The notes under the pieces are model-generated. The model did not search any database and was not told the DNA's origin. It saw only the letters and a list, made by a program, of their open reading frames with translations. Position numbers and translations under genes: made by a program. A DNA stretch of 64,000 nucleotides, from positions 2,164-66,163 of the forward strand of contig CAYURI010000001.1 of assembly GCA_964447275.1 (NCBI GenBank), in the 5' to 3' direction. Position 1 is the first letter of the stretch. The number at the start of each line of letters is the position of its first letter. Of the stretch, positions 1 to 64,000 are shown piece after piece. The stretch comes from an uncultured Muribaculaceae bacterium. GTDB lineage: Bacteria; Bacillota_I; Bacilli_A; RF39; UBA660.

Positions 1-471
1 TAAAGTTATTAAGTTTAAATCTTTATCTAACACATATACTTCTTTAATAAAATCAAACATCTCTTTAGTATAAGCTCCAGCATTAGAGACAATTGATCCA
101 CCAATTGTTCCAGGGATCCCTGTTGACCATTCTAGTCCTTTTAAATTCATATTAATCATATCCATCGAAAACTTATTAAGCATGACACCAGCACCAACTT
201 TTACTTCTGTGCCACTTATTTCTATTTCATTTATATTATCTAATTTAATAATTACGCCATCAAAATAGTTACTACTTAAAATAACGTTAGACCCACCACC
301 CAAGATAAAATATTTAATCTTGTTTATTCTTAGATACTTTATTAAATCTATTAAGTTTTCAATATTATAAGGTTTAACCAAATACTTAGCCTTAGTTGTT
401 ATTTTGTAAGTATTATAATTTGTTAAATCAATATTTTCTAATGTTTCGCCGTATTTGTTTAAATCATTCAT
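1..471 (-). CDS. murB: UDP-N-acetylenolpyruvoylglucosamine reductase MurB, N-terminal part; the C-terminus lies beyond the window edge
   Basis: Minus-strand translation from the ATG at 471..469 reads MNDLNKYGETL...ILGGGSNVIL...GIPGTIGGSIVSNAGAYTKEM, which is the MurB FAD-binding/GxGGxxxxNAGA-type signature. The ATG overlaps the murG stop by 1 nt. Confidence 0.75.
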   Translation of the reverse strand, partial: MNDLNKYGETLENIDLTNYNTYKITTKAKYLVKPYNIENLIDLIKYLRINKIKYFILGGGSNVILSSNYFDGVIIKLDNINEIEISGTEVKVGAGVMLNKFSMDMINMNLKGLEWSTGIPGTIGGSIVSNAGAYTKEMFDFIKEVYVLDKDLNLITL

Positions 472-1562
472 TATTTCACCATGTCCTTTATTATTTTATA
501 TATTAATTCACTGCTGTTTTTCACTTCAATTTTATTCAAATTATCTTTCATCTTTTGATAATTAGATTTATTATTAAGTAAATTATCAATTTCAGTTTTT
601 AAGTTTTTCGCATTTAATTTACTTTCTTCTAATAAAACTGCCGCTCCTACTTCCGATAATCTTAATACATTATAGTATTGATGATTATTGGGAACATAAG
701 GAGATGGGATTAAAATACTAGGAAGTTTTAAAGCGATTAATTCACTTATGGTTGATGCTCCGCCTCTATTAACAATTAAGTCAGTTTTAGTATTGTATAA
801 AAATGATGCTAAATTATCAACATAAGGAACAACATGAATATTACTAGGAAATTTTTCACCTTTAATAAAATCACTATAGAAGGCTTTACCAGTAACATAT
901 AAAACTTGATAATTAAGATCTTTAAGTTTTAGAAATTCTTTCATTTTACTATTTATTGAGGTTGAACCTTGACTACCAGCAACTATTACAACTAGTTTGT
1001 CTTTATCATTTAAATTATAAGCACTTCTTTTAATTGGTTTTTTTACTAAAACATTTTCACCACAAGGGTTCCCTGTTACATGAACTATATTATTTTTAAA
1101 ATACTCTTTAGTTTCTGGAAACGATACCGCAATAACATCAGTTAATTTAGCAAGCGCTTTATTAGATTTACCTGGTATCGCATTTTGTTCATGAACAAAA
1201 GTTTTAACACCTAGTTTGTGAGCGGCTTTAATGACTGGATATGTAACATATCCGCCAACGCCAATTACTATATCAGGTTTAAAATCTTTAATGATCGCTA
1301 AACATTGTTTATAAGATTTATAAATATAATAAATGTTTTTAATGTCTCTTAATGGTGTTCTAGAACTAAAGCCATAAATCTTTAAAGGAATGAATTTTAA
1401 TCCTTCACTTGGAATAATATCTTTTTCCATTCTGTTAAAAGTTCCAATATATAAGACTTCACTTTTAGGCTCTTTTGCCATTATTTTTCTAATAATTGCT
1501 AAGGCAGGATAAATATGTCCTCCAGATCCTCCAGCTGTAACTATAACTTTCAAATTAATCAC
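471..1562 (-). CDS. murG: Undecaprenyl-PP-MurNAc-pentapeptide-UDPGlcNAc GlcNAc transferase MurG
   Basis: 363 aa. N-terminal TAGGSGGHIYPALAI motif (the GGTGGH motif of MurG/GT28). Length and dcw-cluster context fit. Confidence 0.88.
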   Translation of the reverse strand: MINLKVIVTAGGSGGHIYPALAIIRKIMAKEPKSEVLYIGTFNRMEKDIIPSEGLKFIPLKIYGFSSRTPLRDIKNIYYIYKSYKQCLAIIKDFKPDIVIGVGGYVTYPVIKAAHKLGVKTFVHEQNAIPGKSNKALAKLTDVIAVSFPETKEYFKNNIVHVTGNPCGENVLVKKPIKRSAYNLNDKDKLVVIVAGSQGSTSINSKMKEFLKLKDLNYQVLYVTGKAFYSDFIKGEKFPSNIHVVPYVDNLASFLYNTKTDLIVNRGGASTISELIALKLPSILIPSPYVPNNHQYYNVLRLSEVGAAVLLEESKLNAKNLKTEIDNLLNNKSNYQKMKDNLNKIEVKNSSELIYKIIKDMVK

Positions 1563-1678
1563 CTTTAATTTATTATACTATAAAAAGACTAATATTTAAT
1601 CTATTTTTATAAAGCAAATGTAAAATAGCAATCATTTAATTCTTATGATATACTCTTATCAGTTGGAGAGATTATAAT

Positions 1679-3163
1679 ATGTTAAAAGATATCATAACTT
1701 TTTTAGGGAACTCTTATTTAGAAAGTAAAGAAATATATAATACGATTGGTACAGTCATTGGCATAATGGCTTTTTATAAGACCATTTATATATTTATTGG
1801 ACTATTTTTCACAAGAAAATTTAAGCCTGCGAAAAAAAATCATAAATATGCGATTATGATCGCGGCTCGTAATGAAAAAAATGTTATTGGTAACTTACTT
1901 GATAGTATTAATAAGCAAGATTATCCTAAAGATTTAGTAACAATTTTTGTTGTTGCTGATAATTGTACTGATAATACCGCTGAAATTGCTAGAAGCAAAG
2001 GTGCTATCTGCTATGAAAGATTTGATAATGAAAAAAAGACCAAAGGTTTTGCTTTACAATATTTATGCGAAAAAATTGAAGAAGATTATGGTCGAATGAA
2101 CTATGAAGGATATTTTATTTTTGATGCTGATAACCTTCTTAATACTGATTATATAACTAGAATGAACGAAGCCTTTGATGCTGGCGAAAAGATTATTACA
2201 TCATATAGGAATACTAAGAACTTTGATGAAAATTGGATTGCTTCTACTTATGGGCTTCATTGGATTAGATCAATTAGAATGAATCACAGAGCTAGGTCAG
2301 TATTAAGACTTGCTACTAATATCCAAGGTACTGGGTTTTTATTTACTAACAAGATTATTGAACATGGTTGGAAGTATACTTCTTTAACGGAAGACAGAGC
2401 TTTAACTGCTGATGCTGTTGCTCAAGGATACCCAATTACTTATAATGATAAAGCAGAGTTTTTTGATGAACAACCTACTAGTTTAAAAATTGCTTTAAGA
2501 CAACGTTTAAGATGGTCTAGAGGTCATTTAGAAGCTTTTGTAGAAAGTGGTCCATATTTATTTTTAAATATCTTTTTAGGTAAATTATTCTTAAAAACTA
2601 AATGGCACCAAGTAACCCAAAAAAAGCCCAAGACATTTAAAAATATTTTACTTAGCATTTTAGAGTCAATTAGGCATCGTTTTGCTTCTTTCGATACTTT
2701 AATGCAACTTACTCCTTTTGCTATTCTAAACCTCTTTAAATGGCTTATAGTACCATTTATTATTGGTGCTTGTTATTACTACTTAAATGGGATGAATAAT
2801 ATTGATTTACTAAAAGGTGGTACTTATCTAGCCAAAGCAATTAATCATTTCTTTAATTTAAATATTAGTATTGCTCCTGGTACAAATGCCCTACTAATTG
2901 GTATGCTAATTACGATTTGGTTTAGGTTATATTTTAGGATTGGAAATTACTTAGAAAGTATTATAACCCCGATATATTTATTTATTATTGAAAGAAAAAG
3001 AATTATTAAAATTCCTTTCCTAAAAAAAGTGTTATACTCCTTTACTTGGCCAATCTTTGATATTATTGGCAGATATACATCGTATGTTGCGCTATTTAAA
3101 AAAGTTACTTGGAAACCAATTCCTCATAATAGTAAAATAACTATTGAAGACTTAAAAAAATAA
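1679..3163 (+). CDS. Processive family-2 glycosyltransferase, membrane-bound (cellulose-synthase/PgaC-like fold)
   Basis: 494 aa. N-terminal TM segment, then a GT2 core with DxD (FDAD), TED and QRLRW (QxxRW) motifs, then a C-terminal multi-TM region. A good RBS (GGAGAG) precedes the ATG. Confidence 0.72.
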   Translation: MLKDIITFLGNSYLESKEIYNTIGTVIGIMAFYKTIYIFIGLFFTRKFKPAKKNHKYAIMIAARNEKNVIGNLLDSINKQDYPKDLVTIFVVADNCTDNTAEIARSKGAICYERFDNEKKTKGFALQYLCEKIEEDYGRMNYEGYFIFDADNLLNTDYITRMNEAFDAGEKIITSYRNTKNFDENWIASTYGLHWIRSIRMNHRARSVLRLATNIQGTGFLFTNKIIEHGWKYTSLTEDRALTADAVAQGYPITYNDKAEFFDEQPTSLKIALRQRLRWSRGHLEAFVESGPYLFLNIFLGKLFLKTKWHQVTQKKPKTFKNILLSILESIRHRFASFDTLMQLTPFAILNLFKWLIVPFIIGACYYYLNGMNNIDLLKGGTYLAKAINHFFNLNISIAPGTNALLIGMLITIWFRLYFRIGNYLESIITPIYLFIIERKRIIKIPFLKKVLYSFTWPIFDIIGRYTSYVALFKKVTWKPIPHNSKITIEDLKK

Positions 3164-3175
3164 ACTATCACTAGT

Positions 3176-5077
3176 TTATTTTTTTGTTAGAGTGTCAAAG
3201 TAATCATACTTTAAAGTTAAATCATTTCTAATAATTAAATTATTTACTAAAGTATTTTTTTCTTCTAAACGAATATCAGTAATCTTTTTATTATTAGTAA
3301 CTTCACCACCATCAACATAAACATTGCCATCATACCAAGAATAATCACTAAAAAATACTATTCCATCATAATTACTAGCTAAAGCATCACTACCAATATA
3401 ATTAATCTTATTATATTTAATGCCAAATAAATTAAGAACAGTTGGTAAAATATCTAATTGGGAAGTCACTTCTTTAATTGTCTTCTTTGTCTTACCATTA
3501 TCCCAGATAAAAAATGGCGTATTATTAATTAAATTATTATCAGTTTCTTTATACTTAGCTAAAATGGTCTGATCATTTAAAGTATATAAATAGTGATCAG
3601 TAAATACCACAATAACCGTATTATCAATTAAATTGTTGGCTTCTAGTTTTTGAAGTAATAATTCAACCATATAATCAGTTTCTTTAGCTTGTCTTCTCGC
3701 GCATTCTTCTTCGGTCATCTCCACAAACTCTACTTCTTTACCTTCATTATCTAAGTCATATAGAAGTTTACAAACTCCACTTACATTAGTAAAAGGTAAA
3801 TGAGTAGAATAAGTTATAATATAATCAACAAATTTTTGATTACTAGGAAACATTAAATTACTAAAATCTTCGTTGTTAATTAATTCTCTATCTAGCTCAT
3901 ATGTATCATCACTATATTCTTCCATATCAACTAGGCCATAATAATGATCATAACCCCAACTATCATAGTTAATACTTCTGGAATAGTATTCTTTGGTATT
4001 CATATGAAAAGCATTAACTACATAACCATCACTTTTGAATAATTTGGCCATCGCATAAGGAAAATTATTGCTACTAAATGAATAAGCATTTTCGGTATAA
4101 GAAATTGGTACAACAAAACCAGTATTAAGAGAAAACTCAGAATTAAAAGTTGATCCCCCACCCGTATAAAAAGAATAGTGTTTATTAGAAAAGTTAATTG
4201 AATTACTAAGCATATTATATAAAGTTGGCGTATCAGTTTTATTAAGTAACCAACTATCAATACCTTCTAATTGTAAAAAAATTAAGTTCTTTCCTTGATA
4301 TTTCCCGGTATATTTATTTGATTTAGTTACTTCATTATTACTATACATTTGATCAAGTAAGGCAAGTTCACTTTCATCTAATTCTTGGTCTCTTAAATAA
4401 GTAACAAAAAAGTTTCTTACCGAGTATTCAAACAAACCACTAACTTGCATACTTTTATTACTATCATTAAACGATAAATAAATATTACGTGGATTTTTCC
4501 ATGTACTCCATACTAAATCAGTATTGGCCTTCCCTAAAAACATTGGTGCTATCGTATGAAGTGATAAGAAAAGAATTAAAATAATACTAAGACGTTTAAA
4601 ACTATATTTTCTTCTAATTGGGGTTTTAATAAGTCCCCATATAAAAGCAATAATTATAATCCCTAAAAAGATATATACTAATGGATTACAATTTTTTATT
4701 GCACTCCAGAAATAAACTGAGCCTTCTTTAGCAGATTCCATTAAACTAAAACTAAAAAAGTTAGATGATAAAGAATAATAAACATTATTAACCACAAATA
4801 AACCAATAAAAACTAAATTAACAATAATATAAATTATTTTACCAGCATATTTTTTAAGTGATAAAGCTACCCCAATAAATAAAAGAATATATAAAAATGT
4901 AAAAAAGTTAGGTACAAAGCGATATATTTTATAAAAATGTATTCCTCTACCTAAATATCTAGTCATTAAATCCATTAATACTAATGGTAATGCCATATAT
5001 AAAATATAAATGTGTTTTTTAATAAAATGCCACACTTTATGTAAGATATCTTTAAAATCAATTTTTGCTAATTTCAT
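3176..5077 (-). CDS. LtaS-family (lipoteichoic acid synthase-like) sulfatase-domain membrane protein, paralog 1
   Basis: 633 aa. About 5 N-terminal TM helices plus an extracellular alkaline-phosphatase-superfamily domain (LQLEGIDSW, GGGSTFNSEFSLNTG, STHLPF motifs resembling LtaS). Confidence 0.68.
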   Translation of the reverse strand: MKLAKIDFKDILHKVWHFIKKHIYILYMALPLVLMDLMTRYLGRGIHFYKIYRFVPNFFTFLYILLFIGVALSLKKYAGKIIYIIVNLVFIGLFVVNNVYYSLSSNFFSFSLMESAKEGSVYFWSAIKNCNPLVYIFLGIIIIAFIWGLIKTPIRRKYSFKRLSIILILFLSLHTIAPMFLGKANTDLVWSTWKNPRNIYLSFNDSNKSMQVSGLFEYSVRNFFVTYLRDQELDESELALLDQMYSNNEVTKSNKYTGKYQGKNLIFLQLEGIDSWLLNKTDTPTLYNMLSNSINFSNKHYSFYTGGGSTFNSEFSLNTGFVVPISYTENAYSFSSNNFPYAMAKLFKSDGYVVNAFHMNTKEYYSRSINYDSWGYDHYYGLVDMEEYSDDTYELDRELINNEDFSNLMFPSNQKFVDYIITYSTHLPFTNVSGVCKLLYDLDNEGKEVEFVEMTEEECARRQAKETDYMVELLLQKLEANNLIDNTVIVVFTDHYLYTLNDQTILAKYKETDNNLINNTPFFIWDNGKTKKTIKEVTSQLDILPTVLNLFGIKYNKINYIGSDALASNYDGIVFFSDYSWYDGNVYVDGGEVTNNKKITDIRLEEKNTLVNNLIIRNDLTLKYDYFDTLTKK

Positions 5078-5139
5078 CTATTTCACCACGCTAAAATTGT
5101 ACCATTTTTAGAGGATGATGTAAATTACTTTAAAAAAGC

Positions 5140-5176
5140 CTTTACTAAAAGAAAAAAGTAACAATCGTTACTTTTA
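5140..5176 (-). terminator. Rho-independent terminator downstream of mraY
   Basis: Inverted repeat AAGTAAC-aatc-GTTACTT directly after the mraY stop, followed on the minus strand by a T-run (plus-strand ctaaaagaaaaaag). Confidence 0.5.
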
Positions 5177-6166
5177 AAGCCATACACCATAGATTATCGC
5201 AATCATGGCAAATATTAATCCGACCACCCAGAATGTTTTAACAATATCAGTTTCCTTCCAACCAAGTTGTTCAAAATGATGATGTAAAGGCGCCATTAAT
5301 AATACTTTAGTTTTGAATTTGCGAATCATAAAAATTTGAATTAAAGAACTTAATGCTTCAATTACAAATACGCCACCTACTAATATTAAAGAAAATTCAT
5401 GGCGAGTAATGATAGCTATGGTACCAAGGGCACCACCTAATGCTAGTGCTCCAGTATCACCCATAAATATTTTAGCGGGATGACTATTAAATATTAGGAA
5501 ACCTAATAAGCCACCAATTAAAATAAAGGAAAAGATTGCCACATCTTGATATCCGGTCATCCAAGTTGTGTTCCAGGTAATAAGTCCATAAGCAAGGAAA
5601 GCTATTAAAGATAACCCGGTAGCTAGGCCATCTAAACCATCCGCTATATTTACGGCATTAGTTGTACCAACTAAGACACAGAAAATAAATATACCAAATG
5701 CCCAACCTAGTGGTAAATCAATACCTAAAAAACTAAGACTTACATTAGTTACTCCACCATGATTCATAAATATATAAAAGAATACTAATGTAATAAGGCC
5801 TTGAATAAGTAATTTGGTTGATATTTTTAAGCCTTTATTATTTTTGAATTTTATCTTTAAAAAATCATCAACAAATCCTAATAAAGCATATGATAAAAAG
5901 ACAAAAACCACAATCATTAAGTTAGAACTTAATGTAATACTGCCTCTTAAGTACAATATTAATAAAGCAATCATCGTTGATAAGATGAATATCAATCCAC
6001 CTATTGTTGGTGTCCCTTGTTTTGCTAAATGTCTTTCTCCTATTGTTTGACTAACATTTTGTTTAAATTTAAATCTTTTTAAAATCGGAATTAAAATAAA
6101 TCCTAATCCTAAAGCTAAAATAAATCCTAACATGATTGCTAGAGAAGCTTTTGCTAAAATTAACAT
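5174..6166 (-). CDS. mraY: Phospho-N-acetylmuramoyl-pentapeptide transferase MraY
   Basis: 330 aa polytopic membrane protein with NAVNIADGLDGLA, PAKIFMGDTGALALGG and HHHFE motifs diagnostic of MraY. Confidence 0.85.
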   Translation of the reverse strand: MLILAKASLAIMLGFILALGLGFILIPILKRFKFKQNVSQTIGERHLAKQGTPTIGGLIFILSTMIALLILYLRGSITLSSNLMIVVFVFLSYALLGFVDDFLKIKFKNNKGLKISTKLLIQGLITLVFFYIFMNHGGVTNVSLSFLGIDLPLGWAFGIFIFCVLVGTTNAVNIADGLDGLATGLSLIAFLAYGLITWNTTWMTGYQDVAIFSFILIGGLLGFLIFNSHPAKIFMGDTGALALGGALGTIAIITRHEFSLILVGGVFVIEALSSLIQIFMIRKFKTKVLLMAPLHHHFEQLGWKETDIVKTFWVVGLIFAMIAIIYGVWL

Positions 6167-6201
6167 ATTATAACCTCTTTTCTAATAAATATAATAATTG
6201 T

Positions 6202-7401
6202 TTAACTTAAATTATGTAAAACATCTAATATTTCTGAACATTGTTCCGCCTCTACATCATTTAAAAGTGTACCAGTGGAATCAAAAAGCCTTGGGAATTC
6301 AGTTTCATTCATTATCAGTTCCACATGATGTGCTTCATAATCATTCCAACTTTTTGGCCAATCTACAATTGGAGGGACTCTTTGTAGCCCAGCATCAGCA
6401 TATAGTTTGTCCATATCAACAAAGGTTCCTTCAATAGAAACTAAAGAAAGATTACTAGCACTAGGACTAGATACTGTCACATCATTTGATTGGACAACAT
6501 TTGTTAAATTATTAACTATATATTTTTCATATTGTTCCGGTACAATTGTCCCTTCAGGTATTTTAGCATAGCATCCAGAACTAATATTTTTGTTATATAT
6601 CATTTCCTCAGGAGTACAATCAATAGTATTATAAAAAACATTGTATGCCGATTCAGAAACTGCTGTTTTATTTTGCCTAATTGTTACTATATCAGAGCCA
6701 TTATTATAATTTATATTAATGCTATTACCAGTTCCATAGTCTGCAGCAAACCCTTTACGATGTAAAGACCCTGGATTATTGTGATTTTGATTTATCCCGC
6801 CAACAATAGGCACATGAATACCCAGATTACTTAAAACATTAATAACTCCTTGAAACCTCCAGGCAAAGTTTCCATTTGATTTAATATGTAACCCGGTAAC
6901 TGGGTCCAAAACAGTATATCCAGAAACCTTATTTCCTCCTCCAAGTGGCCTAGCTGAAATAGGAAATTTCCCCTTCATATTAAGGAGCATATCATATGTT
7001 ACTTCTACATACTTACCTTTTTCATCATAAGTATAAAGCTTTTTTTCATATAAATTTTTTAAATTATCTAAAGTAATAAATCCCAATTCAAAAAGCAATA
7101 AACTTTGACTAAAAGCTTTCATAATTTCTTCTGATGTACTATAATCTATATCTTTATAAAGACTAATCATTTTTTCATATAAATTTGAAACATTATCACA
7201 GCTTGTTTTACAACTTTCAACACTTGATGCAGCTCCTGATAATATTGATGATGCACTACATCTATTAGCTATCTTTGCTGGGATATTAAGTTTTATACTT
7301 CTTATAGAATCGGCTATATTTAATAATTTATTGCCATTATCTTTTGAAGCAATTCGCCCATTATCAACACTTTCAAAATTAAAAGTCGTTAAATCTCTCA
7401 T
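6202..7401 (-). CDS. Candidate T7SS-associated effector/toxin with a possible LAS/M15-like zinc-peptidase motif
   Basis: 399 aa with no TM or signal peptide. It is the last gene of the esx module. It contains SLHRKGFAAD (SxHxxGxAxD) and a downstream EAHH (ExxH), resembling VanY/LdcB-type peptidoglycan peptidases. The spacing between the motifs is longer than in canonical M15. Confidence 0.4.
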   Translation of the reverse strand: MRDLTTFNFESVDNGRIASKDNGNKLLNIADSIRSIKLNIPAKIANRCSASSILSGAASSVESCKTSCDNVSNLYEKMISLYKDIDYSTSEEIMKAFSQSLLLFELGFITLDNLKNLYEKKLYTYDEKGKYVEVTYDMLLNMKGKFPISARPLGGGNKVSGYTVLDPVTGLHIKSNGNFAWRFQGVINVLSNLGIHVPIVGGINQNHNNPGSLHRKGFAADYGTGNSININYNNGSDIVTIRQNKTAVSESAYNVFYNTIDCTPEEMIYNKNISSGCYAKIPEGTIVPEQYEKYIVNNLTNVVQSNDVTVSSPSASNLSLVSIEGTFVDMDKLYADAGLQRVPPIVDWPKSWNDYEAHHVELIMNETEFPRLFDSTGTLLNDVEAEQCSEILDVLHNLS

Positions 7402-7404
7402 AAG

Positions 7405-7806
7405 CTACTCTCCTTCTATAAATTTTCTTTCTGCTTCTCTAAAAGTCGTTGCAGGAGTCTTTTCTTTAAAGCTTCTTTCTGCTTTTCTGAAAGTTGTTTT
7501 GGCTGTTTTGTTTGCTTCTGCCGCTTTTCTGGCTGCTTCTGCTGCCGCTATAGCTTCTTCTTCTTCAATTTTTTGGGCTGTTGAAATCATTATTCCGCCA
7601 GCTGATACAATTGAATTAGCAGATCCTTCTAAAGCTGAAGCTATATTATTTAGTTTCTGTACAGATATATTAATAGATGGCTCACTATTTGTTGCCTCAA
7701 TATCACTGCCAACAGCTCTTAATGATTTAGCAATATCCTTTAATTCTTCAGATTTTATATTTAAATTTTTTGATTGATTAGTTGCAGTCGTCAATAAAGC
7801 TCCCAT
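7405..7806 (-). CDS. Small helical protein in the T7SS substrate module; possible LXG/WXG-like N-terminal partner of the downstream toxin ORF
   Basis: 133 aa, predicted all-helical, with an ALEG (LxG-like) segment. The C-terminus has a tandem 13-aa repeat TTFRKAERSFKEK/TTFREAERKFIEG. It is in the same frame as the 399-aa ORF, separated only by TAG-CTT-ATG. A strong RBS AGGAGG lies upstream. Confidence 0.4.
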   Translation of the reverse strand: MGALLTTATNQSKNLNIKSEELKDIAKSLRAVGSDIEATNSEPSINISVQKLNNIASALEGSANSIVSAGGIMISTAQKIEEEEAIAAAEAARKAAEANKTAKTTFRKAERSFKEKTPATTFREAERKFIEGE

Positions 7807-7824
7807 TCTGACCTCCTAATTTTA

Positions 7825-7866
7825 GATATATTTATTATAACAACTTCTTTAGAAATTGACAATACT
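7825..7866 (-). promoter_or_regulatory. Putative sigma-A promoter for the 133-aa/399-aa toxin operon
   Basis: Minus strand reads TTGTCA - 17 nt - TATAAT, followed by AGGAGG and the ATG at 7806. Confidence 0.4.
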
Positions 7867-7867
7867 T

Positions 7868-7893
7868 CTAAAAAAAAAGCCGTTAGGCTTTTT
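7868..7893 (-). terminator. Rho-independent terminator after the WXG-like gene
   Basis: AAAGCC-taac-GGCTTT hairpin overlapping the stop at 7892, followed on the minus strand by a T8 run. Confidence 0.55.
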
Positions 7894-8191
7894 AAATGGC
7901 TGTCCCTGATTCTGTTCCAATGGCTGTATCAGCTTCTTGATATAAATTAACTGTTTTAGTTAAGAATGTAGAGTAATTCATTATTTCTGTATAAAAAGCT
8001 TCAAATTTTGCTGATAAATTTTTAAAGTTTGTATAAACATTTTGAGCGCCCTCACTTTGATAAACTTCTGTGGTGTTTATCTTTGACATTCTTTGATCAA
8101 CACTTTCCAAAATATCTTTTAATTTCTGCGAAGATGTCCTTAGCATGCTCGCCGAATCATTCATTTGTGAATATGTTACTTTATCTATCAT
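7892..8191 (-). CDS. WXG100-like small secreted protein (EsxB-like; degenerate WXG)
   Basis: 99 aa helical protein immediately downstream of esxA. It has a C-terminal YQEAD (YxxxD/E-type export motif). No W-x-G is present (SEG at the equivalent position). Confidence 0.45.
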   Translation of the reverse strand: MIDKVTYSQMNDSASMLRTSSQKLKDILESVDQRMSKINTTEVYQSEGAQNVYTNFKNLSAKFEAFYTEIMNYSTFLTKTVNLYQEADTAIGTESGTAI

Positions 8192-8203
8192 ATTATCCTC
8201 TTT

Positions 8204-8494
8204 CTAAACTCTTGAAGCAGCACTGCTTGATTCATCTTGAACACGTTTAATCTTATTAGAAGCATTAACACAAAACTGCCCACAATTTCTAATTGAAGCC
8301 ACTAAAGCATCCAAAGTTGGTTTTTTTTCATGAATCCTTTGAACAAACTGTTTATTATCTGGTCCACTCCAGCCTTGCTCTAGAGCATCAATAATCGAAA
8401 ATATTTTTTTTAATTCTTGTTCTGCTAAATCACCATCATTTGTAACTGCTTTACCTAAATTGTCTAATTCAACAATATTTACTTTAAAACTCAT
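8204..8494 (-). CDS. esxA: WXG100 family protein EsxA
   Basis: 96 aa helical hairpin protein with a central W-S-G (LEQGWSGPDNKQF) at the typical WXG position. It is adjacent to essC/esaB. Confidence 0.7.
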   Translation of the reverse strand: MSFKVNIVELDNLGKAVTNDGDLAEQELKKIFSIIDALEQGWSGPDNKQFVQRIHEKKPTLDALVASIRNCGQFCVNASNKIKRVQDESSSAASRV

Positions 8495-8512
8495 AGTCCA
8501 CCTCTTTCTATA

Positions 8513-8785
8513 TTATATCAGTATTAATTTAATTCCGTCAACAATTCCTGCTTCTTTAATAGTTTTATTAATATCTAAAACTTCACCGTTGGAAGCATTT
8601 ATTAAGTTAAACTCTTTGTTTATGAGAAAAGCTCCATATGACAATTCATTAATGGCTTTAGTAATTAAACTAATTACTTTAAACACTTTTTTATTAGCTG
8701 GTATTAGTACTTCAAAACTATTTTCCATTGTTGGCACTAAAATTTCAATTAATATTTTGTTCATTATTGCCTCCTTTAGAATCAT
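8513..8785 (-). CDS. esaB: YukD/EsaB-like ubiquitin-fold T7SS protein
   Basis: About 83-90 aa (alternative start MNKILIEI at 8764). The size and hydrophobic pattern are typical of the YukD beta-grasp family, and it sits between essC and esxA. The 5' end overlaps the essC stop. Confidence 0.55.
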   Translation of the reverse strand: MILKEAIMNKILIEILVPTMENSFEVLIPANKKVFKVISLITKAINELSYGAFLINKEFNLINASNGEVLDINKTIKEAGIVDGIKLILI

Positions 8786-11700
8786 CTACTATTAATTTAA
8801 CTAGTACTGGATTACCTCTTTTTACTACATACCCAAAGTCATTAGCAATTTTTTTATTATATTCCTGGCTACTTTTAACTAGCTTTAAAGAAAACTGATT
8901 ACCAAGCCCACTACCAAGCCAAATACCTTCATCATCTCTTATTAATAATTTATACCATTCTTCATACTCCAACTTTTTAACATTTTCAATTGTATTAACA
9001 ATAACATAGCTTATTTTATTAAATGTTTCACCATTTTTAATAATGTTTTTGAATTTTTCAATATAAGTTGGATCTAATTTCTTAAATAAATGAGTTGTAT
9101 CAATTATTATGCAAATTAAATGCTTTATATTCGCTAAAGATTTTAAATCGTAATTACTGTTTTTATACATTTCAGCCATTTTTTCGACATTAGCATTAAG
9201 ATTATCTATAAAACCATTGAAATTAGTATCAAAATAAATAATATCATCAGCAAATTTATCTTTAGAAAATATTTTTTTGGCATCAATTACCACAGTAATA
9301 TTTTTATTCATACTAGAAAACTGATTAATAAATGGTGGCATATAACTCATGATCGGTTCTTCATCATCAGCTGTTATTAAAGTCCCATAATTATTTTCAA
9401 AATTCCAATTAGCGATCTGTAATGATTCTTTTTCAATACCAAGAGGAACTAAAGAAATACCATTTTGAGCATAAGCGACTTCTTTTCTCGTAACTTTTTC
9501 TGGTAATACTGGAACTCCAGAAGCGACTTTTTGGTTTTTTGCTTTTAACTTTTTACAAATTATTTTTATATAATCATTAACCATATCTGGTTCATATGGG
9601 TAAGCAGTTTGAAACTCATTAATTTCATCAAATTTTACTAATCCTCTACCAACGGCTTTAGAAGGATATTTACCATGAACATTACCAAATATAGAATTGT
9701 AATCAGAATTATCATTTAATTCTAAAACTAGATTTTGTTTAAAGTTTTGTTTTAATTTATATCTAATGTTATTGGCACCTGATACTGTTATTAAGAAGAC
9801 AACACCATATTTTGGCCCTTCTCTTGTTAAAACCACAAACATGTCTTCTAATTGATCATATGTTTCACTAAAAACTTCAAAATTATTAATAATCGCAACT
9901 ATTAAAGGTAGTTTCTCAGCTGAATTTCGATTATAAGAAACAAAATCACCATTATATTTAGAAAACAGCTTCTTTCTTTCTTCAATTGTTCTAAATAAAG
10001 TTTTTAATAAATTTAAGGTTTTTTCTTCCTCATGTAATAACACCACATCACCAACTTGAGGAGCATCTTTGAAAGCTGTTAATGTTTCAGCACCAAAATC
10101 CATAATATAAAAGTTTACCTCTGAAGATGAATGCTCAATTATTGAAGAATAAATAACATCTGTTAATAATAAGCTCTTTCCACTGCCATTACTACCATAA
10201 ATAATGGTGTTCCCACCCGTGGTTAAGTTTAATGTCAATAAGCCTTGTTTTTGGTTATCTGGATCATCATATTCACCAATAATTGGATTAATTAAATCAG
10301 ATAATTTTTGATAATTGTATTTCTTACGTAAATTATCTACATAAATAATATTAGGAATTCGATTCAACCATAATTGTTTTGGTTCTATTTTCTCTTCCTT
10401 AGCAATATTTATAATATAATTAATAATATTTGGTAAAACTTCGCCATAATTTTTCATATCAAAAATATTCTTTTCTTCTTTAACATTTTTAATAATACTA
10501 CCAATATTATCAATAAAAGAAATATAAGGGTCAATTTTCTTTTTTAATTTATCAAGAGGAATATATTTTTCACCACACCAAGCTGATTGGCCTAAAGTAA
10601 ACATTTCATTATAGCCAACTTGAAGATAAAAGCGGCCAACATCTTTTAAATAAGCAGCTTCAGGCCGTTTTATCATATCATTACTATCAGATTGCTCTTG
10701 AACTTTTAAGCAAATTCTAAATCTACTATTACTCCAAATTTGATCATCAACTACCCCACTTGGTTTTTGAGTTGATAAGATTAAATGGATACCTAGGCTT
10801 CTACCAATTCTTGCCGCACTTATTAATTCGTCCATGAAATCTGGTTGCTGAGCTTTTAATTCAGCAAACTCATCACAAATAATAAATAAGTGGGAAATTG
10901 GTTCTTTTATGATTCCTTCACGATATAATCTTTGATATTTATATATATCAATTGTACTTTCATTTAATTTACCTTTTTCTTTTTTAAATAATTCCTGTCT
11001 TCTTCTAATTTCACTTTGAATAGAAGCTAATGATCTTTTCATTTCAATTGTATCTAAGTTAGTTATAGTTCCAACAATATGAGGTAGTTTTATACCCAAT
11101 TCGCGGTTTTCAAAAGCTCCAGCAATACCACCGCCTTTATAGTCAATTAAAATGAATGTTACTTCATCAGGATGAAAGTTTACCGCCATAGATAAAATAT
11201 AAGTAATAATAAGTTCACTTTTACCACTACCTGTCATACCAGCAATTAAACCATGAGGTCCATGGAATTTTTCATGTAAATCTAATTTAATTAAATTACC
11301 AAATTCATCGATGCCAATTGGAGTTTGTAAACTCATAAAAGGCGAATTTGTCTCCCAACGATTTTTTATATTTAGTTGTTCGATCTTACCAATATTATAC
11401 ATCTCCAAAAAGCCATAAGTAGTTGGTAGTGTTTCAGCTCCTTTAGGAATTTCAAGTGGTGTACTTGCCAATACCTGAGAACATTCTTCTAAATGCAATT
11501 CTTCATTAATATCAGCAATAAACTGAACTTGTTTTTCCGAAGTTAAATCATTTTCAATTATTCCTGATTTTAAGTCATCCCCTACTGAAACAAAATTAAC
11601 GCATTCATTAGGCAAATTAGCTAATCTGTTATTAAGAATTATTAAAGAGAAGCCAACGTTGCTTGTTGCACTTAAAATACTTTTAATAATTTCTAAATCA

Positions 11701-13373
11701 CGATATTTTTTTATATCATCAGTAAAAATAACAAAATGAGGACTATAATTATTGTTTTTTTCAGCACTTTCATCTTTTCTTTGTTGAATAATGTTTTCTA
11801 AATAACTAGATATTTGTTTGGCATCATCTAAATTAGTACCAAAAAATCTAATTGATTTATTGCTATTCCAAGAGTGAGGAAGGACTTTTAAATAATCCCA
11901 ATGATTTTTTGTATTATCAGTAAAAACAATAATTTTTAAGTCATCAGGGCTATGAAAAGCCATTAATTGTAGCAAAACTCCATCAAAGAACTTTTGAACT
12001 GTATCTAAGTTGCCAACAATCGCCGAAATAGGTTTTTTAGCAAAAGAAAAATGAACTGGAGCATCGGGAATATTTTTATAATTATTTTTAATCGCTACTA
12101 GCGGTTTAATTAAATTATCAGTTTCTAAAGAAAACTTTTCTTCAGGTACTTGAATATTTATTTCTGAAGGTACTGGACCAATACCAAATCTAATATCTAA
12201 AAAATCTTCATGAAAAGGTTCTCTTTCCCATAAAGTTTTTTGTTTATTTATAATGATATTTCTTACTTCATTTAAATTTTGAAACTTTTCATTCAGAATC
12301 TGACGTTGAATACTAATAATAGTTTTAATTTCTTGATTCTTTTCTTCAATATATTTAGAATATAGTTCTTGACGTTTTTTTTCGCGAGCTATTTTTTGTT
12401 TTTTTTCTAACTTTTTACTTAACATTGGCCACATAATCATTGTTATTAACATCGATGAAGCAATTAAAAGCGATGGAATTGCCGTTGTTAAAGATTTGCC
12501 TTGTGAAATAACACTGTTTATTGATGTAAAAGCTGTTACTGCTGAAGTCATTCCCATTGTTAAAGCTGGCCCAACAACATATATTAAAGGCATTTCTTGC
12601 ATATTTTCTTTAGGTGGAACAGGATCAATTATTATTTCAGCTTTTTCAATATTACCTTTAAATCTTGGTGATTTATAATAATAATCATCTTTTTTATAAA
12701 TTTCAATGTCTTCATCATCATCACTAGCTTCTTCGATAGCCTTTTGACTAGGATATTTTTTTATTTCAAAAAAGTTACCTTTTAGTTTCAAATTATTTTT
12801 AGGATTATTAATAAATAAATTATCTAATAAAACAATTATTTTTAATCCCATGATAAAAATAACATCACCATATTTTAAATCACTGGTTTTTAAATTTTCA
12901 CCATTTATATAAAAACCATTATCACTTTTTAAATCAATTATTGACCATTTTTTTTCTTTATAACTTAATTTACAATGATTAGCATTAACCAAAGAAGAAT
13001 TAAAAATAATGTTATTATCTTCACTATTACCAATCGTTATTTCACCTTCACTTTTTATTGCCATTTGAAAATAAGAAGGATCATTTATAGGGCTACAATA
13101 AATCAAAATGATCTCACCATTTTTTAATTTTAATTCATAAAATTCATAATTATTTAAAAAAATTTCGTTAACTTTTTCTTTATTAAATAAAATCGTAACT
13201 TCAGCATCACTTTTTATTAGCCATTTATCATTTACCGCTTCAATTATAATTAGTGGTCTTTCATTGCCGTTAGCGTCTTTATCACTAAGCCAAAAACTGC
13301 CATATACTTTTATAGGCAACAATTGATCAGCAATTTGATTTTTTTTGATAATTGAAATTCTCACCGCTAACAC
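8745..13373 (-). CDS. essC: Type VII secretion FtsK/SpoIIIE-family ATPase EssC (YukB)
   Basis: 1542 aa with an apparent GTG start. It has N-terminal FHA-like repeats, two TM helices and three FtsK-like P-loop domains. The first domain carries LHEKFHGPHGLIAGMTGSGKSE...LIDYKGGG...HLFIICDEFAELK...GRSLGIHLILSTQKPSGVVD, near-identical to S. aureus EssC D1 motifs. Degenerate Walker A copies follow (GSNGSGKS). Confidence 0.9.
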   Translation of the reverse strand: MLAVRISIIKKNQIADQLLPIKVYGSFWLSDKDANGNERPLIIIEAVNDKWLIKSDAEVTILFNKEKVNEIFLNNYEFYELKLKNGEIILIYCSPINDPSYFQMAIKSEGEITIGNSEDNNIIFNSSLVNANHCKLSYKEKKWSIIDLKSDNGFYINGENLKTSDLKYGDVIFIMGLKIIVLLDNLFINNPKNNLKLKGNFFEIKKYPSQKAIEEASDDDEDIEIYKKDDYYYKSPRFKGNIEKAEIIIDPVPPKENMQEMPLIYVVGPALTMGMTSAVTAFTSINSVISQGKSLTTAIPSLLIASSMLITMIMWPMLSKKLEKKQKIAREKKRQELYSKYIEEKNQEIKTIISIQRQILNEKFQNLNEVRNIIINKQKTLWEREPFHEDFLDIRFGIGPVPSEINIQVPEEKFSLETDNLIKPLVAIKNNYKNIPDAPVHFSFAKKPISAIVGNLDTVQKFFDGVLLQLMAFHSPDDLKIIVFTDNTKNHWDYLKVLPHSWNSNKSIRFFGTNLDDAKQISSYLENIIQQRKDESAEKNNNYSPHFVIFTDDIKKYRDLEIIKSILSATSNVGFSLIILNNRLANLPNECVNFVSVGDDLKSGIIENDLTSEKQVQFIADINEELHLEECSQVLASTPLEIPKGAETLPTTYGFLEMYNIGKIEQLNIKNRWETNSPFMSLQTPIGIDEFGNLIKLDLHEKFHGPHGLIAGMTGSGKSELIITYILSMAVNFHPDEVTFILIDYKGGGIAGAFENRELGIKLPHIVGTITNLDTIEMKRSLASIQSEIRRRQELFKKEKGKLNESTIDIYKYQRLYREGIIKEPISHLFIICDEFAELKAQQPDFMDELISAARIGRSLGIHLILSTQKPSGVVDDQIWSNSRFRICLKVQEQSDSNDMIKRPEAAYLKDVGRFYLQVGYNEMFTLGQSAWCGEKYIPLDKLKKKIDPYISFIDNIGSIIKNVKEEKNIFDMKNYGEVLPNIINYIINIAKEEKIEPKQLWLNRIPNIIYVDNLRKKYNYQKLSDLINPIIGEYDDPDNQKQGLLTLNLTTGGNTIIYGSNGSGKSLLLTDVIYSSIIEHSSSEVNFYIMDFGAETLTAFKDAPQVGDVVLLHEEEKTLNLLKTLFRTIEERKKLFSKYNGDFVSYNRNSAEKLPLIVAIINNFEVFSETYDQLEDMFVVLTREGPKYGVVFLITVSGANNIRYKLKQNFKQNLVLELNDNSDYNSIFGNVHGKYPSKAVGRGLVKFDEINEFQTAYPYEPDMVNDYIKIICKKLKAKNQKVASGVPVLPEKVTRKEVAYAQNGISLVPLGIEKESLQIANWNFENNYGTLITADDEEPIMSYMPPFINQFSSMNKNITVVIDAKKIFSKDKFADDIIYFDTNFNGFIDNLNANVEKMAEMYKNSNYDLKSLANIKHLICIIIDTTHLFKKLDPTYIEKFKNIIKNGETFNKISYVIVNTIENVKKLEYEEWYKLLIRDDEGIWLGSGLGNQFSLKLVKSSQEYNKKIANDFGYVVKRGNPVLVKLIVDDSKGGNNEQNIN

Positions 13374-13454
13374 CTTACTATTCTTTTACTATGGTAAGTA
13401 TATCAAAATAATATTTTTATATCAATAAAAAAGCAAATTATTATTAAGAATGAT

Positions 13455-14384
13455 TTATTTCTGATTAATATCTATAAATCTTTTTATGCTTGACCAATAT
13501 TTTTTATAACCCATCCAATAACTAGACCCATGGCCAGCAGCTTTTATAAGAAGCTTTGACTTTACGCCATTTTTCCTCTTATATAACTCATATAGCATAG
13601 AAGAAGGAACAAAAGTATCTTTCCCACCATGAATAAATAGCATTGGAACTTTTGATCTTTCCACTGCATTTAATGGTTTTACGTTTTCTAACCAATATCC
13701 TGCCCTTATTTTAGTAATTAGACTTAAAATAGGGATTAATGGAAAAGATGGTAATTTATATAATACTTTGGCTTGATAAGAAAATTCCTTAGTTATGCTA
13801 CTATAACCACAATCTTCAATTATCCCCTTAGCATTATCTGGAAGTTTTTCTCCTGAAGCCATCATTACTGTTGAAGCCCCCATGGAAGCGCCAAATAAAA
13901 ATATTTTTATATCTTTATATGTTCTATTTAAAAATTCAAGCCATTTAATTAAATCAAACTTATCTAAGTAGCCAAGACCAATAAAACTTCCTTCACTTTT
14001 ACCACAAGCTCTAGCATCTATGAGTAACAGATTATAACCTAAATTATAAAATAATTTAGCTCCAGGAATAACAGAATTAATATTACCAAAATAGCCATGA
14101 CTAATTGTAACCCAAATATTACTCATTTTATTTTCAATAATTACTCCATGTAATTTGAGATTGTCATGAGATTTAATATAAACTTCTTTTTTATCGATTT
14201 TCTCATACCATAGTTTACCTTCTTCGATTAGTTTTTGGCGAAAATCTGAATCAGGTAATTTATTATGTTCAGCATCAAAAATAAATGCTTTATCTTTTTT
14301 AGCATTTATTGCAATATTGAAAAAATAATTAGCTAAAATAAACAGCATAATTAAAATCAAAACCATTATTGAAATCCAAATCAT
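13455..14384 (-). CDS. Membrane-anchored alpha/beta hydrolase
   Basis: 309 aa. N-terminal TM, GASMGAST (GxSxG nucleophile elbow) and HGG motif. Confidence 0.65.
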   Translation of the reverse strand: MIWISIMVLILIMLFILANYFFNIAINAKKDKAFIFDAEHNKLPDSDFRQKLIEEGKLWYEKIDKKEVYIKSHDNLKLHGVIIENKMSNIWVTISHGYFGNINSVIPGAKLFYNLGYNLLLIDARACGKSEGSFIGLGYLDKFDLIKWLEFLNRTYKDIKIFLFGASMGASTVMMASGEKLPDNAKGIIEDCGYSSITKEFSYQAKVLYKLPSFPLIPILSLITKIRAGYWLENVKPLNAVERSKVPMLFIHGGKDTFVPSSMLYELYKRKNGVKSKLLIKAAGHGSSYWMGYKKYWSSIKRFIDINQK

Positions 14385-14397
14385 AAATTCTCCTTTA

Positions 14398-15243
14398 TTA
14401 TTTTAATTTTTCAAATATAACAACATGGGAATGCCCAGTAAATCTTTTTTTGCATTCCTCATAAGTAATATTATCCTTTGTTATTTCAATATATTTTTCA
14501 TAATGCCTTTGTTCAACTTTAGTCTTTTTGTAACAATAAATTCTTAAATCATATTTATTTGCCATCCAGTTAAAAGTTTGTTTTGAAAATTCAAACTGAT
14601 GATGGGGAGGATAATGTAATTCCCCTTTTCCTGTTATTGCTAAGATGCTCTCTGGATCAGGCGTTCCAATAATTAGTTTGCCACCTTTTCTTAAAAGCTT
14701 AATATTTTCTTTAATAAACTTTTTTGTACCAAAAACATGTTCTAATACTTCATGATGACAAACAACATCAAATTTACTTTTCATCATTTTTATTGGTTTC
14801 GATATAACATTTAAACCCTTACTTTGACATAGTTTTACTGCGTTTTTATTGTATTCATTACCGATTACATTTGGAACAAAATTATTTATATATTCTAAAA
14901 AAGAACCATTACCAGAGCCTATTTCCATTAAATCTTTAGGATTAATTTTTTTAATAATTTCTAATGCTATTTTATAAGTTGGCCTAAAAACTGGATAATA
15001 GCCATCTACTTTTTCTAAATTTTCATATAATTTTTTAGAATCTGATATATGATAATTATAATAATATAATCCACAATTATCGCATTTTCTTTTTATTAAT
15101 ACTTTATTATTATAAATTATTGATATTGGATTGAATCCTCGTTTACTTACCCACATATCAATCAAATCATTAATATAAATACTTTTTACTTCTTTATAAT
15201 TTTTTGAATTGCATAGTGGGCATCTTTTAATTTCTTTTATCAT
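14398..15243 (-). CDS. Class I SAM-dependent methyltransferase with N-terminal Cys4 zinc ribbon
   Basis: True start is MIKEIKRCPLCN at 15243. The 48-codon upstream extension in the ORF track is the translation of the tRNA-Leu gene. CxxC...CxxC followed by a Rossmann MTase (EIGSGNGSF). Confidence 0.6.
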   Translation of the reverse strand: MIKEIKRCPLCNSKNYKEVKSIYINDLIDMWVSKRGFNPISIIYNNKVLIKRKCDNCGLYYYNYHISDSKKLYENLEKVDGYYPVFRPTYKIALEIIKKINPKDLMEIGSGNGSFLEYINNFVPNVIGNEYNKNAVKLCQSKGLNVISKPIKMMKSKFDVVCHHEVLEHVFGTKKFIKENIKLLRKGGKLIIGTPDPESILAITGKGELHYPPHHQFEFSKQTFNWMANKYDLRIYCYKKTKVEQRHYEKYIEITKDNITYEECKKRFTGHSHVVIFEKLK

Positions 15244-15264
15244 ACAATCTCCTAAGCTATTAAT

Positions 15265-15350
<86 letters not shown>

Positions 15351-15383
15351 TTAAAAAAATTATATCATTATAATATAATTTTC

Positions 15384-17561
15384 TCAATCTTCACTATTTT
15401 CTTCTTCAGTGGTAGTAACGGGATTTAAATAACTTTCATATTTATTGTTAAGTTTGAATGTTAAGGTGCTTTTTAAATCTATTGATGATCCTGGTAATAA
15501 AGATGTTTCATAAACATAGCCATAACCATCATATTCACATTTTAGCTTAATAAAGTTACAATAATTTTTTATTTCATTAGTTGTCCAACCAATTACATTT
15601 GGTAACGTATAATTAGTTCCATTAGTTAATAAATATAATTTATCATTAGCAATCATTTCCGTATTCTTTTTGGGGAATTGATCAATTATTTTAGTTCCAT
15701 CACCAATTATAATTGGCGTTATACCTAAAGCTTCTAATGCTGTTTTGGCTTCTTCAGTATTTTTACTAATGTAAGAACTAATTTTAATAACTTTAGATAC
15801 TTCTTTTTCTGTTTCTGTAATGTTTTTATAGGTGGCAATATCATCAACAATGCCTGATACCATATTAGCAACTGTTTTTAAAGAACCAACTAATTGTTTA
15901 ACCGAAACATAAACAATGTATTCAGGATCTTCATAAGGGAAAAGTCCGGCAAAACTACGAATATAATTATATTCGCCAGTCAAATAGCCACCACTACTAG
16001 AAGGTATTTGGGCTGTACCAGTTTTACCAATTAAAGTAACCGTTTTCGGTTGATAATATTTAGCAGTTGTTAATCCACTATAAACAACATCTTTCATCAT
16101 ATCTTTTAATTTATTAATAGTCTCACTACTAGCTACTTTTTTCACTTCAGTTTTTTTAGATTTATATAATACTTCACCAGTATCATGATCAACTATTTTA
16201 TCAACAATGTATGGTTTTAACATCATACCATCATTAGCTAATGCTGTTAAAGCTTGAATATTTTGAATTGGAGTGGTTGTAATTCCTTGGCCAAAAGCAG
16301 CATTAGATATTTCAATATCATATTTAAAATTAATTGTCCCCGCTGATTCATTAGGTAGTTCAATTCCTGTTTTAGAACCAAACCCTAACAATTCATAATA
16401 AGCTTTTAAACGATCCTTACCAAGTTTTTGAGCTAGTTTAGCAGCAGCAACATTTGAAGAGTAAGAAAAGCCCTGATCATAAGTAATTACACCCCAACCA
16501 ACATTATTAAAATCTTTAATAGTAATATCACCGATATTTAGAGTTCCTGATTGATACGTATCAGTACCATTATAAACACCATTTTCCATGGCTGCCATAA
16601 AAGAAAATACCTTCATTGTACTTCCTGGTTCATAAGCATATTGAGTAAGTGGTGTTAAATAACTATTAATGTCTAGTGTATTAGGATCAAAGCTAGGTGA
16701 TGAAGCACTACCAACAATTGCGCCAGTTTTAGCATCAGCTACCGTAATTGTCATCCAAGCCAAATCATAAGCATCGTCAATTTCTTTAACCGCATTTTCT
16801 AGTTTTAATTGAATAGTATTATCAATTGTTAAGAAAATATCAGCCCCATCAATTGGCTCATCTGTAATTGATGGCGTATTAGGAATTTGATAACCATAAG
16901 CATCTTTTTGATACTCAGTATAACCATCAGTTCCAGCTAGATAATTATCATAATAAGCTTCTATACCCATTTCACCAATTATTTTCCCACTATCATTTTT
17001 CTTGGCATAACCAAGAACATAGGAAGCAAAGTTCCCCATTTGATAATATCTTTTTGTGCTAGAAACAAATCCTATTCCTGGTAAATTGGCTTTTTCAATT
17101 TCTTCTTTGACAAGCTCAGTTATCCCTCTACCACTAGGTCCTAGTTCCACTTGATAAGCATCTTTATTTAATAAAGCTAAAATATCGTCTTTAGTCATTT
17201 TATTATTCTTGATATATTTATTAAATATTTCATATAATTTATTAGCAGTATTTTCTTTATCTACTACATGCTCCGGATTATTTTTATTAGTAGTTCTACT
17301 TTCTTCTAAGAAAGCTATTACTGTATAAGAATTAACATTTTGAGCAAGAACTTCCCCACTTATATCATAAATGGTCCCTCTTGCTGCATACAAAGTGGTT
17401 TTTACGGTATCACGATTCTTAGCAAAAGCTTTTAAATCAACGCCATCAACATTATGAGTAATAGCAATAAAAACCATCTTAATGATTATTAAACCAAATA
17501 AAAAAACAATACCAAGAAGAAAAATATTATTGATTTTTACTGTATTGTTTTTATTTTTCAT
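15384..17561 (-). CDS. ftsI: Class B penicillin-binding protein (FtsI/PBP2B-type transpeptidase)
   Basis: 725 aa. N-terminal TM, dimerisation domain, and transpeptidase motifs STMK (SxxK), SSN (SxN) and KTGT. It follows ftsL in the dcw cluster. Confidence 0.85.
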   Translation of the reverse strand: MKNKNNTVKINNIFLLGIVFLFGLIIIKMVFIAITHNVDGVDLKAFAKNRDTVKTTLYAARGTIYDISGEVLAQNVNSYTVIAFLEESRTTNKNNPEHVVDKENTANKLYEIFNKYIKNNKMTKDDILALLNKDAYQVELGPSGRGITELVKEEIEKANLPGIGFVSSTKRYYQMGNFASYVLGYAKKNDSGKIIGEMGIEAYYDNYLAGTDGYTEYQKDAYGYQIPNTPSITDEPIDGADIFLTIDNTIQLKLENAVKEIDDAYDLAWMTITVADAKTGAIVGSASSPSFDPNTLDINSYLTPLTQYAYEPGSTMKVFSFMAAMENGVYNGTDTYQSGTLNIGDITIKDFNNVGWGVITYDQGFSYSSNVAAAKLAQKLGKDRLKAYYELLGFGSKTGIELPNESAGTINFKYDIEISNAAFGQGITTTPIQNIQALTALANDGMMLKPYIVDKIVDHDTGEVLYKSKKTEVKKVASSETINKLKDMMKDVVYSGLTTAKYYQPKTVTLIGKTGTAQIPSSSGGYLTGEYNYIRSFAGLFPYEDPEYIVYVSVKQLVGSLKTVANMVSGIVDDIATYKNITETEKEVSKVIKISSYISKNTEEAKTALEALGITPIIIGDGTKIIDQFPKKNTEMIANDKLYLLTNGTNYTLPNVIGWTTNEIKNYCNFIKLKCEYDGYGYVYETSLLPGSSIDLKSTLTFKLNNKYESYLNPVTTTEEENSED

Positions 17562-17574
17562 ATAAATTACCTCA

Positions 17575-17871
17575 TTAGTTATTATTTATCGTTTTGATAT
17601 TACTATTATTATAAGATAATCCTTCCGCTTTTGCAATGTCTTGAATATTATCTAAAGATGCTAGTTCATTAATTTTCATATATAAGCTTTCATTTAAGCC
17701 GGTTTGTTTAGTTATTTTACTTTTAAGTCTTTCTACCTCAATATTTGTTTTAGTTAATGTTGCTTTAGAAAAAACTATTAACATCGGAGTCGCAATTAAC
17801 ATCATAAAAAGTATAAAAAACAAGAACTTCTCGCCTTTAAATAATTTTATTTTTGCTCCTCTTTGTTTCAT
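17575..17871 (-). CDS. ftsL: Cell division protein FtsL-like
   Basis: 98 aa bitopic protein (TM + coiled coil) located between rsmH and the PBP gene. Confidence 0.55.
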   Translation of the reverse strand: MKQRGAKIKLFKGEKFLFFILFMMLIATPMLIVFSKATLTKTNIEVERLKSKITKQTGLNESLYMKINELASLDNIQDIAKAEGLSYNNSNIKTINNN

Positions 17872-17873
17872 AT

Positions 17874-18815
17874 CTATAACCTCTCTATAACTCTTAACTT
17901 TGCACTTTTGCTTCGACTATTTTCATTTAGTTCTTCTAAGTCGGCAATTATTGGTTTTTTATTAATTAATTTAATAATTGGCTTATATTCTTCAGGTATT
18001 TCGTTTAAGCCTTTTACTAAAGGATCAATTTCACTATATTTATTAAATATTTGTTTAACTATTCTATCTTCTAAAGAATGAAATGTTATAACACATATTC
18101 TGCCACCCTTTTTAAGTAAGTTAATGGCATCGGGAAGGACTTTGGCAAGTGTTTCTAATTCTTTATTAACTTCAATTCTAATTGCTTGAAAAATCTTTCT
18201 TTCGGGATGATTTTGTATAAAGTATTTTACTGGTACAGAAGATTTAATTATTTCAACTAGTTCAGTCGTTCTTTCAATTGCCTTTACTTGTCTTCTTTCA
18301 ACTATCTTCTTAGCAATTACTTTAGAAAACCTTTCTTCTCCATAGGTGAAGAAAATATCCGTTAATTTGGTTAATTCATAATTATTTATGACATACTTGG
18401 CATCAAGTTTTTGTTCTTGATCCATCCGCATATCTAATATGGCATCTTTCATAAAGGTAAAGCCTCTACTAGCATCATCAATTTGGGGACTACTTAGTCC
18501 TAAATCAAAGATAATACCATCTACTTTATCAATTCCTTCTTTAAGAAGACATTCTTTTAAATTAACAAAGTTACTATGAATTAATTTAAAGTTTTGACCA
18601 ATACTAGATAACTCTTTTTGACTAAATGTAAGAGCCTCTTGATCTTGATCGAAGGCGAATAGGAAACCCCTTTTTAATTTCCTTAATATCTCTTTGCTGT
18701 GTCCAGCATAACCAAGTGTTGCATCTACGTATATACCATCACTACTAATATTTAATAACTCAATAGTTGTTTTTTTTAAAACACTATAATGCTTCATGAT
18801 TAGGTACTTCTTCAA
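17874..18815 (-). CDS. rsmH: 16S rRNA (cytosine1402-N4)-methyltransferase RsmH (MraW)
   Basis: 313 aa with [14 protein letters not shown] and FDLGLSS motifs. It follows mraZ. Confidence 0.9.
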
Positions 18816-19230
18816 ATAGATGTTCAGCTATGTCGGCTAATTTATCTTCATTATCAGTGAAGAATTTGTCCCATCCCTCTTTTGACCAAACTTCTAGTCG
18901 GTCGTTTGCGCCGATTATCACAACTTCTTTGTTCAAATCGGCGTAACTAACCAATGGGGAGGTAATGTTAATTCGACCTTGTTTGTCAAATTCACATTCA
19001 GCAGCACCTGATAGAAAGAATCTAATAAAATCTCTGGCGTCTTTCTTAGTAAATGGTAGAGTTTTTAGCCTGCTTACAATACTATTCCATTCTGTTAATG
19101 AATAAATAAATAGACATTTTTCTAAGCCTCTAGTTACAATGAACTTTTCGCCCAATTCATAACGAAACTTAGATGGAATAATTAATCTGCCTTTGTCATC
19201 AATCGTATGATGATACTCGCCCATAAACAT
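18784..19230 (-). CDS. mraZ: Transcriptional regulator MraZ
   Basis: [23 protein letters not shown] is the duplicated MraZ/SpoVT-AbrB-like domain. The true start is most likely the MFMGEY Met at 19230. The longer ORF start at 19263 translates the operator repeats. Confidence 0.85.
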
Positions 19231-19234
19231 TGAA

Positions 19235-19290
19235 ATCCCCCACTTTCTACCACTATGTGGCACTTGCTACCACTATAATACACCACAACA
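19235..19290 (-). promoter_or_regulatory. Putative MraZ operator/promoter: GTGG direct repeats at about 10-bp periodicity
   Basis: The coding strand reads GTTGTGGTGTATTATAGTGGTAGCAAGTGCCACATAGTGGTAGAAAGTGGGGG, giving GTGG/GTGC repeats spaced 13, 10, 10 and 10 nt directly upstream of mraZ. MraZ is known to bind GTGG[G/T]-type direct repeats in its own promoter. Confidence 0.4.
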
Positions 19291-19320
19291 AAAAAAATGT
19301 AAAGTACTTTTTACATTTTT
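19288..19320 (-). terminator. Terminator after rpmF
   Basis: AAATGTAAA-gtactt-TTTACATTT hairpin flanked by A-runs and T-runs (a bidirectional design), located just downstream of the rpmF stop on the minus strand. Confidence 0.5.
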
Positions 19321-19343
19321 TTCTTTATTTACATTATTTTTTT

Positions 19344-19646
19344 TTACTTTGAAGTTGTTCTTGTTAAAGTTGCTTTTTTAGTTACTTTGCCAGGAGCTTT
19401 TTTAGTCTCTTTTTTAACAATTTTCTTTGCTTCCTTAACAGCCTTAACTTTCTTTTCTTCCTTAACTTCTTCTTTAGATGCGACTACTTCTTTACCTTTA
19501 TAATATCCACATTTTGGACACATTCTATGAGGTCTAATAGTTGCTTTACAGTTTGGACATATTACTAATGCTCCGACTTCTTTCTTTAAATGAGTACGAC
19601 GCATTCTCTTTTTTGTTTTACTTGTTCTTCTAAATGGAACTGCCAT
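19344..19646 (-). CDS. rpmF: 50S ribosomal protein L32 with Lys-rich C-terminal extension
   Basis: N-terminus [19 protein letters not shown] plus a CPNC...CPKC zinc ribbon. About 45 extra K/E/A-rich residues at the C-terminus make it 100 aa. Confidence 0.8.
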
Positions 19647-19672
19647 AGTATCTCTCCTTCCGTTTTGATAAT

Positions 19673-20083
19673 CTAATTATCTTTTAATTCCCAACCTTCC
19701 CCTTTTAAATTAATAGGGTTTTCATTATTAACAATTCTAATTGGTACTTCCAATAAAACATTTTCCCATAAAATGGGTTCAATATCAAGTATATTTTGCT
19801 TAATTTCATTATTTTCGTCTAGTTTTTCCTCAATTTCAACATTATATGGATAATCTATTAGTTCTAAAGTCCTACTATCTTTTAAAACCATTATACCTTT
19901 AGCTTCTAATTCTAAGTTGATGTTATTATTGAAATCTTTATAAATTCTGCCAAAAACTGTTATTTCTTTCAAATTAATAATATCAGTTTCTTGCCATAGT
20001 TCTTTTTTAATTAGAAACAAACCATTTATTTCTATTTCTTTTGCTTGATTATATATTAACTTTGTTAAATCAATTTTCATCAA
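19673..20083 (-). CDS. yceD: YceD/DUF177 family protein (large-subunit rRNA accumulation)
   Basis: 136 aa acidic protein immediately upstream of rpmF, the conserved yceD-rpmF arrangement. Confidence 0.55.
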
Positions 20084-20663
20084 TAGCCTCTTTATTAATT
20101 TTCCTTTTTGCTTTCATACCACTAGCTTTATTTTTTAAATACTCAGTCAAATAATAATATAATTCTAACATTCTTTCAACATTTGCAGATGTTTCATTTA
20201 AATATATATTATCCCCAAATAATAAGCAGTATTCTCTTGGAACAATTGCTTCTCCTGTTTCTTCATCAAAGATTGTTTTAGGTAATTCATCTAAGTCAAT
20301 ATCTTTTGCCGATTTAGCAAATCCTTTTGAAAAAATAATTGATATTCTTTCTTCGTCTTGGCTAAAAGTTACTGTGCTTGGCATTTCATTATCCCTTGAT
20401 TTTTGAAAAGGATTTTCGCTTGATAGAGAAAATGATACTTGGTCTATGAAGAGAGGCATTAGCATTTCATATAATTCTTGATCTTCTAACGCATCAATTT
20501 CAATCAATATTTTGTGGTTATCAATATAACCATGATCATTTTCCATTAAATTAAAATAAACTCTGATATCACCATAAAGATCTATCTGAGCTGTTGCAAA
20601 GTTTTCTGCATCGCTGATTATTATTGTTTGTTCATGCTTTTTAACATTTACCATATACATCAC
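20070..20663 (-). CDS. Hypothetical protein
   Basis: 197 aa ORF with coding-like codon usage and no recognisable motif. Confidence 0.35.
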   Translation of the reverse strand: MMYMVNVKKHEQTIIISDAENFATAQIDLYGDIRVYFNLMENDHGYIDNHKILIEIDALEDQELYEMLMPLFIDQVSFSLSSENPFQKSRDNEMPSTVTFSQDEERISIIFSKGFAKSAKDIDLDELPKTIFDEETGEAIVPREYCLLFGDNIYLNETSANVERMLELYYYLTEYLKNKASGMKAKRKINKEAIDEN

Positions 20664-20738
20664 CTGTTAGTTACATATACTAACAAATAATATCGCTTTT
20701 GGCAACCAATATATGATAAAATTATATTGGTGATTTAA

Positions 20739-21836
20739 ATGAATGCAATTGGGATAATTTGTGAGTATAACCCTTTTCATAATGGTCATAAATATCATAT
20801 CCTTGAAGCTAAAGCGATTATCATTTTAGTCATAAATGGATATTTTTTAGAACGTGGTGAAGTAAGTATTTTAAGTAAAGAAGCCAAAACCAAAATCGCT
20901 TTAGATAATGGTGTTGAATTGGTTATCTCTCTACCTTTCTTTTATGGTAGTCAAAGCGCTGATAACTTTGCTTATGGAGCAATTAAAATATTAAATGAAT
21001 TTAAAATAAACGAATTAGTTTTTGGTAGTGAATCAAATGATATTAAAAAGTTAAAAAAACTAGCTAGAGAAGAAAAGAAGCTGAGTTTAAAAATTAAATT
21101 AAATCTTAAAAAAGGTTTTAGTTATCCTAAAGCACTTGGTGATTCTTATCAAGAAGAATTAAGTACTCCTAATGATTTACTTGGAGTTTCTTATATTAAA
21201 GCTATTAATAAAATCAATAAAAGGATTGTTCCTGTTACGATAAAAAGAACTAATAGCTATCATGATATTGATAGTAATGATGAAATAATAAGTGCTTCTA
21301 ATATTAGAAATAAAATTAATAAGAAAGAAGATATTACCAAGTATGTTCCTAAAGGGATTGGAGAACATATTGAAAATATTAATTTAAATGATTTATTCCC
21401 ATATCTAAAATACAAAATATTAACTGATGATCATTTAGAAGAATACCTAACAGTTGATGAAGGTATTCAAAACAAACTAATTAAAAATATTAATAAAGTA
21501 AATAACATTGAAGAATTAATAGAAAGTATTAAAAGTAAAAGATATACTTATAATAGACTTAAAAGAATGTTAGTACATATTTTAATTGGGCTTAAAAAAG
21601 ATGATGTTAAAAAATATAAAGAGTTAGATTATATCCAAATACTAGGTTTTAATAAACTTGGCCAAGTCTATTTAAATAAATTAAAGAATAAGAACGAAAT
21701 CAATCTTAAAACCAAAAATTATCAATCAATCATTTATAGATATGAAATAAAAAGTGCTAGTCTTTATAATTTAATTAGTAAAAATGATATATTAAAATTT
21801 GAAAACAGTCACAAACCAATAAAAAAATCACTTTAA
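20739..21836 (+). CDS. tmcAL: tRNA(Met) cytidine acetate ligase TmcAL (YlbM/UPF0348 nucleotidyltransferase)
   Basis: The N-terminal GIICEYNPFHNGHKYH motif is characteristic of the YlbM/TmcAL HIGH-type nucleotidyltransferase family. 365 aa. Confidence 0.6.
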   Translation: MNAIGIICEYNPFHNGHKYHILEAKAIIILVINGYFLERGEVSILSKEAKTKIALDNGVELVISLPFFYGSQSADNFAYGAIKILNEFKINELVFGSESNDIKKLKKLAREEKKLSLKIKLNLKKGFSYPKALGDSYQEELSTPNDLLGVSYIKAINKINKRIVPVTIKRTNSYHDIDSNDEIISASNIRNKINKKEDITKYVPKGIGEHIENINLNDLFPYLKYKILTDDHLEEYLTVDEGIQNKLIKNINKVNNIEELIESIKSKRYTYNRLKRMLVHILIGLKKDDVKKYKELDYIQILGFNKLGQVYLNKLKNKNEINLKTKNYQSIIYRYEIKSASLYNLISKNDILKFENSHKPIKKSL

Positions 21837-22498
21837 ACAAGTGATTTTATAATTTTATTTAATAGATACATTTTGTATTTTAATTTTATTGTCGTAATTA
21901 TCTGCTTTCTAGGCATTAATTTTAATAATTTTAAATAGCTATCTTTTAGATATTTAAAGTAACTTAGACTCTCTTTTTTAGTTTTTAAAATTGGTCCATA
22001 TAATAAATCTTCATAAGAATATTTCTTATAACCTTTTTTAAGCAGCATTGTTATATAGTATTTATTATTATCAAGAACAACACTTTCATCTTTAATATAA
22101 AAATTTATGTTACTTAAAAACTTTCTTAGTTCATAATGATTATTATTGGCTTGAATAATTATTTTCGTAATATTTTTTAATTTGTTTTTATTTTTTAAAA
22201 TATCAATAATGGTATAAGAACCTAATCCAGAGATAATAATTGTATCTATTTTATCATCTTTAATCGCTTCTAAGCCACTTTCTAGTACTGGATGAATAGC
22301 TTTAGTTAGCTTATGCTCTTTGATATTTAAAATAGCATTATTTAAAGCTTTAGGATTACTATCACTAACATAACAACTATCTATTATTTGGTTTTCAACT
22401 AAATAAATATCTAATAAAGCATGATCACAACCAATATCAATTAAATTATCACTACTATTAATAAAAAGAGCAATTTTTTCTAATCTTTTACTTATCAT
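21833..22498 (-). CDS. trmK: tRNA (adenine22-N1)-methyltransferase TrmK (YqfN)
   Basis: 221 aa with DIGCDHALLDIYL (TrmK class I MTase motif). It lies immediately downstream of sigA as in Bacillus (dnaG-sigA-yqfN). Confidence 0.65.
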   Translation of the reverse strand: MISKRLEKIALFINSSDNLIDIGCDHALLDIYLVENQIIDSCYVSDSNPKALNNAILNIKEHKLTKAIHPVLESGLEAIKDDKIDTIIISGLGSYTIIDILKNKNKLKNITKIIIQANNNHYELRKFLSNINFYIKDESVVLDNNKYYITMLLKKGYKKYSYEDLLYGPILKTKKESLSYFKYLKDSYLKLLKLMPRKQIITTIKLKYKMYLLNKIIKSLV

Positions 22499-23601
22499 TA
22501 GTCAAGTAAAAAGTCCTTTAACTTTTTGGCACGAGAAGGATGTCTAAGTTTTCTTAAAGCTTTAGCTTCAATTTGTCTTATTCTTTCTCTTGTAACATTA
22601 AACTTCTTGCCAACTTCTTCTAAAGTGTGACAAGTTCCATCAATTAAACCAAAACGTAGTTCTAATACTTCTTGTTCTCTTTCTTGAAGAGTAAGTAAAA
22701 CACTTTTAATTTCTTCTTTTAAGATTTCATTGGTAGCATAATCTTCTGGACTCATATTTCTTTCATCAGGAACAAAGTCACCTAAATGAGAATCTTCTTC
22801 CTCACCAATTGGGGTTTCTAAAGATACTGGATCTTGACTTATTTTAATTATTTCATTTACTTTTTCAACTGATATTCCCATTTTTTTAGCAAGTTCATCT
22901 TCTGATGGTTCTCTATTTAGTTCTAGAGTCATTTGACGTTGGATACGCGCCATTTTATTAATGGTTTCAACCATGTGAACCGGGACTCTAATTGTTCTTG
23001 CTTGGTCAGCTAAAGCCCTTGTAATAGCTTGTCTAATCCACCAAGTAGCATAAGTAGAAAATTTATAACCTTTATCGCAGTCAAACTTTTCTACTGCTTT
23101 CATTAAACCAATGTTGCCTTCTTGAATTAAATCAAGAAATAATAGCCCTCTACCAACATATCTTTTGGCAATTGAAACAACTAAACGAAGATTTGATTCC
23201 GCAAGAAGTCTTTTCGCCTCAGCATCCCCACTAGCTACTCTTACTGATAAATTCATTTCTTCTTCATTAGAAAGTAAACTAATACGACCAATTTCTTTTA
23301 AATACATTCTTACTGGATCATTAATGGTAATATCTTTAGCAATTACTTCATCTTCAAGAATTAAAGGATGATCGTCTTTTTCAATTAACCCGCCTTCTTC
23401 ACCTTCGTCACCTTCATTAGCAACAACACTAATATTGTTTTCAGCTAAAAAGTTATATAAATCATCTAAAGAATCAGCATCAATTTCTAATCCTTTGACA
23501 TTATCAGCTAATTCTTCAAAAGTAATAAAGCCTTTTTCTTTACCTTTTTTTAATAAATCTTTCTTTCTTTCATCAAATGTTTTAATTTTTGCAATCATCA
23601 T
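22498..23601 (-). CDS. sigA: Primary sigma factor RpoD/SigA
   Basis: 367 aa. Regions 1.2 to 4.2 are recognisable ([38 protein letters not shown]...[20 protein letters not shown]). Confidence 0.92.
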
Positions 23602-25337
23602 TCTACCTCTTTCTTTAGTTCCGTTATTTTATTTGCAATTTCGACTTTTTTATTAATATCAAGTTCATTTTTTAGTCTTTCTTTTAATTTAATAATTTCT
23701 TGTTTCGTAATATATTCTTTAATTATTTTTATGTATAACTCCATTTCACTTGTTACAAACTCACTATCATCATTTTCACTAATAATATTTAAGACTTTTT
23801 TATAAATTACTTCTTTATTATTAACAAAAGAAATAAAGTCTGCCACATTAATAATTTTATTTAAATCATAAAAATATATTATTTCATTAGCAATATTACG
23901 ATACTCTGAAAAAGGAATAAATCCTAACTGGCGTTGATACATCTTAATATATAAGCGATCATTCATCATATAATAAAGTAACTTCTCACAAGCTTGCTCA
24001 TATTTATCTTTTCTTTTTACTTCTTCTTTGACAACTTTAGGAGCAATTATTGGTTTTACAACTTTACCTAATTTTTCTTTTAAAATATTTATTTCAATTT
24101 GATAATCTTTACTTAGTTTTTGAATCGTTATTTCTTTTAAAATCTCATCTTTTTCTTTTTTTAAAGACTCTAAGATTTCATTAATATATTTTGCTAAATC
24201 ACTAGAATTATTTAAGTCTTTATTATTTTTAAAATAAATGATTTTAAAGTCAAAATATTTTATTAATGATTTTAAATTCTTATCAAAAGCTTCTTTCGTA
24301 AACTTCTTAATATACTCATCTGGGTCTTTAGCATCACTTAATCTTATTACGTATACTTCTAGGCCATTTTTAGTAAGTTCTTCACCCATATGATAAGTAG
24401 CTTCAAAACCAGCTTTATCATTATCTAAACAAAGAATGATTTTTACTTTTAATTTCTTTAATAATTCAACTTGTTCTTTAGTAAGGCTTGTTCCACCCGT
24501 TGCGACGACATTTTTAAATCCTTCACTATAAAGCCTTATAGCATCCATTTGGCCTTCTACCACTATTACGTTTTTTTCTCTTTTAATACTTTCTTTAGCG
24601 AGAAAATAATTATATAGAGTATCACCTTTTTTAAATATAATTGTTTCTTTGGTATTAACATACTTAGCAATATCTTCATTACGATAAATGCGTCCGGTAA
24701 AACCAATCGTCTCTCCTTCTGGATTATGCAAAGGAATTATGATTCTCCCAAATAGTTGATCAAAAGAACTTCTTTCACCTTGAGCTAAAACACCTAAATC
24801 AAGCAAGGTTTTCTCATCATAGCCTTTACTAAGAAGGACTTTTTTTAAAGCATCTTTTTCATCACTAGATACACCAATTTGAAAATCATTTAAAACTTCT
24901 TCCGCAAAACCTCTACCTAATAAATAGTTCTTGGCAGCTAAGCCATGTTGAGTTTTTAAATTATTTTGATAATACTTTGATGCCACTTCCATAATTTCAT
25001 AATATTTTTGAAATTTATTATCGCCTTTAGGTTTATTAAGTGGTATAGAAAGTGTTATGCCAGCTTTATTAGCGACAATATTAACTGCTTCAATAAAAGA
25101 AACATTTTCATATTCTTCAACAAAAGTAAAAACATTTCCTGAAGCTCCACAAGTAAAACATTTATATATCTGTTTTTCACTACTAACACTCATACTAGGA
25201 TTATGATCATCATGAAATGGACAGACACCAAAAAAGTTTCTTCCCTTTTTAGTTAAAGGAATATAACTACTAATTATATCGATAATATCTACAGAAGTTC
25301 TTATTTTATTAATTTCTTCTTGGTTAATATAACTCAT
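23598..25337 (-). CDS. dnaG: DNA primase DnaG
   Basis: 579 aa. CHC2 zinc finger ([22 protein letters not shown]), TOPRIM (VVEGQMD, LDNDKAG) and the dnaG-sigA operon context. Confidence 0.9.
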
Positions 25338-25399
25338 TATTTACCTCTAACTATATATATACGCGTTTATAGTCATTTTTCCTTTTTTAGAAGCTTATT

Positions 25400-25440
25400 T
25401 TATCAAAAAAAGTCATTTTTTCAAACAAAAATGACTTTTT
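25400..25440 (-). terminator. Terminator after uvrC
   Basis: 12-bp stem AAAAGTCATTTT-ttcaaac-AAAATGACTTTT immediately 3' of the uvrC stop. Confidence 0.5.
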
Positions 25441-27200
25441 TAATAATTATTTAAGTAATTTATTAAATTTTTACTAACTTCTTCTGGTAATATTTCTTGC
25501 AACTCTTTTAATGATGCTTCTTTCATCTTAGTAATACTGCCATATTTTTTAATTAATATTTTTTTTCTTTTTAAACCAACTCCTGGTATTTCATCTAATA
25601 CACTTGCAATACTTCCTTTGCTTCTAATCTCTCTGTGATAGCTAATTGTGAAGCGATGTACTTCATCTTGAATATTAGTTAAGTAATAAAATAAATTACT
25701 ATCTTTAGAAATTTCTAATTCTTCTAAAGTATCCCCATCAATTAAGTTACTTGTTTTATGTTTATCATTTTTCTTTAAACCACAGACTTTAATATCTAAA
25801 TGCAAGCTATTTAATATCTCTTTGCAGGCATTAATTTGATTAATCCCACCATCAACAATAATTAAATCTGGTGCTTCTAGTTTTTCTAATAAAACTTTAT
25901 AATATCTTCGGTATATTACTTCTTTCATAATATTATAATCATCTGGTTTTTCTAAACAGATTTTATATTTACGATATTCTTTTTTAGCCGGATAACCATT
26001 TTTATAAACAACCATTCCACTTACTGAGTAATTACCAAATAAATTAGAGTTATCAAAAATATCGATTCTGTCTAATTGATCTAGCTCTAACAATTGTTTT
26101 AATTCTTCGTTAGCTAGTTCACTTTTATTTTCATCTTTTTTAATTAATTCAAACTTATTAGCTAAATTAATCTTGGCATTTTTTAAAGCCATATCAAGTA
26201 ACTTCTTCTTCTCACCTTTTAAAGCTTTAATAAACTTTGTATTAATTAAAGCTTCTAAGACTTCATTATTTAATTTATCATTTATTAAGATTGTTTTAGG
26301 TATTTCATGACGTTCATAAAACAAAGCAATGTAAGACTCCATATCTTCTAATTCAGTATTAATAATTGGTAAGATATCATTATAACTACCAACTATCTTA
26401 GAGTTTCTAATAAAAAATATCTGCATACTAAGATACCCTTTATCAAAATAATAATTAATCACATCTAAATCTTTAATATTTAAAAGTTCTACACGTTGTT
26501 TTGATAAAACAATATTCATATAATCTAATTCTTCTTTTAGTTCTTTAGCAACTTCATAATTTAAATTATCACTATGAAAATTAATCTTTTCTAAGATTTT
26601 ATTTTTTATTAAAGTATCGTCCCCTTTTAAAAAGTTAGTTATCTCTTCAATCATTTTATTAATAACATCATTTTCTATTTTATTAACACAGTACCCTAGA
26701 CATTCACCAATATGATAATATAAACAAAGTTCTTTAGGGTTTCCTACACATTTTTTAAGCGGATACAACCTATTTAATAATTTAACCATTCTTCTTGCCG
26801 CATAAACATTTTGAAAAGGACCAAATAATTCATTATTTTTATTTTTCTTTAATTTTAAATACCTAGATACTTTTAATACTGGGTATGGCGCTTTTATTAA
26901 TTCAATATAAGGATAACTCTTATCATCTTTAAGTAAAATATTATACTTAGGATTATATTTTTTAATTAAATTAAGTTCTAAGATAAATGCTTCTAATTCG
27001 GAATTAGTAACAATATAAGTAAAATCATCTATTTCACTAACTAATTTAGCTGTCTTACCAGTTTGTTTATCATTAAAATAACTATTTACTCTACTACGCA
27101 AGTCTTTAGCTTTGCCAACATATATAATAACCCCATTTTTATTTTTCATTTGATAACTACCAGGTAAATGCGGTATTAAATCTAACTTATCTTTAAGCAT
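25440..27200 (-). CDS. uvrC: Excinuclease ABC subunit C UvrC
   Basis: 586 aa. N-terminal GIY-YIG (PGSYQMKN...IYVGKAKDLRSRV), UvrBC-interaction region and a C-terminal RNaseH-like/HhH endonuclease domain. Confidence 0.9.
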   Translation of the reverse strand: MLKDKLDLIPHLPGSYQMKNKNGVIIYVGKAKDLRSRVNSYFNDKQTGKTAKLVSEIDDFTYIVTNSELEAFILELNLIKKYNPKYNILLKDDKSYPYIELIKAPYPVLKVSRYLKLKKNKNNELFGPFQNVYAARRMVKLLNRLYPLKKCVGNPKELCLYYHIGECLGYCVNKIENDVINKMIEEITNFLKGDDTLIKNKILEKINFHSDNLNYEVAKELKEELDYMNIVLSKQRVELLNIKDLDVINYYFDKGYLSMQIFFIRNSKIVGSYNDILPIINTELEDMESYIALFYERHEIPKTILINDKLNNEVLEALINTKFIKALKGEKKKLLDMALKNAKINLANKFELIKKDENKSELANEELKQLLELDQLDRIDIFDNSNLFGNYSVSGMVVYKNGYPAKKEYRKYKICLEKPDDYNIMKEVIYRRYYKVLLEKLEAPDLIIVDGGINQINACKEILNSLHLDIKVCGLKKNDKHKTSNLIDGDTLEELEISKDSNLFYYLTNIQDEVHRFTISYHREIRSKGSIASVLDEIPGVGLKRKKILIKKYGSITKMKEASLKELQEILPEEVSKNLINYLNNY

Positions 27201-27272
27201 ATTATCACCTACTTATAAATATTATACTATATTATTATTAATATTTTGATTATAATTAGCTTGGTGAATTAT

Positions 27273-27620
27273 ATGAAATTATTAAATACCATAACTTTAG
27301 AAATTAAAAAATCAAAGTTTATTGCTTACTATTATGAAATAGAAGATATTTTAGAAATAAAAGATATCATTAATAATCTTAAAAAAGAACATAAAAAAGC
27401 AGTACACTATCCATATGCTTATAAAATAGATAACATTGTTAAAAAAAGTGATGATAAAGAACCTAGTAACACAGCAGGTACACCAATATTAAATATCATA
27501 GAAAAAAACAGTCTTAATAACTGTTTAATTGTTGTTGTAAGATATTTTGGTGGTATTAAACTTGGTACTGGTGGTTTATATAGAGCTTATATGGATAGTA
27601 CCAAGGAAGTTATAAAATAA
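27273..27620 (+). CDS. YigZ/IMPACT-family N-terminal domain protein (short form)
   Basis: RYFGGIKLGTGGL is the IMPACT/UPF0029 signature. Only about 115-124 aa, so the usual C-terminal DUF1949 domain is absent. The start is probably MKLLNT at 27273; the ORF track begins at 27246. Confidence 0.5.
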   Translation: MKLLNTITLEIKKSKFIAYYYEIEDILEIKDIINNLKKEHKKAVHYPYAYKIDNIVKKSDDKEPSNTAGTPILNIIEKNSLNNCLIVVVRYFGGIKLGTGGLYRAYMDSTKEVIK

Positions 27621-27624
27621 GTCT

Positions 27625-27906
27625 CTAACATGACATATGCTTTTGCATTTCTGTAATATATTTATCAATTCCTTTTTGAGTGATTCTATATTTTATTTCT
27701 TCTATTGAATCTTTACCAAATTTAATTTTTTTCTTTAGAACTTGTAAAAGCCTTTTATCATTTAATAGCCCCAAGGCAACTTTAACATCATCTCTTTGTA
27801 AATCTGCCATTTTTCTAATTTTTTGTTCCGACCAGCCATTATTTTTTGCAACATTTGCAATATTTGCATATAATAGCTCTAAAATTTTTAGCTGTGTTTC
27901 ATTCAT
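27625..27906 (-). CDS. Small winged-helix-like hypothetical protein
   Basis: 93 aa basic protein. The QLKILELL...WSEQKIRKMADL pattern resembles an HTH. A membrane-protein gene lies immediately downstream. Confidence 0.3.
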   Translation of the reverse strand: MNETQLKILELLYANIANVAKNNGWSEQKIRKMADLQRDDVKVALGLLNDKRLLQVLKKKIKFGKDSIEEIKYRITQKGIDKYITEMQKHMSC

Positions 27907-27918
27907 AAATCCTCCTTT

Positions 27919-28716
27919 CTACTTATCGTCTTCTATAAAAGCATCAATATAATAGGCTTTTTTGAGTTCTTTTTTATATAACAAGCCTAAATTTGTTCCC
28001 CTAGTAGTTGGCGTTACTATAATAGTGTGTTCTGAAACATTAACAACCTTAAAAATATTTTTTGTTTCAACATTTATGGTGATTCTAATTTTCAAGGATT
28101 TTAATATATTATTTATATTACTTTCACTATCAATCAATATTATTGGCAAAAAATAGGTATCATTTTTTTCATCATTTTTTTCAAGTATAACATTAAGCAA
28201 GTCAACATTTTCATATTTTAATTCTTTTTTCCAAATATAATTACCATCTTTCATATCTGGATCTATTTGAAAAATAGCTTTTGTCACTTTTGCTGATTTT
28301 AAAGGTCTCCCTTCTAAATCCTTTACTTCAAAAATAAATCTAAAGTATTTATCTTTTGATTCTGTTAATTCATAGTCTATATTTTTTAAAATATTCCCAT
28401 AATCTTTTGTTAAATATTTTTTTTTAAATTGAAAATAGTGGTTATCATCCATGTCTATTTTAGAATAACAAGTAGTAATTGTATTGTTCTCAACAATTTT
28501 CTTGTTAATATCATTTAATCTATTGTTTTGCTTAATCGAAACATTTGCTAGTATTAAAGTTGCAACAAAAGATAAATATCCACCAACAAAGGCTAGCCAG
28601 TCAAAGTTAAAGGTAAATGGAATAATTTTTGAAATATTCATTAAATCTAATATTAAAATAAATGCAGGTATAACAAGTATAATTGTGAAAATTTTTATAT
28701 TTAAATTCTTTTTCAT
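27919..28716 (-). CDS. Hypothetical membrane-anchored protein (2 N-terminal TM + extracytoplasmic domain)
   Basis: 265 aa. Two hydrophobic helices in the first 60 aa and no conserved motif. Confidence 0.35.
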
Positions 28717-29912
28717 AACAACTCCCTCACTTCTTTTTTTATCTCTTTAACATTTTTTTCTTTATGTAATGTTTCTGATATTAGTTCTGCTACCTTCTTA
28801 AATTCTTTTTCTTTAAATCCAAGGGTTGTCATCGCTGGTGTACCAAGTCTTATCCCACTAGCCTTAGATGGTGGTAATTGATCATTAGGAATGGTGTTTT
28901 TATTACAGATAATATTTACTTTTGTAAGTAGTTCTTCGGCTTCTTTACCACTTAGATTGCATGAAGACATAACATCTACTAGGATTAAGTGATTATCTGT
29001 TCCACCTGTTATGATTTTAAAACCTAGTTTAGTTAGTTCTTCACTAAGTACTTTAGCATTTTTTAACACTTGGTGTTGATAAGTTATAAAGTCTTTTTGC
29101 ATAGCTTCATAAAAACACTCGGCTTTAGCTCCAATAACATGCATTAATGGTCCACCTTGAATACCAGGAAATACCACTTTATTTATTTTAGTAATAATTT
29201 CTTCGTTATTAGTTAAAATTATACCACCTCTTGGACCTCTTAAAGTCTTATGAGTGGTAGATGTAACTATATCTGCATAAGGAATTGGTGAGGGATGTAA
29301 GTTAGTAGCAACAAGACCAGCGATATGAGCCATATCAACCATTAAATAAGCATTTGCTTTTTTAGCTATTTCACTAAACTTTTTAAAATCAATGGTACGA
29401 GAATAAGCACTAGCTCCCGCAATTATTAATACTGGTTTTTCTCTTAAAGCTAAAGCTTCTAACTCTTGATAATCAATAAAACCATTTTGATCGACTGAGT
29501 AGTTTATAATTTCATAGTCTTCACCACTAAAATTAATCGGATGACCATGAGTTAAATGTCCACCATCAGATAGTTTCATACTAAGAATTTTATCACCTGG
29601 TTTAATTAGTGCTCTTAATGCTGCCATATTAGCAGAACTGCCACTATGAGGTTGAACATTAGCAAATTTACATTTAAATAGTTTACAAGCATACTCAATT
29701 GCTAAGTTTTCTATTACATCAACATTTTCACAACCAGCATAATATCTTTTACCAGGATAGCCTTCGGCATATTTGTTAGTAAAGATTGATCCTTGTAATT
29801 TTAGTATATCTTTTGATACATAGTTTTCACTAGCTATTAACATAATAGTGCTTTTTTGTCTTTTTGTTTCTTTTAATAAAGCTTGTTTTATTTTTTTATC
29901 CATTTTTATCAC
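28713..29912 (-). CDS. glyA: Serine hydroxymethyltransferase GlyA
   Basis: 399 aa with the PLP-lysine region [14 protein letters not shown] and GGHLTHG typical of SHMT. Confidence 0.92.
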
Positions 29913-30717
29913 CTTTTTCTTTTTTTAATACCCAGAAAACTGTATCTCCGAAAAATTCAATTGAACTTTGACTCTCCTCCGAAATTTTATAAGAATATTC
30001 ATATTCTACAATTTTAAATGGTTGATTATAAATAAACTTTTTCATTTCATCAATAGTAGAAAAATGAATAAAAGCTTCTTCTCCCGCTGGATCCGTTGTG
30101 ATTAAATCGCCTAAACATTCTACCTTTTGATTATTAATCCCTTTGCTCCAATCTTTTTCAATTTTTTGCCAAAAAGGCAAATATTCGATTCCTTTTGGAT
30201 CATGTCTATCATGAGCTGTAAAAATATAATAACCACCCGGTTTTAAAACCCTATAAACCTCTTTTAAAACGTTTTCTCTATTTTGTAGCCCAGGAATACA
30301 TTGCATTCCATTAAATGAAAATATAACTACATCAAAAGTATTATCATCATAATTTAAATTGGTTGCATCACCAACTACAAAATCAATACTTAGCCCTTTT
30401 GACAAAGAATAGTTTTTAGCATATTCAATTAATTTATTCGCTATATCTAAACCTATAATATTTTGATACCCGTTTCTATATAAATTAATTGTTGTTCTGC
30501 CAGCACCACACCCTAAATCTAGTATTTTGTCAGTTTTATTTATATACTTACTGAAAATTATTTTTTCTGAATTCCATAATCCAATATTATCTATAGCATT
30601 TCCATAGCGTTTTATATTGGCATCTAAATTATACTGATTTGTTGTATATTCCAAATTTTTATCCATTTTTATCACCTTTTTCATTATATAATAATTAACC
30701 AAATAAAAAAAGTGCAT
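29896..30717 (-). CDS. Class I SAM-dependent methyltransferase
   Basis: [15 protein letters not shown] is SAM-binding motif I, with a motif II/III pattern downstream. The start is likely at an internal Met (MKKVIK or MDKNLEY). Confidence 0.6.
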
Positions 30718-30723
30718 TGCACT

Positions 30724-31347
30724 TTAATTATTACATGTCTCACAAACATTATCAGTAACTTGAGTCATTAAGTCTCTTAATTTAGTTTTTAAAGCATCCA
30801 TTCTTTCTACTGTCCAGTAGTCTCCTGGAGCACTAAAACCTAATGTATCATAAGAAGTTTCATTATTATGACCAATAATTACACCATCTTTGACAAAAGT
30901 AACATCAGGAACATAAATTCTTTTGTTACCTTCTTCATCATTAGCTAAATTATCACCTAATAGGGAAACTATTTCTTTGTAATTACTAGTATTATTTGTT
31001 CTATCTTCTTTGATATCAAAATAATATATTTCTTTAACACCAATTTGTTTAGCAACATCATTTAACATTGGTGTATAAGCTTGGCACCAAGCACATTCAG
31101 GAAATCCTAAATATACTACACCAGTACCACTTTTTAATACTTCAATTATTTCCTTAGCAGTTTTATAAACAAAAACATTATCTTTACTAACTGAAGTGTA
31201 TTCTTTATTAAATTTTACGGCATCAGTTTCTTTGGCTTTATCATTATCATTTTTAAATCCAATAATTATAAATGCCACTAGCATGATAATTCCTAAAGAT
31301 ATTTTTATAATTCCCGAAATGAATTTTTTCTTATCTTTTATTTTCAT
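30724..31347 (-). CDS. Membrane-anchored thioredoxin-fold protein (CxxC)
   Basis: 207 aa. N-terminal TM anchor and FPECAWCQ (CxxC) in a thioredoxin-like context. Confidence 0.45.
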   Translation of the reverse strand: MKIKDKKKFISGIIKISLGIIMLVAFIIIGFKNDNDKAKETDAVKFNKEYTSVSKDNVFVYKTAKEIIEVLKSGTGVVYLGFPECAWCQAYTPMLNDVAKQIGVKEIYYFDIKEDRTNNTSNYKEIVSLLGDNLANDEEGNKRIYVPDVTFVKDGVIIGHNNETSYDTLGFSAPGDYWTVERMDALKTKLRDLMTQVTDNVCETCNN

Positions 31348-31364
31348 TTTCTGCTCCTTAATAA

Positions 31365-32234
31365 TTAACTTATTTGTTTCATTACTTCAGCAGCGAAGTC
31401 TTCACTTCTTTTTTCTAATCCTTCGCCTACTTCATAACGAATCATACTTACTAATTCTCCACCATTGTTAGTTACATATGTTTTTATATCAATACTATTT
31501 TCTTTAATAAAAGCTTGATCTGCTAAGCAAATCTCTTGGAAGTATTTTCTAATTCTACCTTCAACCATTTTTTCTGCTATATCAGCTGGTTTACCTTCAT
31601 TAATAGCTTGTTCTTTTAAGACTTCTTTTTCTCTATTAACTTCATCAGCTGGCACATCTTTAGAAAATAAATAACTTGGTTTCATTGCCGCAGCTTGCAT
31701 TGCAACATCTTTGGCAACTGCTTCATTAGCACCCTTTAATACTATTAAAGTTGCTATTCTGCCACCTAAATGAAGATATGGTCCAAAGACTTCTTCATCA
31801 CTTTTAGTAACAATCTCAAATCTTCTAAATGATAATTTCTCACCAATTTTTGATGTTTTAGCGATTATTAAATCACCAATTGTACTATCAGTAGTTTTAA
31901 CTTGATTAGCTTCTTCAATAGTCTTAGCATCACTTTTAAGTAATGCATTTCCTATTTCATCAAGCATATTTTTAAATTCTTCATTTTGACTAACAAAGTC
32001 AGTTTCAGAGTTTATCTCTAATATAACCGCTTTATTACCATCAACATAAATGTTTGCTAAGCCTTCAGAGGCAATTCTACTTGCTTTCTTATTAGCTTTA
32101 GCAATTCCTTTTTCTCTTAGATAGTCCATAGCTTTTGTAATATCACCGTTAGTTTCTGCTAAAGCAGCCTTACAGTCCATCATTCCAGCTCCAGATGCTT
32201 CTCTAAGTTCTTTTACTAAACTTGCACTTATCAT
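31365..32234 (-). CDS. tsf: Elongation factor Ts
   Basis: 289 aa. The N-terminal UBA-like motif LVKELREASGAGMMDCKAAL is diagnostic. It lies downstream of rpsB. Confidence 0.92.
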   Translation of the reverse strand: MISASLVKELREASGAGMMDCKAALAETNGDITKAMDYLREKGIAKANKKASRIASEGLANIYVDGNKAVILEINSETDFVSQNEEFKNMLDEIGNALLKSDAKTIEEANQVKTTDSTIGDLIIAKTSKIGEKLSFRRFEIVTKSDEEVFGPYLHLGGRIATLIVLKGANEAVAKDVAMQAAAMKPSYLFSKDVPADEVNREKEVLKEQAINEGKPADIAEKMVEGRIRKYFQEICLADQAFIKENSIDIKTYVTNNGGELVSMIRYEVGEGLEKRSEDFAAEVMKQIS

Positions 32235-32245
32235 ATATACCTTCC

Positions 32246-33244
32246 TTATTTATTTTCATTTATAGCTTTAATTAATTCTTCTTTTTTTAATGTACTATAT
32301 CCTTTAAGACCTTTTTCTTTAGCAATAGCTTTTAAGTCTGTTAAGGTCATAGTATCATAATTAACTTCTTCTTTTGGTGCTTCTTTTTTAACTAGTTCTT
32401 TTTCTAGTTTTTCAGTTAACTCTTCTTTAACTGGTTTATCTTCTTTTTCTGGTCTTACATAATCCTTAACAGGTATTTCTTGACCTTCTAAAGCTTTTTC
32501 TAAATCAACTTTTTCAACAGTCTTTTTAGTTTTTTCTACTTCTGTAACATAATCCATTACTTCTAAGCCTTTAACTTCACAAATCGCATTAGCTAAAACA
32601 CCTAAAATTAATTTAATTGAACGAACTGCATCATCATTCCCTGGGATAACAAAGTCAACATCATCAGGATCCCCATTAGTATCAACAATCCCAATTACTG
32701 GAATATTTAGTTTCCTTGCTTCTTTAATTGCACTAGATTCCTTCTTAGGGTCTACTACTACTAAAGCTTGTGGTAATTTATACATTTCTCTAATACCACA
32801 TAAAACCTTATTTAATTTAGCATATTCTTTTCTAATTTTTACAACTTCTTTTTTAGGAAGTGCTTCAAATATACCTTCTTTTTCCATGGTTTCAATTTCT
32901 TCTAATCTTTTAATTCTTTTACGAATAGTTCTAAAATTAGTTAATGTTCCACCTAACCATCTTTCTGTTACATAGTAACTTTGACTTCTTAACGCTTCTT
33001 CCTTTACTGCCTCACCAGCTTGTTTTTTTGTGCCAACAAATAAAAGCGCTCCACTATTTGTCGCAATTGTTTTGATCTCTTCATAAGCCTCTTCAATTAG
33101 CTCTGAAGTTTTTTGCAAGTCAATAATATAAATATCATCCCTTGCCGTGAAAATATAGTCTTTCATTTTTGGGTTCCATCTTTTTGTTTGATGCCCAAAA
33201 TGAACACCAGCTTCTAATAAGTAACTCATAGAAACTACAGCCAT
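32246..33244 (-). CDS. rpsB: 30S ribosomal protein S2 with long charged C-terminal extension
   Basis: N-terminus [27 protein letters not shown] is the S2 signature. 332 aa, compared with about 250 aa typically; the C-terminal roughly 90 aa are K/E-rich. Confidence 0.9.
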
Positions 33245-33445
33245 TTAAATCATCCCTTTCGTTTAAGCCGCCGAAAGCGTCTTCTTCAATTAACATCTTA
33301 TACCTAAGACACTCGTTAACTAAATCAGCTTTCGTGTGTATTTGGTTTTTATAAACCACACCTATAGTATCAAATAAAAGGCTTTAGGGCAAGTTATTTT
33401 TGTTTAAAATGGTTTAATTTTTGATATAATTAACTTGGTGATAAG

Positions 33446-34771
33446 ATGAAAACAACATTTTTAATATTTTTAACTAAAGGAGTTAGTATAGCTGGTAAAA
33501 TACTTGGTAGAAATGCTAGTGTGTTCCCAGGTAAATTAGCTTATGATGCTGATACTAAAATACTTAGTAAAGTAAAGTACCCTAAATATGTTATTGGGGT
33601 AACTGGATCAAGTGGTAAAGGCAGTACAGTAGAACTTATTTATCATACTTTAACTAAAGCTGGATATAGAGTTGCTTGTAATAAAGTTGGTTCTAATGGT
33701 ATATATGGTATTACTACTTTAATTTTAAATAATGTTACTTTATTTAAGCATAAACCTAAAAAAGATGTATTTTTAATTGAATTAGATGAAAGACATATTC
33801 ACCTGGCTTTCTTAAAACCAATTTTAACTCATTTAGTTGTAACTAATATTACGAGAGATCAACCAGCTAGAAACAAAACTCCTGAGTTTATTTATAATAA
33901 AATATTTAATGCAGTTAAAGAAAAAACGCATTTAATAATTAATGCTGATGACCCAATGGTTAATAAAATTGGTACTACATATAAAGATAAAATAACTACT
34001 TATGGAATTAGTAAAACTAAATATTCATATCATAAGCCAATGCTTAACTCCGTAGACAATGCTTACTGCCCAGTATGTCATAAAAAACTAGTTTATGATT
34101 ATTATCATTATGGCCATATAGGCAGTTATAAATGCCCTAATAATGACTTTCAAAGAGGCAAAGTTTCCTATGAAGCTGCTAATGTTGATTTAGAAAATAA
34201 AACAATTAAAATAAATAATCAAAACATTAAAATTAATAAAGATATGTTATATGCAGCATATGCCACCACAGCTGCTTATGCATTACTTAAAACAATTGGT
34301 ATAAGTGATGAAGTTATAAATGAATCATTTAATATAAATCCTATTCCTTCTAAAAGAGGTCATATATATAACATTAATAATAGAAATTTAACAATGTTAG
34401 AAAGCAAAAATGAAAATGCTCTATCTTATTATCAATCTTTAGAATATATCACTAGATTAGATAATAAGAAAACTATCATTCTTGGTTTTGATAATGTTTC
34501 GAGAAGATATAAGCATAATGACTTATCTTGGTTATATGATGTTGAGTTTGAAAAATTAAATAATAAAGGTATTGATAAAATTATTTTAATTGGTAGATTT
34601 AGATATGATGTTGCTACCAGACTTTCGTATGCGGGGATTGATAAAAAGCAAATGCTTATAGTAGATGATATTAACAATTTATTAAAAGTCATTAAAACTA
34701 CTAAAGGTGATATATATACCATGGTTTGTTTTGATATGACTGCTAAAATAAAAGAAATGTTAGGAGAATAA
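33446..34771 (+). CDS. murT: Lipid II isoglutaminyl synthase Mur-ligase-like subunit MurT
   Basis: 441 aa. Mur-ligase P-loop VIGVTGSSGKGST, the MurT-specific Cys4 insert (CPVCHKK...YKCP) and a C-terminal DUF1727-like region. Co-directional and coupled to gatD (the stop and start overlap). Confidence 0.75.
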   Translation: MKTTFLIFLTKGVSIAGKILGRNASVFPGKLAYDADTKILSKVKYPKYVIGVTGSSGKGSTVELIYHTLTKAGYRVACNKVGSNGIYGITTLILNNVTLFKHKPKKDVFLIELDERHIHLAFLKPILTHLVVTNITRDQPARNKTPEFIYNKIFNAVKEKTHLIINADDPMVNKIGTTYKDKITTYGISKTKYSYHKPMLNSVDNAYCPVCHKKLVYDYYHYGHIGSYKCPNNDFQRGKVSYEAANVDLENKTIKINNQNIKINKDMLYAAYATTAAYALLKTIGISDEVINESFNINPIPSKRGHIYNINNRNLTMLESKNENALSYYQSLEYITRLDNKKTIILGFDNVSRRYKHNDLSWLYDVEFEKLNNKGIDKIILIGRFRYDVATRLSYAGIDKKQMLIVDDINNLLKVIKTTKGDIYTMVCFDMTAKIKEMLGE

Positions 34772-34772
34772 G

Positions 34773-35498
34773 ATGAAAACAATTAATATTGCTCATTTAT
34801 ATTATGATTTAATGAACTTAAATGGTGAAGCTGGTAATATTATGGCTCTTAAAAGTCATTTTGAAAGCCAAGGTTTAAAAGTAAATATAGGTCTTCTAAC
34901 TATTGATGATAAAATTGATTTTAATAAATATGATATATATTATATGGGATCAGGATCTAAAGAAAATAAATTAATTGTTATAAATGATATTTTAAAATAT
35001 CAAAATGATATTGAATTATCGATTAAAAATAATAAATATTTTATTATTACTGGTAATGCTCTAGATTTATTTGGTAAGTATATCGAAGAAGAAAATGGCA
35101 ATAAAATAAAATGCCTAGAAATATTTAAATTTCATACTAAAGAAATAGATCCAGAAGAAAGCATTGTTGGTGAACAAACATTTAAATCTAACTTAGTTAA
35201 TGAAAATATAATTGGTTTTCAAAATAGACAAAATATAATGATAAATGAAGATAGCAATAACTTGTTCACAGTCATAAATGGTACTGGATATGAAAAAGGG
35301 AATAATGAAGAAGGATATTTATTTAACAACTTCTATGGTACATACTTGCTAGGGCCACTTTTAATAAGAAACCCCTACTTTACTGATTACTTAGTAGAAA
35401 AAATATTAAAAGAAAACAAACTACCATATAAAGCTAATCATAATGCTTTTGATTATATTGCTTATAATGAATTTATAAATAATAAAAAAGAGGATTAA
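34773..35498 (+). CDS. gatD: Lipid II isoglutaminyl synthase glutaminase subunit GatD (CobQ-like GATase)
   Basis: 241 aa. The N-terminus INIAHLYYDLMNLNGEAGNI matches the GatD/CobBQ-type glutamine amidotransferase family. It directly follows murT. Confidence 0.72.
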   Translation: MKTINIAHLYYDLMNLNGEAGNIMALKSHFESQGLKVNIGLLTIDDKIDFNKYDIYYMGSGSKENKLIVINDILKYQNDIELSIKNNKYFIITGNALDLFGKYIEEENGNKIKCLEIFKFHTKEIDPEESIVGEQTFKSNLVNENIIGFQNRQNIMINEDSNNLFTVINGTGYEKGNNEEGYLFNNFYGTYLLGPLLIRNPYFTDYLVEKILKENKLPYKANHNAFDYIAYNEFINNKKED

Positions 35499-35512
35499 TT
35501 AATCCTCTTTTT
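35485..35512. terminator. Bidirectional terminator at convergent gatD/topA stops
   Basis: Perfect palindrome AAGAGGATTAATTAATCCTCTT spanning both stop codons, flanked by an A-run and a T-run. Confidence 0.55.
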
Positions 35513-37529
35513 CATAACTACAATTACTACATTTTATTTTGTTATTCTTTTCTACTAAGTATGAATTACATTCTGGACATTTACCTTCTACTGGTTTATC
35601 CCATGATGCAAAGTCACATTTTGGATAGTTAGAACAGCCATAAAATATTTTGCCTCTTTTAGTTCTTTTTTCAATTATAGTGCCTTCACATTTAGGACAA
35701 GGCATTACTTCAGTTACTTTTTTAACTTGTTTTTTAATATATTTGCATTTTGGATAATTAGAACAAGCTTCAAACTCACCATATTTGCCTTTTCTTTTTA
35801 CCATGTCACTACCACATTCTGGACATGTTTCACCAGTTTTATCTGGTTCTTTTTTCTCCATGTTGCTAAATGCTTTTTGAACAAGTGGTTCAAAATCTTG
35901 ATAGAATTCTTTTAGAATGACTTTAGAATCAAATTTAGCTTCTGCAACCTCATCTAATTCCGTTTCCATTTTAGCAGTATATTTAACATTAATAATGTTA
36001 CTAAAAAATTCTTGTAATTTATCAGTTATTTCAATCCCAGTTACAGTTGGATAAAACTTTTTATCAAGAATGCTTACATAATCTCTTTCTCTTAGTATTT
36101 CCATGGTTTTAGCATAAGTACTGGGTCTACCAATTCCTAATTTTTCCATTTCTTTAATCAGTGTTGCTTCGGTATATCTTGGTAATGGTTTAGTAAAATG
36201 TTGACTCTTATTAATACTTTCACTAATAATGACATTAGTTTTATAACCACTAAAATCTGGTAGGATAACATCTTCATTTTGTTCATAATCACGATATACT
36301 TTTAAATAACCATCAAATGTTAAGACACTACCCGTTGCTTTAAATGTATAGCCATTATTATCTAAAATGATGGTTGTCGCATCCATTTTAGCATCAGCCA
36401 TTAAAGATGCTAAGCTTCGACTATAAATAAGTTTATAAAGCTTATATTCATCATTTGATAAATAGCTTTTAATACTTTCTGGATCACGAGAGATATTAGT
36501 TATTCTAATACCTTCGTGAGCATCTTGAATATTTTCATCTTTTTTACCTTTTTTAACATAACCAACATAAGAGTTACCAAATTTTTTCTTAATATAGTTA
36601 AGTGTTTCACCAATAAATGAAGCACTCATCCTCGTTGAGTCAGTTCTCATATAAGTGATTAAACCAACTGATTCGCTCCCTAAATCAACACCTTCATATA
36701 GCTTTTGCGCAATCTTCATCGTTTTACCAGAATTAAATCCTAGTTTATTAGAAGCTACTTGTTGTAAGGTTGAAGTTTTAAATGGTAATGGAGATGCTTT
36801 TTTCTTCTCTTTTTTAGTCGTACTTTCAATGGTAAATGATTTAGAAAGTTGTGATAAGATATCATCAGCTTCTTTTTCGCCTTTTATTTCAAGCTCTTTA
36901 CCACGATATTTTTCTAATAAAGCTTTGAAGTCTTTAAAGTCAGCTTCAATAAGCCAGTATTCTTCTTCTTTAAATGCTTCAATTTCTCTTTCTCTATCAA
37001 CCACTAGTTTTAAAGCCACACTTTGAACTCTACCAGCACTTTTACCACTAGTTTTAGATTGCATTAATTTACTTAAACGAAAACCAATAATTCTGTCTAG
37101 AATTCTTCTAGTTTCTTGACTCTTTACTAAGTTCATATCAATTTTACGGGGATGTTTAAAAGACTCTAAAATAACATCTTTAGTTATTTCATTAAAGACT
37201 ACTCTTTCATAGTCTTTTTCTTTTAAATTCATAGCATCAAATAAATGCCAACTAATTGCTTCTCCTTCACGATCTGGATCGGTAGCAAGTAAAACCATAT
37301 CACAAGCCTTGGCTTCTTTTTTTAAATCACTAATGACTTTTTTCTTACCTTTAATTGCTACATAAGTCGGTTCAAAATCATTTTCAATATCGACCCCAAG
37401 TCCATATTTGCCTGTGGTAGCTAAATCTCTAATATGACCTTTGCTTGATGTTATTTTATAACCACCACCCAAGTATTTACTAATGGTTTTAATTTTACTA
37501 GGGGATTCTACTATTACTAAGTATTTCAT
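35499..37529 (-). CDS. topA: DNA topoisomerase I TopA
   Basis: 676 aa. N-terminal TOPRIM (LVIVESPSKIKTISKYLG), active-site Tyr region and three C-terminal C4 zinc ribbons (CPECGS..., CSNYPKC...). Confidence 0.92.
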   Translation of the reverse strand: MKYLVIVESPSKIKTISKYLGGGYKITSSKGHIRDLATTGKYGLGVDIENDFEPTYVAIKGKKKVISDLKKEAKACDMVLLATDPDREGEAISWHLFDAMNLKEKDYERVVFNEITKDVILESFKHPRKIDMNLVKSQETRRILDRIIGFRLSKLMQSKTSGKSAGRVQSVALKLVVDREREIEAFKEEEYWLIEADFKDFKALLEKYRGKELEIKGEKEADDILSQLSKSFTIESTTKKEKKKASPLPFKTSTLQQVASNKLGFNSGKTMKIAQKLYEGVDLGSESVGLITYMRTDSTRMSASFIGETLNYIKKKFGNSYVGYVKKGKKDENIQDAHEGIRITNISRDPESIKSYLSNDEYKLYKLIYSRSLASLMADAKMDATTIILDNNGYTFKATGSVLTFDGYLKVYRDYEQNEDVILPDFSGYKTNVIISESINKSQHFTKPLPRYTEATLIKEMEKLGIGRPSTYAKTMEILRERDYVSILDKKFYPTVTGIEITDKLQEFFSNIINVKYTAKMETELDEVAEAKFDSKVILKEFYQDFEPLVQKAFSNMEKKEPDKTGETCPECGSDMVKRKGKYGEFEACSNYPKCKYIKKQVKKVTEVMPCPKCEGTIIEKRTKRGKIFYGCSNYPKCDFASWDKPVEGKCPECNSYLVEKNNKIKCSNCSYEKED

Positions 37530-37539
37530 ATAAGCCTTT

Positions 37540-39594
37540 CTAAGGAGTTACAATTTCTCCTTCAGTTATTTCAGTTGTTGGTACTTCTACTACTGGTGCA
37601 ACGACATATTTACTTCTTTCTTTAAATAAATAATTAAAATAATCTTTTTTAATCGCTAAAGCTGACATATTAATTTTATTACTAATCTCTTGATTTAAAT
37701 GAATGATATAAGCATCATCTAAAGTATTAGCTTCATTTTTATAAGTTAGTTTACTATTTGAAGCATCATAATAAGCCACTTCATTTTCCCAAGAACCATC
37801 AGTAAATATTGCTAAGCTTTCATAATTAGGATCAAATAAATCATGACCTAGATAAAGTCTTGGATCATAATCCATATCAAATAAATTAGCAAGCGTTGGA
37901 AGAATATTCATAATGGTTGTATAATCTTCATACTTCTTCGGTGTAATGGTACTATTATAAATGATAAATGGTGTTTTGTCTCTTTCTTTTCCTGCCAAAG
38001 CTTCTTCACCTAAGAATGAAGCTATATTATTATTAGATAATCCATATGGATAATGGTCAGCAAATAAAGCAATAACCGTATTATCTAATTTACCAGTATC
38101 AGTTAATTCTTGTAATAAAACTTCTAAAGCTAAATCTAATTCTTTTAATTTAGATAAATATCTTTTTGATGATATTGATAAATCTAAATCTTTAAATAAA
38201 TCTAAGTATTTATCACCATAAGTAGATGAAACAGTATAAGGACGATGTGATGTAACCGTGCTAAAGAAAGTCATGAATTTTTCGTTATTCATATAATGGC
38301 TTTGGCTATTCGTAAATAGTTCTACATCACTTGGCCATTCTTCATAAACACCACTAACACTAATATCTAAATCGTAAGCATTATAATACTTTTGGCTACC
38401 CATATTTGGATGAATAACTTTACGATAATAATAGTGATCAGCAAAATCATGATAACTGGAGGTATAATAACCAGCATTATTAAATAAATTAAAGATTCCT
38501 TCGGGATAAACATTTCTTTTATAGGCGTTTGCCGTACAAGAATTATTAATGGTAAATAAACTACTCATAACTGTCATTTCATTGTTACCTGTAGCACAAC
38601 TATTTCTTGGTGAATAGTTATTAACCCAACTCCAGCCTTCATTATACATTTTATTTAAAGTTGGAAAATATTCTGGATATAAGAAAGGAATATTATTAAC
38701 TGATTCCATTAAAATAACAATTAAATTCTTATCTTTAAAATACCCAGTCATATCATTTTTAGGTGTTATATTACGATTAATAAAATAATTATTTAAAGTG
38801 TTATAACTACTATTATCTTCATTAGCAATTAATTCTTTCCATGCCGTATCATCAATTACTCTCGTATATTGATTAACAACGCTAGAATGATTGTTTTCTG
38901 TTTCTGAAACTACTTCTTCTGGTTCAGCACCAATGATCGCTGCTTTAAAATCAATTACCGCATAAGAAATAATCCCAAATTGATTGACACAAACACTAGG
39001 TGTTTCAGGGAAATAAAACAAATCTTTGTTAGCCACAATTTGGTATTTATTCTGCATAAAGCTAATTACTAAAGTACTATAAAATAAAGCTCCAAGTATT
39101 ACTAAGCCTCCCATATTAATTAAATAATTACCAATCTTAGGTCTAGCAAAATGAGTACTTACTTTTTTATTAAAGAAAATATAATAAATAATCATTAAAA
39201 ATAAAGGGATTAATATTAAATAGAAATTCCATGAATAGCTTTTAACATAATCAACAATATAACTTGTTACTTTGCCTAATTGACTACTACTATTAACTGA
39301 CATAAAAGTCCCAATTGAATCATTAAAGCCAATTTGAAAGAAAGCATCAACTGATACGGTGATAATTAAAATAAAATTCATAATAACAGTTAATACTCTA
39401 GGTAATAAAGTAAAAATAATTGCAAAAAATAAACTAATAAAGTTAATTGCTAAAAAGATTCTTAAGATTGCCCAATCTAAGTACTGAAAACCAGCAATTG
39501 GTCTTAATATTAATTCAATTAAGAACATCGCAATCATTAAAATTAAATAATTTTTTAATATTTCACTCTTCATTTTTTTCATTTTCTCGTTCAC
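37540..39594 (-). CDS. LtaS-family sulfatase-domain membrane protein, paralog 2
   Basis: 684 aa. Multi-TM N-terminus plus an extracellular AP-superfamily domain (ILMESVNNIPF, SCATGNNEMT, TSHRPY). Confidence 0.68.
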   Translation of the reverse strand: MNEKMKKMKSEILKNYLILMIAMFLIELILRPIAGFQYLDWAILRIFLAINFISLFFAIIFTLLPRVLTVIMNFILIITVSVDAFFQIGFNDSIGTFMSVNSSSQLGKVTSYIVDYVKSYSWNFYLILIPLFLMIIYYIFFNKKVSTHFARPKIGNYLINMGGLVILGALFYSTLVISFMQNKYQIVANKDLFYFPETPSVCVNQFGIISYAVIDFKAAIIGAEPEEVVSETENNHSSVVNQYTRVIDDTAWKELIANEDNSSYNTLNNYFINRNITPKNDMTGYFKDKNLIVILMESVNNIPFLYPEYFPTLNKMYNEGWSWVNNYSPRNSCATGNNEMTVMSSLFTINNSCTANAYKRNVYPEGIFNLFNNAGYYTSSYHDFADHYYYRKVIHPNMGSQKYYNAYDLDISVSGVYEEWPSDVELFTNSQSHYMNNEKFMTFFSTVTSHRPYTVSSTYGDKYLDLFKDLDLSISSKRYLSKLKELDLALEVLLQELTDTGKLDNTVIALFADHYPYGLSNNNIASFLGEEALAGKERDKTPFIIYNSTITPKKYEDYTTIMNILPTLANLFDMDYDPRLYLGHDLFDPNYESLAIFTDGSWENEVAYYDASNSKLTYKNEANTLDDAYIIHLNQEISNKINMSALAIKKDYFNYLFKERSKYVVAPVVEVPTTEITEGEIVTP

Positions 39595-40222
39595 CTTTTT
39601 TAATTAAATCACTAATTGGTTTAAATGTAAATCGGTAATTAGGAAGAACGCCGTACTTCTTGACATTCTCTATATGCTTCTTAGTAGGATACCCTTTATG
39701 CTTACCAAATTCATATTCTGGGTATTTTTGATCTAATTCATACATCATATTATCTCTAGTTACTTTAGCAATAATACTAGCCGCACTAATTGATATGCTT
39801 AATAAATCACCATGAATAATACTAGTTGATGGCATAGCCAAATTTAACTTCATCGCATCAATTAAAACATGCTCTGGCTTAATAGCTAACCCTTCTAAGG
39901 CTTTTAACATTGCCACTTTGCTAGCTTCATAGATGTTTATCTCATCAATAACATCAGCTTCTACTATACCGATGCCAATACTTATCGCATCTTTTTTAAT
40001 TATTTCATATAACATATTGCGTTTTTTCTCAGGTACTTTCTTCGAATCAGTTAAACCTTCTAGAAAGTAATTTTTAGGTAGAATTACAGCTGCTGCTACA
40101 ACAGGGCCAACTAAAGGGCCTCTACCCACTTCATCAACACCAGCTATTAAGTTAATCCCTTTTAAATATAATTCTTTTTCATATTTTTGATTATCAAATA
40201 TTTCCATCTTTAAACCTATCAA
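39563..40222 (-). CDS. rnhB: Ribonuclease HII
   Basis: The IAGVDEVGRGPLVGPVVAAAV motif, the DSK catalytic residues and the rbgA-rnhB context. Confidence 0.88.
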   Translation of the reverse strand: MIGLKMEIFDNQKYEKELYLKGINLIAGVDEVGRGPLVGPVVAAAVILPKNYFLEGLTDSKKVPEKKRNMLYEIIKKDAISIGIGIVEADVIDEINIYEASKVAMLKALEGLAIKPEHVLIDAMKLNLAMPSTSIIHGDLLSISISAASIIAKVTRDNMMYELDQKYPEYEFGKHKGYPTKKHIENVKKYGVLPNYRFTFKPISDLIKKGERENEKNEE

Positions 40223-41066
40223 AAGTTATTCCTTTAATAATATTACTACTTAAATCATTAACTACTACCTTACTAATTCTTTCAAAATCCAATTCATTCC
40301 CTTTAACTACGATACCTAGTTTTTTACTAATAATTTCATAATTAGCTTCAAAGTCATTACTTAAAGAAGATAGATTATATCTATTTAATAAAATATCTGG
40401 ATAATAACTATTTAACATTTTTAAAATATAAACTGCCACATCATCAATTGGTAATATTTCATTTTTAATGGCTGTCATTGAGGCTAAATTCAAAGCTACT
40501 TTTTCATTATCAAACTTTGGCCATAAAATACCTGGGGTATCTAAAAGTAAAATATTACTACTTGTTTTTAACCAATTTAACTGCTTAGTTATGCCTGGAG
40601 TATTACCAGTTTTAGCTACTTTTTTAGAAGCTAAAGCATTTATTAAAGTGCTTTTACCAACATTAGGAATTCCTATTACTAAGGCTTTAATTTCTTTTTT
40701 ATTTAAACCGGAATTAGCCCTTTTGATTTGAATATCTTTAGTTAAATTATTTGTTAAATCAATTAACTTCTTATAGTCTTTATTATTTGTTAAATCTAAA
40801 AGTAATACTTTATAACCCTTATTTTCATAATATTTAATCCATTTATTGGTTTCTTTTAGATCACATAAATCACTTTTAGTCATAATTAAAATTCGTGGTT
40901 TATTTCTAATAATTCTCTCAACATCAATTATCTTAGAAGAAAATGGTATTCTTGCATCAACTAATTCATAAACAATATCTATTAAAGGTATTCTTTCACT
41001 TATTTCCCTTTTTGTTTTAGCCATATGGCCCGGATACCAATTGATATTTATTTTATTTTCCATCAT
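40194..41066 (-). CDS. rbgA: Ribosome biogenesis GTPase A (YlqF/RbgA)
   Basis: The N-terminus INWYPGHMAKTKREI is diagnostic of circularly-permuted YlqF GTPases. G4-G1-G3 order (TKSDL...GIPNVGKST...DTPG). Confidence 0.88.
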   Translation of the reverse strand: MMENKININWYPGHMAKTKREISERIPLIDIVYELVDARIPFSSKIIDVERIIRNKPRILIMTKSDLCDLKETNKWIKYYENKGYKVLLLDLTNNKDYKKLIDLTNNLTKDIQIKRANSGLNKKEIKALVIGIPNVGKSTLINALASKKVAKTGNTPGITKQLNWLKTSSNILLLDTPGILWPKFDNEKVALNLASMTAIKNEILPIDDVAVYILKMLNSYYPDILLNRYNLSSLSNDFEANYEIISKKLGIVVKGNELDFERISKVVVNDLSSNIIKGITFDRFKDGNI

Positions 41067-41088
41067 AAATTTCCTCCTGGTTTTAATT

Positions 41089-41931
41089 TTATATTTCTAT
41101 TTCCATTCCATCAAATGCAATATGATAACCGTTTGAAATAGCCTTACTTTCTACTATTTCATGATATTCCATACCATCATGAGATATATGTGTGCCGTAT
41201 ATTAAAGTATTCTCATTAATGCATCCTATTTTCCTTAACTTTTCTAACTGCTCACCAAAAAGTTTTTCATTTAAATGCGAATAAGAATAATTAACATTGC
41301 CAAATGTATGATCCATAATTATAACATCTAGTACTATGCCTTCTAATTGCTTTAATGCATTTACTGTTAATTCCGGAGTATCTGTCGCGTAGAAAATATT
41401 TTTATCATTTTGGCTAATGACATATAATAATGCGCCACACTTTAAATCATGATTAGTTTCTATCGCTTTTATTTTATAATCGCCAGCATAAAATATATCA
41501 CCAGAATTTATGGCATTACTATGAACATTTAATTTTTTCGATCCTTCTTCAGATATCAAATCTGCATTTTCTAAATCATTTACCCTTTGACTCATTATTT
41601 TCAAGCACATAGGATGAGCATATATTTCCAGTTTATTGTGATTTTTCATTTCCATATAAGGAATTCTTGTGCACAATAATCCCTCATCAAAATGGTCAGT
41701 ATGAATATGAGTTTGTAACAAATATTTTATTTTCCCCATATCACTATTATACATCATCATAGCAGTCTGAGTATCTGGGCCCAAATCAATTATTAAATCA
41801 TCGTTAATTAAGGCTGAGGCCCTTTTTCTTAAGCTTTCCCCACGATGATTTCTAGCATTAATACAATTATCACAATTGCAAAATGAAAGTGGATATCCAA
41901 ATGCACCAGTGCCTAACATTGTAATTTTCAT
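41089..41931 (-). CDS. MBL-fold metallo-hydrolase
   Basis: HIHTDH (HxHxDH) motif and downstream His/Asp ligands. 280 aa. Confidence 0.6.
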   Translation of the reverse strand: MKITMLGTGAFGYPLSFCNCDNCINARNHRGESLRKRASALINDDLIIDLGPDTQTAMMMYNSDMGKIKYLLQTHIHTDHFDEGLLCTRIPYMEMKNHNKLEIYAHPMCLKIMSQRVNDLENADLISEEGSKKLNVHSNAINSGDIFYAGDYKIKAIETNHDLKCGALLYVISQNDKNIFYATDTPELTVNALKQLEGIVLDVIIMDHTFGNVNYSYSHLNEKLFGEQLEKLRKIGCINENTLIYGTHISHDGMEYHEIVESKAISNGYHIAFDGMEIEI

Positions 41932-42080
41932 TTTATTCCCTCAAATCTATTTTTTAAATTCCTTGCTATATTAATTGCGGTGTTTTCCATTTTAGAAATA
42001 ACCGGTTGCTCCTTTTGTTTTTTTATAGTTGCCGAGAATTCCTCGTTAGCTTACTTTTTATTATCATTATTTTATAACTA

Positions 42081-42138
42081 ATTAAAATTATACATTAAAA
42101 AACTAAATAAAGGAAATTATTTGGTTTTTCTTATTTTA
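42081..42138. repeat. 58-bp direct repeat, copy 1 (overlaps the dinD stop and an AT hairpin)
   Basis: ATTAAAATTATACATTAAAAAACTAAATAAAGGAAATTATTTgGTTTTTCTTATTTTA. It is identical to 43054..43111 except for 1 nt. It contains the inverted repeat AAAAACTAAATA/TATTTAGTTTTT. Confidence 0.8.
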
Positions 42139-42976
42139 ATTTATTTTTTATTTCTAGTTGTTTCTTTTCTCTTTCAAGTTCTTTTAAACTCTTTTTTGGC
42201 GTAAACATATTTTCTGGCATTGTTCCACCTAGTTCTTTAATTGTTTCTCTAACTTTTTTGCCAACTGTAAAATGAACCTCTTTGGCAGTTTCTTCACCTT
42301 TTACATCATCGTTTATCAGTTTTTGTTTAGTTTGATTAATTCTAAATAAATTAGCTATAAGCTCATCTTCACCCATATTATCTAAAATATCTTCTCTATA
42401 TCTTAACTTTTTTCTTTTAAATATAGCATCAGCGGTTTCACCATTATAAAGTCCTTTATATCCAGCATTGTGAAATTCTGCCATATTTTTAACTCCTGAT
42501 TTTAATGCTACTTGTTGCAATTTATAATTACCTTGCTTAGTTAGTTCCCTTTGATAAAATCTTTTTTCGTTTTCAGAAAGCATTTCATACTGAGATTCAG
42601 TAATTTCTTGTTTTCTAGTTTGAATTGCAAAATATGTTTGCCCTAAAGCAATAATTGATTTCCTTGGATTACCATTTTGGACAATTAAATAACAAGCATA
42701 TCTGCTTAATTTATAGTCTAAGATATTCCTTTGCGAATCTCCAGTTTGAACCATTTTGCTGACATCAGCAAAATGGTCTGAAATATTATTGCTGCTATTA
42801 ACACATGCTAATTTTGCTTTGTTTATTACTAATTCAAAGTTTCTCCACTGCATATATTCTAAAATTATTTGCAATTCTCGTGCTTCCCAATATTCATTAC
42901 CAGATTCATCAATATGCTTTATGTCTTCAAATGATTTAGCTTCATTATTTTTAATAACTATTTTTGATTTTTTCAT
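42131..42976 (-). CDS. dinD: DNA-damage-inducible protein D (DinD family)
   Basis: 281 aa collinear with E. coli DinD. Shared blocks include SRYACYL(I/V)VQNG(N/D)P(R/A)K, (A/I)GQTYFAIQTR(K/R)QE, EKR(F/L) and TVGKKVRETIKELGGTMPE. Confidence 0.7.
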   Translation of the reverse strand: MKKSKIVIKNNEAKSFEDIKHIDESGNEYWEARELQIILEYMQWRNFELVINKAKLACVNSSNNISDHFADVSKMVQTGDSQRNILDYKLSRYACYLIVQNGNPRKSIIALGQTYFAIQTRKQEITESQYEMLSENEKRFYQRELTKQGNYKLQQVALKSGVKNMAEFHNAGYKGLYNGETADAIFKRKKLRYREDILDNMGEDELIANLFRINQTKQKLINDDVKGEETAKEVHFTVGKKVRETIKELGGTMPENMFTPKKSLKELEREKKQLEIKNKLK

Positions 42977-43053
42977 ATTTTCACCCTCTTATATATATAC
43001 ACGTTTTTTATTAGAATTCCTTTTTAAATCATTATTTTATCATCTTTTTATAT

Positions 43054-43111
43054 ATTAAAATTATACATTAAAAAACTAAATAAAGGAAATTATTTAGTTT
43101 TTCTTATTTTA
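43054..43111. repeat. 58-bp direct repeat, copy 2 (encodes the lepB C-terminus and its stop)
   Basis: Same sequence as 42081..42138 with one A/G difference. Together the two copies bracket a 915-bp dinD-containing segment. Confidence 0.8.
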
Positions 43112-43581
43112 TTAAGTGGATATATAACTAAGTTAGTATATCCTTTAATATTAGATGCTTTTATTGGTCCAATGATTCTACTATCTTGGGATACTTCTCT
43201 ATTATCACCCATAACAAAGTATTCATCATCACTAAGAGTTACTTCTGTAAAATCAGCAGTTACTCCGTTACCATAATCATCTTCAATAGCTGCTCCATTA
43301 ATATGGATGTTACCATCTTCACATTTTATTTTTTCACCAGGTAGGCCAATAACTCTTTTTATTAAATAAGTATTACCATATTTAATAACAACGATTTGAA
43401 ATCTTTTATAACTAGTAAAATACTTAGTTATTTTAACCATAATCATTACTTCTTTAGAATTAAGAGTTGGGAGCATTGATGGCCCCGAAACTCTAACTGG
43501 TGTCGCAATAAACAATCTAATCAATATAACTGCCACAATAACAATTATATAAGGAAGTAGTTCCTTTAAAAATTTTACCAT
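43090..43581 (-). CDS. lepB: Signal peptidase I
   Basis: 163 aa. TM anchor, catalytic Ser box SGPSMLPTL, and Lys box / GDNREVSQDSR. Confidence 0.82.
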   Translation of the reverse strand: MVKFLKELLPYIIVIVAVILIRLFIATPVRVSGPSMLPTLNSKEVMIMVKITKYFTSYKRFQIVVIKYGNTYLIKRVIGLPGEKIKCEDGNIHINGAAIEDDYGNGVTADFTEVTLSDDEYFVMGDNREVSQDSRIIGPIKASNIKGYTNLVIYPLNKIRKTK

Positions 43582-43582
43582 T

Positions 43583-43921
43583 TTAGTTTCTTTCTTTAAT
43601 TTTATATTCTTTAAGCATACCTTTTAAGAAACCTAATTTAGCTCTTCTTACCATACCTTTTTTGATAACAGTAATTTTGCTAATAGTTGGAGCATGAACA
43701 GGAAATATTCTTACTACCCCAATACCAGCACTTTTTTTACGAACTGAAAATGTTTCTGATATTCCACCACTGTTTTTATCAACAACAACACCTTCAAATG
43801 CTTGGATTCTTTCTTTTTTGCCTTCTTTTACCCAAACATCTACTCTAACTGTGTCACCGACTCTAAAATCAGGGATGTCTTTTTTAAGTTGCTTCTTAGC
43901 GATTTTATCAACTAAATTCAT
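43583..43921 (-). CDS. rplS: 50S ribosomal protein L19
   Basis: MNLVDKIAKKQLKKDIPDFRVGDTVRV...; start assigned to the MNLV Met. trmD-rplS context. Confidence 0.85.
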   Translation of the reverse strand: MNLVDKIAKKQLKKDIPDFRVGDTVRVDVWVKEGKKERIQAFEGVVVDKNSGGISETFSVRKKSAGIGVVRIFPVHAPTISKITVIKKGMVRRAKLGFLKGMLKEYKIKERN

Positions 43922-44029
43922 ACGATCAATTCCTTTCTTATAATACATGTAATCTTATAATATATAGCGGATTACAACTTTTTGAAGCAAAATGATTGTA
44001 ACAAATTATCATTGAAAAAGCAAGTATTA

Positions 44030-44467
44030 TTACCTGCTTTTACCATAACTTTCTTCATTATTTAGTTGATATTCTCTAGCTAACATAATTTTTACTTTTA
44101 ATTCATTTTCTAATTGTTTAATTTTTTTTAAAAATGTGGCTTCTTTTTCATCTGATAAAAACTTTTGATATTTATGTTCAACAATACTTTTGAAACGTTT
44201 TAGTTCCCCTAGAACAACCGTTGCATCTCCATCAGTAGCATTATCATCATAAATTACTCGAAAAGCCTCCATCGCGATTTGTTTAAATAAAGTATTAAAC
44301 TTAATGGTTAAAATCTTATCAATCATCGAAGGATTAACAATTACTACTTCATTTACGGTAAGTGAAGACTCACTTTTATTTTTAGGTTTAAAAATATAAC
44401 CATTTAAATCATAATTTAAATAGACTATTTCTTGAGTTTTATCACTTTTTTTAATTAGATACCCCAT
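44030..44467 (-). CDS. Hypothetical protein inserted between trmD and rplS
   Basis: 145 aa with a C-terminal coiled coil (KKIKQLENELKVKI). No recognised motif. Confidence 0.3.
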   Translation of the reverse strand: MGYLIKKSDKTQEIVYLNYDLNGYIFKPKNKSESSLTVNEVVIVNPSMIDKILTIKFNTLFKQIAMEAFRVIYDDNATDGDATVVLGELKRFKSIVEHKYQKFLSDEKEATFLKKIKQLENELKVKIMLAREYQLNNEESYGKSR

Positions 44468-44475
44468 ATTTTCAC

Positions 44476-45138
44476 CTACTTTATTAAGTCTGGTCTTTTT
44501 TCTTCAGTCCTTTTTTTTCTTTCAGCATTTCGCCATAAAGCTATTTTTTCATGATTACCACTAAGTAGCACCTCTGGAACAGACATCCCTTTATATTCTC
44601 TTGGCTTAGTATATACTGGATAATCAAGTAAATTATCATTAAATGATTCACTATCTAAAGAATCGATAGTAATTACCCCAGGAATCAGTCTTACAATACT
44701 ATCAGTTATGGCCATAGCTGGGATTTCGCCACCAGTTAGAATATAATCGCCAATACTTATTTCTTCATCTACTAAAGATCTAATTCTCTCATCAAAGCCT
44801 TCATAATGACCACAAATAATTATTAAATGCTTTTTTAAAACTAATTTTTTAGCAATACCTTGATTATAAGTACTACCATCTGGAGTCATTAAAATAATAT
44901 ATGAATCTTTAGTCTTAATACTTTCTATACAATCGAAGATTGGTTCACACATTAGAACCATTCCTGATCCACCACCATAAGGTGTGTCATCAACTTGATG
45001 ATTATTAAATTTAGAAAAATCTCTAAAATTGATAATATTTATTTCCACTAAGCTTTTATCAACAGCTCTTTTAATAATTGATTCATTTAGAATATTTGTA
45101 AACATTTCAGGAAATAAAGATAAAATATCGATTTTCAT
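44476..45138 (-). CDS. trmD: tRNA (guanine37-N1)-methyltransferase TrmD
   Basis: MKIDILSLFPEMF N-terminus, the SPOUT knot motifs (LICGHYEGFDER, GGE) and the rimM-trmD order. Confidence 0.9.
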   Translation of the reverse strand: MKIDILSLFPEMFTNILNESIIKRAVDKSLVEINIINFRDFSKFNNHQVDDTPYGGGSGMVLMCEPIFDCIESIKTKDSYIILMTPDGSTYNQGIAKKLVLKKHLIIICGHYEGFDERIRSLVDEEISIGDYILTGGEIPAMAITDSIVRLIPGVITIDSLDSESFNDNLLDYPVYTKPREYKGMSVPEVLLSGNHEKIALWRNAERKKRTEEKRPDLIK

Positions 45139-45629
45139 AACACCAAATCCTTAGCATTTTTAGTATATACCTTTTTACTTATATTATCGACTTTTATAAT
45201 ATATTCATCTAAGAAAGGAATATAAAATTCTTTTTCACCATTTGCCTTAAGTAAAACTTGTTTACTATTATAAACAATATCGATGATTTTGCCAAGTGTT
45301 TTCTTATCTTCTACTATTTCAAAACCAATAATTTCTTGTAATAAATAATCACTATCTTTTAATTCTAAATCTTTTCTTTTGATATAAACGTATTTACCTT
45401 TATATTTTAAGACGTCATCAATATTATTGTTATTTTCTAAAATAACCATATCAAACATCTTATGAGGGCGATAACTAACTATTTTAACTTCTTCTTTTTC
45501 TTTACCAATATAAATTAAAGTATTAGGTTTAAAAACTTTAGCTTTTAGTTCAAAATCACTAATTATTTTAATTTCTCCCTTTAAGCCATGAGTATTAACT
45601 ATTTTACCAATTAAAACTTCATCATTCAT
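45135..45629 (-). CDS. rimM: 16S rRNA processing protein RimM
   Basis: IGKIVNTHGLKGEIKI is the RimM N-terminal motif. A PRC-barrel lies in the C-terminus. Confidence 0.8.
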   Translation of the reverse strand: MNDEVLIGKIVNTHGLKGEIKIISDFELKAKVFKPNTLIYIGKEKEEVKIVSYRPHKMFDMVILENNNNIDDVLKYKGKYVYIKRKDLELKDSDYLLQEIIGFEIVEDKKTLGKIIDIVYNSKQVLLKANGEKEFYIPFLDEYIIKVDNISKKVYTKNAKDLVL

Positions 45630-45631
45630 TA

Positions 45632-46384
45632 TTAATCCCCTAACTCATACATTAAAATACTAGCTGCTATACCTACATTTAAGCTTTCACAATCAGGATT
45701 CATTTTAATGTTTACTAATTTGTCACAATCTGCTAGTAAATCTTCATCAATTCCATTGCCTTCATTACCAACGATTAAAGCAAGTTTATCATTTTTAACT
45801 TTTTTAACATCAATACCTTCTTTAACATCAGTACCAACAATTAAATATTCTTTTTCTTTTAATTCATAAATATATTCTTTTATGTTTCTTCTAATAATAT
45901 TGATATTAAATAGCATTCCTTCGCTAGCTCTTACGACTTTTTCATTATAAATATCAACTGTATTATCTCCTAAAACAACTGTTTTAAAATTAAAAGCTAA
46001 AGCACTACGGATTATTGTCCCTAAATTACCGGGATTTTGAATACCATCTAATAAAATAATTTTAGGAGTTATCTCACTACTATCTAGTTTTCTACATACA
46101 GCCATGACATTGGGAGGTGTTGTTAATGAAGATAACTTTTTCATCACATTTAAAGAAACATTATAATGAGGAATATCTTCATTATAAACTGATTCATCAG
46201 TAACAATAATTTCTTCGACAGCATTATTCTTTAAAGCTTCTAATAAAAGATGTCCACCCTCAATTAAAAACTTAGAACTAAGATCACGATATTTTTTATC
46301 TTTTAATTTAGCCCAATTAATTATTCTTTTATTATCTATTGAAGTAATATTCTCCATATTATTCACCTCTTCATATTTTATCAT
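45632..46384 (-). CDS. TrmH/SpoU-family RNA 2'-O-methyltransferase (RlmB-like)
   Basis: SPOUT motifs LDGIQNPGNLGTIIRSA, LIVGNEGNGI and NVGIAASI. Confidence 0.7.
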   Translation of the reverse strand: MIKYEEVNNMENITSIDNKRIINWAKLKDKKYRDLSSKFLIEGGHLLLEALKNNAVEEIIVTDESVYNEDIPHYNVSLNVMKKLSSLTTPPNVMAVCRKLDSSEITPKIILLDGIQNPGNLGTIIRSALAFNFKTVVLGDNTVDIYNEKVVRASEGMLFNINIIRRNIKEYIYELKEKEYLIVGTDVKEGIDVKKVKNDKLALIVGNEGNGIDEDLLADCDKLVNIKMNPDCESLNVGIAASILMYELGD

Positions 46385-46387
46385 ATT

Positions 46388-47026
46388 TTATACTTCTTTT
46401 AACATTTTTCTAGCCACTTTATAATAAGGATAATGAGTACTAACAAGTGCCCAAAAGCTCTTAGAATGATTAGGATGATATAAATGGCTTATTTCATGAA
46501 CAACAACATAATCAATTAAAGACATATCCTTTTTTAATAATTCGGTATTTAAAGTAATGATTTTATCTTTAATATTACAAACTCCCCAACGAGTTTTCAT
46601 TTTTCTTAAACGCAATGAGAAATTTGGTAAATTAACAAAATTCATTTTTTTTGTATTAACTCTATTATTAAATATTTCTAAACATTTATTTAAATAAAAC
46701 TTATCTAACATTTTATCATCTTTAGTATATACTTCGTTACCTTCAAAATATACTTGTTTGATTTTAGCATCATAAATAACATTATATTTTTCACCTAAAT
46801 AAATAAAATAAGCATTACTATCTAGTTCTTTTATTTTATGATTATACATTTTTAAAATAATATCTTTTTTCTCATTAATAATTCTTTTTATTTCATTATC
46901 ATTAACCCATTTATTAACGGTGATTAAAAGATTAGAATTTTCATCAATACGAAAATACATATTCTTAATACTTTTTCTTACTACGATAACTTTTATATTA
47001 TTACCATTGATATTTATATTCATCAT
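46388..47026 (-). CDS. YgjP/DUF45-family metal-dependent hydrolase
   Basis: The C-terminal VVVHEISHLYHPNHSKSFW motif (HExxH...H..F) matches DUF45/SprT-like. Confidence 0.55.
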   Translation of the reverse strand: MMNININGNNIKVIVVRKSIKNMYFRIDENSNLLITVNKWVNDNEIKRIINEKKDIILKMYNHKIKELDSNAYFIYLGEKYNVIYDAKIKQVYFEGNEVYTKDDKMLDKFYLNKCLEIFNNRVNTKKMNFVNLPNFSLRLRKMKTRWGVCNIKDKIITLNTELLKKDMSLIDYVVVHEISHLYHPNHSKSFWALVSTHYPYYKVARKMLKEV

Positions 47027-47070
47027 ATCACCAAATTAATTATATCAAAAAAAGAGACTTTCGTCTCCTT

Positions 47071-48933
47071 TTAAAATCTTCCACCACCGGAGCCGCCGCC
47101 ACCAAAACCACCGCCACCAAATGATGAACCGCCACCAAAGCCACCTGAACTACTTTGGGCTGATTTAGCAATTGCTGATGTAACAGACTCTGTAACTGCA
47201 CTACTTATCGCGTGAGATATTTGCGAATTCATATTCATATAATATAGTGGCATGAAGGTGTTGTGATAAATCTTTCCTTCCGGATCAATTTCATGAATTT
47301 TAACATTCATCGCTTTTTCAACTTTATCAGCAACACCAAATACTACTGCATAGACTAAATATCTTTCCCATAATTTAACCTCTGGCAAATCTTTTTCTTT
47401 AAAATTACCAAAATCATTTAAGAACTTTTTAAAAGCTTTCCATTTAGTATAATGTTCAGCGCCTCTTTTTGTTCTTCTTTTAAAAGCAATCATATAAATG
47501 AACAAAATAAGAGCAACTGGAAACAATAAATAACCAAAAACGATATCAGTTTGATAATAAAGATTTAAATAAAATAATCCACCACCTAAGAAAGCATATA
47601 AGACGCCAAAGAATTTTGGTTTAACTAAGTCTTCATAAAATTTTTGACTTTTGCCATCAACAATAACTGAATTTTTCCAAGTTGTATAATTTGATAAGAA
47701 AGTTTGTGATTTTGTTCCTTTTGCATAATCTTTTAATTCTCTTAAAGTAAATCGGTCTCCTGTCCCTACTTTATCAAAAAGAAAACTAATTAACTTCTTT
47801 TCAGTATCAGTAATTCCTTCATTAGATTTTAAAATAAATATATAAGATTCTTTATTTTTATCCATAATTTTTTCGATTTCAATTTTCTTTTTATAAATTA
47901 AATTCATTATAGAAGCGCTCATGGCATTAGGAGTAATACTTTTATTAAATAAATAATCAACTACTTCAACTTCATAATCATCAATAAATTCACGATAATA
48001 GTCACCATTAAAATCAATCTTATATTCTTTATCATATTTAAAATAATATCTTACAGCGATTGCAATTGCTCCAAGTAAATAACCACCAAATAAGATAGTA
48101 AGAATTGTATATTTAGTTTTGATGCTTTGTCTTAATTCATTGGCTTTATCTGCACGAACTTTTTCAACTGCTAAAATATTAGCTAACCCATCGACATTAG
48201 ATCTTTTGTTAGCATCACTAACTAAGGCTTTATCAAATACTACTCTAACATCAACTGCTTGTTTAGCAGGTAAATTAGTCCATATAGCTTTTACTTCACC
48301 TTGATTAACTATCTCATTTGAACCATTTAAAGGTCCATGAGAAAATACTCTTAAATCACTACTATTACCTGGTAACTTTATGACAATAATTAATTCATTT
48401 ATATCATCTTCATAATCACTACCAAGAAAATCCCAAGCTATTTCAGCAACATCATTATGAAGTACTACAACATCTTTTAAAGTATAAGTTACCAAAGAAG
48501 CTTTATTATTATAACTAGGCATATAAATTGATAAATCAACCCCAGTAGAACTAGCTTCTTCCAAGTAAACACCATAATCACCAACATTAGCACTAGATGT
48601 TTTTGTAAATAAAGTTCCGCGATCAGTAATACCATCAAAGCTTAAATCATCAGCACTTATAGCATAAACTTTAACATCTTCTATAGCGGTCGCATTATAT
48701 ATAGAGCTCCCATCAAAATCATCTTGAACGCCGGTAAAAGTTTGCAAAGCATAATTGGTATATCTTAAATTAGTGTATATACCATTATACTCACCTTCTA
48801 ATAGTTTTAATTCCTTAACTTCCATATCACCATTAGCTTTTACTGTGGCTTCAATATAATATCTATCAGTCGTACTAGCATGAACAGTAATTGGAAACAA
48901 TAAAAGTACAAAAAACAAGATTATCTTTTTCAT
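47071..48933 (-). CDS. DUF2207-like membrane protein with Gly-rich C-terminal tail
   Basis: 620 aa. Signal/TM, large extracellular domain, two internal TM helices and a terminal GGGSSFGGGGFGGGGSGGGRF tract, an architecture typical of DUF2207. Confidence 0.5.
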   Translation of the reverse strand: MKKIILFFVLLLFPITVHASTTDRYYIEATVKANGDMEVKELKLLEGEYNGIYTNLRYTNYALQTFTGVQDDFDGSSIYNATAIEDVKVYAISADDLSFDGITDRGTLFTKTSSANVGDYGVYLEEASSTGVDLSIYMPSYNNKASLVTYTLKDVVVLHNDVAEIAWDFLGSDYEDDINELIIVIKLPGNSSDLRVFSHGPLNGSNEIVNQGEVKAIWTNLPAKQAVDVRVVFDKALVSDANKRSNVDGLANILAVEKVRADKANELRQSIKTKYTILTILFGGYLLGAIAIAVRYYFKYDKEYKIDFNGDYYREFIDDYEVEVVDYLFNKSITPNAMSASIMNLIYKKKIEIEKIMDKNKESYIFILKSNEGITDTEKKLISFLFDKVGTGDRFTLRELKDYAKGTKSQTFLSNYTTWKNSVIVDGKSQKFYEDLVKPKFFGVLYAFLGGGLFYLNLYYQTDIVFGYLLFPVALILFIYMIAFKRRTKRGAEHYTKWKAFKKFLNDFGNFKEKDLPEVKLWERYLVYAVVFGVADKVEKAMNVKIHEIDPEGKIYHNTFMPLYYMNMNSQISHAISSAVTESVTSAIAKSAQSSSGGFGGGSSFGGGGFGGGGSGGGRF

Positions 48934-49009
48934 AAAAAACTCTCCTCTACTTCTAAATTAATTTTAACATTTTTTATAGTAAAGATAAATAATTATTAAA
49001 AAACAATCT

Positions 49010-49441
49010 TTAAAGATTGTTTTGATATTCTAGAATGGCTTTTCTTAACCCCATATAAGGTAGTAGTGCGCATCTTTTTCTATTTTGTTGTTTATATATC
49101 TCGTCATAGACATTAGCTTCTTTTAAGATATCTTTATTATAAGGTAACTCATTAATCATATTTTCATAGTTGTTAATAAACTCTAAGGCTTCATTAATGC
49201 TTTTACCTAATAAAGATTTAATCATAATCGATGTTGCTGATGTTGTTATCGCACATGCTTCACCATCAAAATAAAAGTCTTTAATAAGATCATTTTCAAT
49301 TTTAATAAATAAATCAATATTATCGATACAAGACTCATTATTAGAATTGACTTTTATATAAGTTTTATCATCAATTGTTTTTTTATTAAAAGGGTGAGCA
49401 TTATATTCTAAAATTATTTCTCTTTTTACTTCGTCATTCAT
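49010..49441 (-). CDS. sufU: SUF Fe-S scaffold SufU (NifU N-terminal-like)
   Basis: 143 aa with the three conserved Cys (NESCID, GEACAITTSATS, RKRCALL). It follows sufS. Confidence 0.7.
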   Translation of the reverse strand: MNDEVKREIILEYNAHPFNKKTIDDKTYIKVNSNNESCIDNIDLFIKIENDLIKDFYFDGEACAITTSATSIMIKSLLGKSINEALEFINNYENMINELPYNKDILKEANVYDEIYKQQNRKRCALLPYMGLRKAILEYQNNL

Positions 49442-50637
49442 TATAGCATCTCTTTTTCTATCTTAGCTTTATCACTAATAAGACTTATAAACCTATCAAT
49501 TTCTTCCTTAGTATTATAAAAATATAAACTTAATCTTAAAGTATTAACTACTCTTATTTCATCTTTTAAAATCTTCGCACAATGATTACCTGATCTAACA
49601 CAAATATGATGTTTATTTAAGTAAAAAGCCACATCTTGACTAAATATTCCTTCAATATTAAAAGCAATAATACTTGAATTGGCATTTTTGTTAATAATAT
49701 TTACATGATTAATTTTATTCAATTCACTTATTAAATAATCTCTTAGGTCTCTTACATGATTTTCAATATTATTAATTCCAATCTTACTAATATATTCAAT
49801 TGCTTTCCCAAAACCAATTACAGAAGCAATATTAGGGGTACCTGCTTCTAATCTAGTTGGAAGTTCTTTTAATAAAAACATTCCATCAGTACTAAATGAT
49901 TCATTCATCCCACCACCTAGATTAACTGGATTTATTTCTTTTAATAAATCTTCTTTCGCATATAAAACACCAACCCCGGTTGGTCCACACATCTTATGAG
50001 CCGAAAATGCTAAGAAATCAATATCTAACTTTCTAACATCAACTTTAATATGAGGAACACTTTGAGCGCCATCAATAACAACTAATACTCCTAAAGAATG
50101 GGCATAATTAATTATGGCTTCTAAAGGACGAATGTCCCCTATGACATTAGTTATATGAGCAATTGATATAACTTTGGTATTAGGAGTTATAGCTTTTTTA
50201 ACATTTTCAAGCATTACTTCATAATTATTATCTAAAGGAATATAACTTACTTTAATATTATTATTTTTAATTAATCTAAACCACGGTAAAACATTTGAAG
50301 CATGTTCACTTTTAGTAATTAAAACTTCATCACCATTTTTTAAATGATTTTTAAAGTATCCTTCAACTATTAAATTTAAAGATTCAGTTGTCCCACTAGT
50401 AAAAATTATTTCACTATCTTTAGCGGCATTAATGAATTCTTTAACTAAATGACGAACATTTTCATATTCAGTATCAGCTTTATAAGACATATCATAATCG
50501 CCTCTTTTAACATTAGAAGGATAACAATTATAATATTCATTCATCTTTTCAATTACTGCTTTTGGCTTTAAAGATGTTGCGGCATTATCAAAATAAATTA
50601 AATCGCTATTTAATATTTCAAAATCTTCTCTATACAT
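49441..50637 (-). CDS. sufS: Cysteine desulfurase SufS
   Basis: 398 aa class-V aminotransferase. PLP-Lys region SAHKMCGPTGVGVLY and active-site Cys in RSGNHCA. Confidence 0.85.
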   Translation of the reverse strand: MYREDFEILNSDLIYFDNAATSLKPKAVIEKMNEYYNCYPSNVKRGDYDMSYKADTEYENVRHLVKEFINAAKDSEIIFTSGTTESLNLIVEGYFKNHLKNGDEVLITKSEHASNVLPWFRLIKNNNIKVSYIPLDNNYEVMLENVKKAITPNTKVISIAHITNVIGDIRPLEAIINYAHSLGVLVVIDGAQSVPHIKVDVRKLDIDFLAFSAHKMCGPTGVGVLYAKEDLLKEINPVNLGGGMNESFSTDGMFLLKELPTRLEAGTPNIASVIGFGKAIEYISKIGINNIENHVRDLRDYLISELNKINHVNIINKNANSSIIAFNIEGIFSQDVAFYLNKHHICVRSGNHCAKILKDEIRVVNTLRLSLYFYNTKEEIDRFISLISDKAKIEKEML

Positions 50638-50646
50638 ATATTCCTC

Positions 50647-51249
50647 CTAACTGTTTAAAAATCCTTCTTTAATAAGCTTTATGGCTTTTTTTTCACTTAT
50701 CCCTTTACTCATTAAATAAAATAAACTTGCTTTATCAATCATCTTACAAGTAGTGTTATGGTTAGCCATAATATTATTAGTACTAACTTGTAAATTAGGT
50801 TTAATTATACTTTCTTCATTATTTAATTTTAATACTTTTATTTCTTCATTAATTTCATTATTAATCGTATGTTTTTTTACAATAGCATTAGCTTCAATAT
50901 AAGTTGTTCCTTTTTTTGAAGTTACACCCCGAATACAAAGATAATTTTTAATATTATTACCATTTAAATTACTTAAGATATTTATTTTGCATGGTTTTAA
51001 ACATTCAAAGTTATAATGATAATTTAAAGTAGCATTATCTTCAATATTAATTATCATATTAATGTTACTAGCAAAATTTTTATTAAAATTATAATAATCT
51101 AAACTACTATCTTTGGTAATATTTATTACATAATTAGCATCGATTTTAGTATTTAATTCTTTAATTACAACATTACCAGTAATATTTATAACTTGATCTT
51201 TAGTAGCTAATAAACTTACTTCTTCATCTTTAAAAAACAGTGTTTTCAT
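50647..51249 (-). CDS. sufD: Short SufD-like (SufBD beta-helix) protein
   Basis: About 200 aa containing only the SufB/D beta-helix core and the C-terminal KASLFYLMSKGISEKKAIKLI motif. The start is likely MKTLFF (51249) rather than the ORF-track start at 51309, which overlaps sufC. Confidence 0.5.
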   Translation of the reverse strand: MKTLFFKDEEVSLLATKDQVINITGNVVIKELNTKIDANYVINITKDSSLDYYNFNKNFASNINMIINIEDNATLNYHYNFECLKPCKINILSNLNGNNIKNYLCIRGVTSKKGTTYIEANAIVKKHTINNEINEEIKVLKLNNEESIIKPNLQVSTNNIMANHNTTCKMIDKASLFYLMSKGISEKKAIKLIKEGFLNS

Positions 51250-51250
51250 T

Positions 51251-52009
51251 TTACTTATTCTCACTTGCAGTAAACTCTTTGTAAATATCTGTAAAGCCAT
51301 GTTTTTCAATTTCCACTGCTAATTTATAAGAACCAGTTTTAATAATTTTTTTATCTTTTAAAATATGAACATAATCAGGTTTAATATATTTTAATATTTG
51401 CGTATGATGGGTAATTATTAAGAGAGAAGCTTGATACTTTTTTAAATAATCTTTTAGTGAATTAGCCACTACTTTTAAAGCATCAACATCTAAACCAGAA
51501 TCAATTTCATCTAAAATAATTAATTTAGGTTTTAAAACCCACATATGAAGAAGCTCATTTTTCTTTCTTTCGCCACCACTCATGCCTTCATTAATACCAC
51601 GATGAATAAATTCTTCGGGAAGTTTTAGCATTTCACAAATCGTTTTTAGTTCTTCATTGAAAGTAAAGATGGGAATATTTTCGCCTTTAATATCAGAAAG
51701 CGCTGTTCTAAGCATTGAAGCATTAGATACACCTTCTATTTCCATTGGGTTTTGATTAATTAAATAAAGACCCATTCTACTTCTTTCGGTTGGATTTAAA
51801 GCCAAAATATTTTTATCTAAAAAGTTCATGCTACCATTTGTAACTTTATAAGAGGAGTCACCAAGAATGACTTTACATATAGTGCTTTTACCAACACCAT
51901 TAGGTCCCATGATAGCATGGATCTCATTTTGTTTAATATGTAAATTAAAATCAGTTAATATTAAGTTGTCATTTATTTTAACACTTAAATTATCAATTTT
52001 TAACATCAT
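51251..52009 (-). CDS. sufC: Fe-S cluster assembly ATPase SufC
   Basis: Walker A GPNGVGKST, ABC signature MSGGERK, Walker B LIILDEIDSGLD and the suf operon context. The start is at an internal Met (MMLKIDNLSV). Confidence 0.85.
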   Translation of the reverse strand: MMLKIDNLSVKINDNLILTDFNLHIKQNEIHAIMGPNGVGKSTICKVILGDSSYKVTNGSMNFLDKNILALNPTERSRMGLYLINQNPMEIEGVSNASMLRTALSDIKGENIPIFTFNEELKTICEMLKLPEEFIHRGINEGMSGGERKKNELLHMWVLKPKLIILDEIDSGLDVDALKVVANSLKDYLKKYQASLLIITHHTQILKYIKPDYVHILKDKKIIKTGSYKLAVEIEKHGFTDIYKEFTASENK

Positions 52010-52043
52010 AATTCCTCTTTTCTGGGCTTTATCATAGCACAAA

Positions 52044-53771
52044 TTACTTAACTTGGAAATATCTTAATACTGAATTAGCAATACTAGTTCCAATTTCATT
52101 AATATTATCAACAATCCATTTAGCATCTGCTTTATTATCATGATAAGCAATTTCAATTAAAACACCCATTTTAATATTTAGAGGATGAACTTCGCCCATT
52201 CGGCCTCTCGCAAACATTACACCTCTACCAACTGTTCTACCGGATTTTTGATATAAACTGAATAAATCGTTATATATAGTTTGAGCTACAGAGTAAGCTT
52301 CACTTATTTCTTCATGAACATAAATTTCCATGCCTTCCATATTATGACCAGCACTACCATTAGAGTGAATGGCTAAATGTAGATCTGATTTAACATCACG
52401 GCTTTCAGTAAGCCATATTTTCATATTTTCATCAGGATTATTACGATATACTTTTATACCATTTGCTTTTAATATTTCTTCGACAACATCAGTAACTTTA
52501 TTCATCATTTCTCTTTCATTAGTATAACCAACACTTTTAACCCCAATATTAGACTTTTGGTTAGATGGTGATAAATAAACAACTGGTACTTTATCAGCAA
52601 TTTTAATATCAAAAGTCGTTGTAATACTATTATTCATGTTTTCTTTTATTGCTACTGCTGTTAAGATTACATCATTATTAATTGTAAGTGGTTCAGTATA
52701 CATAGAACCATATACTAAAGGATCTTTACCATCTAGACTATACATGATTTTAGCTCCTAAAGTATTAGTGTATAAGTTAAACTTACTACCAGGCTTTAAA
52801 CTAGCAAAATCAACATCTGTATAGACTTCTTCAACTGGACTTTTTTTGCCAATTGTTATTGCAACAGTGTCACTACGATATATCTCTTTATAATCTTTAT
52901 AACCAGCAACCAACTCTAAAGTATAAGTTGTATCTTCTTCAAAAAAATTAATATTTAATTCAGTTTCTTTTTCAGTAATACCAATAATGCGATTTAATTT
53001 ATTACCTTTATTAGTATTTTTATAAACATAAAGTAAAATAGAATCAGCATTAGCTCCACCTTTATAACTAAAGATAAAATTATTCCAACTAACATTAGCT
53101 GTTACTGGACTTAGAATTTCAATGTTACCAATAATAACTGTATTAATATAAAAGTTAAAAGAACTAATTTTTTGGTTGTTCCCATTAACAATGATGGCAC
53201 TTAAACGTCCTGAATAATTAGCAATTAAATCATAAGGGATTTCGTTTATTTGGTCAGTAATATCTTGTTCATAAATTAAATTACTACCATTTTTTATTTG
53301 TAACTTGTAATTTTCTTTTGTAAAGTCACCATCAATAATAATGGGATACATAGTATCTTTTTGGACATAAATACTATTTGATTTATTAAAAGATGGACTA
53401 TTCCAAGTAAAAGTATAGGTGTTACTTGCTTCTAATTCATTTTTATCATCATGAATAGCAATAACTTTTACTTTTAAAGGTTTTAAATAATAATAATTTA
53501 AATCTTTAATAATCCCTTCATTAGTATCATATTTTTTATCAACTAAAACGCTGTTATCTTCATCATAAACAATTACTTCATAGTTTTTGGCATAAAAGTT
53601 TTTTTCTACTTTAAAGATAACTTCACCAGAAGCCTCTTCAACTTTTAAGATTTTAAATGGTTTTAAACGGTGATCACCAATTTTTAAAAAGCCAATATAA
53701 AAACATAAAGAAAATAATAATATTCCGATAACAAATAAAGCAATAATAATATTATTTTTCTTTATGTACAT
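52044..53771 (-). CDS. Membrane-anchored N-acetylmuramoyl-L-alanine amidase (Amidase_3) with N-terminal repeat/Fn3-like region
   Basis: 575 aa. TM anchor, Ig/Fn3-like repeats and a C-terminal Amidase_3 domain (VVYLSPSNQ...DLHLAIHSNGS...GMEIYVHEE). Confidence 0.65.
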   Translation of the reverse strand: MYIKKNNIIIALFVIGILLFSLCFYIGFLKIGDHRLKPFKILKVEEASGEVIFKVEKNFYAKNYEVIVYDEDNSVLVDKKYDTNEGIIKDLNYYYLKPLKVKVIAIHDDKNELEASNTYTFTWNSPSFNKSNSIYVQKDTMYPIIIDGDFTKENYKLQIKNGSNLIYEQDITDQINEIPYDLIANYSGRLSAIIVNGNNQKISSFNFYINTVIIGNIEILSPVTANVSWNNFIFSYKGGANADSILLYVYKNTNKGNKLNRIIGITEKETELNINFFEEDTTYTLELVAGYKDYKEIYRSDTVAITIGKKSPVEEVYTDVDFASLKPGSKFNLYTNTLGAKIMYSLDGKDPLVYGSMYTEPLTINNDVILTAVAIKENMNNSITTTFDIKIADKVPVVYLSPSNQKSNIGVKSVGYTNEREMMNKVTDVVEEILKANGIKVYRNNPDENMKIWLTESRDVKSDLHLAIHSNGSAGHNMEGMEIYVHEEISEAYSVAQTIYNDLFSLYQKSGRTVGRGVMFARGRMGEVHPLNIKMGVLIEIAYHDNKADAKWIVDNINEIGTSIANSVLRYFQVK

Positions 53772-53783
53772 ATGAACTCCTTT

Positions 53784-55094
53784 TTATTTTTCTTTAATAC
53801 TTTTAAATACCTTTTTCCATAAATCTTTAGAAGAATAATTTAAAATGCCAATTTTATATACTCTAAGGCCATATTCAAATAATAAGTAAATAACAATAAT
53901 TAAAGCCGCTAAAGATATTAACATATCCCAAATTGTTACTTGACCAAGAAAATATAAGATTGGCGATAACATTGAGGATATAAATGGTATATAGGAAGCA
54001 ATTTTAATAAACACACTGCCTTCAAACATACTAGCCATAATTGCTAAATAATAGCCCGCTACGCAAATAATCATTAAAGGCCCTTGAAGTTGTTGGTAAT
54101 CTTCAATAGATGTTGTCATAGAGGCTAAAATGCCCGCTAAAAGTGAATATGCGACAAAGGAAAGCAAGAATAGTAAAACAATCACAAGAATCGCTGGAAC
54201 AATATTATCTAATACCCCATAACTTTTTATGACTTCTAAAACATTATTAATCGTTTCGCTTGTTCCTAAAGAAAAACTACCACCTAAAGCTTTCTTAAGT
54301 AATAATCCACCACCAAAGTAAGCTATAAATAAACAGCCTTGAATCAAAACAAATAAAGTTGAACCAATAATTTTACTAAAGAAGTGAACTTTAGGAGGTA
54401 CACTGGAAATAATTATTTCCATTCCCCTTGTGGTTTTCTCTTCATTAATATCCGCCCCAATAAATTGAATTAACATCACAATTAACATAAAGAAAGGAAT
54501 GATAAACAATGGTACTATTATTGCACCAAGAGTTTCTCTTGCACTACTGTACTCATCAATTTCCGTACTTAAATAAGTTCTTTCTATTTTAATTGGACTT
54601 AACAATGCTGCTTTTTCATCATTAGTTAAACTACTATTATTTAAATAAATAATGGTTTTTGAACTACTTAAAGATGATTCAATTAATTGATATGTTAAAG
54701 CATCAAGATTTTCGTAACTAATAATTTCTCCTGTAATATTATAAGCTTCACTATTAACAATAACTAAAGCATCTTTTTTATGTTCTTTTAAGTCTTCTTT
54801 AACACCTTTTATATCATCAGTATACTTAATCACATAATTATCAATACTAGCACTTTTCATATAGCCTTCTAAATAGCTTTTAACAGTCGTATAACTAGTA
54901 TTATCACCATTTATATAAATAGTATTAGCTTTATCAAAATCGCCACCAAAATACTTGACAATACTATTTAAATTGATAATGCCAACAATTAAAATTAATA
55001 AAATAACATTAGTTATTTTAAACCATTTAGTTTTAATCTTTTTATCTAAACAAGCTTTAATTAAATATTTTATTTTACTTTTCATAACTTTCAC
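53784..55094 (-). CDS. ABC-2 type transporter permease
   Basis: 436 aa. N-terminal TM, large extracytoplasmic loop and 5 C-terminal TM helices. Translationally coupled to the upstream ATPase. Confidence 0.6.
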   Translation of the reverse strand: MKVMKSKIKYLIKACLDKKIKTKWFKITNVILLILIVGIINLNSIVKYFGGDFDKANTIYINGDNTSYTTVKSYLEGYMKSASIDNYVIKYTDDIKGVKEDLKEHKKDALVIVNSEAYNITGEIISYENLDALTYQLIESSLSSSKTIIYLNNSSLTNDEKAALLSPIKIERTYLSTEIDEYSSARETLGAIIVPLFIIPFFMLIVMLIQFIGADINEEKTTRGMEIIISSVPPKVHFFSKIIGSTLFVLIQGCLFIAYFGGGLLLKKALGGSFSLGTSETINNVLEVIKSYGVLDNIVPAILVIVLLFLLSFVAYSLLAGILASMTTSIEDYQQLQGPLMIICVAGYYLAIMASMFEGSVFIKIASYIPFISSMLSPILYFLGQVTIWDMLISLAALIIVIYLLFEYGLRVYKIGILNYSSKDLWKKVFKSIKEK

Positions 55095-55989
55095 CTACTA
55101 CTTCAATAAATATTTCATTTAAAGATGGTTCTTCAACCTCAAACTTAGTAACATTTTTACATTTAGCTATGTATTTAAATACTTTTTCCACAACACTAAC
55201 ATCTTTTATACTAACAAGATATTCTAAATTATCTTTATTAACTTTAAGGACCCCGGGGATCTTTTTTAATGCTTCTTTATCAACATCCCCAATAATTTTA
55301 ATATTTTTCTTACGATAATCTTCTTTAATCTTTTTTAAGTCCCCTGATAAAACGCTTTTGCCATTTACCAAAATAACTAACTTTTCACAAAATTGCTCAA
55401 TATGTTCCAACTGATGAGTAGAAAATATTATCATGCAGCCCGCTTCTTTATATTCTCTAATCACATTTTTAAATAACTCGGTATTAATTGGATCTAAACC
55501 ACTAAAAGGTTCATCTAAAATTAATAATTTAGGTTTATTTAAAATCGCCATAATAAATTGAATCTTTTGTTGATTTCCTTTACTAAGTTCTTTAATTTTA
55601 CGATCTAAATATTCGGTAATATTAAACTTTTTTAGTAATTCATCCAGTCTTTTTAAAATCGCTTCTTTATCCACGCCTTTTAAAGCGCCATAAAATAAAG
55701 CTTGTTCTTTAACAGTTAATTTTAATAAAAGACTTCTTTCTTCAGTAACGAAACCAATCTTATCAGTAACACTGTAATCAATTGGTTTACCATTTAATAA
55801 AACTTCACCATTATTTTTATCAAGTAACCCAAGAATCATTCTGAAAGTCGTTGTTTTACCAGCACCATTAACACCTAATAAACCAAATATTTCCCCTTCT
55901 TTAATTTCAAAAGATAAGTCATCTACAGCTAAAAAATTGCCATAGTATTTCGTTATATGTTCTACCTTTAACATTTTTACCACCTTCAT
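55075..55989 (-). CDS. ABC transporter ATP-binding protein
   Basis: Walker A GVNGAGKTT, signature LSKGNQQK and Walker B LLILDEPFSGLD. Confidence 0.85.
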   Translation of the reverse strand: MKVVKMLKVEHITKYYGNFLAVDDLSFEIKEGEIFGLLGVNGAGKTTTFRMILGLLDKNNGEVLLNGKPIDYSVTDKIGFVTEERSLLLKLTVKEQALFYGALKGVDKEAILKRLDELLKKFNITEYLDRKIKELSKGNQQKIQFIMAILNKPKLLILDEPFSGLDPINTELFKNVIREYKEAGCMIIFSTHQLEHIEQFCEKLVILVNGKSVLSGDLKKIKEDYRKKNIKIIGDVDKEALKKIPGVLKVNKDNLEYLVSIKDVSVVEKVFKYIAKCKNVTKFEVEEPSLNEIFIEVVGESYEK

Positions 55990-56034
55990 TTATTATAAAC
56001 CAAAAGCAAAGAAAAATCACTATAAAGTAGTGAT

Positions 56035-57567
56035 TTAACTATTTCTTATTACAACAATTCCTTTTACTCCGGAGCCACCAGTTGAAGCGCCGTTCCATCC
56101 GGCACCACCTGCACCACCACAACCCGTATTTGAACCGCTGCAGCCAGCACCATTACCACCAAATGCACCAGATACGCCGCCTGTCATTCCTGGGCCACCG
56201 CCACCGCCACCCGCATAAGGAGTTATTCCTAAGTTGCAGCCAGCTGTTGTTCCTTGATTAAATTCACAAGTTGTAACGCCTGAACCGGCCCCACCACTTG
56301 ATTCCCCACGGCCATTAGCCCCGCCGGAACCACCATATGATCCACCGCCACCAGAATTAGCTGGCGAACAATTACAACCACCGGCGCCACCGCCAGAGCC
56401 GCCATGAGCTCCATTATGATCGCCTGTTCCATAACCACCAACTGCCGATTGACTAAAGGCTGTTGATGTTCCACCATTTGAGGCTGCTCCGCCTCCGCCT
56501 CCAATTGTTACTGTATAATCAGCATTAATCGTTAAAACAATATCTTGGGCATAAGCAGTATGGCCTCCGCCTCCGCCTCCGCCACCATGCCAATCTCCAG
56601 AACTAGTTGATGCTCCGCCGCCGCCGCCGCCGACCAAATAAGCATCAATAGTCATAGCAACTAGAGGTCTAAAGACACCACTATTTAAAAACTTAACTCG
56701 CCAGTTACCATTGCCATCATTTAAAACTAAAAAGTCTGTTCCTGGTGTAGCTGCCACACCACCAATTTTATAAGTAAACATAGCATCATAAGCATAAAAT
56801 TGAGCAGTAATGGTGGTGTTTTCAGTTCCCATCATAAACTTGGTCCCATTCATAGCGCTTTCTGCGCCAGAAATAAGCCAACCAGTAAAAACATAGCCAA
56901 TTTTGGTTGGATTAGTAATAGTTACTTCTTGTTTATAGGCTAATACTTGAGGTGTTACTCCACTCCATGTCCCACCATTAGCGTTAATAGTTAATTTATG
57001 ATATGTAGTAGAAGAAAAGTTATAACCACCAGCATATGGATAATAAACAACGATTGGATAAGTATTTCCCTTGCTATCATAAATATTTAATTCAAGTTTT
57101 AATAAACTATCATATTTATAATCATAAGAAGAATTAGCTGGATCAAAATATCTTGTTGTATATGCTAAGTCATCAAAACTTCCCAAATATCCAGTTTCAT
57201 CTTTTTCTGGTGTTTGTCTAATATCTCCCATTATCGTATTACCACCAGAATCTTTTTTAACCACGCTTAAAACTTTATTATCATTTTGAATCTTTATTTC
57301 CAAATAACTACCACTAGCAAAAGTGATTTTTAAACAAGTATTAGTAGAGTCACAAGTTTCAATTAAATCGACTTGTTCTTCCATTAAAATATTTTGAATT
57401 TTTTTGGTAATAACTGTAGCAGCCACCTTATATTCAACTTTACTTGTATTACCTAAGTCTTGATATTTAAGTTCAATTAATAATTGAAATAAAAAAACTA
57501 CCACAATCGAAATTAATGCGATTGATACAATAAGTTCAATTAAAGTTAGCCCTTTATTCTTCTTCAT
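56035..57567 (-). CDS. Prepilin-type N-terminal-cleavage/methylation-domain protein with Gly/Cys-rich C-terminal low-complexity tail
   Basis: 510 aa. Class-III signal MKKNKG|LTLIELIVSIALISIVVVF, a roughly 300-aa beta-rich middle and a roughly 200-aa tail that is more than 50% Gly with paired Cys (GGCNCS, TTCEF...AGCN, GAGCSGSNTGCGG). Confidence 0.5.
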   Translation of the reverse strand: MKKNKGLTLIELIVSIALISIVVVFLFQLLIELKYQDLGNTSKVEYKVAATVITKKIQNILMEEQVDLIETCDSTNTCLKITFASGSYLEIKIQNDNKVLSVVKKDSGGNTIMGDIRQTPEKDETGYLGSFDDLAYTTRYFDPANSSYDYKYDSLLKLELNIYDSKGNTYPIVVYYPYAGGYNFSSTTYHKLTINANGGTWSGVTPQVLAYKQEVTITNPTKIGYVFTGWLISGAESAMNGTKFMMGTENTTITAQFYAYDAMFTYKIGGVAATPGTDFLVLNDGNGNWRVKFLNSGVFRPLVAMTIDAYLVGGGGGGASTSSGDWHGGGGGGGGHTAYAQDIVLTINADYTVTIGGGGGAASNGGTSTAFSQSAVGGYGTGDHNGAHGGSGGGAGGCNCSPANSGGGGSYGGSGGANGRGESSGGAGSGVTTCEFNQGTTAGCNLGITPYAGGGGGGPGMTGGVSGAFGGNGAGCSGSNTGCGGAGGAGWNGASTGGSGVKGIVVIRNS

Positions 57568-57683
57568 AAGTCCTCTATTCTATTTTTATTATATCTTTTT
57601 ATCTTTTTATAGTCAATAACGGAAAAAAGTTTATAAAATTCTTGAATTAAAAATTATAATGTTATATAATCTTACTTGTGTAT

Positions 57684-57760
57684 GTCCTGGTAGCTCAGTT
57701 GGATAGAGCATATGCCTTCTAAGCATACGGTCGGGGGTTCGAGCCCCTCCCAGGACGCCA
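57684..57760 (+). tRNA. tRNA-Arg (anticodon TCT)
   Basis: GTCCTGG-TA-GCTCAGTTGGATAGAGC-A-TATGC-CTTCTAA-GCATA-CGGTC-GGGGGTTCGAGCCCCCT-CCAGGAC-G-CCA. Canonical cloverleaf with anticodon loop cuUCUaa and encoded CCA. Confidence 0.9.
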
Positions 57761-57770
57761 TTAAAAAAAA

Positions 57771-57799
57771 TAACTTAGATTTAATTCTAAGTTTTTTTA
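57771..57799 (+). terminator. Terminator after tRNA-Arg
   Basis: AACTTAGA-tttaat-TCTAAGTT followed by T6. Confidence 0.5.
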
Positions 57800-57816
57800 T
57801 TTAAATAAAAAGAGCC

Positions 57817-58377
57817 TTAAGCTCTTCCATTATATTTACCATCTCTAGTTGAGATTATAATTGTATCACCTTCATTAATAAACAAAGGGACTTTTAAAGT
57901 ATAACCAGTTTCAACTTTCGCATCTTTCATTGCATTGGTGGTGGTATTACCTTTAACTGCTGCACTGGTTTCAGTAACAACATATTCCATCTTTTCTGGT
58001 AAATCAACCCCAATAATTTCATTATTAAAATAAGAAATAGTAATTTCCATATTTTCTTTTAAGTACTTAATTTCTTCTTTTAGTTTACTTTCCGGTACTG
58101 ATGTTTGATCATAAGTATTATTATCCATAAAAATATAGTCTGATCCAGTATTATATAAATATTGCATCTTCTTTTTATCAATATGAGCTTTTTCAATCTT
58201 AATATTAGTATTATAAGTATCCTCAGTAATTGATCCAGTCTTTAAATTCTTTAATTTAATTCTAACAAAGGCTGTTCCTTTACCTGGTTTAACATGTTGA
58301 AAATCTACTATTAAACAAAGGTTACCATCCATCATAATCGTCATACCATTTTTAATATCATTTATGTTAATATTCAT
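57817..58377 (-). CDS. efp: Elongation factor P
   Basis: 186 aa. VKPGKGTAFVRIKLKNLKTG (the KPGKG loop carrying the modified Lys) and three OB/KOW domains. Confidence 0.92.
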   Translation of the reverse strand: MNININDIKNGMTIMMDGNLCLIVDFQHVKPGKGTAFVRIKLKNLKTGSITEDTYNTNIKIEKAHIDKKKMQYLYNTGSDYIFMDNNTYDQTSVPESKLKEEIKYLKENMEITISYFNNEIIGVDLPEKMEYVVTETSAAVKGNTTTNAMKDAKVETGYTLKVPLFINEGDTIIISTRDGKYNGRA

Positions 58378-58405
58378 TTGTATCGCTTCCTTTTATTTTG
58401 AATTA

Positions 58406-58568
58406 TTATTTCTTTTCCTTGTGATTTGTATGTTTACGACATTTAGGGCAATAACGAGTTAATTCCATTCGATCTGGAGTATTTTTCTTATTTTTACTTG
58501 TTACTCTACTTTCATTTTTGCAATCTTGACATACCATTGTTACAAATATTCTGTTTTCACTTTTTGCC
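58406..58568 (-). CDS. rpmG: 50S ribosomal protein L33, with an apparent +1 frameshift after codon 3
   Basis: A strong RBS AAAGGAGGAAACTATAATG is followed by ATG GCA AAG TGA. Deleting one A gives MASENRIFVTMVCQDCKNESRVTSKNKKNTPDRMELTRYCPKCRKHTNHKEKK, a textbook L33 with a CxxC...CxxC zinc ribbon. As written, only a 43-aa ORF from the internal Met (MVCQDC...) is intact. Confidence 0.5.
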
Positions 58569-58640
58569 ATTATAGTTTCCTCCTTTGACTTCGCTTGTAA
58601 TTATACCAAATTATTATTATTTTTCAAACAAAAATAGTAA

Positions 58641-59534
58641 TTAAATACTATTTTCGTAATATTTTTTAACCTCTTCTGCTAATTTAGGATTAAAAAGCTT
58701 ATTTTTTATCATTATTATTTCAAATTTATATGGTGGATACTTATGATCTATATAAGGTGTTTCTAATATTTTCGGAACATTTTCTAACCGTTTATTATAA
58801 ATAACATCAATTAAGGTATTAAACCCTATACTACCATAACCAATGTTTTCATGACGATCTTTATGAGCACCTAAAACATTTTTACTATCATTAACATGAA
58901 TGCATTTAATTTTTTCTAAGCCAATTATCTGATCAAATTCTTCTAAATAAGCATCAAAATTATTTAAATCATACCCCGCATCATTTAAATGACAAGTATC
59001 AATACAAACCCCTAACTTGTCTTTTAAATTAACACCATCAATTATCATTTTTAATTCTTTAATACTATTCCCACATTCGCTTCCTTTACCAGCCATGCTT
59101 TCTAAAAGAATCAATACTTTGCTATCAGGATTTAATATTTTATTTAATGCTTCAGCAATGTTATTTATCCCCTCTTCTTTAGAAATTCCTACGGCACTAC
59201 CAGGATGAAGAACAATTTTATTAACTCCTAAAGCTTCACATCTTTTAATTTCTTCTTTTAAAAAGTTTATACTAAAAAGATATTTATCAATAACGCTTTT
59301 ATTAGCTAAATTAATTATATAGGGAGCATGACAGATAACATTTTTAATATCAATATTATTTGCTTTCATTAACTCTAAAGCTTCTTTAGTATTTAAATCA
59401 TTAATCTTACTTCTAATTGTATTAGTTGGTGCTCCAGCATAAAACATAAAAGTATTAGCATCATAACTAAGAGCTTCTTTTACGCAAGAAAGGATTCCCC
59501 CACTAAAAGATACATGACTGCCAATTAATAACAT
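58641..59534 (-). CDS. nfo: Endonuclease IV (AP endonuclease Nfo)
   Basis: 297 aa TIM-barrel protein with MLLIGSHVSFSGG, HAPYIINLA and ILLESMAGKGSE(C)G motifs of the Nfo family. Confidence 0.9.
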   Translation of the reverse strand: MLLIGSHVSFSGGILSCVKEALSYDANTFMFYAGAPTNTIRSKINDLNTKEALELMKANNIDIKNVICHAPYIINLANKSVIDKYLFSINFLKEEIKRCEALGVNKIVLHPGSAVGISKEEGINNIAEALNKILNPDSKVLILLESMAGKGSECGNSIKELKMIIDGVNLKDKLGVCIDTCHLNDAGYDLNNFDAYLEEFDQIIGLEKIKCIHVNDSKNVLGAHKDRHENIGYGSIGFNTLIDVIYNKRLENVPKILETPYIDHKYPPYKFEIIMIKNKLFNPKLAEEVKKYYENSI

Positions 59535-59551
59535 ATTATCACCATAAAAAT

Positions 59552-59585
59552 TATAACATAAAAAAAAAGAACATCAAAGTTCTTA
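59552..59585 (-). terminator. Terminator after pilin paralog A (bidirectional hairpin)
   Basis: AAGAAC-atcaaa-GTTCTT stem flanked by an A9 run and a T6 run. Confidence 0.45.
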
Positions 59586-59599
59586 TTTTTTATTATTTA

Positions 59600-60073
59600 C
59601 TAGTTTAAGCATCCATCCCAGTTAGCAGTTGCAGCTGCTGTTGTGTCAATTGTTGTTGCATCAACAGAAATGTTACCACCTTTATTTGTTGAACTAGCTG
59701 TTACCGAACGGCTGCCATCAGTATACCAAATATAGTAATTATTATTGGTTGAATCAATTAAAACTGAGCCAACTTTACCAGTAAAACTCTTATCAATATA
59801 ATCAGTTAAACTTGTAATGCTATAGCAATATCCAGTAATTGAGCTACCACTAATTGTTGCAGATACAGCAGTTGGTAATGTGCTTTCTAATAAGTCATCA
59901 GAATATTTTAATTTAGCGCCATCAATAATATTTTCAGCTTCAATTTCAAATGCATTGTCTTTTGCTCCATCCATCATCTTCAAAACACTTGGTACTGCAA
60001 GCAAGACTAACACAGCAAGAATAACAATTACGGCTAATAGCTCTACTAAAGTGAATCCCTTTTTCTTTTTCAT
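59600..60073 (-). CDS. ComGC-like type IV pilin/pseudopilin, paralog A
   Basis: 157 aa. Class-III signal MKKKKG|FTLVELLAVIVILAVLVLLAVP, N-terminal alpha-helix and a divergent C-terminal globular part with a Cys pair. Confidence 0.65.
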   Translation of the reverse strand: MKKKKGFTLVELLAVIVILAVLVLLAVPSVLKMMDGAKDNAFEIEAENIIDGAKLKYSDDLLESTLPTAVSATISGSSITGYCYSITSLTDYIDKSFTGKVGSVLIDSTNNNYYIWYTDGSRSVTASSTNKGGNISVDATTIDTTAAATANWDGCLN

Positions 60074-60089
60074 ATTATTTCCTTTCTAT

Positions 60090-60536
60090 TTAACTTTCCG
60101 AAGTTATAGGGCATGTTGCAAAATCAGTAGTTGATGTATTTAATGTACCATCTAATGCTAACTCACCAGCTGTGTCTTCAGTTATTGATCTAGCAGCATC
60201 AGTATACCAAACTAACGTTGACGTATCACCAATTAGAACTGATCCTTTATGACTAGCTGAAAAAGTTTTGTCAACGTAACCATTGGTTTGTAGATAAGTT
60301 ATACTATAGCAATAACCATTAGCTGTAGAACGTGTGGTATCGCTATTAAGTAGATCATCAGCATATGCTGATTTCGCTGCTTTAGCAATATTTTCTGCTT
60401 CAATTTTAAAGGCATTGTTTTTAGCTCCATCCATCATCTTTAAAACGCTTGGTACAGCAAGTAAAACTAATACAGCTAAGATTACTATTACCGCTAAAAG
60501 TTCTACTAAAGTAAATCCTTTTTTCTTTTTCTTCAT
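60090..60536 (-). CDS. ComGC-like type IV pilin/pseudopilin, paralog B
   Basis: 148 aa. The first roughly 50 residues are nearly identical to paralog A (MKKKKKGFTLVELLAVIVILAVLVLLAVPSVLKMMDGAKNNAFKIEAENI); the C-terminus diverges. Confidence 0.65.
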   Translation of the reverse strand: MKKKKKGFTLVELLAVIVILAVLVLLAVPSVLKMMDGAKNNAFKIEAENIAKAAKSAYADDLLNSDTTRSTANGYCYSITYLQTNGYVDKTFSASHKGSVLIGDTSTLVWYTDAARSITEDTAGELALDGTLNTSTTDFATCPITSES

Positions 60537-60593
60537 AACAACCTCTATTCTAATACAATTATATATTTAAATTTTAATTTTAGCAAGTTCTTT

Positions 60594-63083
60594 TTATAAT
60601 TTAAAATCGCCAAGAAAATCATCAATGGTTATTTCTTTTACTTCTGCTATTTCTTCTTTAGCTTCTAATGCTGTTTCTTTGACTTCTTCGACCCTGATAA
60701 TATCTGGATATTTGAAGACATCAAGAACGTCTTCTTTAGAAATAATGCTTCCTGTACTTAATAAATCCATAATTGGTATTTCACTATTTTTTATTTCGAT
60801 TATTTCATTATCGGTTTTAAGGCCGAAAATATCTTTAGAATTACTTAAAATAGCTTTTAGGATAGTATAATTAACTGCTTTAACATTTTTAATTAATCTA
60901 GTTCCTTTTTTAGCTCTAGTTAATTCTTCTAAATCAGTTACTTTTATTCTCTTGGCGGTTTTATTATTAGTAAAAATATTTAAGTATTCACTATTTTCAT
61001 CAATTGTTAAGCCACTTACTGCTTCATCTTCTTTTAAGTTAATTCCTTTTACACCACCAGACTTTAAGCCCGTTAAAGGAATTAAATCACTATTAAATAA
61101 TAAATGATAACCATTTTTAGAAACAATTAACGTTTGCTTTTTTTCAATTCTAACATCAATTACTTCATCATTTTCTTTTAATTTTATTAATGTCATAGCT
61201 TTTTTACTTCTGGTTTCCCCAATTAATTTAGCGTCTAGTTTTTTTACTAAGCCTTTTTTAGTAAAGATAATGATATTATTTAATTCTTTTTTAAGAAGTA
61301 AACTATTAATAATTTTTTCACCATCTTTTAAAGTTACAATATTACTAATATGTTTACCTAATTCTTTCCATTTTATTTCTGGTATTAAATGAACTGGTAA
61401 ATAAATATAATTGCCTAAAGAGGTAAATAAGACTAAGTTATCTAAAGTTGTTGTTTCATATTTGTCTAAAACATAGTCACCAGCTTTTAAAGCGGTTTCT
61501 TCTTCATTACTAGCAAATGATTTTAAACTAACTTTCTTTAAATAACCATCATTAGTAATTACAACTACTACTTTTTCTTTCATAATTAAATCTTTGGTAT
61601 CAAGTTTAATCTCAGTTATTTCGTCTTTTATAATCGTTTTTCTTGGTAAAAAGTATTCTTTTTTAATCTTTTTAAGTTCATACATCATAACATCTTTTAA
61701 CTTCTCAGGATCATTTAGAATACTTTCTAAAGCTTTAATAAATTGCTTTAATTGTTCTAGTTTAGTTTCTAATTCTAAAACATCTGTGTTAGTTAATTTA
61801 TATAATTGTAATATAACAATGGCTTTAGCTTGTTCAATGGTAAAAGCATATTCTTTTACTAAGTTTTCTTCAGCATCCATTTTGTTTTTTGATCTTCTAA
61901 TGGTCTTAATAACGTCATCTAATATTGATAGCGCTTTAATCAAGCCTTCAATAATATGATGTTCTTTTTTATAAGCCGCCAAATCAAATTCACTTCTTTT
62001 TATAATTACTTCTTTTTGATGAGCTATATAAGCATCTAAAAGTTCTAAGATACCTAAAGTCATTGGTCTTCTATTTACAATTGCTACCATATTATAATTG
62101 TATGATATTTGTAACTCAGTATTTTTAAGTAAATAATTTAAAACAACTTCTTTATTAGCTCCACTTTTTAAATCAATCGCGATTCTTAAACCTTCACGAT
62201 CAGTCTCATCTCTTACTTCACTAATACCATCCATTTTCTTATCAATTCTAATAACATCCATTTTATTAACTAAACTGGCTTTATTAACTTCAAAAGGAAT
62301 CTCTGTAATAATAATTTGTTCTTTACCACTGGTTTTTTTAAATTCAATCTTACTACGGACAATAACTCTACCACGGCCAGTTTTTAGAGCTTCAATAATG
62401 CCTTCTTTGCCTTCAACAATTCCACCAGTCGGAAAGTCTGGTCCTTTAACAATTTCTAAAATGGTTTCTAGTCTTGAGTTAGGAGATTCTATTCTTTTTA
62501 CTGTCGCATCAATTATTTCCCCTAAATTGTGTGGTGGAATATTGGTAGCATATCCAGCTGATATCCCGCTAGCTCCATTAACAAGTAGATTAGGAAACTT
62601 AGCTGGTAAAACAATTGGTTCTAAAAAACGGTCATCAAAATTAAGTGCCCACGCTACTGTATCTTTTTCTAAATCTTTTAATAATTCACTACTTATCTTA
62701 GATAGTCTCGCTTCAGTATAACGATAAGCTGCTGCTGAGTCACCGTCCATTGAACCATTATTGCCATGAATATCAATTAATATATGATTTTGTTTCCACC
62801 ACTGACTCATTCTTACCATCGCATCATATACTGATGTATCACCATGTGGATGATATTTACCTAAAACATCTCCAACAGTAGCAGCACACTTAATATAACC
62901 CTTTTCATGGTTGTTATTAGCTTTATACATCGCATACAAAATTCTTCTTTGAACTGGTTTTAAGCCATCTCTAACATCAGGTATCGCCCTATCTTGAATG
63001 ATCTCTTTCGCATATTTACCAAAGCGATCACCCATAATTTCTTCTAAAGCATAATCTTGAATTTTTTTAAGTACATCTTGCAT
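60594..63083 (-). CDS. parC: Type IIA topoisomerase A subunit (probably topoisomerase IV ParC; GyrA not excluded)
   Basis: 829 aa. N-terminus AIPDVRDGLKPVQRRILYAM, the active-site Tyr region (AAYRYTEARL) and a beta-pinwheel C-terminal domain without an obvious GyrA box. It sits downstream of a GyrB/ParE-like gene and is not near oriC-type genes. Confidence 0.75.
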   Translation of the reverse strand: MQDVLKKIQDYALEEIMGDRFGKYAKEIIQDRAIPDVRDGLKPVQRRILYAMYKANNNHEKGYIKCAATVGDVLGKYHPHGDTSVYDAMVRMSQWWKQNHILIDIHGNNGSMDGDSAAAYRYTEARLSKISSELLKDLEKDTVAWALNFDDRFLEPIVLPAKFPNLLVNGASGISAGYATNIPPHNLGEIIDATVKRIESPNSRLETILEIVKGPDFPTGGIVEGKEGIIEALKTGRGRVIVRSKIEFKKTSGKEQIIITEIPFEVNKASLVNKMDVIRIDKKMDGISEVRDETDREGLRIAIDLKSGANKEVVLNYLLKNTELQISYNYNMVAIVNRRPMTLGILELLDAYIAHQKEVIIKRSEFDLAAYKKEHHIIEGLIKALSILDDVIKTIRRSKNKMDAEENLVKEYAFTIEQAKAIVILQLYKLTNTDVLELETKLEQLKQFIKALESILNDPEKLKDVMMYELKKIKKEYFLPRKTIIKDEITEIKLDTKDLIMKEKVVVVITNDGYLKKVSLKSFASNEEETALKAGDYVLDKYETTTLDNLVLFTSLGNYIYLPVHLIPEIKWKELGKHISNIVTLKDGEKIINSLLLKKELNNIIIFTKKGLVKKLDAKLIGETRSKKAMTLIKLKENDEVIDVRIEKKQTLIVSKNGYHLLFNSDLIPLTGLKSGGVKGINLKEDEAVSGLTIDENSEYLNIFTNNKTAKRIKVTDLEELTRAKKGTRLIKNVKAVNYTILKAILSNSKDIFGLKTDNEIIEIKNSEIPIMDLLSTGSIISKEDVLDVFKYPDIIRVEEVKETALEAKEEIAEVKEITIDDFLGDFKL

Positions 63084-63092
63084 ATAAACCTC

Positions 63093-64000
63093 CTAATTAC
63101 GATAATCGTCTTCTAAAGTAAATTCAACGTTTTCTTCGATCCATTCTTTTCTTGGTTCAACTTTATCACCCATTAAAACATTAACACGTTTTTCTGCTAA
63201 AGAAGCATCAGAGATATTAACTCTAATTAAACTTCTTGTATCAGGGTTCATTGTTGTTTCCCATAATTGGTCAGCGTTCATTTCACCTAACCCTTTGTAT
63301 CTTTGAATATTATATTTACCAGCATTTTCATTTTTTATTATATCTAATTCTTCATCAGTATAAGCATAAAAATGCTTTTTATCATAACTAATTTTATAAA
63401 GTGGTGGTAAAGCAATAAATAATTTGCCTTTTTCAATTAAACCACGCATATAACGATAGAAAAATGTTAATAATAAAATTTGAATATGAGCCCCATCAAC
63501 ATCAGCATCAGTCATGATAATAATCTTGTCATAATTAGAATCTTCGACCATAAAGTTCGAACCAACACCAGCGCCAATCGTATGAATCATCGTATTTATT
63601 TCTTCATTTTTTAATATGTCATCAACAGAGGCTTTTTCGGTATTAATGACTTTACCACGTAAAGGTAGAATAGCTTGGAATTTACGATCTCTACCACCTT
63701 TAGCACTTCCACCAGCAGAGTCTCCTTCAACTAAGAATAATTCATTAATCTTTGGATTCTTACTTTGAGCGGGTGATAATTTACCTGATAAATTTCTTTC
63801 TAGTTTATTTTTAGACTTGCCGCTACGGGCTTCTTCACGAGCTTTTCTAGCTGCTTCTCTAGCAATTTTACTTTTTTGGACTTTTTCAATAATATTTAAT
63901 GCTGTTTCACGGTTTTCTTCTAAAAAGAATTTTAAGTTCTCATAAGTAATAGATTCTGTTATACTACGGGCTTCTGGTGTCCCAAGTTTACCTTTAGTTT
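63093..64000 (-). CDS. parE: Type IIA topoisomerase B subunit (ParE/GyrB), C-terminal part; the 5' end lies beyond the window
   Basis: The reading frame is open to the window edge. TOPRIM ELFLVEGDSAGGSAKGGRDRKFQAILPLRGKVIN and the tail IIMTDADVDGAHIQILLLTFFYRYM. Confidence 0.8.
   Translation of the reverse strand, partial: TKGKLGTPEARSITESITYENLKFFLEENRETALNIIEKVQKSKIAREAARKAREEARSGKSKNKLERNLSGKLSPAQSKNPKINELFLVEGDSAGGSAKGGRDRKFQAILPLRGKVINTEKASVDDILKNEEINTMIHTIGAGVGSNFMVEDSNYDKIIIMTDADVDGAHIQILLLTFFYRYMRGLIEKGKLFIALPPLYKISYDKKHFYAYTDEELDIIKNENAGKYNIQRYKGLGEMNADQLWETTMNPDTRSLIRVNISDASLAEKRVNVLMGDKVEPRKEWIEENVEFTLEDDYRN

Follow-up and report, generated by a model that had tools for sequence, protein, structure and literature searches.

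The cargo enzymes known for T7SSb are nucleases, NADases, lipases, membrane-depolarizing toxins, a lipid II phosphatase, and glycoside hydrolases. An LAS/M15-type peptidase was not found described as T7SS cargo in the literature that we searched. Bacteriolysins of the lysostaphin and zoocin type (class III bacteriocins), zinc peptidases that belong to the wider LAS grouping, are secreted and lyse competing cells, and self-protection against them is provided by wall modification, not by an inhibitor protein. These enzymes belong to M23 and, unlike the protein described here, carry Sec signals and wall-targeting domains. The CHAP enzyme EssH is Sec-dependent. EssH is needed for the T7SSb of S. 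aureus to cross the wall (PMC13059805), and TagX of the Acinetobacter T6SS is a VanY-superfamily/LAS L,D-endopeptidase (Pfam PF13539) with 2 predicted transmembrane domains (PMC5061870). Toxin domains resembling VanY are known only as predictions, from another polymorphic-toxin system (PMC12419801).

The gene analyzed here occupies positions 6202..7401 on the minus strand of the window, the whole 64-kb stretch of DNA under study. It begins with ATG and encodes a 399-aa protein composed of an N-terminal helical region and a C-terminal domain of predicted LAS fold (hereafter the LAS protein), whereas the plus-strand translation of the same interval is riddled with stops. As the initial annotation had described, it is the last gene of an esx module, following the genes of EssC, a YukD-like protein, and 2 WXG100 proteins. 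T7SS cargo and LAS peptidases are both known kinds, and the novelty lies in their predicted pairing in an unusual, conserved genomic setting.

As with TagX and EssH, a predicted peptidoglycan peptidase is encoded together with a secretion system. TagX, however, is anchored in the membrane and shares the conservation of its system, whereas the LAS protein is hypervariable, unanchored, partnered, and duplicable; EssH has the CHAP fold instead of the LAS fold. Comparison with the LXG toxins of T7SSb, which have Lap helpers, revealed that (i) the LAS gene likewise lies downstream of essC and WXG100 genes, and its product has no signal peptide; (ii) the product similarly combines an N-terminal helical region with a C-terminal, presumably enzymatic, domain, and a small helical protein is encoded just upstream; (iii) the locus varies between close relatives, as LXG loci do; (iv) unlike LXG toxins, the protein matches neither LXG (PF04740) nor DUF3130/TIGR04197 in Pfam and NCBIfam; (v) no immunity gene lies downstream; and (vi) the C-terminal domain is never swapped, being LAS in all 8 loci recovered, and divergence is as high in the N-terminal part as in the C-terminal part.

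Conserved motifs and relatives of the LAS protein

The segment SLHRKGFAAD (residues 212–221; 6739..6768, minus strand) matches the pattern SxHxxGxAxD and includes the predicted zinc ligands H214 and D221. It is followed by EAHH (residues 356–359; 6325..6336, minus strand), which includes the predicted catalytic Glu, E356, and a third predicted zinc ligand, H359 (or H358). Both motifs had been recognized before, with the residues of the first numbered 7 too low, as His207 and Asp214; H207 is in fact a separate His that is not conserved. Translated in six frames, the window contains the SxHxxGxAxD pattern a single time; for one protein with this amino-acid composition, ~1.3e-4 occurrences are expected. 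The maximum 19-residue Kyte-Doolittle hydropathy of the protein is 1.48 and its N-terminus is polar; therefore, it has no transmembrane segment or signal peptide, as had been proposed.

The family is very small. Only 7 relatives emerged from 5.8 billion clusters in a word-indexed search; 3 more distant ones, matching residues 175–390 only, were contributed by an exhaustive HMM search across 1.84 billion representatives, and an additional search gave 1 more, which brings the family to about a dozen sequences among ~15 billion proteins. Two scans of GTDB-representative genomes and 2 scans of JGI metagenomes yielded no additional loci, and the exhaustive profile search returned no protein with the N-terminal part alone. 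Two of the 3 distant relatives have a helical ~134-aa gene upstream; neither EssC nor WXG100 was seen in the available sequence around these 3.

In the 11 full-length sequences, with identities down to 27–30%, H214, G217, A219, D221, T224, E356, H358, and H359 are invariant, and further invariant polar and aromatic residues lie between D221 and E356. The SxHxxGxAxD segment is no chance match, because its motif residues remain invariant across this divergence. The spacing from Asp to Glu is 135–144 residues in all 11 sequences. All 11 also have E[AS]HH or EWHH at E356-x-H358-H359, with the Glu of the M15/VanX-type ExxH in place, and the distant relatives carry E-W-H-H-[FY]. The LAS ligand pattern, H214-x6-D221 plus the distal H358/H359, is thereby conserved in every full-length sequence and is predicted to bind metal.

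Structure of the predicted LAS domain

Residues 1–139 (6985..7401, minus strand) are predicted to be helical or coiled-coil. The earlier view that the N-terminal region has no recognized domain stands, but its length had been overestimated at roughly 200 aa; the region spans about 140 aa, and the modeled LAS domain starts at approximately residue 160. The N-terminal region has conserved [YF]xxx[DE] motifs at residues 9, 82, 108, and 123. It is helical in the full-length model with pLDDT below 50, and the only PDB matches to its profile are designed coiled coils. We infer a putative role of this region in T7SS targeting and in binding of the partner.

AlphaFold gave a poor model of the full-length protein (pLDDT 57, and below 50 in the motif region). 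A model of residues 140–399, obtained with the 11-sequence alignment and usable (pLDDT 80.5, pTM 0.81), was used instead. In this model, the first half of the LAS core (residues 140–224, boundaries approximate; 6730..6984, minus strand) comprises a β-hairpin, a helix, a strand, and the His-x6-Asp strand of SxHxxGxAxD. The second half (residues 329–399; 6205..6417, minus strand) comprises the helix KLYADAG, a strand, the E-A-H-H strand, and a C-terminal helix; the first 3 of these elements correspond to the second half that M15 domains typically have. The 2 halves are separated by a conserved α/β insertion of ~105 residues (residues 225–328; 6418..6729, minus strand), which splits the core and for which no structural match was found. 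The modeled core has a central antiparallel sheet with a flanking helix, as in solved LAS structures. The fold matches of the model, each with ~100 residues aligned, were VanYB (6.6), BaLdcB (6.2), VanXYc (6.2), VanXYg (5.9), VanX (5.7), Ply500 (5.6), Drosophila Hh (5.5), Shh (5.3 and 5.2), LysB4 (4.9), DacB (4.6), MepA (4.0), VldE (3.6), and the S. albus DD-peptidase (3.3). Foldseek searches against the PDB and BFVD gave no significant match; VanXY, LdcB, Shh, and M15C entries were among the nonsignificant top lists.

At the sequence level, no significant match to the LAS protein, its relatives, or the small partner described below was found in Pfam, NCBIfam, PADLOC, PHROGs, or PDB sequence searches. 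The initial annotation had named the Pfam M15/VanY and LXG families as the ones to compare, and neither matched significantly. The Pfam M15 families (VanY PF02557, Peptidase_M15_2/3/4) gave nothing at E≤1 for the LAS protein, nothing at E≤10 for 7 close-family sequences, and nothing for P0008–P0010. After excision of the insertion, 1 of 9 sequences gave a match to PF13539, whose E of 0.093 falls far short of the cut-off. Searched against PDB sequences, the family profile listed almost exclusively hedgehog N-domains at a sub-threshold E of ~0.6, and the alignment runs from the helix through SxHxxGxAvD-T, the stretch that bears the Shh zinc ligands. Removal of the insertion in silico improved this value from ~0.6 to ~0.09, and the S. 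albus DD-carboxypeptidase was then also listed. Alignment of the domain profile with mouse ShhN by hhalign had a probability of 2%.

Because these sequence signals are sub-threshold, the LAS assignment rests on the invariant ligand set and the unanimous fold matches. We conclude that the C-terminal half of the protein is predicted to fold like the zinc peptidases that act on the cell wall, for example VanY. The earlier assignment as an LAS/M15-type peptidase is thus retained at the level of the fold, in the model and the invariant ligands, but not as membership of a curated M15 family in Pfam. Relative to the M15 LAS peptidases (VanY, LdcB/DacB, VanXY, and VanX in MEROPS M15), the protein shows no HMM-level similarity, its core is split by the insertion, and in place of a signal peptide or an anchor it has the N-terminal helical region and its linkage to a T7SS.

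The zinc site of hedgehog N-domains is often regarded as non-enzymatic. The LAS protein could accordingly carry a non-catalytic, hedgehog-like binding domain (for wall peptides or a receptor, for example), or its LAS likeness could be a modeling artefact. The sub-threshold character of all sequence-level links, the rank of hedgehog N-domains as the best sequence matches, and the missing M15 Arg described below are in keeping with such a view. The hedgehog matches (Shh/Ihh/Dhh; E 0.09–0.8) are not significant, cover the first half alone, and come from proteins of unrelated biology, and the motif of the second half is ExHH in the LAS protein but ExxxHxH in Shh. However, a complete H/D/H plus Glu set is invariant over deep divergence, and independent methods point to LAS proteins only. 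We therefore consider a non-catalytic domain or an artefact very improbable.

In M15B carboxypeptidases such as VanY and LdcB, the Arg of a G-[YW]-R-[ST] strand binds the terminal carboxylate of the substrate. The LAS protein has G-G-x-N in place of this strand, and across the family the equivalent strand is V-G-G-I-N, G-G-[YW]-N, or N-N-G-[AG], with no invariant Arg. The protein thus lacks the Arg with which M15 carboxypeptidases bind this carboxylate, and judging from the sequence an endopeptidase is more likely than a carboxypeptidase.

The secretion module in the dcw cluster

Eight loci were recovered through the LAS protein or the neighboring WXG100 gene, including 2 contig halves that come from a single sample. 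To the extent that sequence exists, the gene order is mraZ-rsmH-ftsL-PBP-EssC-YukD-WXG100a-WXG100b-small-LAS-mraY-(LtaS-like, GT2)-murG-murB-divIB. In all 8 loci, a T7SS-like module is thus embedded in the division and cell-wall (dcw) cluster, between the PBP gene and mraY; we found no paper that joins a T7SS with the dcw cluster. In the window, the module genes are all on the minus strand and encode an EssC-type FtsK/SpoIIIE ATPase with an FHA domain (1542 aa; 8745..13373), a YukD/EsaB-like ubiquitin-fold protein (83 aa as judged from the sister loci, with a sub-threshold Pfam match; 8513..8764), WXG100 protein a (96 aa, with a Pfam match just below the threshold; 8204..8494), and WXG100 protein b (99 aa, above the Pfam threshold; 7892..8191). 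EssA, EssB, and EsaA were not seen in the locus. The GC content of the module is uniform with that of the chromosome and core genes surround it; recent horizontal transfer was rejected because of this uniformity together with the synteny in all relatives. So was a phage endolysin origin, as the vicinity has no phage genes and the window otherwise consists of core chromosome.

Directly after the WXG100b stop codon, a terminator-like hairpin with a U-run (7870..7893, minus strand) shows compensatory stem changes, though a consensus terminator scan did not call it. It is followed by a promoter-like site, TTGTCA-17-TATAAT with TG (7834..7862, minus strand; 11/12 match), which is the best match in the region and is kept in sister loci as the extended −10 promoter TGTTATAAT. 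Hairpin and promoter are both retained in 6 loci. Next comes the gene of a small helical partner of 133 aa with no signal peptide (7405..7806, minus strand), 3 nt upstream of the LAS gene. This partner is found in every cassette and co-varies with the LAS protein. Comparison of the partner and of the N-terminal region with the WXG100 proteins of the locus by hhalign gave probabilities of 1–2% (P 0.03–0.04), which is not significant for the N-terminal region, where the full-length model has low confidence. Downstream of the LAS gene, mraY (5174..6166, minus strand) follows after 35 nt. As initially annotated, no DUF600-like or other immunity-like gene intervenes, and mraY is the next gene in all loci; the spacer is 20–35 nt across loci and contains a ribosome-binding site only, with no terminator.

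The LAS protein thus has the general traits of T7SS substrates, namely a locus with EssC, a YukD-like protein, and 2 WXG100 proteins, no Sec signal, a helical N-terminus, and a small helical partner, so that its connection with a T7SS, which had been suggested from the start, is one of linkage. We propose that the C-terminal two-thirds form an LAS-fold zinc peptidase with H214, D221, and H359 as predicted zinc ligands and E356 as the general base. The LAS protein and its partner would be transcribed together from their own promoter, downstream of the EssC, YukD, and 2 WXG100 genes; the partner may attach to the N-terminal region in the way that LXG toxins are bound by Lap/WXG-type helpers, and the neighboring EssC ATPase could export the pair. 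Once outside, the enzyme would cleave a peptide bond in peptidoglycan stem peptides in a zinc-dependent manner, acting as a bacteriolysin-like effector under frequency-dependent selection and possibly aimed at competitors. This reading, a secreted LAS zinc peptidase with a cognate partner that cuts stem peptides and leans toward an anti-competitor role, is tentative, and we give it a probability of roughly 45%.

A related effector would act inside the rival cell, as a VanX/VanXY-like toxin, a dipeptidase or pentapeptidase, that attacks D-Ala-D-Ala or UDP-MurNAc-pentapeptide in the cytoplasm, with the small protein as its immunity inhibitor. The position of the small gene upstream of the LAS gene, however, is the order of Lap-type helpers in LXG operons and not that of T7SS immunity genes, and no conserved Arg corresponds to the carboxylate clamp of VanX and VanY. 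Across allele types, the small protein is also conserved in its N-terminal half, which suggests contact with a conserved partner and speaks against an inhibitor. A cytoplasmic toxin is therefore an improbable reading.

The setting of the module, upstream of the essential mraY in the dcw operon, with one cargo cassette in several alleles and without an immunity gene, is unusual and also lends itself to a self-directed role, in which a minimal T7SS-like exporter in the dcw operon would deliver an LAS peptidase that trims or cleaves the producer's own wall as the cell grows or divides, for example in septum splitting or the trimming of stem peptides. The location between a division PBP and mraY in 8/8 loci, the vertical stability of the module (EssC 79–89% identical), its uniform GC content, the LAS protein as the sole type of cargo, the missing immunity gene, and the short spacer to mraY, with a ribosome-binding site and no terminator, are all compatible with housekeeping of this kind, which would be a rare case of a T7SS in cell-wall housekeeping. 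If the protein is instead a toxin, the question arises how a Gram-positive cell with no immunity gene survives the wall peptidase that it makes. Self-protection by wall modification of the lysostaphin type would explain the missing gene; no fem-like resistance gene was seen adjoining the locus.

Divergence of the proposed cargo cassette

The small protein and the LAS protein together are 34–54% identical between genomes, whereas the neighboring genes in the window, L002, and L003 are 68–96% identical overall (EssC, 86–89%; MraY, 83–92%; WXG100, 86–96%). In the comparison of the window with L002 and L003, the identity is 34–36% for the small protein and 48% for the LAS protein. The boundaries of this divergence are block-like: from ~7850 to 6201, the interval of the small and LAS genes, nucleotide identity falls from 0.74–0.91 to 0.35–0.71. 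There are at least 5 allele types, about 50% identical to one another. Their relationships are decoupled from the backbone, because WXG100b of the window is 96% identical to that of L003 and 78% to that of L011, yet the LAS proteins are 48% and 50% identical, respectively. L003 has 2 divergent cassettes in tandem, with the promoter repeated ahead of the second. Through all of this variation, the cargo slot holds an LAS domain in 8/8 loci and never another kind of cargo.

These observations bear directly on self-directed housekeeping, for which the enzyme should track the backbone; the gap in identity between the pair and its neighbors, the decoupled allele types, and the 2 divergent tandem cassettes in one genome are not expected of such an enzyme. 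We therefore regard housekeeping as somewhat unlikely. A variant in which the stripped-down T7SS of this low-GC lineage (EssC, YukD, and 2 WXG100 proteins) is the dedicated exporter of one enzyme, a hitherto unclassified LAS autolysin with an inserted subdomain that acts on the producer's own wall, with pressure from phages or competitors on this exposed enzyme driving the alleles, would accommodate the allelic diversity, and it too is rather doubtful. The partner co-varying with the enzyme, the second cassette in tandem, and the shuffling of alleles point to an effector aimed at competitors. At least 5 old allele types, shuffled independently of the backbone, and the duplication of the cassette therefore lead us to lean toward the anti-competitor effector, which has a modest lead over a self-directed wall enzyme.

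The same figures weigh against a helper of the secretion apparatus, a wall hydrolase that would open the peptidoglycan locally for the T7SS. EssH (PMC13059805) and TagX (PMC5061870) are precedents for such a helper, the sole faint Pfam hint is to PF13539, the family of TagX, and the gene lies inside the secretion locus in every case. An apparatus component should be conserved with its apparatus, but the LAS protein is 48% identical in genome pairs in which EssC is 87–89% and WXG100 86–96% identical; it also has a co-varying partner of its own, can be duplicated, and, in contrast to TagX, carries neither a signal peptide nor an anchor in the membrane. A helper role thus has a low probability.

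Within an allele type, the LAS gene has dN/dS values of 0.13 and 0.12; the PBP gives 0.13 and EssC 0.08. A pseudogene or relaxed selection was rejected on the values of 0.12–0.13; purifying selection at about the level of the PBP would also suit a housekeeping enzyme. The highest value, 0.24, was obtained for the insertion at residues 225–328, in which Y232, S251, Y257, T259, Y278, K293, Y294, N301, and D307 are nonetheless invariant. This insertion is possibly a substrate-binding lid, and as a conserved inserted subdomain in a family that Pfam and NCBIfam do not detect, it may define a new substrate specificity.

Organization of the T7SS-like module locus

In the window and in the sister loci L002, L003 and L010, the dcw cluster houses an entire T7SS-like module, comprising EssC, a YukD-like protein and 2 WXG100 proteins, between a PBP/ftsI-like gene and mraY (module at window positions 8513–13373; flanks at 13455–19263 and 471–6166). 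This position is usually occupied by murE/murF. No gene for EssA, EssB or EsaA was found at the module locus in any of the genomes. The window differs from the 3 sister loci on the PBP side of the module: essC directly follows the PBP gene in L002, L003 and L010, whereas the window alone has 2 minus-strand genes inserted at this junction, encoding an alpha/beta-hydrolase (S33/S9-like; 13455–14384) and a SAM-methyltransferase (14398–15387).

On the other side of the module, the interval between mraY and murG contains 2 genes in opposite orientation, which are kept in the sister loci: (i) a gene for an LtaS-like sulfatase-family membrane protein (window 3176–5077, minus strand); and (ii) a GT2 glycosyltransferase gene (window 1679–3163, plus strand). 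A second LtaS-like paralogue is encoded at window 37540–39594 on the minus strand. Farther along the window, a local GC peak (0.377 versus about 0.27; 56001–58000) surrounds a 510-aa ORF (56035–57567) and a tRNA gene (57684–57757).

Throughout the contig of sister locus L006, genes that are intact elsewhere, namely the LAS gene (encoding the predicted LAS-fold zinc peptidase), mraY, the LtaS-like gene and the GT2 gene, are broken into fragments. These splits look more like the result of frameshifts from sequencing error than genuine pseudogenization. Therefore, the family sequences P0004 (249 aa) and P0011 (63 aa) are likely parts of a single LAS gene.

Cassette duplication, promoters and the small-protein tail

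The cassette, that is to say, the small helical protein gene together with the LAS gene, is duplicated in tandem in L003 (9650–12931), where a small protein of 111 aa and a LAS protein of 411 aa are followed by a small protein of 119 aa and a LAS protein of 409 aa. The 2 LAS copies share only about 50% identity, and each of the 2 cassettes has a separate TGTTATAAT promoter. In the window, a promoter-like site with a 10/12 match (6191–6220, minus strand) extends across the 3′ end of the LAS gene into the LAS–mraY spacer, which in L003 and L007 also contains TATAAT-like boxes. Thus, mraY may have its own promoter in addition to read-through from the cassette. The C-terminal tail of the small protein in the window (7405–7500) carries a direct peptide repeat, TTFRKAERSF...TTFREAERKF; the other small-protein alleles lack this repeat and have different ends.

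Distant relatives of the LAS protein

In the distant relatives P0008 (L005 10001–11698) and P0009 (L008 968–2503), the N-terminal regions are shorter and different, and the LAS domain is followed by a long linker of low complexity, rich in either Pro/Thr or Asn/Ser, and then a C-terminal domain of ~80 residues with a faint hint of DUF6591.

In the region L009 8815–12606, the gene of a third relative, P0010, has about 1.2 kb of sequence with no convincing ORF on its 5′ side. Integrase/transposase-like fragments lie 3′ of this gene on the opposite strand, and beyond them is a second partial copy of the gene's own 5′ region (L009 12170–12604), which together suggest a duplication mediated by a mobile element. 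A conserved run of genes, made up of those for a T2SSE-type ATPase and a YtxH protein along with about ten small genes lacking annotation, lies 5′ of the P0010 and P0012 genes (L004 541–7954 and L009 561–8815) and may encode a pseudopilus-like or other export system.

Follow-up and report, generated by a model that had tools for sequence, protein, structure and literature searches.

A candidate modular minor type IV pilin with a glycine-rich domain resembling phage tail-fibre tips in uncultured gut Bacilli

The locus raises the question of what purpose a protein may serve that begins with a prepilin signal and ends in a tail in which 36.7% of the last 210 residues are glycine. The complete gene for this 510-aa protein lies at 56035..57567 of the window, by which we mean the whole 64-kb stretch of DNA that was analysed. 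Like all other features for which coordinates are given here, it is encoded on the minus strand; the earlier note had reported the open reading frame correctly, with the strand left out. The stop codon is located at 56035..56037. Upstream of the gene, direct reading of the sequence revealed a Shine-Dalgarno sequence (AGAGGA, 57571..57576) and, at 57588..57616, a promoter-like site (TTGACT, 17 nt spacer, TATAAT) that reached 11 of 12 positions in a consensus scan and is regarded as a candidate from this match alone. The open reading frame is genuine. A public collection contains an identical protein (P0001), and a Pfam scan recognised three parts, N_methyl, Flg_new and Gly_rich_2, each of which scored over its curated cut-off. 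The DNA encoding the tail has a G+C content of 50% within a genome of 27% G+C, indicating that the composition of the reading frame is beyond chance. Tandem repeats in the glycine-coding DNA were restricted to trivial runs of 6 nt repeated three times, and no slippage-prone array was present.

The class III (prepilin) signal comprises residues 1-27 (57487..57567) and reads MKKNKG followed by LTLIELIVSIALISIVVVFLF, with glycine at position -1, glutamate at +5 and approximately 21 hydrophobic residues. Cleavage is predicted after Gly6, which would separate the leader MKKNKG (residues 1-6) from the hydrophobic alpha1-N (residues 7-27). Besides the type IV prepilin motif itself (MKKNKG, then LTLIE), Pfam N_methyl (30.8 bits, cut-off 21.2, E 1.9e-7) and TIGR02532 (22.5 bits, cut-off 16.3) recognised this region, so that the class III prepilin peptidase signal proposed in the earlier note is borne out by two curated families. 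The family profile additionally matched solved type IV pilins, namely the Geobacter pilin (6.8e-7) and Streptococcus sanguinis PilE1 (1.1e-6). The signal forms part of a pilin module extending over residues 1-187 (57007..57567), for which the evidence comes from AF2 models, invariant alignment columns and stand-alone homologues (P0122-P0127). The models show an alpha1 helix at residues 9-63 with a kink at 35-41, followed by about eight strands up to residue 178. This layout of helix and then sheet is pilin-like and was predicted with pLDDT values of 73-85, the model of the module by itself being based on 8 sequences only and reaching a pLDDT of 73. Columns that are invariant in 8 orthologues include the pair C72-C78 and the motifs RQ[TI]PEKDETGYLG and SYDYKYDSL. 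With the pilin module alone, Foldseek returned no significant match; the top four were chains of the minor pseudopilins XcpV/XcpW (5bw0) with E 0.016-0.034 and TM-scores of about 0.3. Similarly, the NCBIfam equivalogs for ComGE (21.1, cut-off 49) and ComGF (15.4, cut-off 80) stayed under their cut-offs and covered the N-terminal helix only. When 1.84 billion representatives were searched exhaustively, only seven relatives of the pilin module emerged. Five of them are pilin-like proteins of 171-202 aa that stand alone, and wherever the contig was long enough to contain neighbours, their genes adjoin a second pilin-like gene of approximately 160 codons.

Between the pilin module and the tail, residues 188-262 (56782..57006) form one Listeria-Bacteroides or InlB B-repeat, which the earlier note had overlooked in a domain account that was otherwise correct with respect to the prepilin signal. 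The repeat was recognised by Flg_new_2 (32.0 bits, cut-off 23.6), Flg_new (28.0, cut-off 27) and TIGR02543 (26.1, cut-off 20.95), and the family profile matched the InlB B-repeat of 2y5p at 1.9e-4. It is present twice in three homologues (P0002-P0004) and represents a putative spacer or stalk.

The remaining residues 263-510 (56038..56781) constitute a compact C-terminal domain of beta-strands and glycine-rich motifs, as judged from Gly_rich_2, AF2 and Foldseek. Gly_rich_2 (PF21722) matched residues 303-508 with 36.5 bits (cut-off 24.3, E 6.6e-9) and positions 13-224 of the 226 positions of the model. The abundance of glycine had been described correctly before, whereas the curated Pfam domain had been missed, and it may be a general lesson that what looks like an "extreme glycine tail" can prove to be well folded and already catalogued as a domain. 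AF2 predicted a compact fold with pLDDT values mostly above 90. Searched with Foldseek, the tail matched the fibre of cyanophage Pam3 (7ypx_A, E 9e-5) and the tail tip of mycobacteriophage Bxb1 (9d93_Qb, E 1.3e-4), both with a probability of 1.00 and with TM-scores, normalised to the target, of 0.34-0.44. In BFVD, 155 predicted viral proteins matched at E <1e-3 (best 1.9e-15). Hence, the tail is structurally similar to the glycine-rich receptor-binding fold of the Pam3 gp24 type, and it matched no PDB chain in sequence searches with either the single protein or the family profile. A tblastn comparison of the tail with 50,697 phage records likewise gave no match, which carries no weight because the low-complexity filter is the probable cause. 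An extended, polyglycine-II-like backbone of the glycine motifs in a packed lattice would be expected of the phage-type fold; in the model, DSSP classed most of this region as 'other' at pLDDT values above 90. In the conservation profile, the domain shows some ten conserved glycine-rich motifs, separated by variable loops that are its indel hotspots; the mean frequency of the most common residue was 0.75 at glycine positions versus 0.50 at other positions. Nearly invariant non-glycine residues are Y266, D284, T337, Y351, Q429, T432-T433, E435-F436, N480 and R508. The protein contains eight cysteines (72, 78, 398, 400, 434, 444, 476 and 483). Only two of them, C72 and C78 of the pilin module, are kept in all close orthologues. 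The six cysteines of the tail noted before are thus real, whereas their pairs are lineage-specific: they sit in loops that are prone to indels and missing from most relatives. Three disulfides are predicted in these loops (398-400, 434-444 and 476-483). The C-terminus (...GIVVIRNS) has neither an LPXTG motif nor a hydrophobic tail.

The combination of these modules recurs in related bacteria. A homologue search gave 230 matches, from which 121 sequences were retrieved, nearly all of them from uncultured gut Bacilli. In approximately 84 of the 121, a class III motif opens the protein and the same domains follow; glycine at -1 and glutamate at +5 were found in 78, and six more have alanine at -1. 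Contrary to what had been supposed, the glycine-rich tail is therefore not an unusual partner of a pilin-like protein in this lineage, and the architecture is recurrent. The cassette of repeat and glycine-rich domain is found attached to three or more different pilin scaffolds, and some other family members have N-termini resembling major pilins. In P0008, the Flg_new and Gly_rich_2 cassette follows an N-terminus whose first 160 residues share 40% identity (E 6.5e-36) with the pilin-like neighbour protein of approximately 160 aa, and this points to the pattern of grafting by which modular pilins are defined (PMC8179133). By that definition, an N-terminal IPR012902 is combined with at least one extra domain that is not pilus-specific, and in terms of sequence the succession of N_methyl, Flg_new and Gly_rich_2 conforms to it. 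Among the functions considered in the earlier note, a minor pilin or tip adhesin fits best, and we regard it as somewhat probable that the 510-aa protein is a modular minor type IV pilin presenting an adhesin. Most likely, it is a fast-evolving type IV pilus adhesin, and it adds a member that is so far uncharacterised to a known class instead of representing a novel type of molecule.

In the proposed mechanism, prepilin peptidase would cut after Gly6, and the hydrophobic alpha1 together with the small pilin module (residues 7-187) would place the protein in a type IV filament made up of short pilins, for example the two whose genes lie at a distance of 2 kb. Since its cargo is bulky, the filament tip would be the likeliest position of the modular pilin. 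The InlB B-repeat would serve as a spacer, while the C-terminal domain, predicted to form a compact lattice of glycine-rich strands, would be the working end, with variable, partly disulfide-stapled loops that may bind a ligand in the same way as phage tail-fibre tips of the same fold bind receptors. Candidate ligands are components of the host or of mucus, or another cell's surface. Among related lineages, the distal modules would diversify and be exchanged, with the pilin module staying compatible with the filament.

The genes for the two short pilins lie approximately 2 kb from the gene for the 510-aa protein, and the proteins of both scored over the cut-off of TIGR02532. The first (60090..60536) encodes a protein of 148 aa beginning with KKGFTLVELLAVIVILAVL, is located in conserved synteny and has a dN/dS of 0.12 against the closest genome (L002); its matches to ComGC, ComGE and GspG were all under the cut-offs. 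It is a candidate filament subunit for the modular pilin. The second (59600..60073) encodes a candidate major subunit of 157 aa that shares 95% identity with its orthologue in L002 (dN/dS 0.05). The purifying selection on both short pilins implies a working filament system. In the other direction, the gene for the 510-aa protein ends 45 bp upstream of genes for a DrrA-like ABC ATPase and an ABC-2 permease, a pairing retained in all three of the closest genomes examined. Both positional statements of the earlier note, upstream of the ABC pair and apart from the two short pilin genes, hold. Immediately past the stop codon and ahead of the ABC ATPase gene, a terminator-like hairpin of -8.8 kcal/mol followed by a U-run (56001..56036) was recognised from the sequence and by RNA folding. 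It is comparable in strength to the hairpin 3' of efp (-8.9 kcal/mol) and had been overlooked by the consensus scan because its stem is rich in A+T. A functional link to the ABC pair is not supported, since the gene has a promoter-like site and a terminator-like hairpin of its own and distant family members lack the ABC neighbour. The locus as a whole shows conserved synteny amid the housekeeping genes parE, parC, nfo, efp and suf and is devoid of phage genes. A suspected frameshift in parE at the end of the window was rejected, as the frame is open up to the window edge. In the window, no gene for a PilB/ComGA ATPase, a PilC/ComGB platform protein or a prepilin peptidase was found, and phmmer searches with E. 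coli HofB, GspE, HofC, GspF and GspO against all open reading frames of the window and of 79 loci around relatives, which amount to approximately 715 kb, gave no match even at E <=10. With no PilB, PilC or PilD in the window or in these 715 kb, pilus assembly is consequently a step that we infer.

This absence of the machinery also speaks for an alternative function of the prepilin-type N-terminus, which could do no more than anchor the protein in the membrane or direct its export, so that the binding domain would be displayed in the membrane or on a very short pseudopilus and no long pilus would be formed. In accordance with such a role, family genes are scattered among housekeeping genes, none of them adjoins pilus machinery in the members examined, and in some relatives (for instance P0053, P0055, P0066 and P0084) the cassette follows an ordinary signal peptide or a membrane anchor. 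However, the conservation of glycine at -1 and glutamate at +5 and the existence of the pilin module as a stand-alone protein are hard to explain without filament assembly, and the strong purifying selection on the two short pilins speaks for a filament that works. We consider an anchor without a pilus rather unlikely, although it is the likeliest of the three alternatives.

The two other alternatives concern the tail and its origin. Its very high glycine content had suggested a spacer, flexible or structural, or a fibre of the S-layer type without a specific binding role, and DSSP indeed left most of residues 313-503 of the AF2 model without an assigned helix or strand. This is contradicted by the confidently predicted compact fold, by the match to Gly_rich_2 together with the similarity to phage tail fibres and tail tips, by the near-invariance of specific residues other than glycine from Y266 to R508, and by the Pfam scan, which listed no S-layer, SLH or cell-wall-anchor family for the protein at E <=1. 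We regard a role as mere spacer or S-layer-like fibre as very improbable. The same phage proteins, being the best structural matches of the tail, could instead identify the gene as a remnant or domesticated prophage tail-fibre gene, and the conserved proximity of the ABC pair could mean that the protein is cargo coupled to the downstream exporter. For either origin, one would have to reconcile a locus of conserved housekeeping synteny that contains no phage genes, an N-terminus that is a pilin and not a fibre shaft, a terminator-like hairpin between the gene and the ABC pair, and the lack of an ABC neighbour in distant members. For ABC-2 exporters of the DrrA type, export of folded proteins of 50 kDa is not known. 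A prophage remnant or an ABC cargo is very improbable as well.

For a modular minor pilin exposed on the cell surface, the divergence at the locus is informative. Compared to L002, the neighbouring genes are 93-98% identical (dN 0.01-0.03), whereas the 510-aa protein is only 56% identical, with 76% identity in the pilin module, 48% in the repeat and 44% in the tail; for the whole gene, dN was 0.33 and dS 1.03. In two more distant genomes (L018 and L009), the distal modules are 50-63% identical and thereby closer than those of L002, and the syntenic orthologue P0009 (L005) has a PF12810-type tail in place of Gly_rich_2. A further homologue of 756 aa with another pilin scaffold (P0017) and a 98% identical ParC (P0130) are both reported from a JGI contig of 7,678 bp; if they share this contig, the gene would have been replaced as a whole at the locus. 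In a scan of GTDB, the close clade was found in only two species representatives, one of which shows synteny with the window with neighbouring genes that are 76-85% identical. By comparison of these sequences, the gene is a divergence hotspot with surface-type evolution, in which the divergence is incongruent across genomes. Near-identical neighbours next to an adhesin of 44-56% identity indicate that the locus is likely under diversifying selection or recombination. A more far-reaching proposal, which we make only tentatively and consider less likely than not, is that pilus tips of uncultured gut Bacilli use the receptor-binding fold of phage tail fibres as a cassette that is swapped among scaffolds, related species and possibly phages, giving rise to a hypervariable adhesin locus in genomes that are otherwise nearly identical. 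The occurrence of the cassette on at least three scaffolds, the incongruent divergence and the one orthologue with a replaced tail are compatible with such swapping. If the protein is indeed a pilus adhesin, its sharp contrast with near-identical neighbours would make the locus useful for strain tracking and for studies of the arms races between phages and hosts or between hosts and microbes.

Among known systems, minor pilins and pseudopilins (GspJ/XcpW, ComGE, ComGF) share with the protein an N-terminal helix of the minor-pilin style (LIELIVSIALISIVVVFLF), and the stand-alone homologues are likewise paired with a second pilin-like gene, although the matches to XcpV/XcpW were not significant and those to ComGE and ComGF remained under their cut-offs. 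The extracellular TNF-like plus glycine-rich region of ALK/LTK (PF12810, ALK_LTK_GRD) corresponds to the type of tail found in P0009. In contrast, the 510-aa protein matches PF21722 and not PF12810, the ALK/LTK proteins are eukaryotic cytokine receptors, and Foldseek gave no significant match of the tail to a chain of ALK or LTK. The predicted fold of residues 263-510 matches the phage tips Pam3 gp24 (7YPX) and the Bxb1 tail tip (9D93). Phage glycine-rich tips combine conserved glycine motifs with a hypervariable distal tip (PMC9608196), and the tail resembles them in having conserved glycine motifs with variable distal loops. It differs from the phage tips in a sequence identity of only about 21-32%, in being carried by a pilin instead of a fibre shaft and in having no evident chaperone gene. 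Furthermore, Pam3 gp24 forms a trimer, while at a pilin tip one or a few copies would be expected. Gp38 of the Salmonella phage S16 (6F45) was absent from the significant matches and is linked to the tail via the Pam3 paper.

The closest functional parallel is offered by the modular type IV pilins PilB (pilin and vWA) and PilC (pilin and lectin) of S. sanguinis (PMC8179133, PMC9934059). As in these proteins, a class III signal and a small pilin module are followed by a bulky C-terminal effector that is not pilus-specific, in a monoderm host. In contrast to PilB and PilC, the gene described here is located outside any pil operon, solved pilins are only remote relatives of its pilin module, and its effector is a predicted glycine-rich phage-fibre-like fold placed after an InlB B-repeat, a type not yet characterised on any pilus. 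The architecture of a pilin with a glycine-rich domain as such is already catalogued: the supplementary catalogue of Raynaud et al. (2021; PMC8179133) lists IPR012902-PF12810 for 3 proteins in two architectures, and it also contains IPR012902 with two copies of IPR013378 for 9 proteins. If the 510-aa protein is indeed a modular pilin, a glycine-rich binding domain of the phage-fibre type would join the effectors of type IV pili, of which vWA and lectin modules have been studied so far, and would provide an entry point to the attachment of an uncultured low-G+C lineage of gut Bacilli.

The 510-aa prepilin-type protein proposed in the earlier note is encoded by a real open reading frame (56035..57567); the corrections concern the strand, which is minus, an overlooked B-repeat and the cysteines, which are not conserved. 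Its N-terminus, MKKNKG/LTLIELIVSIALISIVVVFLF, consists of a basic leader with a terminal glycine, a glutamate at +5 and about 21 hydrophobic residues. The proposed class III prepilin signal is supported by Pfam N_methyl (30.8 bits, cut-off 21.2) and TIGR02532 (22.5, cut-off 16.3), and on inspection the sequence past the hydrophobic stretch contained no small-residue site for the rival cleavage by signal peptidase I. The glycine-rich tail was confirmed as well, with 36.7% glycine in the last 210 residues and six of the eight cysteines of the protein. The tail DNA has a G+C content of 50%, compared with 27% for the genome, which accounts for the local G+C peak in the window. Glycine codon choice is similar to that of parC, thus nothing in it marks the gene as foreign. 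A strong promoter-like site (TTGACT-17-TATAAT, matching the consensus), a putative ribosome-binding site (AGAGGA) and a hairpin 3' of the stop codon (-8.8 kcal/mol, followed by a U-run) make the gene look monocistronic.

In the AlphaFold2 model (71 sequences, mean pLDDT 84.9), residues 1-187 form a pilin module in which a helix (9-63, with a kink at 35-41) packs against about eight strands. C72, C78 and the motifs RQ[TI]PEKDETGYLG and SYDYKYDSL were invariant among eight close orthologues. Residues 188-262, overlooked in the earlier note, contain one copy of a Listeria-Bacteroides/InlB B-repeat, for which Flg_new_2, Flg_new and TIGR02543 all scored above their cut-offs; the repeat is duplicated in the family members P0002-P0004. 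The family profile matched solved type IV pilins (Geobacter pilin, 6.8e-7; S. sanguinis PilE1, 1.1e-6) and a solved InlB B-repeat (1.9e-4). An exhaustive phmmer search with residues 28-190 against 1.84 billion representatives retrieved only seven relatives of the pilin module. Five of these are stand-alone and pilin-like (171-202 aa); they share the class III N-terminus and have an RRQLPE-like motif. The pilin module thus probably represents a genuine but rare family of pilins.

In three of four contexts, downstream of lon, the stand-alone pilin genes directly follow a second pilin-like gene (about 160 aa, KGFVMVE...); the fourth contig is shorter than 1 kb. The family member P0008, which has 815 aa and bears Flg_new and Gly_rich_2, resembles this second protein over its own first 160 residues (40% identity, E 6.5e-36), and further members have major-pilin-like helices (GFTLIELLAVIVILAI...AVPK). 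Such pairs (about 160 aa and about 190-200 aa) were observed in the related uncultured Bacilli contigs L012 (5377..6469), L013-L015 and L017, where they follow lon and two genes of 200 aa (LysM-like) and 299 aa; both pair members have an Flg_new and Gly_rich_2 fusion relative elsewhere, namely P0008 and the window protein. L012-L014 carry an additional Gly_rich_2 protein just upstream of lon.

A homologue search with the target gave 230 matches, from which 121 sequences were retrieved, the majority with N_methyl, Flg_new and Gly_rich_2. Nearly all are unnamed gut-metagenome proteins, and the few names given are 'InlB B-repeat-containing protein [Bacilli bacterium]' and 'glycine-rich protein'. 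The motif G[FLM..][TS]..E was located close to the N-terminus in 78 of the 121, and six more have alanine at -1. A metagenome scan for new Gly_rich_2 loci found a pilin N-terminus in about 6 of 62, the remainder being mostly proteins of 260-400 aa without one. Since P0008-type, major-pilin-like and window-type N-termini share the cassette, at least three pilin scaffolds have received one and the same effector cassette by grafting.

The host is an uncultured Bacilli bacterium with 27% G+C, and the window contains genes for peptidoglycan synthesis as well as a type VII secretion locus. The gene order parE, parC, pilin, pilin, nfo, (rpmG,) efp, target, ABC ATPase, ABC-2 permease, amidase, suf is conserved and recurs in two further assemblies (GCA_030154545.1 and GCA_964493665.1). 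This conserved position beside an ABC exporter pair would fit a functional connection with it, but such a reading is not supported: the gene looks monocistronic, and the more distant family members, found between tig and lon, between dnaN and gidA or at other sites, all lack an ABC neighbour. On L004, a contig from a more distant member of the gut Bacilli (Nepal/Hadza study), tandem paralogues of 660 and 962 aa with pilin, B-repeat and Gly_rich_2 modules occupy the tig-lon site (10001..15104), which holds a single copy in L010. A tRNA-Arg(TCT) (57684..57760, plus), on the strand opposite to every neighbour, lies in the 250 bp separating efp from the target, a spacing shared by L002 and L005. 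Two genes downstream of the target, a 575-aa protein with C-terminal Amidase_3 domain (52044..53771, minus) is likely a cell-wall hydrolase; its L002 orthologue (94% identity) also has CHB_HEX_C_1 and Fn3_assoc. The GTDB representative L008 (CAZBOZ010000002.1), which carries a syntenic orthologue, is titled 'uncultured Muribaculaceae bacterium', a label that looks wrong because gene order and neighbours (76-85% identical) match the Bacilli-like window.

Elsewhere in the window, the type VII (ESX-like) locus (6202..13373, minus) encodes an EssC/FtsK-like ATPase (8745..13373, minus; 1542 aa), two WXG100-size proteins (7892..8494, minus; about 96-99 aa) and, downstream, uncharacterised proteins of 133 and 399 aa, possibly substrates or toxins; the 399-aa protein had no NCBIfam match. 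A tRNA-Leu(GAG) (15265..15350, minus) detected by ARAGORN, absent from the Rfam results at the gathering threshold, lies within the listed ORF 14398..15387 at its 5' end, so this methyltransferase-like gene probably starts at a downstream Met. A DUF2207-type membrane protein (47071..48933, minus), assigned by the domain in its L002 orthologue and without NCBIfam match, ends in a short glycine-rich tail (...SSGGFGGGSSFGGGGFGGGGSGGGRF) unrelated to Gly_rich_2.

The target locus is hypervariable when module identities to the window protein are set against those of neighbouring genes. For pilin module, B-repeat and tail, identities were 76, 48 and 44% in L002 (neighbours 93-98%), 65, 60 and 51% in L018 (74-85%), 61, 63 and 50% in L009 (about 83%) and 66, 51 and 30% in L005 (76-85%), whose tail is a different domain of PF12810 type. 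Relative to L002, dN and dS were 0.33 and 1.03 for the whole target gene and 0.01-0.03 and 0.25-0.5 for its neighbours. The distal modules of L018 and L009 are nearer to the window protein than those of L002, though the genomes are more distant. Such a mismatch suggests that alleles or modules have been exchanged and that diversifying pressure has acted, as would be expected of a binding protein that is exposed. P0017, a 756-aa family member whose N-terminus differs and is major-pilin-like, and P0130, a ParC 98% identical to that of the window, are both reported from a JGI contig 7,678 bp long; should they share one contig, a near-identical strain would have the whole target gene replaced at this locus.

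The interval between parC and nfo, distant from any pilus machinery, contains two adjacent short pilin genes (59600..60536, minus; 148 and 157 aa, KKGFTLVELLAVIVILAVL...). Their products matched only the generic TIGR02532 model, with ComGC, ComGE and GspG below cut-off, and are conserved in synteny with dN/dS of 0.05-0.12; the more distant L018 has a single copy. No genes for PilB/ComGA, PilC/ComGB or PilD/ComC were found in the 64-kb window, and phmmer with five E. coli reference proteins (HofB, GspE, HofC, GspF and GspO) detected none in about 715 kb of loci. Pilus assembly is therefore inferred from the signal motif, from conservation of the pilin module and from the occurrence of short pilins that evolve under purifying selection. 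Among the functions suggested earlier, a tip adhesin or minor pilin is the best supported, by the prepilin signal, the conserved pilin module and the grafted effector cassette, and we consider it somewhat better than an even bet.

The alternatives of a flexible glycine domain or an S-layer-like fibre concern the tail. Helix and strand assignments are absent over most of its model, as flexibility might suggest; residues 263-510 match Pfam Gly_rich_2 (36.5 bits, cut-off 24.3), and AlphaFold2 predicts a compact domain with pLDDT mostly above 90 except at 463-481, so that neither alternative was borne out. Foldseek against the PDB gave two significant matches, the cyanophage Pam3 fibre gp24 (7ypx_A, E 9e-5) and the mycobacteriophage Bxb1 tail tip (9d93_Qb, E 1.3e-4), which likewise speak against an S-layer-like fibre. 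Among predicted viral structures, 155 matched at E <0.001 (best 1.9e-15), the majority tailed-phage proteins named 'glycine-rich domain-containing protein'. The six tail cysteines are present as described; all fall within segments absent from most of the 71 relatives, so their pairs are not conserved and represent lineage-specific loop features rather than a family trait.

The grafting of an effector onto a pilin defines modular pilins, and IPR012902-PF12810 and IPR012902-IPR013378 architectures are already in the supplementary catalogue of Raynaud et al. (2021; PMC8179133). The target is an uncharacterised member of the known class of modular type IV pilins, and our literature search found no published study of a pilin with a polyglycine-type domain. 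What sets it apart is the phage-fibre-like fold of its effector module and the markedly hypervariable, mosaic locus. The Pam3 fibre, whose fold has been linked to phage S16 gp38 and the ALK ectodomain, combines a lattice of conserved glycine motifs with a hypervariable distal tip (PMC9608196). The window protein is likewise conserved at glycines and variable between them: across the 71 relatives, the mean frequency of the top residue was 0.75 at glycine positions and 0.50 elsewhere, with indel hotspots after residues 361, 380, 404, 459 and 478.
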